A stretch of DNA of 41,732 bases from Candidatus Methylomirabilota bacterium (GTDB lineage: Bacteria; Methylomirabilota; Methylomirabilia; Rokubacteriales; CSP1-6): NCBI GenBank assembly GCA_046726415.1, contig JBKPAK010000129.1:1-41732 (forward strand). Direction: 5' to 3'. Every line of letters begins with the position of its first letter. The stretch's first letter is position 1. Of the stretch, positions 1 through 41,732 are shown piece after piece. The position numbers were made by a program, and so were the translations under genes. The notes beneath the pieces are model-generated. The model did no database searches and was not told where the DNA came from. It saw nothing but the letters and a program-made list of their open reading frames with translations.

Positions 1-1260
1 CACCTGCCCCACCGGCAACGAATCACCGCGCCGGAGCGCGTTGAGCTGCCTGATGCGTACGGGGTCGAGGCCAAGAGCCCGTCCGACGCGGTCCATCTGC
101 GATTCGTAGGCGAAGACCATCTGCATGGCGCCGAAACCGCGCATGGCACTGGTAGGCGGGTTGTTCGTGTAGGCCACGCGCGCGTCGACGCGAACGTTCG
201 GCACGCGGTACGGCCCCGCCGCCGTCACCGTGGAGTACAGCAACACGAGGGCCGAGAGATACGCGTAGGCACCGGAGTCCGAGAGCAGGGCGATGTCATG
301 AGCGAGGATTTCGCCGGTGGCGGAGGCCGCCGTCCGGTAGTGCATGACGTACGGATGGCGCTTGGCCCGCGCGAGCAGCGACTCCTGGCGACTCCACACC
401 ATCTTCACGGGCCGGCCCGTCCGGAGGACGAGCAGGCCGAGATACACCTCGACCGTCACGTCCTCCTTGCCACCAAAGCCCCCTCCCAGATAGGTGCCGA
501 TCACGCGCACGCGGTTTTGCGGCACGGCCAGCACCTCGGCCACGTCCCGGAAGTGCTCGATCACCTGCGTGGAGAGGCGGATGGTGATGACACCGTCGGA
601 GTCGAGCCAGGCCACGCCGGATTCGGGCTCGAGATAGCTCGAATCCACGAACTGCGTGCGATACTCGCCCTCCACGACGACGGCCGCGCGCGCTAGCGCC
701 GCCCCCACCTCGCCGCAGGCGACCCGCCAATGGGCGAGCAGATTGCCGCCCTCGTGGACGAGCGGCGCCTCCGGGGCGAGCGCGGCCTCGGGGTCGAACA
801 CGCCGGGCAGCGGCTCGTAGTCGATCTCCACGGCATCTGCGGCGATGCGCGCATCTTCCTCCGTCTCCGCCGCGATCAGGGCCACGGGCTCCCCCTGATG
901 GCGCACGCGATCCTCGGCCAGCACGTGGAGCCGCGCCCGCAGCGGACCGACGGCGGTGGTTTGGCCGGGGACGTCCGTCCACAGCGTGTTTCGCGGGACG
1001 TCGGCCGCCGTCAGTACCGCCACCACGCCCGTCATCGCCGTCGCGCGGGCCGTATTGATCCGTCGGATTCGCGCCGACGCGTATGGCGAGCGGACGACCA
1101 CGGCGTGAAGCATCCCCGGCATCGCCCAGTCCGCGGCATACGCCGTGGCCGCTTGAACCTTATCGCGGGCGTCATGGCGGACCACGGGCTGACCCACCAC
1201 GCGCAGGTTGGGTTGGCCGACCACAGGCAGATCGCGCTCGACCGTACGCAGCTCAACCAT
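1..1260 (-). CDS. Xanthine dehydrogenase family molybdopterin-binding subunit (CoxL/XdhB-like), runs off left edge
   Basis: Not in ORF track; hand translation from ATG at 1260 gives MVELRTVERDLPVVGQPNLRVVGQPVVRHDARDKV..., later GGGFGGKED and YTNNPPTSAMRGFG motifs; overlaps stop of the 2Fe-2S gene. Confidence 0.93.
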   Translation of the reverse strand, partial: MVELRTVERDLPVVGQPNLRVVGQPVVRHDARDKVQAATAYAADWAMPGMLHAVVVRSPYASARIRRINTARATAMTGVVAVLTAADVPRNTLWTDVPGQTTAVGPLRARLHVLAEDRVRHQGEPVALIAAETEEDARIAADAVEIDYEPLPGVFDPEAALAPEAPLVHEGGNLLAHWRVACGEVGAALARAAVVVEGEYRTQFVDSSYLEPESGVAWLDSDGVITIRLSTQVIEHFRDVAEVLAVPQNRVRVIGTYLGGGFGGKEDVTVEVYLGLLVLRTGRPVKMVWSRQESLLARAKRHPYVMHYRTAASATGEILAHDIALLSDSGAYAYLSALVLLYSTVTAAGPYRVPNVRVDARVAYTNNPPTSAMRGFGAMQMVFAYESQMDRVGRALGLDPVRIRQLNALRRGDSLPVGQV

Positions 1261-1723
1261 TGCAGTCCTTCTTGGCCGCGTAGGCCTCGACGGCGTCGAG
1301 GATCCTGGCATAACCCGTGCACCGGCACAGATTGCCGGCCAGCGCGGCGCGGATCGCCTCCCGGTCGGGGTGGGGATGCCGCTCGACAAAGGCCAGCGCG
1401 GTCAGCAACATGCCTGGCGTACAAAAACCGCACTGCACGGCGCCGTGACGGAGAAAGGCTTCCTGAAGGTGATGAAGTCGACCGTCGCGCTCGAGGCCCC
1501 GCAGCGTGACCACGCGCCGACTCCGCACGGTCGCCGTGAGAATCAGGCAACTCGAGATGGGGCGTCCGTCCAGCAGCACAGTGCAGGCGCCGCACACGCC
1601 CTCACCGCAGCCTTCCTTGGCGTCGAAGACGCCGAGCGTATCGCGCAGCGCGCGCAGCAAGGTCTGGCGCGGCGGCACGTCCACCTCTCGCCGCTGGCCG
1701 TTGAGGGTAAAGGTGACGATCAT
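1253..1723 (-). CDS. (2Fe-2S)-binding small subunit (CoxS-like)
   Basis: GCGEGVCGACTVLLDG, QCGFCTPG, GNLCRCTGY motifs. Confidence 0.95.
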   Translation of the reverse strand: MIVTFTLNGQRREVDVPPRQTLLRALRDTLGVFDAKEGCGEGVCGACTVLLDGRPISSCLILTATVRSRRVVTLRGLERDGRLHHLQEAFLRHGAVQCGFCTPGMLLTALAFVERHPHPDREAIRAALAGNLCRCTGYARILDAVEAYAAKKDCNG

Positions 1724-2589
1724 GCGATCTCGAGCGCACGGCCGACCGCCCGGGTGAGCGCGCGTCGACCCAGGACTTCGACGAGAAGCGAGCGGTAGGC
1801 GGCGGAGGCGAACGCGTCGACGTGTGGCTGCACGGCCGCCCGCCCCGTCCGCGCGACCAGCGCGAGGCGCTCCCTGGTCGGCTCCTGACCGATCAGGGCC
1901 TCCTCGGCTTGGGGGATCCTCGAGGGCCGCGGTCCCACGCCAGCGCAGGCGAGGCGCGCATCGTCGACCCGACCGCTCCGATCGATGCTCACGACAGCGG
2001 CGACAGCCACGAGCGCGAAGTCACCCACGCGCCGCGCCAGTTCCTCCACCGCCGTGCCCCGGCTTCGCGTGATCGGGACCTCGATCTGCGTCACCAGCTC
2101 GCTCGGCTCCAGCGCGGTCGTCAGGTACCCGGTGCAGAAATCGCGGGCGGCAACTCGCCGCGTTCCTGCCGCACTTCTGAGGGTCAGCGAGGCGTCGAGG
2201 GCTACCATGGCCAGCGGCAGCTCGGCCGCCGGGTCGGCATGAGCGAGACTGCCTCCGACCGTGCCGAGTGAGCGGACCCGGACGTTGCCGATCAGCCGCG
2301 CGGCCTCGCCGAGCACGGGACAGACTCGGGCGATCTCCAGCGATTCCTCGAGCTCCCAGTAGCGAGTCAGGGCGCCGAGGACGAGGCGGTCACCATGGAC
2401 GCGAATTCCCCCGATGTCGAGTCGATTCAGATCGACGATAACCTGAGGCTGTGCGAGGCGGTAGTTGAGAATCGGGACGAGGCTTTGCCCTCCCGCCAAG
2501 ACCTTGGCCGCCGCGCCGTAGCGGGCGAGGAGACCGAGCGCGTCGTCCAGCGTCCCCGGGTCTGCGTACTCCAAGGATTGCGACGGCAC
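1720..2589 (-). CDS. FAD-binding medium subunit (CoxM/CutM-like)
   Basis: LAGGQSLVP, GTVGGSLAHADPAAELP, RRVGDFALV motifs; ATGA overlap with small subunit. Confidence 0.95.
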   Translation of the reverse strand: MPSQSLEYADPGTLDDALGLLARYGAAAKVLAGGQSLVPILNYRLAQPQVIVDLNRLDIGGIRVHGDRLVLGALTRYWELEESLEIARVCPVLGEAARLIGNVRVRSLGTVGGSLAHADPAAELPLAMVALDASLTLRSAAGTRRVAARDFCTGYLTTALEPSELVTQIEVPITRSRGTAVEELARRVGDFALVAVAAVVSIDRSGRVDDARLACAGVGPRPSRIPQAEEALIGQEPTRERLALVARTGRAAVQPHVDAFASAAYRSLLVEVLGRRALTRAVGRALEIA

Positions 2590-2596
2590 CAGTCGA

Positions 2597-3379
2597 TCAC
2601 ACGTCCCAGCCGCCGTCGACGGTGACCGACTGGCCGGTCATGTTGCGCGAGTCGTCGGAGGCCAGGAAGCACACGGCGTTAGCAATGTCCTGGGCCGCCG
2701 TCACGCGGCGCAAGGCCATCTCGTCGACATACTCCTGGTACACCTGCTCGGGCGTCCAGCCGCGCTTCGTCGCCTTTTCCCGGCACAGCTTGTCCATGCG
2801 GTCGCCGCCGACGATACCTGGGTGCACGGCATTGACATTGATGTTGTGGGGTCCCACCTCGAGGGCCACCGTCCGCGTGAAGCCACGAAGCGCCCACTTC
2901 GACGCGGAGTAGGCGGCGCGGTTCTTGTAACCGCGCAGGCCCGAGGTGCCGCTGATGTTGACGATCTTGCCGTAGCGCTGCGCGATCATCGACGGCAGCA
3001 CGTGCTTGGTGGGCAGGAACGTTCCCTTGAGATTGGTGGCGAGCACGGTATCCCAGTCCTTCTCGTCGATCTCCCACACAGGCGTCTCGATGGGACCGGT
3101 GATGCCCGCGGCGTTGACCAGGATGTCGATCCGCCCAAAGGTGCTCAGCACCCGTGCGACCAATGCCTTGACGGCATGGTCGTCGGTGACGTCCGTCGGC
3201 TGCACCAGCGTCCGGCGGCCGAGCGCTTCGACCTCACGGGCCAGGTGCTCCAGCGGACTCGCCTCCCGCGCGGCGAGCACCAGATGAGCCCCCGCGTGGG
3301 CCAGGGTCCGACAGATCTCGTATCCCATTCCCTTGGCAGCGCCGGTCACGATCGCGATGCGATCCTTCAGATCCTTCAT
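2597..3379 (-). CDS. SDR family oxidoreductase
   Basis: Start reassigned to MKDLKDRIAIVTGAAKGMG; NAAG, YSASK, VDGG. Confidence 0.93.
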   Translation of the reverse strand: MKDLKDRIAIVTGAAKGMGYEICRTLAHAGAHLVLAAREASPLEHLAREVEALGRRTLVQPTDVTDDHAVKALVARVLSTFGRIDILVNAAGITGPIETPVWEIDEKDWDTVLATNLKGTFLPTKHVLPSMIAQRYGKIVNISGTSGLRGYKNRAAYSASKWALRGFTRTVALEVGPHNINVNAVHPGIVGGDRMDKLCREKATKRGWTPEQVYQEYVDEMALRRVTAAQDIANAVCFLASDDSRNMTGQSVTVDGGWDV

Positions 3380-3794
3380 ATGTATCCTTCCCCGCGCCAC
3401 TCGGGTGGACGCGCCGCGGACGACCCGTAGCCCCCGCCTCCCGCAAGTCTCCACCAGCACCAGATCCCCCGGCGGAGCCGAATCGCTTCCTTCCCAGCGA
3501 CGGTGCGGGCGGCGCGGGGACCCGGGTTCAGGGTGACGCGGAAGGGCCATCCGTCGCGCCCACCGAGGGCGCCCACGGAGCGACCGCTCGCTGTTCGAGC
3601 ATGCTCAGGATGAGGTCCATCGCCTCCCGATCGAGTCCGGCGGCGCTAACGAGTCGCACCGGAGAGATGCGCACGCCTTCCCGCTCGACGATGGCGTTGG
3701 TCGCGACCGTGGTGCCGTGATCGGGTCAGGTCAAGTGGCCCGCCCGCGCCGCGAGGATGGCCAGACCGTGCTCGACGCCATCGGCGGGACGCAT
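3376..3794 (-). pseudogene. Collapsed hydantoinase/5-oxoprolinase (HyuA + HyuB) remnant
   Basis: Minus-strand patches HGTTVATNAIVER (HyuA N-terminal motif), EGVRISPVRL...MDLILS (HyuB mid motif) and GALGGRDG...GDLVLVETC / GGGGYG...EGYI* (HyuB C-terminus), with stop and frameshifts. Confidence 0.8.
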
Positions 3795-4826
3795 TTACTT
3801 GGGAACGATATTGGCGTTGAACCACTCCTTCCAGGCGGGCAGCATCTTGGCGCGCGTCTCGTCGTCGATGATGTAACCGCGCTCCTTCCACTCGGACGCT
3901 GTGGAGAAGACGCCGGGCTGCCCCTTGAGCTTGGCCGGGACGATCGCTTTCAGGTTCGTCGGGCCCGCCTTGAACGTCGCGGCCAGCTGCTCCTGAATTT
4001 CTTTGGACAGAGCCAGATCGATGAACTGATAGGCGGCGTCGGCTTTCTTGGTGCCGGCCATGATGGCCATGCAGTCGATGCCGACGATGCCCGGGCGGTC
4101 CGTCGGCTGGACAACCTTCACATTCAACCCCTGGTCGATGAGGTGATACGCATTGATCGACAGCATGACCTGGACCGGGGCCTCCCCGGTTTTCATGAGG
4201 TCCTGACTGCGGGCGTCGGTGGAGAAGAACGCGGCGATGTTCGGCTTGAGGCGCTTGAGCCGTTCCTGGCCCTTCTGCCACGTGGTCTCGTTGCCACCCT
4301 CCAGAAGCGCGCTGATCACGATGATGTGCGAAGGATCGAAGTCGGGCATGGCAATCTTGCCCTTGAGCCGCGGGTCCCAGAGGTCGGCCCACTTCGCAAT
4401 CTCCGCGCCGCCCGCGAGGTCCGGCCGATAGGCGATGGTGTAGACATACGACCAGGCGCCCAGATGCGAATCGCTCCTGATGGCCTCGCGGGCGAGGTCG
4501 CCGCTGCTGGGAATCTTGCCCAGATCGAGCTTCTGGAAGAGCCCGTCCGACATGTAGAGGCGGCCCACGTGCGAGGTGGTCAACGTGACGTCGACCAGCG
4601 GTGCTCCCTTGGAGACGCGAGCCTTGGCCAGTCGGTCGAGCGTTCCGCCGACCTCGAACTCCACGGGGATCGCCGTCTTGGCTGTGAACGGCTTGGCGAT
4701 CACGCGGTCCACGGTATCCTTCCAGTTACCGCCCCATGAACTGACGACGAGCGGCTCGGCGGCACCCGCGCGCGAGGTGGGGATGGCCAGGGTCGCCAGG
4801 CCCGAGACGAACGTCCGTCTGCGCAT
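3795..4826 (-). CDS. ABC transporter extracellular solute-binding protein (PotD/PotF-like), probable Tat substrate
   Basis: AGGAGG RBS then MRRRTFVSGL twin-arginine signal; SSWGG, WADLWDPRLKGKI motifs. Confidence 0.88.
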   Translation of the reverse strand: MRRRTFVSGLATLAIPTSRAGAAEPLVVSSWGGNWKDTVDRVIAKPFTAKTAIPVEFEVGGTLDRLAKARVSKGAPLVDVTLTTSHVGRLYMSDGLFQKLDLGKIPSSGDLAREAIRSDSHLGAWSYVYTIAYRPDLAGGAEIAKWADLWDPRLKGKIAMPDFDPSHIIVISALLEGGNETTWQKGQERLKRLKPNIAAFFSTDARSQDLMKTGEAPVQVMLSINAYHLIDQGLNVKVVQPTDRPGIVGIDCMAIMAGTKKADAAYQFIDLALSKEIQEQLAATFKAGPTNLKAIVPAKLKGQPGVFSTASEWKERGYIIDDETRAKMLPAWKEWFNANIVPK

Positions 4827-4920
4827 CGATAAGTCCTCCTTGAGGCCCACGCGACGTTGCGACCAGGCGGGATGATGGCGGACTTTAGCGCACCCCCCTT
4901 CCCCGCGCAAGCGGTGCCCC

Positions 4921-6717
4921 CTATCGGTAGAGCTCATCGAGGGCGGCGCGATACTTCTCGGCCACGACTTTGCGCTTCACCTTAAGGGTGGGCGTCAGCT
5001 CGCCGCCCTCCTGGGTGAAATCGGCGGCCAGGACGGAGAACTTCTTCACCTTGGCGTACGACTGGAGCTGGGTGTTCTTCTCCTCTACCGTGCGCGCCAC
5101 GCGCTGCACCACCGTGGGATGTTTGGCCAGGACGGCCGGATCGGTGGCCAGGATGCCGTGGTGGCGAGCGAACTTCGACAGCTCGTCGGGATTCACCGTG
5201 ATGAGCGCCACCGGGTAGGGTCGGCGATCGCCGTAGACCATCGCCTGACTGATGAACGGGTCGACCTTGAGCAGGTTCTCGATGTTCTGGGGCGCGATGT
5301 TCATGCCGCCCGCGGTCACGATGAGGTCCTTCTTGCGGTCGGTGATGTAGAGGAAACCGTCGTCGTCGAGGCGTCCGATGTCGCCGCTGTGAAACCAGCC
5401 GCTCGGCTCGAAGACCTCCGCGGTGGCCTCGGGTTGTTTGTAGTAGCCGCGGGTGGCCACGTTGGCCCCACGGATCAGAATCTCGCCGTCCGGCGCGATC
5501 TTCAGCTCCACGCCGGCGAGGGCCTGGCCCACCGAACCGAACCGGTAGTTATCAGGGCGATTGAAGGTCGCCGCCGGGCATGTCTCGGTGAGGCCGTATC
5601 CCTCCAGGATGAGGATTCCCGCGGCGTGGAAGAACTCGGCGATCTCGCGGGCCAGCGGAGCGCCGCCGGACACCGCCCACTGGAGCCGCCCGCCGAGGGC
5701 GGCCTGCAGCTTCGAGAAGACGAGCTTGTGGGCGAGTCGCCGCTTGAATTCCAAGATCGTGGGAATTGGCTTGCCCCGCTGCTGTAGCCGGCTGATCTCG
5801 CGTCCGACGCCGAGCGCCCAGTGGAAGATCCGCCGCTTGGCTGGTGAGCCGGCCTCGACGCCCGCGAGGATCCTTCCGTACACCTTCTCGAAGACCCTCG
5901 GCACGCTGAAGATGAAGTGAGGGCGGACTTCGCGCAGATTCTCGCCGAGCTTGTCGAAGCTCTCCGCGAAGGCCGTCGTCAGGTTTCGGTGAACGCCGCT
6001 GAACGCCTCCAGGCGCCCGAAGGAATGGGCGAGGGGCAGGAATAGCAGGTGCACCCACCGCGCCTCTATCGGCGTGGTCTGCTTCGAAGAGTTGAGGGCA
6101 GCCATGTGGTTGCCGTGGGTCTGGACCACCCCCTTCGGCGGCCCTGTGGTGCCGGAGGTGTAGACGAGGGTGGCGATGTCCTCGGGCTGGGTGGTGGCCA
6201 CACGCTCGGCCAACGTGCTGCCGTGGACCTCGGCATGATCCCGACCGAGGCGGCGCAGGACGTCCCACGTCATGACGATCTTCGGTGGCTCCGGCGCTCC
6301 GTAGCCCGTCATCACGATGATCTGCTCGAGGTCCTGTATGCCGTTGCGCGCCCCCAGAACCTTGGCGAGCTGCAGGGGATCCTCCACGATCAGCGTCTTG
6401 GCGCCCGAATCGTTGACGACGTAGGCGATCAGATCTGGCGGATAGCTCGGGTAAATCGGCACCGTGACGCATCCCGCGCTCAAGATGGCGAAGTCGGCCT
6501 GGACCCACTCCGCTCGACTTGTCGAGAGCAGTCCCACCGCATCGCCCTTGTCCCGGCCGAGGGCGATCAGCCCGAGCGCCACCTCCCGCACGATCTCACC
6601 GACTTCTCGCCAGCTCAGCGTGAGCCACTCCGCTCCATGCTTGAACTGCTGGGCGGGCATCGCGCCGTTCGCTTCCACTCGGCTCCAGAACATCCCGGCC
6701 AGGGTGTCTGCGGCCAT
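4921..6717 (-). CDS. fadD: Long-chain fatty acid--CoA ligase
   Basis: YTSGTTGPPKG, GYGLTET, GWFHSGDIG, DRKKD, LTPTLKVKR; RBS before MAADTL. Confidence 0.92.
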   Translation of the reverse strand: MAADTLAGMFWSRVEANGAMPAQQFKHGAEWLTLSWREVGEIVREVALGLIALGRDKGDAVGLLSTSRAEWVQADFAILSAGCVTVPIYPSYPPDLIAYVVNDSGAKTLIVEDPLQLAKVLGARNGIQDLEQIIVMTGYGAPEPPKIVMTWDVLRRLGRDHAEVHGSTLAERVATTQPEDIATLVYTSGTTGPPKGVVQTHGNHMAALNSSKQTTPIEARWVHLLFLPLAHSFGRLEAFSGVHRNLTTAFAESFDKLGENLREVRPHFIFSVPRVFEKVYGRILAGVEAGSPAKRRIFHWALGVGREISRLQQRGKPIPTILEFKRRLAHKLVFSKLQAALGGRLQWAVSGGAPLAREIAEFFHAAGILILEGYGLTETCPAATFNRPDNYRFGSVGQALAGVELKIAPDGEILIRGANVATRGYYKQPEATAEVFEPSGWFHSGDIGRLDDDGFLYITDRKKDLIVTAGGMNIAPQNIENLLKVDPFISQAMVYGDRRPYPVALITVNPDELSKFARHHGILATDPAVLAKHPTVVQRVARTVEEKNTQLQSYAKVKKFSVLAADFTQEGGELTPTLKVKRKVVAEKYRAALDELYR

Positions 6718-6917
6718 CGCCTTCCTCCTCATCGTTGGGCAGGAATAGCCATGTTCTCGTGAATTTTGGACCCTACCATCGGCGACCTGACGCAGTGCAA
6801 TAATCTTCTTGCAGTGGGCTAACGCGATGCGTTATCCTCGAGCCTATGGAGCGCCAGGGGAAACGGCGGTCGAGCACACGTCGCTCACATGATAGGCCAA
6901 CGAAGGAGGAACCAGCC

Positions 6918-7310
6918 ATGCAGCAGCAACCGAACCCCAACGAAATGTACAGCCAGTTTGCGGGCAAGACGGTGGAGACGGTCAGCCTGTGGGCGGAGGC
7001 GAACCAGCGCATCATGAAGGAGATCGGCGACTTCACGGCGGGCACGGCCAAGGAAGGCGTCCGCCTCTACGCCGAGATCCAGCAGAACGCGGTCAAGGCG
7101 CTGAGCGAAGTGCCGACCACCCTGCCCTGGCAGCCGGGAGCCTGGCAGGAGGGCTACCAGAAAGCCTTCAAGCTCTTCGAGGGAAACATCCAGGCGGTTA
7201 CCCGATCAGCCGAGCGGTGGCAAACCGCGGCCGAGCAGGCCGGCAAGGGAATCCAGGAAGCCCTTTCGGCAGTAGCCGAAAAGTTCAAGGGCTCTTATAC
7301 CCAGAATTGA
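6918..7310 (+). CDS. Phasin-like PHA granule-associated protein
   Basis: GGAGGA RBS; 130-aa Ala/Gln/Glu-rich helical protein next to phaR; family call inferred from context. Confidence 0.6.
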   Translation: MQQQPNPNEMYSQFAGKTVETVSLWAEANQRIMKEIGDFTAGTAKEGVRLYAEIQQNAVKALSEVPTTLPWQPGAWQEGYQKAFKLFEGNIQAVTRSAERWQTAAEQAGKGIQEALSAVAEKFKGSYTQN

Positions 7311-7347
7311 GCAAGGCAGCGGTGAGGGCGTGGCGTGGGCCGCGCCT

Positions 7348-7857
7348 TCACTTGGCCTCGGTCTTCCGCTTCTCCAGGCGCTCCTCGAGGGCTCGCAGTC
7401 GCTCCCGCAGGAGCGCCACTTCCTCCCGGAGTTTCTCGGCTTCGCGCGGGCGGTCGGACGCCTCCGGCTCGCTCCGCGATTCCGCCCGCGGCATCGCGCC
7501 GCCCCAGCCGGCGCGCGCGGCCCACTCCCGGAAGACGCGATCCATCTCTCGCTGGCTGCCGGTGACGTTCTCCAGACTGCTTCTGAGTGAGCGCTGGATG
7601 AAGTCCTGCCAGGCTTCTCCATGCTTGATGAGCTGGTGGAGGAACGCGGCCGGCAGATTGCCGCGATGGGTCCGCTCGGCCTCGAGGATGATCTGGGTGA
7701 GCGTGACCGACGTGAGATCTTCGCCGGACGCGGCGTCGACCACGGAGACCTCTCGGCCCGCGCGGATCATCTCCTCGATCTCGTCGAGGGTGACGTAGCG
7801 GCTTTCCTGCGTGTCATACAGCTTGCGATTCGAGTAGCGCTTGATGACGTAGGCCAT
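7348..7857 (-). CDS. phaR: PHA synthesis regulator PhaR
   Basis: [20 protein letters not shown]...[15 protein letters not shown] signature. Confidence 0.92.
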
Positions 7858-7974
7858 GCCCTTGCTTCCCTCCGCATCGCCGCGGACGTCGCGGTGAGTC
7901 TAACACTGCGCGTCAAGGGCGACAAGGGCGCGCGTGCTAAACTGGCGACTTCACAACCCGCAGGAGGCACTCCG

Positions 7975-8718
7975 ATGAAGCTCACAGGCCGGACGGCGCT
8001 CATCACTGGTGGTTCGCGCGGAATCGGGCGCGCCATCGCTCTCGCCCTCGCCGAAGAGGGCGCCGACGTGGCCATCAACTACGTCTCCAGCGAGGCCGCG
8101 GCGCGCGAAGTGGCGGAGGGGGCCCAGAAGATGGGGCGGCGGGCTATCCTCGCTCAGGCCGACGTCGCGGACTACCCCGACACCTTTCGGATGGCTCAGC
8201 AGGTTTTGCAGGAATTCGGCCACCTGGACATCCTGGTGAACAACGCAGGCATCAACTCCGACAAGACGTTCGTCAAGATGGATCATGCCTCGTGGCGAAA
8301 GGTGCTGGCCATCAACCTCGACGGCGTCTTCAACTGCACCAAGGTCTTCCTCGACCAGATGCTCAAGCAAAACTATGGCCGCGTGGTCAACATCACCTCG
8401 GTCATCGGGCAGATCGGCAACTTTGGCCAGGCGAACTATGCCGCCTCCAAGGCCGGCGTGGCCGCCTTCACCAAATCGCTGGCCAAGGAGCTGGCCGGCA
8501 AGGGCATCACCGTGAACGCGGTGGCGCCGGGATTCATCGAGACGGAGATGGTCGACAGCATCCCAGAGCGCGTCCGCAACAAGCTGCTCGACCAGATTCC
8601 CCTCAAGCGATTCGGGCGAGTCGAAGAAGTTGGTCGCTCCGTGATCTTCATCGTCTCCTCCGACGGCGACTACATCACGGGCGCGGAGCTGTCGATCAAC
8701 GGCGGTCTGCTGATGTAG
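7975..8718 (+). CDS. phaB: Acetoacetyl-CoA reductase (PhaB/FabG-type SDR)
   Basis: [46 protein letters not shown] context. Confidence 0.85.
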
Positions 8719-8737
8719 GTGCGCGGCGGCCTCGGCC

Positions 8738-9292
8738 TCAGGCCCGACGCCCGGCCGCGGCCAGCATGGAAAGACTGAGCGTTCCCCAGAAGGTCAGGGC
8801 CTGGGCGGCGAATTTCCACGGCTGCAGCGCGAGCGCGGCCAGTGGGGCCCGTTCCGCCTCCTCGTAGACAATCGCCGTCCGCGACGGCATCACCCAGGCC
8901 TCTCCGGACAGCACCTCCTCGCCCCGCTGGTTCGTACAGACCGTCACCAGGCGCATGCGATTGCGCTCCCGGATGACTTCCGCCACTTCGACCCGCGCAT
9001 TGATGGTGTCGCCGAACATCACGGGCCTGATGAACTTGAGACTCTGCGAGAGGTAGATGGCGCCGGGGCCGGGCAGCTGGGTGCCGATCACCGCCGAGAT
9101 GAGGCCCGCCGTAAAGATGCCGGGAGCGATCGGCGTCTTGAACATGGTCGTGGCCGCGTACGCGGGATCGCTGTGGACAGGATTGTGATCGCCGACGGCC
9201 TCGACGAAGTGGGCTACATCACCGCTCTCCACGACGCGGGTGATCTGCGCCACGTCCCCCCGCGCAACTTCGGCGATCGTCTTTCCGATCAC
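8738..9292 (-). CDS. phaJ: MaoC-family (R)-specific enoyl-CoA hydratase
   Basis: GDHNPVH hydratase motif, LPGPGAIYLSQSLKF; PHA context. Confidence 0.85.
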   Translation of the reverse strand: MIGKTIAEVARGDVAQITRVVESGDVAHFVEAVGDHNPVHSDPAYAATTMFKTPIAPGIFTAGLISAVIGTQLPGPGAIYLSQSLKFIRPVMFGDTINARVEVAEVIRERNRMRLVTVCTNQRGEEVLSGEAWVMPSRTAIVYEEAERAPLAALALQPWKFAAQALTFWGTLSLSMLAAAGRRA

Positions 9293-9333
9293 CGGGTGCC
9301 TTCCCGTGGGATCGCCGGTCCGATCACCGGGTG
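9284..9333. repeat. 15-bp direct repeat TCCGATCACCGGGTG (9284-9298, 9319-9333)
   Basis: Two exact copies with 35-bp period. Confidence 0.9.
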
Positions 9334-9875
9334 GGGGCCCCTGGTGCGGCCGGCCGGACCGCCTCGTCGATACGCCGAGCCAGCCCCGCGAGGCGGTCGT
9401 CGAGGCGATCGAGACGATCCTCTAGCTCGATGATCTGCTTCGCGACGCCCGCCACTTGCGCGCGTGACGGCAGGTTAAGGGCCTGCAGGGCCGCCTCCAC
9501 CGATTGCTCCGCGACGCGCTTGGCGGGGGCCTGGGTCACGAGCCACTGATCGAGGGTCTTGCCCATCATCTGTGCGAAGGCCTCGGTGCTCATGGCCTCG
9601 CTGAGGGCCCGAGACCATGCCTCGATGGACTGGTCGAGAAACTGCTTCCACTGTGTCATCAGCGCCGGGGTGACCGGCGTCTCCGCGAACACGCGCGCCC
9701 ACTGGGCAAGTCCCTGCTCGAACATGGGTTTCCACCAGAAGGCCGCGGGATCGGGCGGGACGGGAGCGGCCCGCTGGGTCATGATCTGCGCCCACGACTT
9801 GGCGCCCTCCTCGAGTTGGCGCTTCCACGTCTCGAACAGCTGTTGCGACGGCGATGGTTCAGTCATGGAAATCAC
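9324..9875 (-). CDS. phaE: PHA synthase small subunit (PhaE / class IV PhaR-like)
   Basis: C-terminal ALNLPSRAQVAGVAKQIIELEDRLD box; directly downstream of phaC. Confidence 0.75.
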   Translation of the reverse strand: MISMTEPSPSQQLFETWKRQLEEGAKSWAQIMTQRAAPVPPDPAAFWWKPMFEQGLAQWARVFAETPVTPALMTQWKQFLDQSIEAWSRALSEAMSTEAFAQMMGKTLDQWLVTQAPAKRVAEQSVEAALQALNLPSRAQVAGVAKQIIELEDRLDRLDDRLAGLARRIDEAVRPAAPGAPTR

Positions 9876-9927
9876 CTGTCACCGAATCGTAGCATGACGC
9901 TGCGCGCCATGCACGACACGGCCTAGG

Positions 9928-11088
9928 TCAGGAGCGCGAGGCCAGCCAGCCCGACACCTGGGGCCAGCAATGGATCGCCGCCCCGCGGCCGGCGATGAGC
10001 GAGATGTGGCCTCCGGGCAGTTCGACGTACTGCTTGTCGTGGCTTCCCACTGCCTCGATCAAGGCGCGCACGCAGGCCGGTGGCGCGATGTAGTCCTCCT
10101 TCGCCCCGACCCCGAACACCGGACACGTAATGGCGCCGAGGCGGACCGGCCGGCCGCCGACGACCAGCTCACCACGGTAGAGCTTGTTATCCTGGTAGAA
10201 GTCGCGCACCCACTGCCGGAAGAATTCGCCCGGAAAGGCCACGTACTCGTTCGCCCACTTGCTGAGGGCGTTGAACCCCTCCACGTATTTGTCGTTCCAG
10301 AGGTTCCACCAGAGGTTCAGGTTGGTGGAGATGTCCATGGTGGGCTTGATGAGCTTGAAGCCGGCCTTGACCACGTCGGCGGGCACCGCGCCCAGGGTGT
10401 CGACGAAGCGGTCGACGTCGAAGAACCGCTTGTCGAGCCACAGCCCGAACAGCCCGATCTTTGCGAAGTCGATCGGTCCCGCCATGTCGATGAAGTTGCG
10501 CACCGGGTATTCGGGATAGGCGGCCACGAAGGACGCGGAAAGCGGCGCGCCCATGCAGTAGCCCAGCACCGATACGTCGCGCGCGCCAGAGACGTCGAGC
10601 ACGTTCTGCGCCACGCGGGGCAAAATCCTCGTCACGCACTCCTCGACTCCGAGATCGTCGTCCTCCGGACCGAAGACTCCCCAGTCGAGCAGGAAGAAGT
10701 CGAAGCCCTGCCTGGTCATGTACTCGATGAAGCTGCCGCCCGGAAGGAGGTCGAAGATGTACGGCCGGCTGATCCCGAGGTTGGGTACGAACAGGACCGG
10801 GGTGCGGTGTGAGCGCGGCGAGGCGTACCGGTAGAGCCGAGTCTTGTTCTTCTTGTAGACCTCTTCACGCGGCGTCTGCCCGACTTTCGGGGTGGCCGGA
10901 TGGAGCATCATGTCAGTCAAGTTGCGGACGCGCTTGACGTTCCGCTCGAACTCGTCCTGCCACTGCTTCACCACGTCAGGGGAGCCGGGGAGCTCACCGT
11001 TAAGGTCGCCGCGGGTACCACCAGTCTCAGCCTTGGAATAGCCGCGGGTCACGCGCTCCGCCACGTCCGCAGATCGCTCTGGGGCCAT
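9928..11088 (-). CDS. phaC: Poly(3-hydroxyalkanoate) synthase PhaC, class III/IV size
   Basis: GQTPRE, RPYIFDL, lipase box GYCMG, catalytic Asp (EDYIAPP) and His (GGHISL); 386 aa. Confidence 0.9.
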   Translation of the reverse strand: MAPERSADVAERVTRGYSKAETGGTRGDLNGELPGSPDVVKQWQDEFERNVKRVRNLTDMMLHPATPKVGQTPREEVYKKNKTRLYRYASPRSHRTPVLFVPNLGISRPYIFDLLPGGSFIEYMTRQGFDFFLLDWGVFGPEDDDLGVEECVTRILPRVAQNVLDVSGARDVSVLGYCMGAPLSASFVAAYPEYPVRNFIDMAGPIDFAKIGLFGLWLDKRFFDVDRFVDTLGAVPADVVKAGFKLIKPTMDISTNLNLWWNLWNDKYVEGFNALSKWANEYVAFPGEFFRQWVRDFYQDNKLYRGELVVGGRPVRLGAITCPVFGVGAKEDYIAPPACVRALIEAVGSHDKQYVELPGGHISLIAGRGAAIHCWPQVSGWLASRS

Positions 11089-11113
11089 CAGCCGCTCCTG
11101 TCAGCTTCAGCCG

Positions 11114-11434
11114 TCACATCGAGAACATGGAACCGAGCTTCATGGCCAGTCCCATGTCACCCTTGACCTTGAGCTTGCCCGACATGAAGAGCATCTGTCC
11201 CCCCTGCTTGCCCGCGGTCATGTCGAGCCAGTCTTGCGCCCCGATCTGCAGCGTGAGGTTCGGACTGGCTGCCGCGCCATCCCGCACCGTGCACGTTCCG
11301 TCCTTGATGACGGCATGCCAAGTCCCGCCGCCCTCACCGCTGATGTCGTACTGGATGGTGGCGTTGGTCCCCGTCGCCCGGTCGGCGCGGAACTTGGCGG
11401 GCATCGCGTCGAACGTTTCTTTCACCGTCGGCAT
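11114..11434 (-). CDS. SCP2 sterol/lipid-binding domain protein
   Basis: LFMSGKLKVKGDMGLAMKL signature. Confidence 0.92.
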   Translation of the reverse strand: MPTVKETFDAMPAKFRADRATGTNATIQYDISGEGGGTWHAVIKDGTCTVRDGAAASPNLTLQIGAQDWLDMTAGKQGGQMLFMSGKLKVKGDMGLAMKLGSMFSM

Positions 11435-11513
11435 TGCGCTCCTCCTTCTGAGCTATCTCCTGGCTCGCCTCGGACGGCGGACCTCCGCCCCGGATGTCCT
11501 GCGGCTCGCATAG

Positions 11514-12263
11514 CTAAAACGTGAACAGGTCCATGCCCCCAGTGACCGTCAGCACGGCGCCCGTGACATAGCGCGCGCGCTCCGAGCAGAGGAACGCCAC
11601 GGCATGCGCCACGTCTTCGGGGGCGCCCTCCCGCTGCATGGCGACCCGCTTGACCATGCGCTCGTACATTGGGCTCAGGGTGGCGTTGGGGCCGATGATA
11701 CCGGGGGCGAGCACATTCGAGGTCACGTTGTGGCGCGCCCCTTCGAGAGCTACCGAGCGAGCGAAGCCGATCACCCCCATCTTGGTCGTGGCGTAGGCCG
11801 CCTGCCCGAACCCGCCCATGAGGCCCGCGATGGAAGCCATGCAGATGACGCGTCCCCAGCGTCGCTCGCGCATGCCGGGAAACACCGCTTTCGTCACATT
11901 GTACGTGCCGGTGAGGTTCACCGCGAGGTTCAGCTCCCAGTCCTCGTCGCGCAAGTCCTTGAGCTGCCCCAGCGTGTAGATGATCCCCGCGTTGTTGATG
12001 CAGATGTCTATGGGGCCTAAATCGCGCTCGATCTGCCCCACCACCGCGGCCACCTGGTGGGCCTGGCGAATGTCACACTCGTAGCCGCGCGCTCGCCCCC
12101 CGGCCGCCTCGATGCCCTGCGCCACCTGCGTGGCGCCCTCGGCGTTCAGATCGACGATGGCGACCCGGCAACCCTCGCCGGCGAGGACCTCGGCGTCTGC
12201 CCTGCCCAGGCTGCGCGCCCCCCCGGTCACGATGGCCACCCGATCGCGAATTCCGAGGTCCAC
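11514..12263 (-). CDS. SDR family oxidoreductase (FabG-like)
   Basis: GTG start (M)DLGIRDRVAIVTGGARSLG; NNAG, YATTK. Confidence 0.9.
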   Translation of the reverse strand: MDLGIRDRVAIVTGGARSLGRADAEVLAGEGCRVAIVDLNAEGATQVAQGIEAAGGRARGYECDIRQAHQVAAVVGQIERDLGPIDICINNAGIIYTLGQLKDLRDEDWELNLAVNLTGTYNVTKAVFPGMRERRWGRVICMASIAGLMGGFGQAAYATTKMGVIGFARSVALEGARHNVTSNVLAPGIIGPNATLSPMYERMVKRVAMQREGAPEDVAHAVAFLCSERARYVTGAVLTVTGGMDLFTF

Positions 12264-12267
12264 CGCG

Positions 12268-13041
12268 CTACCGGCCCTTGAATTCGGGTTCCCGCTTGGC
12301 GAAGAAGGCCTGGATGCCCTCGGCGGCATCCTCCGTGCGCAGCGCCTTGAGGAAGGCGCGCACCTCGATGTCGAGGGCCTTCTCGATCGGCGCCTCCAGC
12401 CCCTCGTCGACCGCCTCAATGATGAGACGGGTCGCCACCGGTGGTCGCTTGGCGAGCTGGCGCGCCAGGGCCTTGGCCTCCGCCAACGTCTCCCCTTCCC
12501 GGCATAGTCGGTTGACGAGCCCGAGAGCCAGGCATTCCTCGGCGGGGATCTGCGTGCCGAGGATGAGGAACTCCAGAGCCCTGGCGCGGCCGACGAGTCG
12601 CGGCAGGCGTTGCGTGCCACCGTAGCCCGGAATGATGCCGAGATTCGATTCGGTTTGCCCCATCCTCGCCCCCTGCTTGAGGAGCCGGAAGTGACAGGCC
12701 ATCGCGATCTCGCAGCCTCCCCCGAGGGCATGACCGTTCATGGCCGCGATGACGGGCTTCGGAAAGCGCTCGATCCGGCGCACCACGCCGGTTCCGAAGC
12801 GCACGAAGCTCTCGACGTCTCCGCCCGCGAACGCTGATCCGAGATCGGCGCCTGCGCAGAAGATTCGATCGCCGGCGCCAGTGACGATGACACTGCGCAC
12901 GGCATCATCGGTCTCGAAGCCGGCGAGAGCGGCGTTCAGCTCGCGCATGAGCGCCTCGCTGATGGCGTTGGCGGGAGGACGGTTGAGCGTGATGAGGCCA
13001 AAGCTCTCCTCCGTCGCCACGACCAACGTTTCATATGGCAT
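12268..13041 (-). CDS. Enoyl-CoA hydratase/isomerase
   Basis: FCAGADL, GHALGGGCEIA, ESNLGIIPGYGGTQRL. Confidence 0.94.
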   Translation of the reverse strand: MPYETLVVATEESFGLITLNRPPANAISEALMRELNAALAGFETDDAVRSVIVTGAGDRIFCAGADLGSAFAGGDVESFVRFGTGVVRRIERFPKPVIAAMNGHALGGGCEIAMACHFRLLKQGARMGQTESNLGIIPGYGGTQRLPRLVGRARALEFLILGTQIPAEECLALGLVNRLCREGETLAEAKALARQLAKRPPVATRLIIEAVDEGLEAPIEKALDIEVRAFLKALRTEDAAEGIQAFFAKREPEFKGR

Positions 13042-13618
13042 GCGCCGACACCCCTTTCAAGAAGATGGCGGCCACCGCGTCGGCCGCCTCGGTCAGACGG
13101 TACTGGCGCTTGCCCAACACCCAGGACGTGGCGAGCTGGTCCATGGCGCCGAATAACATCTTGGTGGCCATCTTGATCGGCACGTCGTGGCGGATGTGGC
13201 CGCTGGCCATACCTTCCTCGAGGGTCGAGGAGATCAGCTCGAAGTACGCGGAGACCTCCCGGGCGGAGGCGCCACGGAAGAACTTGTGTCCCTGGCGAAG
13301 CTCCACTTGCACGACCTCAGCCAGGTCGGGGTTCCCCTCCAGCACCTGAAAGTGCAACGCCACCAGCCGCCGGATCTTGGCGACCGCGTCGGCCTCGGCG
13401 GCGATTTCACGCCGCACGTGCGCCACCCACTCCGCCATCTTCTCCCGGAAGAGGGTCACGAGGATCTCGTCCTTGGTTTTGAAGTAGAGGTAAATTGTCC
13501 CGCTGGCGATGCCCGCCTCGCGGGCGATGTCGGAGACGCGCGAGTTGTAGTAGCCACTGCGGGCGAAGACGCGGACCGCGGCGTCGATGATGGCCTGGGG
13601 TTTATCCGGATCGCGCAT
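13031..13618 (-). CDS. TetR-family regulator, FadR(YsiA)-like
   Basis: IAREAGIASGTIYLYFKTKDEIL HTH; VELRQ and FGAMDQLATSW resemble Bacillus FadR-type C-terminal domain. Confidence 0.9.
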   Translation of the reverse strand: MRDPDKPQAIIDAAVRVFARSGYYNSRVSDIAREAGIASGTIYLYFKTKDEILVTLFREKMAEWVAHVRREIAAEADAVAKIRRLVALHFQVLEGNPDLAEVVQVELRQGHKFFRGASAREVSAYFELISSTLEEGMASGHIRHDVPIKMATKMLFGAMDQLATSWVLGKRQYRLTEAADAVAAIFLKGVSAHAI

Positions 13619-13624
13619 GATGCC

Positions 13625-13671
13625 TGAATGAACCGCCAGTCATGGTACGGGCCCAATCACGCAGCTGTCAA
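13625..13671 (-). promoter_or_regulatory. sigma70 promoter (TTGACA-N18-TACCAT) with overlapping FadR-type operator
   Basis: Minus-strand TTGACA 13671-13666, TACCAT 13647-13642; imperfect palindrome TGAATGA-ACCG-CCAGTCA at 13625-13642. Confidence 0.7.
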
Positions 13672-13735
13672 CGAACGCCTCCAGCGGCGCGCCCCACTCT
13701 TGTCCCCCAGACGAGGGGCTCGGCATCCTCGCCGC

Positions 13736-16700
13736 TCACACCTTGAAGTAGCGGGCCTCGGGGTGGTGGAAGACGAGGGCGGACACCGACGCCTCGGGGT
13801 CCATCATGTAGCTCTCGGTAAGGGCGATGCCGATCTGCTCCGGGGCGAGCAGCTTCCAGAGGATCGCCTGATCGGACAGGTTTGGACAGGCCGGATAACC
13901 GAACGACACGCGGATGCCGCGGTAGCGACCCTTGAGTCGGTCCGCCACGGTGACCTCGGGAGCATCCGGGAAGCCCCACAGCGTCCGGAGCCGCGCGTGC
14001 AGCATTTCTGCGAAGGCCTCCGCGCCCTCGATGGCCAACGCCTGCAACGCGTGCGAGCGCAGGTATTCACCGCGATCCTGAAGAGTCCGCGCCCGCGCCC
14101 GGACGCCCTCGCCGCACGTCACGGCCAGCATGGCCACGTAATCGTCGACGTCGTCGCGAACGAAGTCGCTCAGGCACCGGCCGTCTCCCTCCCGCTGGCG
14201 CGGGAACTCGAAGCGCGCAACCTCGTCGCCCGCTTCGTCCAGGATCCTCAGTGCGTCACCCGCCGCCCGCGCGCGGAACCACTGGTAGACACCCTGGGCC
14301 CGCAGCAGCCGCTCAGCGACGGCCTCCCGCTGAAGGCCATCGACCAGCGCGCGCAGCTCCCGAGCCCGGGCGTCGCCCTCGGCGAACAGACGAGCGACCA
14401 GACCGCGCAGCCCGAGGTGCTTGCCATAGAGCATTTGGAGGTTCAGGTAGGGATAAATGTGGGTCAGGGGCACATCGCGTAGAAGGTGTGGGTCGAGGTC
14501 GGGGGGCTTCATCACCGGGGTACGCGAGACCCGCGATGGAGGCGCCACGGGTAAGGGGGAAGCCGCCGGCGCCTCGGACGAGGCGTCACCCCTGGCCAGC
14601 ACCGCGTGCTCACGACCGATCCGCTCGACGAGGGCGTCCCGGGTCGCGGGCGAGAAGAGCTGGTTCGCGAGCTCCAGCCCGTCCATCGCGTCGCGCGCGT
14701 ACAGGGTGAGGCCTCCGTACTCGGGCGCGATGCGCGTCGCCGTGAACTTTCGCGTGAGGGCGGCTCCGCCCACGAAGAGCGGGATGTCGATGTCGGCGTT
14801 TCGCAGATCCTGGGCGGTGACTACCATCTGCTGGGCCGACTTGACGAGCAGACCGGAGAGGCCGATGGCGTCGGGGCGGTGGGTATGATAGGCGGCGATC
14901 AACTCTTCGGGCGGGATCTTGATGCCGAGATTGACAATCCGATAGCCATTGTTCGCGAAGATGATCTCGACGAGATTCTTGCCGATGTCGTGGACGTCAC
15001 CCTTGACGGTGGCCAGCAGGAGGGTGGCACGGCTGGCTGACTCCGTCCGCTCCATGAATGGCTCGAGAAAGCCCACCGCCGCCTTCATGGCCTCGGCCGA
15101 CTGGAGGACCTCGGCCACGATGAGCTGGTTGTCATTGAAGAGGCGGCCCACTTCGTCCATGCCGCGCATGAGGGGACCATTGATGATGTCGAGCGGCGCC
15201 GCCTCCTGCAGCTTCAGGGCGAGATCGGCGGGCAAGCCCTCGCGCGAGCCCTCCACGATGTAGTGGGCCAGCCGCTCATCGAGGCCGAGGGCGTGAGTCA
15301 CCGCGGCGGCCTTGGTACGGCCTCGGAAGTGGGTCGCGAACGCCGCCACCGGATCCGACCCACGCCAGAAGATGAGGTCCTCGGCGAGCGCGCGCTCCTC
15401 CTCGGGGATGGAGGCATAGCGCTCCAGGCGCTCGGTGTTGACGATGGCGTAGTCGAGCCCCGCCTTCGTGCAGTGGTAGAGGAACACCGAGTTCAGGACC
15501 TCCCGACCGGCCGGCGGTAGTCCGAACGACACGTTGGAGATGCCGAGAATGATCTTGCTATCCGGGAAGCGCTCCTTGATGGCTCTCACACCCTCGATCG
15601 TCTCCGCCGCCGAGCCGATGTAGTTTGCATCGCCGGTTCCCACCGGGAACACCAGCGGATCAAAGATCAGATCGCGCCCCGGGAGTCCGTACTTCCCAGT
15701 CAGCAGCGCATGCGATCGCTCGGCCACCGCCAGCTTGCGCTGGCGCGAGACGGCCATCCCCTGCTGCTTGTCCTCGTCGATGCAACCGACCACCACGGAA
15801 GCCCCGTAGGTCGCGAGCAGAGGGGCGACGACGGCAAAACGCTCTTCGCCGTCCTCTAGGTTGATGGAGTTGACGATGGCCTTGCCCTGACAGTGGCGCA
15901 GCGCCAACTCGATGACGCGAGGATCGGTCGAGTCGATCATCAACGGGACCTTCACTCGCCGCGTCAGCTGGACCATGAAGCGGTCCATATCCATCGCCTC
16001 GTCCCGATCGGGATTGGCGAGGCACACGTCGAGGACCTGGGCGCCGGCCTTGACCTGGGCGCGGCCGATCTCGCCGGCGTCCTCGAAGCGCTCGGCCACG
16101 ACAAGCTCCTTGAAGCGCCGTGAGCCGATCACGTTGGTGCGCTCGCCCACGAAGACAGGTCGGTTGTCGTCGCTCGGGAGGAGCAGCTCGACGCCGCTCA
16201 CGGCCACCAGATTCGCGGAGGCGGGCCGGCGAGGCGGCCGGCCGCGCACCATCTCGGCAATGGCCCGGATGTGCTCCGGCGTCGTCCCGCAGCAGCCGCC
16301 CACGAGGTTGACCCACCCCTCATCCACGAAGCGCCGCAGCTTGAGGGCCAAGCTCTGCGGCGTCTCGCCGTACTGCCCACGCTCGTCTGGAAGGCCAGCG
16401 TTGGGATACACGCTGACGAAGCACGGGGTGAGGGCGGCGAGGGATCGGAGATGATCCGTCATGAACTCGGGCCCGGTGGCGCAGTTAAGGCCGATCGACA
16501 GAGGCCGGAGGTGCTCGACGGAGACCGCGAACGCTTCGACAGCCTGCCCGGCAAGCATGGTGCCCATGGGCTCGATCGTCGCGCTGAGCATGAGCGGCAG
16601 ATCGACACCAGCCTCCCGCATGGCTTGCCGCACCCCGATCCCGGCCGCCTTGACGTTCAGGGTGTCCTGCGCCGTCTCCAGCATGAGCGCGTCCACACCT

Positions 16701-17140
16701 CCGTCGATGAGCGCGGCGGCCTGCATCGCGTAGCCGTCCCGAACCTCGTCGAAGGTGACGTTGCGGGTTACCGAGATCGATCGCGTGGACGGCCCCAGCG
16801 CTCCGACGACCAGCCGTCGTCCCGCCACCTCGCGAGCCAGGCCGGCGGCAGCGCGTGTGATCTCGTAGGCGCGATCGGCCAGACCGTACTCCGCGAGCAC
16901 CCAGGGCGCACAGCCAAACGTGTTGGTGGAAATCAGATCGGCGCCGGCCTCGAAGTAGGCGGCGTGAACATGGCGGACGATATCGGGACGGGTGATGTTC
17001 AGATGCTCGTTGCATCCCTCGAGGGAAGGGCCACCAAAGTCGGCCGGGGTCAGATCGGCGTTCTGGAGCATGGTGCCCATCGCGCCGTCGAGGACGAGGA
17101 TCTGCTGGAGGAGCGCTTCACGCAACCGATGATGAGTCAT
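13736..17140 (-). CDS. metH: Cobalamin-dependent methionine synthase
   Basis: LDGAMGTMLQ, GLNCATGP, GGCCGTTP, GERTNVIGS, DVHDIG B12 motif, GYPACP; 1134 aa. Confidence 0.97.
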   Translation of the reverse strand: MTHHRLREALLQQILVLDGAMGTMLQNADLTPADFGGPSLEGCNEHLNITRPDIVRHVHAAYFEAGADLISTNTFGCAPWVLAEYGLADRAYEITRAAAGLAREVAGRRLVVGALGPSTRSISVTRNVTFDEVRDGYAMQAAALIDGGVDALMLETAQDTLNVKAAGIGVRQAMREAGVDLPLMLSATIEPMGTMLAGQAVEAFAVSVEHLRPLSIGLNCATGPEFMTDHLRSLAALTPCFVSVYPNAGLPDERGQYGETPQSLALKLRRFVDEGWVNLVGGCCGTTPEHIRAIAEMVRGRPPRRPASANLVAVSGVELLLPSDDNRPVFVGERTNVIGSRRFKELVVAERFEDAGEIGRAQVKAGAQVLDVCLANPDRDEAMDMDRFMVQLTRRVKVPLMIDSTDPRVIELALRHCQGKAIVNSINLEDGEERFAVVAPLLATYGASVVVGCIDEDKQQGMAVSRQRKLAVAERSHALLTGKYGLPGRDLIFDPLVFPVGTGDANYIGSAAETIEGVRAIKERFPDSKIILGISNVSFGLPPAGREVLNSVFLYHCTKAGLDYAIVNTERLERYASIPEEERALAEDLIFWRGSDPVAAFATHFRGRTKAAAVTHALGLDERLAHYIVEGSREGLPADLALKLQEAAPLDIINGPLMRGMDEVGRLFNDNQLIVAEVLQSAEAMKAAVGFLEPFMERTESASRATLLLATVKGDVHDIGKNLVEIIFANNGYRIVNLGIKIPPEELIAAYHTHRPDAIGLSGLLVKSAQQMVVTAQDLRNADIDIPLFVGGAALTRKFTATRIAPEYGGLTLYARDAMDGLELANQLFSPATRDALVERIGREHAVLARGDASSEAPAASPLPVAPPSRVSRTPVMKPPDLDPHLLRDVPLTHIYPYLNLQMLYGKHLGLRGLVARLFAEGDARARELRALVDGLQREAVAERLLRAQGVYQWFRARAAGDALRILDEAGDEVARFEFPRQREGDGRCLSDFVRDDVDDYVAMLAVTCGEGVRARARTLQDRGEYLRSHALQALAIEGAEAFAEMLHARLRTLWGFPDAPEVTVADRLKGRYRGIRVSFGYPACPNLSDQAILWKLLAPEQIGIALTESYMMDPEASVSALVFHHPEARYFKV

Positions 17141-17416
17141 AGCTCATCGTGGCCCAAGGCGGGCCAAGATGCCAACAGAATGCCAAGTGACAATCTCGCT
17201 CGATCCATCGAGCTCTTCGCCTGAGTGCCCGTGGACAGTCTTAGAATATGATCTGGATGTCACATTGTAGGCCAGAGTGTGCAACGGTGAATCCCGCTCG
17301 GGATGCGACGGCCACGGAGGACAGTCGCGACCTTATGTTCGGGCCGCCGCGGCCTGATCGGTGCAATCAGCGTCCCCTTTCTGCCCCAGGGTTCCACGGA
17401 TTCGAAACTTCTGGGC

Positions 17417-17433
17417 TTGGCACGAGCCTTGTA
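17417..17433 (+). promoter_or_regulatory. Candidate sigma54 -24/-12 promoter
   Basis: TTGGCACGAGCCTTGTA vs consensus YTGGCACGNNNNTTGCW (GT instead of GC at -12), about 50 bp before the activator ATG. Confidence 0.55.
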
Positions 17434-17484
17434 TGCTGGACCGAACGCCGTCACGACGGCGATCTTGAAACCACGAGGATCAGC

Positions 17485-18675
17485 ATGCCAGGCCAAGAGA
17501 CTCACCGCTTCTCTGACGATACCGCATCGCTCCTCAAGCCTCTTGCCGACGACGAAGTCGAGCGGGCGGTCACGCGCGTTCTGGAACGCGTCACGCTCGG
17601 CCAGGAGGTCGAGCGCCTCCGCGCCCAGCTGACCGCCGCGGGGCGACGCCGACGGCCCTCGCAGCTGAATTACGAGTGGCCGTTCATGAACAGCATGCGG
17701 ATGCACGCGGTCAAGGACATGATCGACCGCGTGGCCGGCACCGATGCCACGGTCCTCGTGTGGGGTGAGAGCGGAGTCGGCAAGGAGCTGGTGACGCGGG
17801 CCATCCACGACAAGTCGCCCCGGCGGGACCGCCCCTTCGTGAAGGTGAATTGCGCGGCGTTGCCCCTCGAGTTGCTGGAGAGCGAGCTGTTCGGTTACGA
17901 GCGGGGTGCCTTCACCGGCGCCCACCGGCAGAAGCCAGGGAAGTTCGAGCTGGCCAACCACGGGACGATCTTCCTGGACGAAATCGGGGAGATGCCCATG
18001 CCGGTGCAGGCCAAGCTGCTCCAGGTCCTTCAGGATCGCGAGTTCTCCCGCCTCGGAAGCCAATCCGACATCCGGGTGGATGTGCGGGTGATCGCCGCCA
18101 CCAACAAGGATCTCGCTCGCCTCGTCCAGCAGCGGCACTTTCGCGAAGACCTCTATTACCGGCTCAACGTGCTCAATATCCATGTGCCGCCGCTGCGCGA
18201 GCGCCAAGAGGAAATTCCCGTGCTCGTCGAGTACTTCCTCGACGTGTACTCTCGAGAGTACGGTCGCGCGCGCCAAGAGGTCACGGCAGAAACCATGACG
18301 CTCTTCATGGACTACACTTGGGGGGGGAACGTCCGCGAGCTCGAAAACATCATCAAGCGAATCGTGGCGTTGGGCAATGAGGTGCACGTGGTCCAGGAGC
18401 TGACCCGGCGGCCGACGGAGGTCATCGAGGCCCCCGCGGTCGGCGCGCCGGTCCCGCCCCCGTCCCCGGTCGCCCCGGGACCTCCTGTCCGCCGGTGGGA
18501 CGAGACGCTCGGCCTGCGCGAAATCGCTCGCCGCGCGGCTCGTGAGGCAGAGGAGATGGCGCTCAAGGAAGTTCTCGATCGCGTGCGGTGGCATCGCATG
18601 GAGGCTGCCCGGCGTCTCAGGGTCAGTTACAAGACATTGCTGCGCAAGATGCAGGAATGCGGCTTGGCGAGCTGA
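17485..18675 (+). CDS. sigma54-dependent enhancer-binding protein with truncated receiver domain
   Basis: GESGVGKE, ESELFG, GAFTGA, FLDEIGE, GNVRELEN, C-terminal Fis-type HTH; start chosen at GAGGA-preceded ATG. Confidence 0.9.
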   Translation: MPGQETHRFSDDTASLLKPLADDEVERAVTRVLERVTLGQEVERLRAQLTAAGRRRRPSQLNYEWPFMNSMRMHAVKDMIDRVAGTDATVLVWGESGVGKELVTRAIHDKSPRRDRPFVKVNCAALPLELLESELFGYERGAFTGAHRQKPGKFELANHGTIFLDEIGEMPMPVQAKLLQVLQDREFSRLGSQSDIRVDVRVIAATNKDLARLVQQRHFREDLYYRLNVLNIHVPPLRERQEEIPVLVEYFLDVYSREYGRARQEVTAETMTLFMDYTWGGNVRELENIIKRIVALGNEVHVVQELTRRPTEVIEAPAVGAPVPPPSPVAPGPPVRRWDETLGLREIARRAAREAEEMALKEVLDRVRWHRMEAARRLRVSYKTLLRKMQECGLAS

Positions 18676-18698
18676 GGCTTAGCGAGGAGCGAGGTGCG

Positions 18699-20012
18699 AT
18701 GGATCTGACGGCGTCATTGCGCGAGCGCATCGTGGGGGGCACGGCCCGGGTGAGTGTGATGGGACTGGGCTATGTGGGCCTCACCGAGGCCATGGAGCTG
18801 GCCCGAGCAGGATTCCCCGTCACCGGTTTCGACATCGACCGCGACCGCGTCGATGCCGTGCAGGAAGGACGCTCCTACCTTGTCGATATCTCCGACGAGG
18901 AGCTGGCCGCAGTCGTGCGATCGGGCCAGCTGACCGCCACCGACGACTTCGAAAGGTTGGGGGATCAGGATGTTTTGCTGATCTGCGTGCCGACACCTCT
19001 GAGCAAGAGCAAGGCGCCAGATCTGTCGTACATCATCGGCGCAGTGGATTCCATCCGACCGCGCTTGCGGCGCGGTCAGCTTGTCGTCCTGGAAAGCACC
19101 ACCTATCCCGGCACGACGACCGAAGTCGTGCTCCCTGCGCTGGAATCGACTGGACTGCGGGCGGGCATCGACTTCCACCTCTGCTTCTCCCCCGAGCGCA
19201 TCAATCCGGGTGACAAGGTCCATTCCCCCGCAACGATCCCCCGGGTGGTGGGTGGCGTGACCCCGGAATGCGCGGACCTGGCCAGCCACCTCTATCGGCG
19301 GATCGCTCCAGATGTGGTGACGGTCTCCCGGCCCGAGTCCGCCGAGATGGTGAAGCTCCTCGAGAACACGTTCCGGGCGGTCAATATCGGTCTCGTCAAC
19401 GAGTTGGCTCTCATGTGCCGCTCGCTCGCCATCGACGTGTGGGAGGTCATCGACGCGGCGGCCACCAAGCCCTTCGGCTTCATGCCGTTCTATCCCGGCC
19501 CCGGCCTGGGAGGTCACTGCATTCCCATCGATCCTCTCTACCTGTCGTGGAAGGCGCGGCTCAGCGGCTTCGATCCGCGCTTCATCGATCTCGCCCACCA
19601 TGTCAACAGCAGCATGCCTCGCGTCGTGGTCTCCGTGGCCACCGACGCGCTGAACGATCGCGGCAAGAGCCTGAAGGGCTCGCGCATCCTCGTCCTCGGC
19701 GTGAGCTACAAGAGGGACGTCAACGACGCGCGGGAGTCACCGGCCCTCGAGATTATCCACGAGTTGGACCGCCGTCACGCCCTCGTGGACTACCACGATC
19801 CGTATGTGCCGCGCCTGACTGCGGCCGGGCGGGCCATGGCGTCAGTCCCCCTCGACGACCAGCGTCTCGCCCAGGCTGACTGCGTGATCATCGCCACCGA
19901 CCACACCGGCATCGACTACAAGCGGGTGGTCGACCTCGCCCGGCTGGTGGTGGATACCCGGAACGTCACCCGCGGGGTGGCGCCCTATCGAAACACTATC
20001 GTGAGGCTGTGA
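18699..20012 (+). CDS. Nucleotide-sugar dehydrogenase (UDP-GlcNAc 6-dehydrogenase, WbpA/WecC-like)
   Basis: GLGYVG, ICVPTP, LESTTYPGTT, SPERINPG, GPGLGGHCIPIDP. Confidence 0.93.
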   Translation: MDLTASLRERIVGGTARVSVMGLGYVGLTEAMELARAGFPVTGFDIDRDRVDAVQEGRSYLVDISDEELAAVVRSGQLTATDDFERLGDQDVLLICVPTPLSKSKAPDLSYIIGAVDSIRPRLRRGQLVVLESTTYPGTTTEVVLPALESTGLRAGIDFHLCFSPERINPGDKVHSPATIPRVVGGVTPECADLASHLYRRIAPDVVTVSRPESAEMVKLLENTFRAVNIGLVNELALMCRSLAIDVWEVIDAAATKPFGFMPFYPGPGLGGHCIPIDPLYLSWKARLSGFDPRFIDLAHHVNSSMPRVVVSVATDALNDRGKSLKGSRILVLGVSYKRDVNDARESPALEIIHELDRRHALVDYHDPYVPRLTAAGRAMASVPLDDQRLAQADCVIIATDHTGIDYKRVVDLARLVVDTRNVTRGVAPYRNTIVRL

Positions 20013-20019
20013 GCATCGA

Positions 20020-20478
20020 ATGTCCGACTCCAGGAGGATAGGCGAGAGCGCAGCGCTCCGGCCCCGGGCGACCCGTGCCCGGCGCCGGGCGACGGCCAAG
20101 AAGGTGCTGGTCGTCAACGACCACGTCGAGGTGCGAAGCGTGGTCACCGAGTTCCTGCGGCAGCGCGGGTTCATCGCCATCCCCGTGCGCGATGCCGACA
20201 GCGCGCGGGTCATCTGCGAGCGTGTCGCCCTCGACCTCGTCCTTCTGCACGTGGTGCAGTTGCAGTTGGAGCAGCCGGAGACCAGCTTGATCCGGCAGGT
20301 CAAGCTGCTGCATCCCGCCACCCCCATCGTGGTGATCTCCGCCGTCGTGACTCCGGAGATGGAGCAGGAATGTCGGACCCTGGGCAGCGACGGGGTGCTG
20401 AAAAAACCGCTCGTCCTCCGGCGGCTCGATCGGGTGATCGGCCGCCTGCTGCGGACCAGCGGGGGCACGCCCTCCTAG
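20020..20478 (+). CDS. Atypical single-domain response regulator (pseudo-receiver)
   Basis: Receiver pattern VLVVND...DLVLLH...IVVISA...LKKP; phosphoacceptor position is His. Confidence 0.75.
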   Translation: MSDSRRIGESAALRPRATRARRRATAKKVLVVNDHVEVRSVVTEFLRQRGFIAIPVRDADSARVICERVALDLVLLHVVQLQLEQPETSLIRQVKLLHPATPIVVISAVVTPEMEQECRTLGSDGVLKKPLVLRRLDRVIGRLLRTSGGTPS

Positions 20479-20987
20479 AACAGAGGGGCGCCCCGCTCTC
20501 GGCCTCCCGCACGCCGCGCTCCGGGCGCCTCGGCACACCCGTGCGCCCCTCGGATTTGCCCATCAGCCGAGGGCGTAACGGGACCGACGGGCAGCCGATG
20601 CGGATTTCGCAACTGGACGTGCTGTGCCGAACGCGCGGGGCCCACAAGCTCCCCGACCACGGCGACGAGATCGTCGATGGAGAACGGCTTCTGGAACGTT
20701 CGGACTGCCCCCAATCGTTCGGCCGCCTCGAGATTCGCCGCGCCGCTCCCCGAGATGGCGATGATCTTCACTCCAGGCTCGGCGCGAAGCCGCGCGATGA
20801 CCTCAAGCCCCGAGAGCCCGGAGACCTGGAGATCGGTGATGATGAGCGTGGGGCGATGAGGCTCGCAGAGCGCGAGGCCCAGGGCGCCATCCGCGGCGAT
20901 AAGCACCTCGTAGCCGGACTCTGTCAGGATCTCCGCGAGAAGCTCGCGAATCTCGGTGTCATCCTCGATGACGAGGATCTTGGCCAT
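20475..20987 (-). CDS. Single-domain response regulator (receiver)
   Basis: KILVIEDD, LIITDL, IAISG, QKPF all canonical; purine-rich RBS before ATG at 20987. Confidence 0.88.
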   Translation of the reverse strand: MAKILVIEDDTEIRELLAEILTESGYEVLIAADGALGLALCEPHRPTLIITDLQVSGLSGLEVIARLRAEPGVKIIAISGSGAANLEAAERLGAVRTFQKPFSIDDLVAVVGELVGPARSAQHVQLRNPHRLPVGPVTPSADGQIRGAHGCAEAPGARRAGGRERGAPLF

Positions 20988-21466
20988 GCCCTCTTCCCCC
21001 TCGGCGGACCAGAAAGTGTCGTGAGGCAAGGCCCGTGGTCGTTCCAGCACTAGCTCGCTCATCGTTGGTCACCGATCCGCTTGTAGATGAGAGGCCCGCC
21101 ACTCCCGCTGGCGTCTCTGAGCCCCGGACATTACCTGAGCGCATAACCGGCGCCAGCGGTGACAAGGGGGAGGAGTGTCACCAGTCCTGGCGCCGGCGGG
21201 GGATCAGAACCCCCCGATCGCACACGCCGGTCCGCGCTCGCAGGTCGATACAGGGCCCCGGATCGGCCAAACAACGGGGGACTGGCCAATCATAGCGAGC
21301 CAGGTTCTACCTGATATCGACGGGGAGACGGCACCGGCTATTCGCTTCTCGATGTCGCCGTCCCCTGCATGGAGCAATTCTCAAGCTCGCCAAGCCTGCT
21401 GTTCTCACAGCCGAGCAGCCGACCGGCTTCAGAGCGGACGGTGGTGGCTGTAACTCGCTGATTTGG

Positions 21467-21513
21467 ATGGTGGACGATGCTGGACTCGAACCAGCGACCT
21501 CTGCCATGTGAGG
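21467..21513 (-). repeat. att site: duplicated 3' half of tRNA-Val
   Basis: 47-bp exact match to 28632-28678; includes anticodon loop to CCA end. Confidence 0.95.
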
Positions 21514-21657
21514 ACGCCTTACGTCCTGGAATCACTCGGGAATTCGCTGGGTTTCCGCTGGGTTTTCTACGTCGTCCGATTGGCTCGTGCTCCCTCCCCC
21601 TGGAGTATCCTCGGCCTGATGGGCTCACGGGCGGGCACATAAAAGGGAAGGACGGCT

Positions 21658-21885
21658 ATGGCAGGACAAACCGATCAGTTACGTTTCACGCAGATCGCGG
21701 CAAGCGGCGATCGTCTTTACGGCCTCACGTCAGACGGGCTGGTCTGGTACTACGAGCAGGGGGATGCTGGCTGGAAGCCGATCCCGATGGAGGCCTTTGA
21801 CATCGCGCATGCACGAGCTAGCGACGAGCTCCGCAAACTCCAGGAAGGCTGGGCGGCCGCAGCTGATAAGCCACGCAAAAGGTAG
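21658..21885 (+). CDS. Small hypothetical protein, F-x-Q-I family copy 1
   Basis: GGGAAGGA RBS; RFTQIAASGDRLYGLTSDGLVWYY...W; paralog at 25679. Confidence 0.75.
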   Translation: MAGQTDQLRFTQIAASGDRLYGLTSDGLVWYYEQGDAGWKPIPMEAFDIAHARASDELRKLQEGWAAAADKPRKR

Positions 21886-21997
21886 ACTGATGCTCGCGGG
21901 CTAGGCGCCGACTTGCTACCAGGTGCCGGACGGAGCGTTTTCCTCGGCGCTCCTGCCCGCGATTACCTTCCGAGGGGGCTCGACGAGGAGGAGCCGC

Positions 21998-22714
21998 ATG
22001 GCAAAGAAGGTTAGAGGGGAGTCCCACCCGAAGCCGAAACGCGCGAGCTGGCCTGCGTCTCGCGATGAAGAGACTCCGGAGGACCGCGCCCACCTTGACG
22101 CCAAGCTCGCCCACCAGTTCGCGGAGTTCGCACGCCTCGATGCCAAAGCGGCGCCGCTCATTGTTGAGGCGGAACGCGTCGTGGAGGATATGACCCTCTG
22201 CGCCACATCCTCGGCCCCCGCGGCCGCTCGTCGGGCGGCCGCTCGTCGGCTCGGGTGGTATGTTCCAGTCCGACTCTTGCCCGAGGAGAGGCAAGCACTA
22301 GGACTCATCGCGCAGCGAATGCGGACGGACCCTAACGGGTTTCCCCGCGATCTGATCGCCTCGATGATCTATCTCATCGCCGGAGAGGCTTTCCCAGGGG
22401 GGATAACCTTCGGCCAATCCCTGGTCAGGCTCCAGAAGCACACGCCTCGCGAGATTCGCAAGTCGTTGGGGGCTGAGGTGCGTCGCTCTGGACGACAGAT
22501 GCCGCTCCGGGACGACGACCACGCCCACCACGCCCCGACCGCGGACGAAGCCCTAGTCATGGCCATAGCGGAGCAGCAGGTCAAGACACTACCCCTCGCA
22601 GATCTCCTGTCGGCTTTAGGTCTCCCTCTCGCGGCTCTCACGTCCGCCGAGCGCCAGTACTTGGAGGCCGTGAGGAAAGACCCGGAAGCGACCGATGCCG
22701 TTCCACGTAGATAG
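21998..22714 (+). CDS. Hypothetical protein
   Basis: GAGGAGGAG RBS before ATG 21998; protein-like composition; no family recognised. Confidence 0.55.
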   Translation: MAKKVRGESHPKPKRASWPASRDEETPEDRAHLDAKLAHQFAEFARLDAKAAPLIVEAERVVEDMTLCATSSAPAAARRAAARRLGWYVPVRLLPEERQALGLIAQRMRTDPNGFPRDLIASMIYLIAGEAFPGGITFGQSLVRLQKHTPREIRKSLGAEVRRSGRQMPLRDDDHAHHAPTADEALVMAIAEQQVKTLPLADLLSALGLPLAALTSAERQYLEAVRKDPEATDAVPRR

Positions 22715-22845
22715 CCGCCACCTCACCTTCCGAATCCGGGATGACTCTGTAACAAACCCATCCCTGGCGGGCGCCTTATAGAGGGGTACTCGTAACCCGG
22801 TGCCCGCGCGCCGAACATCAGCCCTTCAGAAGGAGAGGCGGCTGC

Positions 22846-23049
22846 ATGGCGATCTACCTCACGCTTCAGGAAGGACCGACGCCGAACGAGTCCCGCGTGC
22901 TCCTGGCGTCGAGCGACCCGCTGCTCATCGACCTCGTGCGCCGGGAGCTGTCGAGCCGACTGGCGGCCGGGTGCGGAGACTTCGCACCCGAGTTGCCCCC
23001 GAGGCGGGCGGGTGATCCCGCCCGATGGCCACGTGATGCGCGATCCTGA
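22846..23049 (+). CDS. Small hypothetical protein
   Basis: GAAGGAG RBS; MAIYLTLQEGPTP... Confidence 0.55.
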   Translation: MAIYLTLQEGPTPNESRVLLASSDPLLIDLVRRELSSRLAAGCGDFAPELPPRRAGDPARWPRDARS

Positions 23050-23397
23050 CGCCGCCACGGCCTATACCAACGGGCTCCGCGCCGTGCAACCCACACTGTT
23101 CGACCTGTCAGCGTGCGTTTCAGACCGGAAACGCACGCCAGAGCACGACGAGGCGGAACCGAAGATCGATGTGGCGGAGATCGTCCACCTCCACGAGGCG
23201 AGGCCTCCCCGCTCCGCCCGCCGCAAGTACGCGCGATGGGAATTGGCGTGGGTCAGGGCCTGGCACATATCCATCCACGGTCTCCGAGGCTGAGTTCGTC
23301 TGCACGCACGATCCGGCGCGCGCCGATCGCGTGGTCTAGGCGATATCGACCTCGCGACCGCCGCCAACATCATCCGCGACGGGGAGCCCAACGCGTG

Positions 23398-24073
23398 ATG
23401 AAGGCCCCGACGCCGCAGGACCACCTCGAGTTCCTCCTATCGCCCACCTATGACTCAACCCGACTCGATCATCCCCAGCATCTTGCCGACCTGCGGAAGT
23501 CCGGGCTCACGGACGAGACGATCAAGCTGCAGAAGATCACCGACGTCCCGCCCCAGATGATCGGTCAGCTCCTCGGCTTCTGTCCGGCGCCCGTGCGGTC
23601 CGCGCTGCTGTTCCCCTACCCGGACCCTCGCGGCGGATTCATGCCACACATCCGCGTCAAGGTGTTCCCGACGATCAGCGAGGGTGCGAACGGGCACACG
23701 ATCAAGTACCTCCAGCCGCGGGGCTCCGCCATCCGCGTGTTTTTCCCGCTTGCCACGTTGCCCGCCGTACTCGATGGGGATGCGCCGCTGTTCGTCGTCA
23801 AAGGTGAGAAGAAAGCGCTCGCGGTCGCGCAGCAAGGGCTTCCCGTCGTCGGCATTGCCGGCGTCGAGGGATGGCATGCACGCGGCTCGCGCTCGCCGCT
23901 ACCGGACTTCCAGCCGATCAGGCTCATGGGTCGCCTTGTAGAAATCGTTCCTGACTCGGACTACCGCACGAATCGCGCTGTCACACAGGCGGTCAGCGGG
24001 CTGGCCACGGCTCTCGCCGTCCGAGGGGGCTCAGAGCCGTGTCGTGCTCCTGCCCGACGGGGTGCCGGCGTGA
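23398..24073 (+). pseudogene. DUF3854/Toprim-like primase-related gene, frameshifted
   Basis: HLADLRKSGL, KYLQP, VVKGEKKA, GIAGVEGW, VPDSDYRTN; removing one G from the G5 run 24025-24029 restores the ending GAQSRVVLLPDGVPA*. Confidence 0.75.
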
Positions 24074-24625
24074 GTCTCGGGACCGATACACACATCGTCG
24101 CCGGTGGAACATTGGAGGATCTCCCGCGGGTCGAACCACCGGCGCCACACTGCACCGACCTGGGGAATTCCGAGCGGTTCGTCCGCCAGCACGGGGTGGA
24201 CGTGCGCTACTGCTACCTCTGGAAAACGTACCTGGAGTGTCCCGTGCCCTACGAGCCGACCGCACGGTGGCCGCGATTCGAGGAGTTCCTGCTCACCATC
24301 TTCGCCAAGGACAAGGTGCTGATAGCCTGACTCCAGAAGCTGCTCGGCGCGGCCCTCGTTGGGCAGACACTCGAGCAGCTCCTCCTGATTTTCTGGGGCA
24401 CCGGCGCAAACGGTAAGACGACGCTGCTCAGGGTGTTGAGCCGTGTGCTCGGCGATGACTATGTGCGCCACGCCGCGATGGCCACCTTCCTCGCCAAGCA
24501 CCAGGAGACGGCATCCCGAACGACCTGGCCGCACTCGCCGGTGCGCGCCTGGTCATCGCCAATGAGAGTGAGAACGGCCGGCGGCTCGATGAAGCCACCG
24601 TCAAGCACCTGACCGGCGGAGACCT
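24070..24625 (+). pseudogene. P4/D5-family primase-helicase (SF3) remnant
   Basis: TDLGNSERF, WPRFEEFL, in-frame TGA 24328-24330, Walker A GTGANGKTT, frameshift near 24507, then PNDLAALAGARLVIANE...KHLTGGD, truncated. Confidence 0.85.
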
Positions 24626-24664
24626 ACCGACCCACCGACGACGCCACCGTCTGAGGTTTACATC

Positions 24665-25087
24665 GTGGCAGCCCGGCGTGCCGGCAAATCTCGTTTCGCG
24701 GGTGCGTTGGCGGTGCGTTCTGGAATTCGTCGCTACAAGTTGGCGCCCGGGGAGCGGGCCACCGTGGCGATCGCTGCCGCCGACAGGGACCAAGCGAGGG
24801 TGTTACTGGGGTACGCCGTCGCGCCGTTCGAAGAGCGCGAGGAGTTACGCAGCAGGGTTCAGAAACGCTCGGTGCTGGAGCCGCAGAGCGCGGACCTACG
24901 AGGCAGGCGCTTCATCGCCCCGGAAGTGTACCATCGCGGCCATGCAGACGACGCGGTCGCGTGTGAGTGGTGCAGGAGGCCGATCAAGGAAGGTGAAGCC
25001 AGGCTTCGCTTCTTTGCCATCGCGTATCACCTTGGCTGCGGGGACGCCTCGGTGGAAGCCTTGATGCCGCCACGGCGGCAGGAGTAA
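24665..25087 (+). pseudogene. Chimeric ORF: terminase-large-subunit-like ATPase fragment joined to a small Cys/His motif
   Basis: RRAGKSR...LAPGERATVAIAAADRDQARVLLGY resembles terminase N-terminal ATPase; then CEWCRRPIKEGE...YHLGC. Confidence 0.6.
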
Positions 25088-25109
25088 AAGCAGTGGAGCT
25101 GCGATAGGC

Positions 25110-25139
25110 TTGACAACTAATATAGCTGGAGGCTATATT
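25110..25139 (+). promoter_or_regulatory. sigma70 promoter TTGACA-N18-TATATT with 8-5-8 palindromic operator
   Basis: TTGACA 25110-25115, TATATT 25134-25139; AATATAGC-tggag-GCTATATT 25119-25139. Confidence 0.8.
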
Positions 25140-25341
25140 GGCCCCGAAGAGGCTGAGTAGGGTGATTCGCGTGTTGCGAGAGGAACGAGGCATGACGCAG
25201 GTGGAGCTGGCCAGGAAAGCCAGAATTACACAGCCGTACCTAACCCAGATCGAGCAGGGGGCGCGAAAAAACCCATCCCTGGATGTCCTGAAGCGCCTCG
25301 CCCGCGCCCTCGGCGTGCCGGTGACGGAGCTGCTGGAGTGA
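25138..25341 (+). CDS. XRE-family HTH transcriptional regulator
   Basis: LREERGMTQVELARKARITQPYLTQIEQGARKNPSLDVLKRLARALGV; start may be GTG 25162. Confidence 0.92.
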   Translation: MAPKRLSRVIRVLREERGMTQVELARKARITQPYLTQIEQGARKNPSLDVLKRLARALGVPVTELLE

Positions 25342-25347
25342 CGAGCC

Positions 25348-25611
25348 ATGAACGCTAACAAGTTTCATGACCAGGCCCTCGCAGCACTCGATTCCCGAAG
25401 TGGCAAGTGGCACTGCGTGTCGTGCTGGGCTCAGGCTGCTGTCCTGACGTCGCCTGAGGATCAGCAGCGTCTGGGCGCTCTCGCGCGTTCGTTTCTTGAC
25501 AGCACCGACGCCGAAGCGAAGCGCGGAGGTACCTGCGACGCCGGGCAGCATCAAACCGGGGGCCTTCTAGTACGAGCGGCAGCTCGCCGGCCCGCCGCGG
25601 AGCGTCGGTAG
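25348..25611 (+). CDS. Hypothetical protein with CxxC and CxxxxH, possibly metal-binding
   Basis: ATG 6 bp after XRE stop; HCVSCW and TCDAGQH. Confidence 0.6.
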   Translation: MNANKFHDQALAALDSRSGKWHCVSCWAQAAVLTSPEDQQRLGALARSFLDSTDAEAKRGGTCDAGQHQTGGLLVRAAARRPAAERR

Positions 25612-25678
25612 AAGACGCCCCCCAGGTGGGCGAACACAGGGCTACTCGGGGAGTGAGTGAAGGGAGAGAGAGTTTGAA

Positions 25679-25840
25679 ATGGCAGATCCAAGCAAGTTCG
25701 TTCAGATCACCGCAGTCCCTAGGCCTCCTGGCGGCGGGGCTGGGGATCTCACCATTTTCGCACTCGACGCACAGGGCTTTGTCTGGCGCCTCGATCCGCC
25801 GAATGCGACCTGGCAGCTTCTTGCGAGCGAGCGTGGGTAA
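25679..25840 (+). CDS. Small hypothetical protein, F-x-Q-I family copy 2 (53 aa, absent from ORF track)
   Basis: Hand translation MADPSKFVQITAVPRPPGGGAGDLTIFALDAQGFVWRLDPPNATWQLLASERG*; purine-rich RBS. Confidence 0.75.
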   Translation: MADPSKFVQITAVPRPPGGGAGDLTIFALDAQGFVWRLDPPNATWQLLASERG

Positions 25841-26543
25841 GTGACAAGACGCCCCCGCGCGTGCTGGTAACACGCCGGAGGCTGTGGCCCATCACCCTTA
25901 CCCCAGGAGGCAGAGAGGATGGAAGGTCGTGAGTCTGACGCCGAGGGCGCGGACGGGAAGTGGGGCGAAGCGGGTGAGGTTGCTCGGATGAGGATGACAG
26001 CATGGCGGATCAGCGGCCAACCTACTGGGGGGCGCTACTGGCGTGTCTGCGCGAGGGCTCCACGACGATCTTGACGTGGCTGAGGAACCTAATCGGGGGA
26101 CGCTGATGACCTCGGAGATCATCGGCATGAGCAACAGGACCTATCCATCCCGAACACCCGGTAGTGGGTGGGTCAGTTTGAGGGCTTCCTGCCCACGATC
26201 CGCTGGGCCAGCGTGCGGCGGGCCAGATCGAGCGTCATCGCGTGGGTCGCCAGGAGGTGGCACAGCATCGCGTCCACGTCCCGCGCGTCGTAGCCGCATG
26301 GGATCTGCGGCCGGCCATCCGGGCCGGTCCAGCGATGGCGAGTCGGGCCGTAGGATTGGGGCTCGGCGAGGAAGGGGCCGGTGGGTCGGTTGCACAACAT
26401 CATGCGAGGTTCTTGAGCGCTGCCTGCGCGGCCCACTTCGTCAGGGGAGGGGTGACCATCGGAAGAAGTGTACCAAGGCGGCCGGTGGCCGCCGAGGGCG
26501 GGGACGTGAGGGCCCGGCAGGGCGCAGAAAGGCCGAATGGTGC

Positions 26544-26996
26544 TCAGGACGGGAAGCGGAAGCGGTGAACGAAACGCTGACCGCATCTCCCACACTCGCA
26601 GTCCTCGGTTCTATCTCCCTCCGCGACAACGACCGTGTTCTTCTGAGTTCGGCACGTCGGGCATTGCCTCGAGCCCACCTCGAGGCGGTGCTCTTCCTCC
26701 TGGAAGCCGGGACCAGCGTTACTCCACTGGATGACCGTGTTCGATATGGATCGGCCTTTGTCCATTCGGTTCGCGACTTGGTAGTGGTCGAGCCAGGCTT
26801 TGATCCCGGTCGGATGGGGGATGTCATCGAAGAACCGCTTGCTGACGTCCAGGTCATAGTGGCGAGCTCGACGCCGAACAGTGAACTTGACGGTACGGCC
26901 CATGACGGCCCGCTCGACGAGACCCCCTTCGAAGTGCTCTCGCAGGTACTCCTCGACAACATCCACCAGGTCCGGATCGGGTTGCCACGTCGCCAT
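26544..26996 (-). CDS. Hypothetical protein with C-terminal zinc ribbon
   Basis: GGAGGG RBS; CPTC...CECGRC. Confidence 0.7.
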   Translation of the reverse strand: MATWQPDPDLVDVVEEYLREHFEGGLVERAVMGRTVKFTVRRRARHYDLDVSKRFFDDIPHPTGIKAWLDHYQVANRMDKGRSISNTVIQWSNAGPGFQEEEHRLEVGSRQCPTCRTQKNTVVVAEGDRTEDCECGRCGQRFVHRFRFPS

Positions 26997-27183
26997 CGTT
27001 CCCTCCGTGCCGGGTTCAGGTCTCGGTAGTAGGTGTTCACCTGGAGGGTGACCTTGGCGTCGTACGAGGGCGGATTGGGGGGGCGCTCATACTTCGAACT
27101 ATGCATCAGCGATCGGCTTCTAGCCAGAAGGGCGAGGGACTGGGACGAGGGGGAATTGGGGTGAGCGAGAGCGAAGGCCCCCC

Positions 27184-27354
27184 GTGACGGTGGAGACGAA
27201 GCAGGTCTACGTCCCGATGGAGGAGTGGAACATCGACGAAGCACGGAAGCGGCACGAGGCCGCGTGGCTCCGCGAGGGGTGGCGGCGGGCTCACGTGGTG
27301 TCGGTGCCGGGGAAGCCCATGTACCTTATTACGCTGGAGCGCGACGAAGGCTGA
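27184..27354 (+). CDS. Small hypothetical protein, DUF4177-like (56 aa, absent from ORF track)
   Basis: Hand translation (M)TVETKQVYVPMEEWNIDEARKRHEAAWLREGWRRAHVVSVPGKPMYLITLERDEG*. Confidence 0.5.
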   Translation: MTVETKQVYVPMEEWNIDEARKRHEAAWLREGWRRAHVVSVPGKPMYLITLERDEG

Positions 27355-27482
27355 GAGGGAGACCGTTGATCATCGCCGCCATCTCTATCGACCCGTTGGC
27401 CTCTTCGTCGAGAACGCCAGCTCGGGCTGGTCGCTGGCGCGTAGACGTCCGGAAGAGCACCGAGCGTGAAAGGAAGACAAGA

Positions 27483-27858
27483 ATGACTCCTCCGGAGCAC
27501 CCCTTTCTAGGGCCCTCGGCGGCGGTGGGACGAGATCTTTCCAGACATCCGTACGTTTCAGGTCGTGGTCACGGATCGCTCTGACCCCTACCGCCAGGAG
27601 TCACGGACGTACAGCTTGGGGACCGATATGCCAGGCACTCGTTTCGAGTGTACGAATTCGCATTGCAAGAACGGCGGAATCGACGTCATCGAGGTAACCC
27701 AGGTCCTCGATCGCATGGTGCGGACGCGGGAGCCGGAAGAAACGCTTGATACCTACTGCAAAGAGCGCGTTGGGCGCCGTGGATCGTCCGATCTCTGTGC
27801 GCGCACGTACTCCGTCAAGTACAAAGATCCGCCAGCAGGTGGGGACAACGCCGCCTAG
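27483..27858 (+). pseudogene. Cys-rich hypothetical gene, probably frameshifted near 5' end
   Basis: RBS+ATG at 27483 is one base out of frame with DEIFPDIRTFQVVVTD...CTNSHCKNGG...C...C. Confidence 0.45.
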
Positions 27859-27940
27859 CCCCGGGTTAAGGGAAACGGATGGCGGAGATGTTACGCGGAC
27901 GCAGGAAGGGCTGGGGCGACATGATAGGAGGGCAATTCTG

Positions 27941-28534
27941 ATGGCTAGCAAGTTCATTCAGATTCAACCAATCGCTCATGGGTCAGACATGCTGAACCTG
28001 GCTGCGGAGAATGGGAAGCTCCTACGCGTGCCGAAGATCCCCAAGCCACCGGATGGCAAGCCGCGTCAAGGATTTCTTGAACTAGACCAGTGCGCTGCCG
28101 TGGCCAGGTATCTCGCGCCGCACCTCCAGGTGGCGACCGCAATCGGCTACACACTAGGATGGCGGACCCAGGAAGTCTTGACGCGGCAGCGACAGCACCT
28201 CGACCTCGAGGAAGGGACCGTACGGCTCGGCCCGGACGAAACGAAGAGCGGTGAGCCGCGCGTCGCGTACCTGCCCCCGGAGCTGATCGGGCTCCTACGG
28301 GATCACTTGGACCGCGTGACCGCCCTGGAACAGAAGACCGGACGCTCCATCCCCCATCTGTTCCCCCACTTCACCAACGGACGGCGCCACCAGGCCGGTG
28401 ACCAGCCGCGCGACTGGCGCAAGGCGTGGGTGACCGCCTGCAGGAAGGCCGGAATCCCTGGTCGTGAGCCCGGACGACCTCAAGGAAGCAGCTCGCAAGA
28501 TGGCAGGCCCTCGCCAGGAAAACCTGTCTCGTAA
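27941..28534 (+). pseudogene. Tyrosine recombinase/integrase remnant fused to an F-x-Q-I N-terminal stub
   Basis: PRQGFLE, GWRTQEV (box I Arg), ETKSGEPR, WRKAWVTACRKAGIPGR then jump to out-of-frame VSPDDLKEAARK; HxxR and catalytic Tyr region missing. Confidence 0.85.
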
Positions 28535-28632
28535 GTCTAACGATGCTGTCGGTTTTGCCGATGCTGGGCACACTGGGGGGCCACACTGCCACCTTGAGGA
28601 CCGAAGGGAGCGAGGTAAGTGCCTGATTTGCA

Positions 28633-28709
28633 TGGTGGACGATGCTGGACTCGAACCAGCGACCTCTGCCATGTGAGGGCAGCGCTCTAACCAGCTGAGC
28701 TAATCGTCC
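28633..28709 (-). tRNA. tRNA-Val (anticodon CAC)
   Basis: 77-nt cloverleaf GGACGATTAGCTCAGCTGGTTAGAGCGCTGCCCTCACATGGCAGAGGTCGCTGGTTCGAGTCCAGCATCGTCCACCA. Confidence 0.97.
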
Positions 28710-28728
28710 GCCTCAACTGACGCTTGGA

Positions 28729-28757
28729 AATCTACTCACCGCGGGCGCTGCCGTCAA
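28729..28757 (-). promoter_or_regulatory. tRNA promoter TTGACG-N17-TAGATT
   Basis: Near-consensus hexamers, 17-bp spacer, 20 bp upstream of the tRNA. Confidence 0.75.
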
Positions 28758-29047
28758 CCCCTGGCACCGCATCAGCCCTCTCCCGGCACCCGCTGGTACC
28801 CTTGGCGCATGTAGTCGTCGAGGCACCGCATGTGAGAATCTTTCGCGGTTTGATTCGCCAGGCCGATTAACTCCCACGTGTAGTAGCCACCTCGGCCGCG
28901 ATTGACACGGCTCATGCGTTCTCCTCGTCGCGAGCCGTGCTTCGTCATCAGATCCACGGTTGCTGCGGCCATCCGTTCTTCACAGATCCACGGCGGCCAT
29001 TCGACGCTCGGGCATGCGGGGGCTCGTGGGAGCGTCTTCACGAGGGG

Positions 29048-29455
29048 CTACTTCTGCTCGGTGAACTCGTACGAGTACGGGCCATAGTCGGATCGGCCCT
29101 GACCGACGAGCACCCGCTTGCCTGCGCGCTCCCGAAGAACGGCCGTCGAGGCGAGGAGCACAGTCGTCGATGGACCGGAGGCTCCCGTTCGCGTAAAGCT
29201 GACCTTCCCGTCGCTGACCGTCAGGGTCCCGTCTTGAACGTTCGCGCCAATGCGTGAAACCCAGGTGCCGTCGGGGTTGATGGTGAGCTCTATGGCCTGT
29301 GGGGCCCCCGCCGCCAGCCCTATCGCGTATCCCAACCACTTGCCGCTCAGCGACGTTGCATCGTGGACCGTTAGGGTGCGTTCGGACGGAGCGCTCGCGC
29401 ACCCGATCGCGGCGCCGAGCAGCATGACAAGGACGAGTCGCGCGAACCGCGTCAT
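29048..29455 (-). CDS. Hypothetical lipoprotein
   Basis: Signal peptide with AIGC lipobox, beta-rich mature part; GGAG RBS. Confidence 0.75.
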   Translation of the reverse strand: MTRFARLVLVMLLGAAIGCASAPSERTLTVHDATSLSGKWLGYAIGLAAGAPQAIELTINPDGTWVSRIGANVQDGTLTVSDGKVSFTRTGASGPSTTVLLASTAVLRERAGKRVLVGQGRSDYGPYSYEFTEQK

Positions 29456-29552
29456 GTCGCAGTCTCCTCTCGGATCCCGCTGCCGTCTCCCAAGAGCGGG
29501 ATCATTGTCCCTTCACGAGCCGCCATCGGATGAAGTCGCTCCGACTCCGCGA

Positions 29553-29858
29553 TCAGCGGCCGGCCGCCGAGGCTGGACGGCAAGGGTTGTCCCCGGTGTG
29601 GTAACAGATGGCCCGGACCTGTCGGGCGGGATCGACAAGGCCAAAGACCCGATATCTCCAGCCCCAGGATTTCCCACTTCGCTTGAGCTCGTCCTTGAGG
29701 CGAACGCGGCACTCGCACTCCTCCTCGTACACGCCGAGCGCCCGGACGTGGTGGATCCAGGTCCTCGGGGCGCCGTCGGGATGTGGCTCACTCAGAAGGA
29801 ATTCCTGGCACAAGGTCCACGCGAGGAACGCCGCGGTCATCTGGAGACATCGCGTCAT
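29553..29858 (-). CDS. Small Cys-containing hypothetical protein, possibly secreted
   Basis: GGAAAGGA RBS; hydrophobic N-terminus; lies between two lipoprotein genes. Confidence 0.5.
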   Translation of the reverse strand: MTRCLQMTAAFLAWTLCQEFLLSEPHPDGAPRTWIHHVRALGVYEEECECRVRLKDELKRSGKSWGWRYRVFGLVDPARQVRAICYHTGDNPCRPASAAGR

Positions 29859-29879
29859 GACCCCGTCCTTTCCGCCATC

Positions 29880-30290
29880 TTAGCGCGTCGGGCGCCCGGC
29901 GATGACGCTCTGGATCTCACCCAGGATTCTGTTTTCCCAGTTCTGCCAGGTGATCTGCCCCCGGTATTTCCCCTTCCGCACGACTTCGATGGTGAACGCC
30001 GTGGGGCCGGCACCGGTGAGGTAGATGCCGATCCATCCCTCGCCGCTCCCTCGGCGCTCTCCGCGAATGATGCCCTCGGCCTTCGATTCGTCCAGGATCG
30101 CGAGGTGCGCGCTGGCGACCTGGTAGGCCGCGCTCCACACCTCATCGTAGGTGTGGTCGGTGATGGTGGCCCTCCGGCCGGGGCCGGGCTGGACGTCGGC
30201 CATCGTGTGACATCCCGCGAGCACGACCAGTAGGACCAGAAGTGTCCCTGCCCTGGCCGCTCGGCGCCGATGGCCTGTCCCAGAAAGCAT
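29880..30290 (-). CDS. Hypothetical lipoprotein
   Basis: RRRAAR-hydrophobic-LAGC lipobox; YDEVWSAAYQV helix then beta strands; start uncertain. Confidence 0.72.
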   Translation of the reverse strand: MLSGTGHRRRAARAGTLLVLLVVLAGCHTMADVQPGPGRRATITDHTYDEVWSAAYQVASAHLAILDESKAEGIIRGERRGSGEGWIGIYLTGAGPTAFTIEVVRKGKYRGQITWQNWENRILGEIQSVIAGRPTR

Positions 30291-30391
30291 GCGCCCGTGA
30301 ATCGCTGGGCTATCGCCGCGCCCCTCATCATAAGACGTGGCAGCTCGGCTGCAACCCGCCGACATTGTCGAACACCTTCCAAGGAGGCGAT

Positions 30392-30523
30392 ATGAACCCC
30401 TGGTTTGTCGCCGTCGCATCCTCGATCCCCGTGGCCGCGATGCTCTTCGTCCGGATCCGGCGCTGGCGAGGGAAGATCCGTAGCCGGCAGAGCATGTCGG
30501 CGATGGATCAGCCATTTTCGTGA
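30392..30523 (+). CDS. Small single-pass membrane protein (43 aa)
   Basis: AAGGAGG RBS; hydrophobic segment followed by RIRRWRGK. Confidence 0.5.
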   Translation: MNPWFVAVASSIPVAAMLFVRIRRWRGKIRSRQSMSAMDQPFS

Positions 30524-30892
30524 GGGGCACCGCGGCCTAGCCCGACGACGCCTGCGTCCCTCGTCCAGCCCCGCATTCCGTTCTCCGCCGTCCTCCCCGG
30601 TGAGTGCCTCCCGGCCGCGCGGGCACGCGCGCGATCTGATCGCCAACGGGCGCCGGACGCCATGGAGACATGGCCGCAAGTCTCGTTCTGTCACAGGGCT
30701 CGGGGTGATTATCGCCCACAGGTGTCTGATGGAGTGGCCGGGGAGTGTCGAGCCGCGATACGATGAGGCCGTTCACGGTGCGAGTCTGCATACCGGAAAT
30801 GGGTGAACCGTCCCGCCACAGGCCATGCTGGTGATCGACGTCGTCGCCGCGAGTCGTCGCGCGGACCAGGGTTTGGAGCGGACGTCCGCGCG

Positions 30893-31624
30893 ATGACCGG
30901 GCGGACGGGCCGTGGGCTCGCGCTGACCGGTCTGGCCGCCTGGGTGGCCTATGCGTGGCTTCCCCATCTCGCAACCTTCGGCAGCATCCGGCGTGGGGCG
31001 CAAACCCAGCGCCGGATCGCGCTGACCTTCGACGACGGACCGCATCCTCGATGGACGCCGCGCGTCCTGGACGTCCTCGCCCGACAGGGCGTCCGAGCGT
31101 CGTTTTTCCTCGTTGGGCAGCGAGCGCAGCGCGCTCCCGACGTGGTGCGGGCGATCGCGGCCGATGGACATGAAATCGACAATCACAGTTGGTCGCACCG
31201 GAGCCTCTGGCTCTGCGGCCCCGGCCGGACCCGCAGCGAGATCGTCCGGGCCCACGAGACGCTCGCGGCCCTCGTCAATCGCCCGCCGCGCTTCTTCCGG
31301 CCGCCCTGGGGTATGGTCAACGCGGCGATGCCGGCGGCCCTGCGCGCCTGTGGCGAACGCCTGATCTTCTGGTCGATCCAGCCCGAGGGTCTTCGTCCAG
31401 TGGAGGCTGCAGTCCAAGTGGACCGCGTTCTTCGGCGCGCTCGCCCCGGCGCCATCGTTGACCTGCACGACGCCGAGGGAACCTCGGGAGCGCCGGATCG
31501 CCTGCTCGACGCACTGCCGGGGATGATCGATGGCCTGCGCGCCGCGGGCTATTGTTTCGCGAGCGTTGGTGAGTTGCTCGAGGCCGAGGCCCCTGCGGCG
31601 GATGGCCAGGATGTCAGAGGATGA
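30893..31624 (+). CDS. Polysaccharide deacetylase (NodB/CE4)
   Basis: TFDDGP, NHSWSH, FRPPWG, IVDLHD; N-terminal hydrophobic anchor. Confidence 0.92.
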   Translation: MTGRTGRGLALTGLAAWVAYAWLPHLATFGSIRRGAQTQRRIALTFDDGPHPRWTPRVLDVLARQGVRASFFLVGQRAQRAPDVVRAIAADGHEIDNHSWSHRSLWLCGPGRTRSEIVRAHETLAALVNRPPRFFRPPWGMVNAAMPAALRACGERLIFWSIQPEGLRPVEAAVQVDRVLRRARPGAIVDLHDAEGTSGAPDRLLDALPGMIDGLRAAGYCFASVGELLEAEAPAADGQDVRG

Positions 31625-31664
31625 GCGACGTGTCGAGCGCGCGTTGACGGGCCGAACCAGCCCT

Positions 31665-32339
31665 TCATGCGTCTTCCCTCCTCACCGTTCCCCTCTGCAG
31701 CCGGTAGATTGTGCCCAGACCGGTCAGGACATCGGGCCGGTGACTCACCACCACGACGGCGCTTCCCTCGGTCGCCCGCCTCCGCAAGGCGGCCAGGATC
31801 ACCCGGGCATTCGCATCGTCCAGGTTGCCGGTCGGCTCGTCGGCCAGCAGCAGCGGCGGATTGTTGAAGACGGCGCGACAGAACGCGACGCGTTGCTGTT
31901 CGCCGCCCGAGAGCTGCGCCGGGTAATGATCCCGTCGCTCGGCTATGCCGAACTCCTCGAGCAACCCTTCCGCTCTGCGGCGCGCCCCCGCGCCCCGCCG
32001 CCCCACGTACCGGGCGGCGAGAAGGACATTTTCCATCGCCGTCAGCGACGGCAGGAGCAGAAACGACTGGAAGACGAGACCCACGAAGCGGCCTCGGGCC
32101 TGGCTCTTGGCCGAGCGCGAGAGCGTGCTCACGACGCGCCCCCCGTAGGCCACGACCCCAGAGTCGGCCTCCTCGAGGAGCCCCAGGACGGCGAGCAGCG
32201 TACTCTTCCCGGAGCCGGACGCGCCCGCGATGACGGCGAGCTCACCGCCGGCCACCGAGAGGTCAACCCCGGCGAGCACGGGAATCAGCGTTCCCGCGGG
32301 AGCGCGAAAGGACTTCCGGATTCCCTCGGCGAGGAGCAT
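31665..32339 (-). CDS. ABC transporter ATP-binding protein (LolD/MacB-like)
   Basis: GASGSGKST, LSGGEQQRVA, ADEPTGNLD. Confidence 0.93.
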   Translation of the reverse strand: MLLAEGIRKSFRAPAGTLIPVLAGVDLSVAGGELAVIAGASGSGKSTLLAVLGLLEEADSGVVAYGGRVVSTLSRSAKSQARGRFVGLVFQSFLLLPSLTAMENVLLAARYVGRRGAGARRRAEGLLEEFGIAERRDHYPAQLSGGEQQRVAFCRAVFNNPPLLLADEPTGNLDDANARVILAALRRRATEGSAVVVVSHRPDVLTGLGTIYRLQRGTVRREDA

Positions 32340-33520
32340 CAGAGGCCACGCCGGATGGCCTCGGCGGGACTCACCCGAACAACCCGGAGCGTCGCATAGG
32401 CGGCCGCCAGCGCGCCCAATAGTACAGCGAACACCAGGGCGCCGACGAGCAGCCGCGCGGAGAAGAGGAACAGCTGCTGCCCGCTGCGCGCCGCATAGAC
32501 CTCCACGGCCCCGCCCACGGCCAGAGCGAGGGCGATCCCAACGAGCCCGCCGGTCAGGGTCACCACGAGGGCCTCGCCCAGGATCTCTCGCCCGAGCTGG
32601 CCATCGGTGGCGCCGAGCGCGCGCTTGATGCCGAAGTCGCGAATCCGCTCGAATACCGCCGCGGTAATCGTGTTGGCCAGGGACAAGCCGCCGATCACCA
32701 GGCCGAGGGCGCCGATGCCCACGATCAACGCCGAGAAGAACGCGGTCGAGCTGCGCAAGAGATTGCTCAGCTCGCTCGGGAGCTGGACGTTGATCCCTGG
32801 GACCTGCTCGCGAATCCGCCGAGCCACCGCGTCGGGGTCCTCGCCCTCTCGCCAGCCCACCGCTGCGCCCGTGTTCAGGTCCGCTGCGGTCAGGGCGAGA
32901 CCCCCCGAGGCGAGGGCCGTCCGCAGGAGGGGATCCTTGGTCACCCACAGGACCCGCGCGTCTGCAATAGGTACGATGACGAAGCGGTCCGGCGCGGTGA
33001 GCGTGGGCTCCAGCACGCCGACGACCGCAAACGATTGACCATCCAGGGGCAGCGCGTCTCCTACGCGGAGCCCCCGCGAGGCGGCGAACGACGCGCCGAG
33101 CACGGCCACGTGCCGGTCGCCGTCCCGCAACGGGCGCCCGGACTGCACGGGCAACACGGGAAAGGATCGGTTCGGCATGGGGACGGCGAGATCCAGTCCG
33201 AGGATCAGCTCCTGCGTGAGCGTCATGAACTGAGAGACCGAGGGATTCAGGGGAAGCATGACCTGGGCCTGCACGCCGGCCACGCCCGGTACCTCCGCAA
33301 GGGCGCGGATGGTCGAGGCCTGAAGCAAACCGCCGGCGGTGAAGCCCGTGCCCATGCCCATACCGCGACCGGCCACCGAGATCTGCCCGAGCACGAAGCG
33401 ATCGCCCCCCTCGATGAACCGGACGATCCGCTCGCTCATCGCGCCGAGGGCCACCAGTCCCGCCACCCCGATGGCGACGCCCGCGATGGTGAAGGCGTAC
33501 TGACGGATGCGGACGCGCAT
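32339..33520 (-). CDS. ABC transporter permease (MacB/FtsX-like)
   Basis: N-terminal TM, periplasmic domain, ERIRDFGIKRALGA, three C-terminal TMs. Confidence 0.9.
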   Translation of the reverse strand: MRVRIRQYAFTIAGVAIGVAGLVALGAMSERIVRFIEGGDRFVLGQISVAGRGMGMGTGFTAGGLLQASTIRALAEVPGVAGVQAQVMLPLNPSVSQFMTLTQELILGLDLAVPMPNRSFPVLPVQSGRPLRDGDRHVAVLGASFAASRGLRVGDALPLDGQSFAVVGVLEPTLTAPDRFVIVPIADARVLWVTKDPLLRTALASGGLALTAADLNTGAAVGWREGEDPDAVARRIREQVPGINVQLPSELSNLLRSSTAFFSALIVGIGALGLVIGGLSLANTITAAVFERIRDFGIKRALGATDGQLGREILGEALVVTLTGGLVGIALALAVGGAVEVYAARSGQQLFLFSARLLVGALVFAVLLGALAAAYATLRVVRVSPAEAIRRGL

Positions 33521-33540
33521 GGCGGGAACCTCGCCGCCCG

Positions 33541-34827
33541 CTACCACTCCAGACGCGATGCGACGGGCCGGCCGGTGCGACGACGCACCCACCGATTGAT
33601 CCGTGCAACCCCGAAGAGAATGCTCAAACTCAACCGCGTGCGCCACGGCATGGTGAAGAAGGTCCCGCCCGAGAGGACGTGGAGCACAGCCTGGTAGATC
33701 CCGAAGATCGATTTGGGGTGCATGAGCAGATCGAAGAACGCCGGTTCGTAGTACTTGTGGATGAAGCGGAACAGCGGCGCGGTGCCGCGGCGCACGGCCC
33801 TCTCATAGCCGGTGAATCGCGCGGCCCGAAAATCGCCCGCCCTGAATGCATGCACGATGGCCTCGGCGGCAAGCTGGCCGCTTCGCATGGCGATGAAGAC
33901 ACCCCCGGAAAAGATGGGATCGACGAACGCCACGGCATCGCCGACCGCCACGAATCGATCCCCCACTACTGGAGTGTTCAGGTAAGCGAAGTTGCTCGCG
34001 CGATGCACGGGGGTCACCCGGCGGGCCCCGCGGAGGCCCGCGGCCACGCTGGGACAGCGGCGGATCATGTCTGCGTAGAGGTCATCCATCGGCAGCTGGG
34101 CCGAGCGCACGGTGCGGGCATGGAGAACACTGCCGACGCTGGTGAGGTCGTCGGCGAGCGGGATCCACCAAAACCAGCCGTCGTCGACGACGTAGATCCG
34201 GATGTTGCCCTCTTCCTTCCCCGAGCGGCGGGCGGCCCCCCGGAAATGCGCAAAGAGCGCCACCTTGCCGAGATTCGGAATGCGCGCACGGCGGCCAAGG
34301 CAGGAGGCGAGGAAGCCATCGCGGCCACTGGCGTCGACGAGCATCCTCGCGCGGACGGTGCCCGTCACGCCATCGTGCTCGACGGTCACGGCGACGCCGT
34401 CGGTGGTGAAGGTCGCCGACTGCACCGTGGCCGGCTGGTGCACGTCCACTCCCCGTGTGCGCGCGTTCTCCAGAAGGATGGTGTCGAACTCGGCCCGCGG
34501 GACTTGATACGTGTAGTTGGGCCAGGGCCGGTCAGGCAGGAAGTAGAACGTCTGCTCCTCCCGCGCGTTCTCGTCGACGAAGCATGCGCCGTACTTCACC
34601 TGGAAGCCGGCCGCCTCGACAGCCCCGCGGGCGCCCACCTGCTCCAGGATGAGCATCGTGGCGGGCATGAGCGACTCGCCCACGTGGAAGCGTGGGAAAA
34701 CGTCGCGCTCGAAGAGCCCAACCCGCAGGCCCGCGGCCGCCAGGAATCCAGCGGTCGTCGAGCCCCCCGGTCCACCTCCCACCACGACGACGTCATAGGA
34801 GACGGTCGAGTCAGCGCAATGGGTCAT
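33541..34827 (-). CDS. FAD-dependent oxidoreductase, flavin-dependent halogenase family
   Basis: GGGPGG, PRFHVGESL, GFQVKYG, GWFWWIP (WxWxIP), FVDPIFSGG. Confidence 0.85.
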   Translation of the reverse strand: MTHCADSTVSYDVVVVGGGPGGSTTAGFLAAAGLRVGLFERDVFPRFHVGESLMPATMLILEQVGARGAVEAAGFQVKYGACFVDENAREEQTFYFLPDRPWPNYTYQVPRAEFDTILLENARTRGVDVHQPATVQSATFTTDGVAVTVEHDGVTGTVRARMLVDASGRDGFLASCLGRRARIPNLGKVALFAHFRGAARRSGKEEGNIRIYVVDDGWFWWIPLADDLTSVGSVLHARTVRSAQLPMDDLYADMIRRCPSVAAGLRGARRVTPVHRASNFAYLNTPVVGDRFVAVGDAVAFVDPIFSGGVFIAMRSGQLAAEAIVHAFRAGDFRAARFTGYERAVRRGTAPLFRFIHKYYEPAFFDLLMHPKSIFGIYQAVLHVLSGGTFFTMPWRTRLSLSILFGVARINRWVRRRTGRPVASRLEW

Positions 34828-35780
34828 GGACGGCTCAGCCGTGAGGTCGCGAGGGACGCGTCGAGATTGGCGACGGCCACCCGTGACGCCGCCGGCGGAA
34901 TCGCCGGACTGACCAACTCGGGCGAATAGAGCCGACGGACCAGCGGGCTCACGAGATCGAATCCCAGGGGTCCGAGGCCGGTTTGCAGGAGGACAGCGGC
35001 CAGCACGACGGGGGCGGAGACCGTGGCGGCCGCGGCGGCCTTCGCCCGACGACGACGCGACGCGTTCAAACCGGCGCCCTCATGATCGTGAAGGTCGAAG
35101 GCGATCTCCTGAACCCACCGGGCCACAACCTGTCCCGCGAGATATGCGCCGATGGCGACGCCGTCTCGAACCGGCCGGAAGCGGCTGCGACGTCGCGCGG
35201 AGGGTATGGCGGTCACCGCGACCTCGCGGACGCGCCAGCCGTGCCGCGCCGCCGCGATGAGGACCTCGGTCTCGAAGACAAAGCCGCCACGGCAGACGCC
35301 GACCTCCTCGAGGAGGGCCATCGGATACACGCGAAAGCCCGACTGCGTATCGCGTACGCCAAGCTCGGTCACCCACTCCACGAAGAATCCAGCGACGACC
35401 ATCGCGTTGAGGCGGGCGCGCGGAAAGCGGGCGGTGTCGGTGAGGCGGTTGCCCACGATGATCTGCTCGGGCGTCTCCCGCGCCGCGCCGAGGAGAACGG
35501 GCAGATCGCCGGGCGCGTGCTGTCCGTCCCCGTCCATCGTGACCACAGCGGACGCCCCGAGCGCCCGCGCAACGGCGATGCCGGTTCTGAGGGCCGCCGC
35601 CTTGCCCCGGCGCTCGGCGTGCCGGACGACCTTGGCGCCCGCCCGCACCCCTGCCAGCCCGCTGCCGTCAGAGGATCCGTCATCGACGACGATAACCGGG
35701 GCGTAGAGGGAGGCCCCCGTCACCACGCTCGCGATGGCGAGCATCTCGTTGTAGACGGGAATGACGATGACGGGCGTCAT
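34824..35780 (-). CDS. Glycosyltransferase family 2
   Basis: IPVYNE, VDDGSSD, DGDGQH, DTQSGFRVYP, FETEVL. Confidence 0.9.
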   Translation of the reverse strand: MTPVIVIPVYNEMLAIASVVTGASLYAPVIVVDDGSSDGSGLAGVRAGAKVVRHAERRGKAAALRTGIAVARALGASAVVTMDGDGQHAPGDLPVLLGAARETPEQIIVGNRLTDTARFPRARLNAMVVAGFFVEWVTELGVRDTQSGFRVYPMALLEEVGVCRGGFVFETEVLIAAARHGWRVREVAVTAIPSARRRSRFRPVRDGVAIGAYLAGQVVARWVQEIAFDLHDHEGAGLNASRRRRAKAAAAATVSAPVVLAAVLLQTGLGPLGFDLVSPLVRRLYSPELVSPAIPPAASRVAVANLDASLATSRLSRP

Positions 35781-36886
35781 GCAGCCGGCGCAGGCCCCAC
35801 GACGAGAGCAGCCTGGGCGCCACCACGCGCGGCGCCATGCACCAGGCCGATGCCGGGTGGCACCCGCATCACTCTCACCCCAGGGTTGATGGCGTCCTCG
35901 CCTGAACCGACGATCGCGGGCAGTAGGCCGGAGCGGGCCGTCCATGCCGCCGCCGCCACCCGCAGTGCCCCCAGGGCCGAATGATGCCCCCATACTCGGG
36001 CCAAGGCGGCGATCGGTGGGCGGTACGGCGCGAGGGCCGTTTCCAGAAGCGACTGCTCCCACGCGTCGCGAGCGGTGTCGCCGCTCGCCGAGGCGTACAC
36101 CCACCCAACCGCTTCAGGGGAGCTGCCGGCCCGTCCCAGGGCGAGACCGACGACGCGCGAGCGACTGGTTCGACCCACGCCCAGCGGGCGAGCGGGAAGC
36201 GCACCGGTCGCGACCCCGAGGATCTCGCCCAGCACGCGGGCCTCTCGTGCTCGTGCTATGCCCAGGGATTCCAACACTAGGAACGCCGCGCCCTCCCCCC
36301 GCCCGCGCGCGTCGACCCCCAAGGTGCCGAGGATCTCCACGGTGTACGGATCCAGCTCATCCACACCTCCCGCGAGCAGACGGTCGGCTCGCCCCGCGGC
36401 GATCAACGTGGCGGCCCGAACCACGGCCAGTTCGCCCGGGATGCCAGGCGCGTTGATGGTCAACGACAGGGCGTGCGCCCCGAGCACCATCGAGGTCGCG
36501 GCCGCCATGGTGTTCATGACGGTGTTGGGAAACAGCAGCGCCGAGAGCCCCGCTTGCCCGCGCGCCAAATAGCCATCAGCAAAGTCACGGGTTGAGCGGA
36601 GGTCACCCAGTTCCGTGCCGACCACGAGGCCCAGGCCCTCCGAATCGCAATCGGCATCTCGCAGGGCCAAGCGGGCAGCGGCCACCGAGAGTTGGCACAC
36701 GCGCGAGAGGCGCCGCACATCGACGCCGTCGACGAGGCCGACCAGGGCCGCCGGGCCGAGCGGTCCGAAGCACGATTGCGGACGCGCCAGCGAGGCCCCG
36801 AGCGCCGACGAGCCACCGCTGAAGGCGCCCTCGACGGCCCCTACCCCAGTGATCACGACCCGGCGGCCCCCGTCCCGGTCGCTCAC
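35777..36886 (-). CDS. Ketosynthase-like protein lacking catalytic Cys (chain-length-factor-like)
   Basis: VVITGVG, LFPNTVMN, AGGVDE, GEGAAFLVLE; TINAPGIPG at the TACSS position. Confidence 0.8.
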   Translation of the reverse strand: MSDRDGGRRVVITGVGAVEGAFSGGSSALGASLARPQSCFGPLGPAALVGLVDGVDVRRLSRVCQLSVAAARLALRDADCDSEGLGLVVGTELGDLRSTRDFADGYLARGQAGLSALLFPNTVMNTMAAATSMVLGAHALSLTINAPGIPGELAVVRAATLIAAGRADRLLAGGVDELDPYTVEILGTLGVDARGRGEGAAFLVLESLGIARAREARVLGEILGVATGALPARPLGVGRTSRSRVVGLALGRAGSSPEAVGWVYASASGDTARDAWEQSLLETALAPYRPPIAALARVWGHHSALGALRVAAAAWTARSGLLPAIVGSGEDAINPGVRVMRVPPGIGLVHGAARGGAQAALVVGPAPAA

Positions 36887-38067
36887 GCGGCAGCGCGACG
36901 GAACAGCAAGGTCACGTTCTGGCCGCCGAATCCGAAGGAATTCGAGATGGCATGCTCCACCGCGACGGGGCGCGCCTGGTGCGCGACGCAATCGAATGCC
37001 ACGTCGGGATCCTGCGAGTCGAGGTGAACGGTGGGGGGGATGATGTCGTGAACGAGCGCGAGCACGGTGGCCATCGCCTCGAGACTGCCGGCGGCGGCCA
37101 TGGTGTGCCCGATCATCGACTTTGTCGAGGACACGAGCAGCCCCTCTGCGCCGAACACCGCGCGCAAGGCCTGAGCCTCGACGCGATCGTTCTGCGGGGT
37201 GGCCGTGCCGTGGGCGTTGGCGTAGCCGACGTCCGCCGCCGTGAGGCCACTGCGCGTTAGCGCCTCGTCCATGGCCCTTGCCATGCCCGTTCCGTCCGGA
37301 TGCGGTGCGGTGACGTGATAGGCGTCGGAGGTCATGCCGTAGCCGGCCAGTTCAGCGTAGACGCGGGCGCCACGCCGGCGCGCGTGCTCGGCGTTTTCGA
37401 GGACGACGAATCCGGCACCCTCGCCGATCGACATGCCTCGGCGGTCGCGATCGAACGGCCGACACGGTTCCGGGTCCAGGAGTTTCAGGGCGTTGAAGCC
37501 GAGGTAACACGTGCGCGTGATCGCATCAGCCCCCCCGGCGAGTACGACGTCGGCGACGCCGGTGGTGACCATGTCGGATGCCACGGCCAACGCCGCGGCG
37601 CCTGAACTACAGGCAGTCACGAGCGTCTCGCGGGGCCCGTAAAGGCCGAGACGGTTCGCCACGACTTCCGCGTGCGACCACGGAAGGACGGCCGCGAGCG
37701 CGCGCCGATCGGGCGCTCTCCCGCCGCGACGCGCCTGTCGCCAGTACCACGCCTCGGCCTCGAACATCCCACCACCGATGGCGCCCACGACTACGGCCAC
37801 TGCCGAGCGCTCCGCGCGTTCCAGCCGGGCGTCGTCCAGGGCCTCCGCCGCCGCCGCGAGGGCCAGCCGGTCGCCGCGCGACCGGCGCGGGGACCCTGGC
37901 ACGGGGTCCGGGATCTCCGCCGCCAGCCGGCTCCGGAGTCCCTCGGGGTCGAGTAGGGTGATGGGTCGGATCGCACAGAGGCCTTCGGCCAGGCCGTTCC
38001 AGTACGGCTTGACCCCAACGCCAAAAGGGGTCATCGCACCCAGGCCGGTGACGACGGCGCGCCTCAT
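36883..38067 (-). CDS. Beta-ketoacyl-ACP synthase (FabF-like)
   Basis: TACSSG, NAHGTAT, KSMIGHT, NSFGFGG. Confidence 0.93.
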   Translation of the reverse strand: MRRAVVTGLGAMTPFGVGVKPYWNGLAEGLCAIRPITLLDPEGLRSRLAAEIPDPVPGSPRRSRGDRLALAAAAEALDDARLERAERSAVAVVVGAIGGGMFEAEAWYWRQARRGGRAPDRRALAAVLPWSHAEVVANRLGLYGPRETLVTACSSGAAALAVASDMVTTGVADVVLAGGADAITRTCYLGFNALKLLDPEPCRPFDRDRRGMSIGEGAGFVVLENAEHARRRGARVYAELAGYGMTSDAYHVTAPHPDGTGMARAMDEALTRSGLTAADVGYANAHGTATPQNDRVEAQALRAVFGAEGLLVSSTKSMIGHTMAAAGSLEAMATVLALVHDIIPPTVHLDSQDPDVAFDCVAHQARPVAVEHAISNSFGFGGQNVTLLFRRAAA

Positions 38068-38339
38068 CCGCCTCCCGACCGGCTCACGATGAACTGGCAC
38101 AGCGTGTCGAGCGACGCGAAGTGCGGCGCCAGATCCTCCGCCTCGTCCATCACGAGCCCGAACCGCTCCTCGATGGCGATGGCCAACTCGATGAAGTCCA
38201 GGGAGTCGAGCCCGATGGCCCCGTCCAGGCCCTTGGGTAGCGGGGTGTCGGCGGTGATCTCCGCGGCCCGACGCGGATCGAACTTGAGACGGGTCACCAG
38301 AATTGCCTTCAGCTCGTCGAGCACTTCCTTGGCCTGCAT
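38064..38339 (-). CDS. Acyl carrier protein
   Basis: GLDSLDFIELAIAIEERFG phosphopantetheine site; 91 aa. Confidence 0.92.
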   Translation of the reverse strand: MQAKEVLDELKAILVTRLKFDPRRAAEITADTPLPKGLDGAIGLDSLDFIELAIAIEERFGLVMDEAEDLAPHFASLDTLCQFIVSRSGGG

Positions 38340-39091
38340 CAGCCTCCCGCCCTTGTCACGAGATCGATCCCTGTACTCGACAGTCCGGCTGCGGCCAATG
38401 CGAGCGCGATGAGGGGGGCGCAGGCGAAGGTTTCTCCGGCGCGCTGGGACACCGCAGGCAACAGCGGCGCCACAACCTGGAACGAATCCGCATCCGTCTC
38501 GCGTCCGGGCACGAGCAGGACCGCCACCGCCGCCTCGACGAGCGGCCGCCGGGTGAGCCAGCGGCCCCGCGCGAAGAGATCCGCGCAGTCCTCGACCGTT
38601 TCCACGGCCAGGACCAGTGCGCGCTCGCAGACGCGCTGGCGCAGCAGTGTCGCGCCTTGCCAGAGGGCGTGGATGGCCGTTCGAGCGGTACCGATGAAGA
38701 TCAGGTACGGTCCCGTGAGTCCGAACTCGATGGCCACCTCCCCGGGCACCGCACTTGGAGCAGTATACGGGAAGTGCAGCGTACCCGCGCCTCCCGTCTG
38801 ATCGATGAAGGCCCGATTTGCCGCGGCGTAGGCGGTCGTCGTGACATAGATCAAAGCCGTCCCGCTCCCGCGCAGAGACGCCCGCGACACGTCGCCGTCG
38901 ACAAGCAATGCCTCCACGGCGGCCACCCCGAGGAGGCACTCGCGGGTCGCCCGCCGGAATCGGTCACCGACGAGGACCGGCCGGGGAAGCGGAATCATAC
39001 CGCGCCCGTTCGCCGCCTGGCGCGCATCGGCGGGCAGCGCCTGCACCCCTCGGCCCCATCCGGTGAGCACCCCAGCCGCGGCCACGTTCAC
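38339..39091 (-). CDS. Short ketosynthase N-terminal-like protein lacking catalytic Cys (chain-length-factor-like)
   Basis: DRFRRATRECLLG, LHFPYTAPSAVPGEVAIEFGLTGP; 250 aa; GTGA-coupled to upstream KS. Confidence 0.78.
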   Translation of the reverse strand: MNVAAAGVLTGWGRGVQALPADARQAANGRGMIPLPRPVLVGDRFRRATRECLLGVAAVEALLVDGDVSRASLRGSGTALIYVTTTAYAAANRAFIDQTGGAGTLHFPYTAPSAVPGEVAIEFGLTGPYLIFIGTARTAIHALWQGATLLRQRVCERALVLAVETVEDCADLFARGRWLTRRPLVEAAVAVLLVPGRETDADSFQVVAPLLPAVSQRAGETFACAPLIALALAAAGLSSTGIDLVTRAGG

Positions 39092-40272
39092 GCCGCGCCC
39101 TCCAGCACCAGCGCCGCGTTGCAGCCTCCAAAGCCCAGCGAGGTACTGAGGCTGATTCGAGGTCGGCACGAGCGGGCTGCGCCCAGGACATGGCCCAGCT
39201 GACAGGTGGAATCGACCTCTTCCAGCCCGACGGTTGGCGGCACCACGCCGTGGCGTGGCGCGAGCAGGCACATGATCGCCTCCAAGGTCGCCGCCGCTCC
39301 CATGGTGTGTCCGAGCGCGCCCTTGATGGAATTCACCGGGACTTCGAGCGCCCGCGCGCCGAGGATCCGCTGCAGCACCGCGGTCTCGATGCGATCGTTG
39401 AGGATCGTCCCCGTGCCGTGCGCGCTCACCAACTCCACGTCACCAGCCTCGACGCCCGCCTCGGCCATCGCCGTTCGGATGGCAAACTCGAGGCCACGCC
39501 CTTGGGGATCCGGCGCCGCGATGTGCGAACCGTCGCTCGCGCTGCTATGTCCGAGGAGACGACCCAGACGAGGCCCCTGGTGAACGCCATCGCGCGCCAT
39601 CGCCACGAGGGCCGCGCCTTCGCCGAGGAGGAGGCCGCTGCGGCGGCGGTCGAAGGGCCGCACGCGGTCCCGCGTCAGCGAGCGAAGCGCATTGAAACCG
39701 CGCATCACGAATCGACACAGGATGTCGTATCCGCCCGCGACGACGAGATCGGCGCAGCCATCGCGCAACAGGTCTGCCCCCACGCCGAGGGCAGTAGCGC
39801 CGGAGGCGCATGCGGTCGAAACGGTCAGCACTGGCCCGCGGACGCCGAGATGGCGCGCCAGCGCGTGCCCGGGGACATCGTAGAGCGCGCCTGCCGCACG
39901 CCTGAGCCGCCGGTCTCCGAGCGCATGCTCGCCCTCTTCCACGCCCCCCAGCGCTGTTCCGACGACGACGGCGAGCCGCGTTGACGGAACGTTCAGCTCG
40001 ATGCGGCCGTGCAGGTCGTCGGCGGCCGCCAGCAACAGCTCGGTGGCTCGCCCGCCCCGCACAGGCCGCCGGCGAGCGAATGCGAATTTCTTGATCTCGC
40101 CTCCGCGAGGCACGTGCAGATCATGGACCGGAAAGCGCTCGATGGCCCCGATGCCATCGGCTCCGGTGACCAGGCTCGCCCAGAAGGCGTCGAGATCCGC
40201 CCCGACCGGCGTAATGACGCCGGCCCCGAGGATGGCGATCGGTTCACGCCGCAGAGGAGGTCCTCCCGCCAT
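39088..40272 (-). CDS. Beta-ketoacyl-ACP synthase (FabF-like)
   Basis: TACASG, SAHGTGT, KGALGHT, SLGFGG; start uncertain. Confidence 0.92.
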   Translation of the reverse strand: MAGGPPLRREPIAILGAGVITPVGADLDAFWASLVTGADGIGAIERFPVHDLHVPRGGEIKKFAFARRRPVRGGRATELLLAAADDLHGRIELNVPSTRLAVVVGTALGGVEEGEHALGDRRLRRAAGALYDVPGHALARHLGVRGPVLTVSTACASGATALGVGADLLRDGCADLVVAGGYDILCRFVMRGFNALRSLTRDRVRPFDRRRSGLLLGEGAALVAMARDGVHQGPRLGRLLGHSSASDGSHIAAPDPQGRGLEFAIRTAMAEAGVEAGDVELVSAHGTGTILNDRIETAVLQRILGARALEVPVNSIKGALGHTMGAAATLEAIMCLLAPRHGVVPPTVGLEEVDSTCQLGHVLGAARSCRPRISLSTSLGFGGCNAALVLEGAA

Positions 40273-40296
40273 ACGTGGGAGGCGGGTAGCGCGCAA

Positions 40297-40360
40297 CGTC
40301 CCGGGTTCCCCGGGGCGCGGCGAGCAGAGAGGGCTGGGGGGGCCCGTTCGAGGCCCCCCA
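40297..40360. repeat. Intergenic double hairpin (REP-like)
   Basis: CGTCCCGGG-TTC-CCCGGGGCG and GGGGGGCC-CGTTCGA-GGCCCCCC. Confidence 0.5.
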
Positions 40361-40365
40361 TCTCA

Positions 40366-41196
40366 TTAGAGCCATGGTGAATAGTACATGCGGAACACGC
40401 GGATGACGCCGGGCTCGGTGTCGTACACACGCGTGGCGAGGAATTGTCGCTGCCGCCGGTCGAAGGTAAGCTGGCCCGGCCCCGCAGAATCGTTGGGATC
40501 CCACGTTGCGAACTCGATGGTGCCGGCCCCCTCCTGGAATTCGTAGGCCACCACCGTGTGGTTCAGCTCGGGCTTCGGCCAGTTGGTGACGAGGAGCTGG
40601 ACCAGTCGACCGGCGGAGATCTCGTCCATGATCGCTCGCGCGACCTCGGCCTGATGTCCGGCGGCCAGCGGAAACACGACGCGCCAGTTGGTCCAGTGGA
40701 CCCAGGTCCAGAAGCGGCCGCCAAGGGCCGCCTTGACCGCGGGTTCCTTGTCGCGCGACAGATCCCGGAGATTGGCGTACCCGGGAATGACGACGCGCTC
40801 CGCCGGTGAGAGCGGGGACTCCCATGCCGGGCGCGCCACGATCTGACGGATGCGCGCGACGTATCCGTCGTCATCGAGACGGGGCGCCGCCGGATCGAAG
40901 CGAGCGAAGGCAAAGAACTGGCGAAGACCCCGGGCTAGCACGAAGCAATAGTTGGCGTACAGATCGTCCTTGTCGGGATGCCGGGCTCGGATGTCATTCC
41001 GAAAATCGAAGGTGTCGGTGGCAAACGAGAACCCGGCAACCGATGTCGGGGGGGCCACCCCGCCAGGCGGCGGGAGAAGGGAACGGGCCGCGCACGCCCC
41101 GGACACCAGCAGCGCGCCGAGGGCGACACTGAGCGCGCTAGCGCGTTGAGCGACCCGGAACCTCGAACGACCGGAAGTCCAGACGCGCGAACTCAC
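40366..41196 (-). CDS. Hypothetical exported lipoprotein with papain-like Cys-His-Asp pattern
   Basis: Hydrophobic signal ending SGAC; ANYCF, NHTVVAY, WDPN. Confidence 0.7.
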   Translation of the reverse strand: MSSRVWTSGRSRFRVAQRASALSVALGALLVSGACAARSLLPPPGGVAPPTSVAGFSFATDTFDFRNDIRARHPDKDDLYANYCFVLARGLRQFFAFARFDPAAPRLDDDGYVARIRQIVARPAWESPLSPAERVVIPGYANLRDLSRDKEPAVKAALGGRFWTWVHWTNWRVVFPLAAGHQAEVARAIMDEISAGRLVQLLVTNWPKPELNHTVVAYEFQEGAGTIEFATWDPNDSAGPGQLTFDRRQRQFLATRVYDTEPGVIRVFRMYYSPWL

Positions 41197-41275
41197 GTGG
41201 CCCTTACCCTAACGGCGCCTCATCGCGATCGTCAAGCGCTCACCGCGATGTGATACGCTCGCCCCGGTCTCGCGA

Positions 41276-41732
41276 ATGACGCGGGCGATCGCGCGCTTCT
41301 ACCAGAGCCTCTACGACCACGTCCTGTGCCGCCTCCCCGAGCCCGTCGCGGTTGCCCTGGGGCAATCGATGCTCCGCACGCTCCCCTTCGACCGGCTCGG
41401 TCGCGTCCGCCTCGAGGATCCTCGGCTCGCCATGGCACTCGGGGGCGTGTGCCTCGCGAATCCGCTCATCCTCGCCGCGATGTACTACGAGGCGACGATT
41501 CTGCGCCGGGCCATGGGCCTCGGCTTCGGCGCGGTGACTGGGAAGTCGATCACTGTGCAGCCGCGGCCAGGCCACCCTCGGCCGAACCTCGCCCGCGTGC
41601 GCACGGCGGCCGGACCCGGGCTTGTGAACTGTAATGGGTTCCAGAATCCCGGACTCGAGGCGTTCCGCCGGACCTTGGCCCGCCTGCCTCATCGCGTCCC
41701 CTTCATCGTGAGCGTGGCCGGCGAATCAGCGG
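41276..41732 (+). CDS. Dihydroorotate dehydrogenase-like protein, runs off right edge
   Basis: Hand translation: DPRL...NPLILAA...LGFGAVTGKSITVQPRPGHPRPNL...NCNGFQNPG. Confidence 0.8.
   Translation, partial: MTRAIARFYQSLYDHVLCRLPEPVAVALGQSMLRTLPFDRLGRVRLEDPRLAMALGGVCLANPLILAAMYYEATILRRAMGLGFGAVTGKSITVQPRPGHPRPNLARVRTAAGPGLVNCNGFQNPGLEAFRRTLARLPHRVPFIVSVAGESA

Follow-up and report, generated by a model that had tools for sequence, protein, structure and literature searches.

Gene content and organization of the locus

The window, that is, the whole stretch of 41,732 nucleotides analysed, is one entire contig, and its end overlaps contig C111. A ten-gene operon was found on its minus strand, in the order lipoprotein, KS1, CLF1, ACP, KS2, CLF2, GT2, halogenase, permease and ATPase, and Pfam and NCBIfam bear out the content, order and strand given by a first-pass annotation of this DNA. 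The first gene (41196-40366) encodes a 276-aa protein with a lipobox and a predicted papain-like fold. It is followed by the FabF-type ketosynthase KS1 (40272-39088; PF00109 and PF02801), a 250-aa ketosynthase-like partner, CLF1 (39091-38339; PF00109 at 2e-05), and a dedicated ACP of 91 aa (38339-38064; PF00550). A second FabF-type ketosynthase, KS2 (38067-36883), and its full-length partner, CLF2 (36886-35777), were recognized by Pfam, NCBIfam and alignment. The remaining genes encode a GT2 (35780-34824; PF00535), a flavin halogenase of the Trp_halogenase/FAD_binding_3 type (34827-33541; PF04820), a MacB/LolC-type permease with MacB_PCD and FtsX domains (33547-32339; PF12704 and PF02687; candidate start codons at 33547 and 33520), and an ABC ATPase of the LolD/MacB/DevA type (32339-31665; PF00005). 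A NodB-type deacetylase of the Polysacc_deac_1 family lies convergently on the plus strand (30893-31624; PF01522). Overlaps of start and stop codons (GTGA, TGATG or ATGA) are present at all junctions from KS1 through the ATPase, with GTGA between KS1 and CLF1, as had been noted before for the genes up to the halogenase, and the translationally coupled operon is genuine.

The earlier claim that ketoreductase (KR), dehydratase (DH) and starter ligase genes are missing is correct for the cluster and incorrect for the window. Outside the cluster, at least 18 kb from it, the window carries SDR genes at 2597-3550, 7621-8718 and 11514-12731, together with one gene each for a MaoC dehydratase (8738-9292), for an enoyl-CoA hydratase (12268-13041) and for an AMP-binding ligase (4921-6732). 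They form a TetR-linked CoA-type set which shows no synteny with the cluster in relatives. Since no KR, DH or ER is located inside the conserved cluster, the chain may be saturated, a polyene or a poly-beta-keto chain.

Ketosynthases, their partners and the carrier protein

Alignment confirmed that KS1 and KS2 retain Cys-His-His and that both partners have lost the catalytic Cys. CLF1 is also devoid of the entire C-terminal half bearing both His residues, CLF2 is without the first His, and neither has Gln at the Cys position. Foldseek searches with the AF2 model of CLF1 (pLDDT 81.6) gave KS/CLF chains as top matches, including 6kxe_B, 1tqy_B and 6smp_I, while no sequence similarity to ApeC was detected (hhalign probability 0.2%). 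The suggested pairing of ketosynthase and partner was recovered for KS1:CLF1, the predicted heterodimer reaching an ipSAE of 0.95 against 0.00 for the best control, which is to be read as likeness and not as binding since similar KS/CLF complexes have already been solved. Of 157 solved complexes 116 attained this mark, as did 2 of 215 mismatched pairs. Three runs had at least 90% of the contacts in common, with a partner pLDDT of at least 84.

The curated models closest to KS1 and the ACP come from aryl-polyene (APE) clusters. For KS1 the top NCBIfam model is NF006618 (ApeO family) at 263 bits, the two scores of this type (263 and 315) both lying under the cut-off of 407, and for the ACP it is NF006617 (ApeE family) at 44 bits, under the cut-off of 70. 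The ACP is 32.5% identical to ApeE (1.5e-12). KS2 is 36% identical to ApeO (5e-65) and 42% identical to the FabF encoded by the same genome on contig C92. In the phylogeny that had been proposed as a check, neither KS1 nor KS2 grouped with ApeO, and the tree gave no placement among ApeO, ApeR and FabF.

The top models of KS1 and the ACP, and the matches of the GT2 and an acyltransferase to the two halves of ApeJ, would fit a standard aryl-polyene cluster that has been split, with its remainder elsewhere in the genome, a possibility that the first-pass annotation had itself raised against its reading. All 18 Ape proteins of CFT073 were therefore compared by tblastn (E<=1e-6) with the genome, which is 98% complete. 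No homologue of ApeA, B, C, E, G, H, I, L, N or P was found at this threshold, ApeM had only a marginal match (3e-7, 23% identity), and ApeD, ApeF and ApeK each had one weak match outside the cluster. The genome holds many FabG-like SDRs, and no ApeQ-type reductase is located within the cluster. Neither did the other ketosynthase loci (on C80, C56 and C59) contain APE-type modules. With the scores also below the curated cut-offs, a split standard cluster is very improbable.

Candidate enzymes of sugar transfer, acylation and halogenation

The top curated model for the GT2 is PpgS (1.7e-31), as it is for the N-terminus of ApeJ. The GT2 aligns with ApeJ residues 5-223 at 32% identity (5.6e-24), and nothing else in the genome matches the N-terminal half of that protein better. 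By its sequence, the GT2 is a glycosyltransferase of the lipid-phosphate type (PpgS, AglJ or ApeJ N-terminal-like). The glycosylated lipid proposed earlier would thus most likely be a sugar-phosphate lipid, acylated later, rather than a glycosylated polyene.

An enzyme that had been overlooked, a PatA/LpxL-type acyltransferase (PF03279), is key to the logic of the system. The lipoprotein gene is followed by KS1 in 69 of 80 lipoprotein loci, and in 45 of these 69 relatives the acyltransferase gene lies between the two. In the present genome it is found together with a methyltransferase gene on contig C334, unlinked to the operon; this pair was assigned to the system because genome G109 has, at the end of its extended locus, an acyltransferase 69% identical and a methyltransferase 62% identical to its members. 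The second half of ApeJ (residues 289-550) has its best genomic match in the acyltransferase (30-32% identity, 2e-16 to 3e-18), whose top curated model is PatA, the PIM sugar acyltransferase (1.8e-22 and 2.5e-29). For the GT2 as for the acyltransferase, the resemblance to ApeJ is about matched by that to PpgS and PatA, respectively, so that the link to APE clusters is one of co-occurring parts and not of close orthology. In G163, a genome of the same genus that is 95% complete, no acyltransferase was found at 1e-20 with the query used. The deacetylase (PF01522 at 1.5e-34; NodB model at 5.7e-39) is possibly a member of the system; of the 12 syntenic 20-kb loci as fetched, only 4 (L013, L018, L019 and L025) included it. 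The scarcity of the deacetylase, the unlinked acyltransferase and the null result in G163 were weighed against a reading modelled on the aryl-polyene-lipid (APEL) system.

The closest PDB matches of the halogenase are ChlB4 (4.8e-69), PltA (2.2e-62) and CmlS (1e-54), with which its Lys (in KYGA) and its WxWxIP motif (WFWWIP) align. These similarities identify it as a putative FADH2-dependent halogenase of the type acting on carrier-protein-bound substrates, and as an accessory gene of the cluster. It is located between the GT2 and permease genes in 34 of 39 loci.

Lipoprotein and exporter

The lipoprotein that opens the operon had also escaped the first-pass annotation. It has no Pfam or NCBIfam match, and its ESM Atlas neighbours bear DUF8321/DUF8322. 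Residues C84, H213, D233 and N235 are invariant and the lipobox is present in 12 orthologues. The AF2 model (pLDDT 79.0), when searched with VIA-align wide, matched the BtaeB CTD (Z 9.0, rmsd 3.8, 145 residues aligned), IdeS (Z 8.3) and further clan-CA peptidases, which suggests a papain-like fold with a catalytic-looking, invariant Cys-His-Asp. The ATPase scored best with DarD (4.9e-54), followed by LolD (3.9e-51), MacB (1.1e-50) and DevA (5.3e-43).

Conservation and genomic setting

The gene order of the cluster recurs across the Rokubacteriales (Methylomirabilota), an order of uncultured soil bacteria, beside housekeeping genes (pyrD-like, radC, nnr, acpS, glmM and ftsH), and it was kept in 12 of the 14 loci of 20 kb that were fetched. 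Of the 251 genomes of the phylum, 163 have a CLF2 homologue (E<=1e-10), a tally which takes in two unpublished genomes, G076 and G217; the own family of the window accounts for 121 of 158 and the next family for 18 of 21. This is no sporadic antibiotic cluster. The clade-wide locus and its neighbourhood make an envelope lipid likelier than a strain-specific secondary metabolite.

As a true secondary metabolite, the product would be a halogenated polyketide or polyene of the diffusible kind, which minimal type II PKS pairs would build and the ABC pump would export. Minimal aromatic type II PKSs are indeed KS/CLF/ACP sets without KR or DH, the halogenase relatives ChlB4, PltA and CmlS work in antibiotic pathways, and DarD, the top model of the ATPase, is the darobactin exporter. 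However, besides the near-universal order and housekeeping setting, no cyclase, aromatase or thioesterase family was found among the cluster proteins scanned, Gln is missing from the Cys position of the CLFs, and the system includes a GT2 for membrane lipids and an acyltransferase of the PatA/LpxL type. We consider such a product improbable.

The genome encodes LpxC and LpxB, which indicates a diderm with lipid A. In 7 of the 14 loci an ArnT-like (PMT_2) GT-C gene follows the pump (ArnT model, 1.6e-09). In the tested locus L014 the pump is followed by an HpnJ equivalog (TIGR03471, 753 bits, cut-off 577.6), of which L019 has a copy of 82-84% identity and further loci have close copies. Such neighbours in relatives point to other acceptors; together with the KS tree and the lack of similarity of CLF1 to ApeC, they were likewise weighed against an APEL-like reading.

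One such acceptor is lipid A. The ACP, with both KS pairs, could make an extra-long or unusual fatty acid for transfer by an LpxL-family acyltransferase to lipid A or another envelope lipid, as in the rhizobial VLCFA system (acpXL-fabZXL-fabF2XL-fabF1XL-adhA2XL-lpxXL), the GT2, the deacetylase and the ArnT-like GT-C of relatives then serving independently to decorate that target with an amino sugar in an Arn-like manner. The special ACP, two FabF-like genes and LpxL-family acyltransferase (PF03279) all have counterparts there (PMC11901934), and lipid A synthesis, the ArnT-like genes and the greater closeness of KS2 to its own FabF than to ApeO are consistent with this view. Yet the cluster has no FabZXL- or Adh-type gene, the acyltransferase fits PatA best and not LpxL or LpxXL, an orthologue of the ArnT-like gene is absent from this genome (best match 32% identity, 2.9e-09), and the known pathway has no role for a halogenase of carrier-bound substrates. 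This alternative is unlikely, if still the strongest of those considered.

The HpnJ genes suggest another acceptor, the bacteriohopanepolyol head group, to which a sugar and an acyl chain would be attached, the GT2 and deacetylase acting as HpnI and HpnK upstream of HpnJ. An HpnJ is also encoded by this genome (771 bits). It lies on a separate contig, C179, though, and the core operon is kept without it. The GT2 had no match to the HpnI model at E<=1e-3, and the deacetylase is of the NodB type, HpnK belonging to another family. A hopanoid-linked pathway is accordingly about as improbable as a secreted metabolite.

Proposed function

The reading to which we give an even chance is that of a Rokubacteriales-wide operon for a lineage-specific acylated sugar-phosphate envelope lipid, working like the APEL system or like rhizobial VLCFA-lipid A. 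The KS1:CLF1 and KS2:CLF2 heterodimers would elongate an ACP-bound acyl primer with malonyl units, loading and reduction being left to housekeeping FabD, FabG, FabZ and FabI, as for NodE/NodF. The halogenase may chlorinate or brominate an electron-rich intermediate still bound to the ACP, and the acyl chain is probably halogenated. The GT2 would transfer a (N-acetyl)hexosamine from a UDP-sugar to a membrane-lipid phosphate, either of the phosphatidic acid type or polyprenyl phosphate, the deacetylase might release the amine, and the acyltransferase would move the ACP-bound chain to the sugar. For ApeJ, transfer of GalNAc to a phospholipid and subsequent acylation of the sugar with the ApeE-bound chain have been proposed (bioRxiv 10.1101/2020.12.19.423268). 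The MacB-type pump could then draw the product from the inner membrane and send it towards the outer one, where the Cys-His-Asp lipoprotein may process or transfer it. The core of the earlier proposal, a non-canonical pathway whose product is a lipid that is exported, bears a sugar and is perhaps halogenated, stands, with the product now seen as more likely an envelope lipid and most likely a sugar-phosphate lipid rather than a glycosylated polyene. The pathway is undescribed and, while related to aryl-polyene clusters, is not a standard member of them.

Comparison with known systems

Halogenation is an optional trait of the wider APE family, seen in xanthomonadins and flexirubins, and is thus a point in common with the operon. 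In the APEL genes apeA-R of E. coli CFT073 and Xenorhabdus doucetiae, as in the operon, a KS is accompanied by a shortened partner (about 240-250 aa) that has no Cys, the ACP is ApeE-like, and a PpgS-like GT2 occurs with an acyltransferase resembling PatA/LpxL, the two being joined in the ApeJ of E. coli and separate here; both systems also have a dedicated outer-membrane export route (bioRxiv 10.1101/2020.12.19.423268). The operon differs in that its genome has no ApeH starter ligase, ApeI/ApeP dehydratases, ApeB, ApeL/ApeN/ApeG or LolA/LolB-like proteins, with no ApeK thioesterase in the cluster and no ApeM MMPL pump beyond the marginal match. There is one ACP instead of two, a second KS pair replaces ApeR, export would use a MacB-type ABC pump and a papain-fold lipoprotein, CLF1 has no detectable similarity to ApeC, and scores stay below the curated cut-offs.

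The rhizobial VLCFA cluster likewise has its own ACP, a pair of neighbouring FabF-like genes and an acyltransferase of the LpxL family for an unusual envelope chain, and leaves most steps to housekeeping FAS enzymes (PMC11901934). In contrast, each KS here has an inactive partner, FabZXL and Adh are absent, the acyltransferase fits PatA rather than the LpxL models, and the operon further encodes a GT2, halogenase, ABC pump and lipoprotein.

KS:CLF heterodimers and a free-standing ACP are also features of the highly reducing type II PKSs (Iga11/Iga12 of ishigamide; AntD/AntE; AmcF/AmcG of cispentacin). The top structural matches of the CLF1 model include 6kxe_B and 6smp_I, and the AmcF and AmcB models match KS1, KS2 and the ACP, all below the curated cut-offs. 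The present cluster differs in having no KR or DH, in a CLF1 reduced by half of the fold, and in a setting of lipid assembly and export instead of a soluble product.

Compared with DevBCA, the MacB-type exporter of heterocyst glycolipids, and with LolCDE, no gene for a membrane-fusion protein or LolA-type carrier adjoins the pump, the papain-fold lipoprotein being the sole periplasmic candidate beside it. Common to all three are an FtsX/MacB_PCD permease with a separate ATPase and, as proposed for the pump described here, a lipid cargo taken from the inner membrane.

Organization of the operon and its surroundings

The operon consists of ten genes in tandem on the minus strand and opens with the gene for a 276-aa lipoprotein (41196-40366), which has no Pfam or NCBIfam match. 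It is followed on the same strand by genes for a ketosynthase, KS1 (40272-39088), a KS-like protein of 250 aa, CLF1 (39091-38339), an ACP (38339-38064), a second ketosynthase, KS2 (38067-36883), its partner CLF2 (36886-35777), a GT2 glycosyltransferase (35780-34824), a halogenase-like flavoprotein (34827-33541), a MacB_PCD/FtsX permease (33547-32339; PF12704 and PF02687) and an ABC ATPase (32339-31665; PF00005). From KS1 through the ATPase each junction has a start/stop overlap of the form GTGA, ATGA or TGATG, as the first-pass annotation had described. Its description of the KS proteins also agreed with the alignment: Cys-His-His is retained in both KS1 and KS2, and the Cys is absent from both partners. 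CLF2 additionally lacks the first His, and CLF1 the entire C-terminal half of the fold.

The genome is an assembly of 7.6 Mb in 352 contigs, rated 98% complete, and contig C129 in its entirety is the window. Upstream of the operon a divergent dihydroorotate-dehydrogenase (DHOD)-like gene starts at 41276 and runs on into contig C111, so the contig end does not truncate the operon, which begins at 41196. The final 46 codons of the DHOD-like ORF in the window (41594-41731) recur without a difference at the start of C111 (3-140), and the two contigs can be joined across the gene; after it, C111 carries radC, an NAD(P)HX repair gene, acpS, a phosphoglucosamine-mutase-type gene and ftsH. A promoter and terminator scan found no sigma-70-like promoter, and its two terminator-like sites, both within the halogenase gene, were fewer than in shuffled sequences. 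A NodB-type deacetylase gene (30893-31624, plus strand) converges on the end of the operon. It is at most a possible cluster member, being next to the cluster in only 4 of 12 loci.

The stretch beyond the deacetylase (21100-28710) is an integrative element outside the cluster. It has a lower G+C content (63-64.5%), an integrase-like ORF (27746-28534; phrog_1, 1.2e-12) adjoining tRNA-Val (28633-28709), a gene for a DUF3854 protein (23113-24330) and several ORFs without a family. The stretch is absent from the same-genus genome G163 (locus L013), where about 240 bp separate the response-regulator and deacetylase genes. Further away, positions 2597-13618 hold a CoA-type fatty-acid gene set linked to a TetR (YsiA-like) regulator, with an AMP-binding ligase, three SDRs, MaoC, an enoyl-CoA hydratase (ECH), a hydrolase and a solute-binding protein; this looks like an ordinary degradation locus. 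The reported absence of ketoreductase (KR), dehydratase (DH) and ligase genes is thus correct for the cluster but not for the window, given the SDR, MaoC, ECH and AMP-binding genes at 2.6-13 kb. The SDR, MaoC and AMP-ligase genes were rejected as the missing KR, DH and ligase of the cluster, because MetH, regulators and the integrative element intervene and because their neighbors are of the CoA type (ECH, TetR/YsiA). The AMP-binding gene itself (4921-6732) belongs to this unrelated set.

Conservation in Rokubacteriales

The Rokubacteria, large-genomed and uncultured, abound in soil, and to our knowledge nothing is known of their envelope chemistry. Homologues of CLF2 (E<=1e-10) were found in 163 of 251 genomes of the phylum, and in 74 of the 104 with completeness of at least 90% and contamination of at most 5%; these tallies take in the unpublished genomes G076 and G217. 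Within the window's own family 121 of 158 genomes have such a homologue and within the next family 18 of 21; the weak matches (1e-11 to 1e-15) in families on the Methylomirabilis side are probably cross-matches to FabF. Gene order was identical in 12 of 14 fetched 20-kb loci, four of these 12 having no halogenase. G163 (L013) lacks the halogenase, and in the long-read MAG loci L013 (13297-14455) and L018 (12593-13501 and 10364-11537) the KS1 match, in L018 also that of KS2, is broken over two or three frames, reflecting either assembly indels or decaying genes.

The best 80 loci in a search with the aligned lipoproteins all came from MAGs of the Rokubacteria/Methylomirabilota type, or from a few MAGs that bear other labels but hold this locus, and the relatives are named as Rokubacteria, Rokuibacteriota or Methylomirabilota MAGs. 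The lipoprotein gene is followed by KS1 in 69 of these 80 loci, with an additional gene between the two in 45 of the 69, and in 34 of 39 the halogenase gene separates GT2 from the permease. Eight MAG records labelled Binatia, Acidoferrum, Verrucomicrobiia, Dormiibacterota, Nitrosotalea or Limnocylindria (L039, L073, L083, L088, L089, L094, L099 and L112) carry a Rokubacteria-type locus, with 46-63% identity to the window's lipoprotein; such contigs are likely mis-binned or mislabelled. The CLF1 family is narrow, since only 187 representative clusters among 1.84 billion matched at E<=0.001, and ten of its distant relatives, taken by cluster, have no informative names.

The cluster is real, conserved and uncharacterised. 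No account of it was found in the available text of open-access papers and preprints on Rokubacteria/Methylomirabilota (including PMC7298704 and PMC8692599). The product could also be a diffusible metabolite, yet conservation across the clade and the presence of lipid-assembly genes make this less likely than an envelope lipid.

KS/CLF pairs, halogenase and transporter

The predicted model of the truncated CLF1 (pLDDT 81.6) matches KS/CLF chains; by profile there were only weak KS N-terminal matches (best 7.7e-05), and phmmer against PDB sequences gave no match at E<=1. The predicted KS1:CLF1 complex reached an ipSAE of 0.95, compared with 0.00 for the best control, with at least 90% of contacts common to three runs and a partner pLDDT of at least 84. 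This mark was attained by 116 of 157 complexes of known structure, against 2 of 215 mismatched pairs; since KS/CLF complexes have already been solved, passing it shows likeness and not binding. KS1 and CLF1 are a predicted heterodimer. In aromatic (minimal) type II PKS the CLF has Gln at the Cys position, whereas neither CLF1 nor CLF2 has Gln there, and no cluster protein matched cyclase or aromatase families, so the cluster does not have the make-up of an aromatic type II PKS.

The nearest solved relatives of the halogenase are ChlB4 (4.8e-69), the FADH2-dependent halogenase in 5buk (6e-66), PltA (2.2e-62) and CmlS (1e-54). Flavin-dependent halogenases are marked by an FAD GxGxxG motif, a catalytic Lys and WxWxIP, and those of the ChlB4, PltA and CmlS type act on carrier-bound substrates. 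The protein has GGGPGG, KYGA aligned to KKYGA of ChlB4, and WFWWIP aligned to WMWQIP. By sequence it belongs to the flavin-dependent halogenases of the type using carrier-protein substrates. The permease and ATPase correspond to a Type VII (MacB/LolCDE-like) ABC transporter, with matches to LolD, MacB and DevA models; no adaptor gene adjoining the transporter was seen at the fetched loci.

The acyltransferase and its extended loci

The gene found between the lipoprotein and KS1 in relatives encodes an acyltransferase of PF03279 (LpxL/HtrB/PatA family), whose top curated model is PatA, the PIM sugar acyltransferase (1.8e-22 and 2.5e-29, under the cut-off). The window genome has its copy not in the operon but on contig C334 (961-1998, minus strand), where the next gene, for a Methyltransf_12 protein, is truncated at the edge of the contig. 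The same-genus genome G164 has it within the cluster, and a search at 1e-20 with the query used gave no copy in G163 (95% complete). An extended locus in genome G109 carries the lipoprotein, KS1, CLF1, ACP, KS2, CLF2, GT2, permease and ATPase genes, then genes for a 137-aa protein, an ArnT-like PMT_2 protein, a radical-SAM protein, a deacetylase (on the other strand), an acyltransferase and a methyltransferase. As this locus ends in a pair 69% and 62% identical to that on C334, the C334 pair is part of the system.

Two Rokubacteria MAGs have second loci (L105 and L107), in which a paralogous lipoprotein (49% identity) occurs with an acyltransferase and a second halogenase, together with an ACP, an unknown 418-aa protein, a methyltransferase, an SDR and a TetR gene. 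In these genomes the main cluster is without the acyltransferase, and the additional loci resemble a second variant of the system assembled in another way.

The radical-SAM gene of the G109 locus is 82-84% identical to the HpnJ equivalog in the extended locus L014 (753 bits vs a cut-off of 577.6), of which further loci hold close copies; HpnJ of the window genome lies on contig C179 (771 bits). A hopanoid could on this evidence be the acceptor, though we consider it quite unlikely. A product directed to lipid A, as with the VLCFA (very-long-chain fatty acid) genes acpXL-lpxXL of rhizobia, is somewhat less improbable. The rhizobial region, as described in PMC11901934, likewise comprises such an ACP, a pair of FabF-like genes and an acyltransferase of the LpxL family. 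In gene content, the basis of this comparison, the ACP, two KS and PF03279 acyltransferase recur here, but the conserved cluster holds no FabZ- or Adh-type gene, whereas the rhizobial set includes FabZXL and Adh beside its two FabF-XL. The lipid A-directed reading is nevertheless kept because of the common parts and of an ArnT-like GT-C gene after the pump in 7 of 14 loci. Since the genome encodes LpxC and LpxB, the product would add to LPS and not replace it.

Two other lipid loci were noticed. In another family of the class, a different cluster (L022, contig C8 of G001, 1166-17984; L023, contig C9 of G002) encodes four radical-SAM proteins, three with a B12-binding domain, an LpxL-type acyltransferase, a NodB-type deacetylase, a KS with a KS-like partner, a phytoene-desaturase-like flavoprotein, two DUF2229 proteins, FabD, FabG and a FabA/Z-like protein; we take it to resemble proposed 'ladderane-type' lipid clusters. 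On contig C80 of the window genome (22415-27208; L113 5416-10209), genes for a thiolase-like protein, a ChsH2-type OB protein, a KS, an ACP and an LpxD-like hexapeptide acyltransferase are consecutive and may form a second special-acyl module tied to lipid A.

The lipoprotein and a possible role in the envelope

The first product of the operon is a lipobox lipoprotein, in which C84, H213, D233 and N235 are invariant in 12 orthologues. In VIA-align its model (pLDDT 79.0) matched best the BtaeB CTD (Z 9.0, rmsd 3.8 Å over 145 residues), followed by IdeS (Z 8.3) and then by staphopain, SpeB, C39 domains and others. The majority of the 50 best matches have the papain fold, at Z 9.0 to 4.9, although a Z near 8-9 can occur without kinship; Foldseek gave a weak result (best E-value 3.3e-3). 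In papain-like (clan CA) enzymes the catalytic Cys stands where a helix begins, with His and Asp/Asn on the strands after it. The model suggests a papain-like fold and a catalytic-looking protein. The Atlas groups it with DUF8321/DUF8322 proteins, and this putative papain-fold lipoprotein now has a testable context.

A bolder reading, which we regard as improbable, is that the operon is a new route of outer-membrane lipid biogenesis in which the lipoprotein is a periplasmic transacylase. A MacB-type mechanotransmission pump would pass a halogenated acyl-sugar-phosphate lipid to the membrane-anchored papain-fold Cys-His-Asp lipoprotein, which as a 'lipid sortase' would bind the special chain through a thioester at Cys84; the chain would then be fixed covalently to an envelope acceptor, for example lipid A, a hopanoid, peptidoglycan or a lipoprotein. 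If true, this would be a clade-wide halogenated envelope component not known from any cultured bacterium.

At a more general level, the cluster is best read as assembling an envelope lipid in the manner of APEL (aryl polyene lipid) or VLCFA systems, but with another exporter and with a lipoprotein that looks catalytic. From the genes we infer the product and the acceptor, as well as what the second KS pair, the halogenase and the lipoprotein do. That a near-universal operon combines type II PKS/FAS-like chain building with optional halogenation, the assembly of a sugar-lipid and a dedicated pump predicts a lipid specific to the lineage. Such a lipid could be a biomarker, with an isotope pattern easily spotted in soil lipidomes if it is halogenated, and a handle on outer membrane building in Methylomirabilota.

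Comparison with the aryl polyene system

The window proteins were compared with the annotated ape cluster of E. coli CFT073, and the 18 Ape proteins were searched back against the genome (tblastn, E<=1e-6). KS2 and KS1 are 36% (5e-65) and 33.5% (1e-50) identical to ApeO, and the ACP is 32.5% identical to ApeE (1.5e-12). NF006618 and NF006617 represent the ApeO and ApeE families, as the E. coli proteins pass their cut-offs (556 bits against 407, and 89.5 against 70). NF006618 is the top model for KS1 (263 bits) and scores 315 bits with KS2, and NF006617 is the top model for the single ACP (44 bits); all fall under the cut-offs, so by this measure the cluster has neither an ApeO-type KS nor an ApeE/ApeF carrier. 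In a 25-row KS/CLF tree KS1 and KS2 each formed a clade with 100/100 support, neither joined to ApeO, and their placement relative to ApeO, ApeR and FabF was not separated; CLF2 grouped with the KS-like partner of the L022/L023 type of cluster (100/99). CLF1 and ApeC (240 aa) are alike in their truncated, Cys-less build, but no similarity between their sequences was found by BLAST or by hhalign (probability 0.2%, E 0.29).

The first-pass annotation had named a fragment of a standard APE cluster, split across the genome, as one finding that would undo its proposal. The parts shared with ApeO, ApeE and ApeJ could suggest such a case, but it was rejected: the search found no homologue of ApeA, B, C, E, G, H, I, L, N or P in the 98%-complete genome, and the other KS loci (C80, C56 and C59) have no APE modules. 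ApeD, ApeF and ApeK gave one weak match each, outside the cluster. The cluster lacks ApeI/ApeP dehydratases and the ApeQ ketoreductase, ApeQ matching only generic FabG-like SDRs elsewhere, and with no ApeH match at 1e-6 it lacks the AMP-ligase of aryl starter activation. The MMPL exporter ApeM, which in APE accompanies the LolA/LolB-like ApeL/ApeN, had only a match of 23% identity (3e-7) on contig C8, and the cluster carries the MacB-type ABC pump in its place.

The closest correspondence is to ApeJ, whose two halves occur here as separate genes. GT2 aligns to ApeJ residues 5-223 (32% identity, 5.6e-24) and the acyltransferases to residues 289-550 (30-32%, 2e-16 to 3e-18), the in-cluster copies of relatives over this whole range and the C334 protein over 367-550 (3e-18). 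When ApeJ was searched back against the genome, the cluster GT2 and the C334 acyltransferase came out as the top matches to its two halves. APEL is a GalNAc-phosphate-glycerol lipid, and ApeJ has been proposed to join GalNAc to phospholipid first and to load the polyene from ApeE onto the sugar afterwards (bioRxiv 10.1101/2020.12.19.423268). PpgS, a polyprenyl-phosphate GalNAc transferase, is the top curated model for both the ApeJ N-terminus and GT2. Taken with that proposal, the shared model suggests that GT2 would transfer a sugar to a lipid phosphate and that the acyl chain would then be moved from the ACP onto the sugar. Judged from these alignments, the cluster probably works like an APEL system, yet it falls outside the APE family. 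The ApeJ-type logic of sugar-phosphate lipid plus acyl-ACP would then extend beyond Proteobacteria and Bacteroidetes in a stripped and split form with another exporter, which bears on the evolution of APE-type systems.
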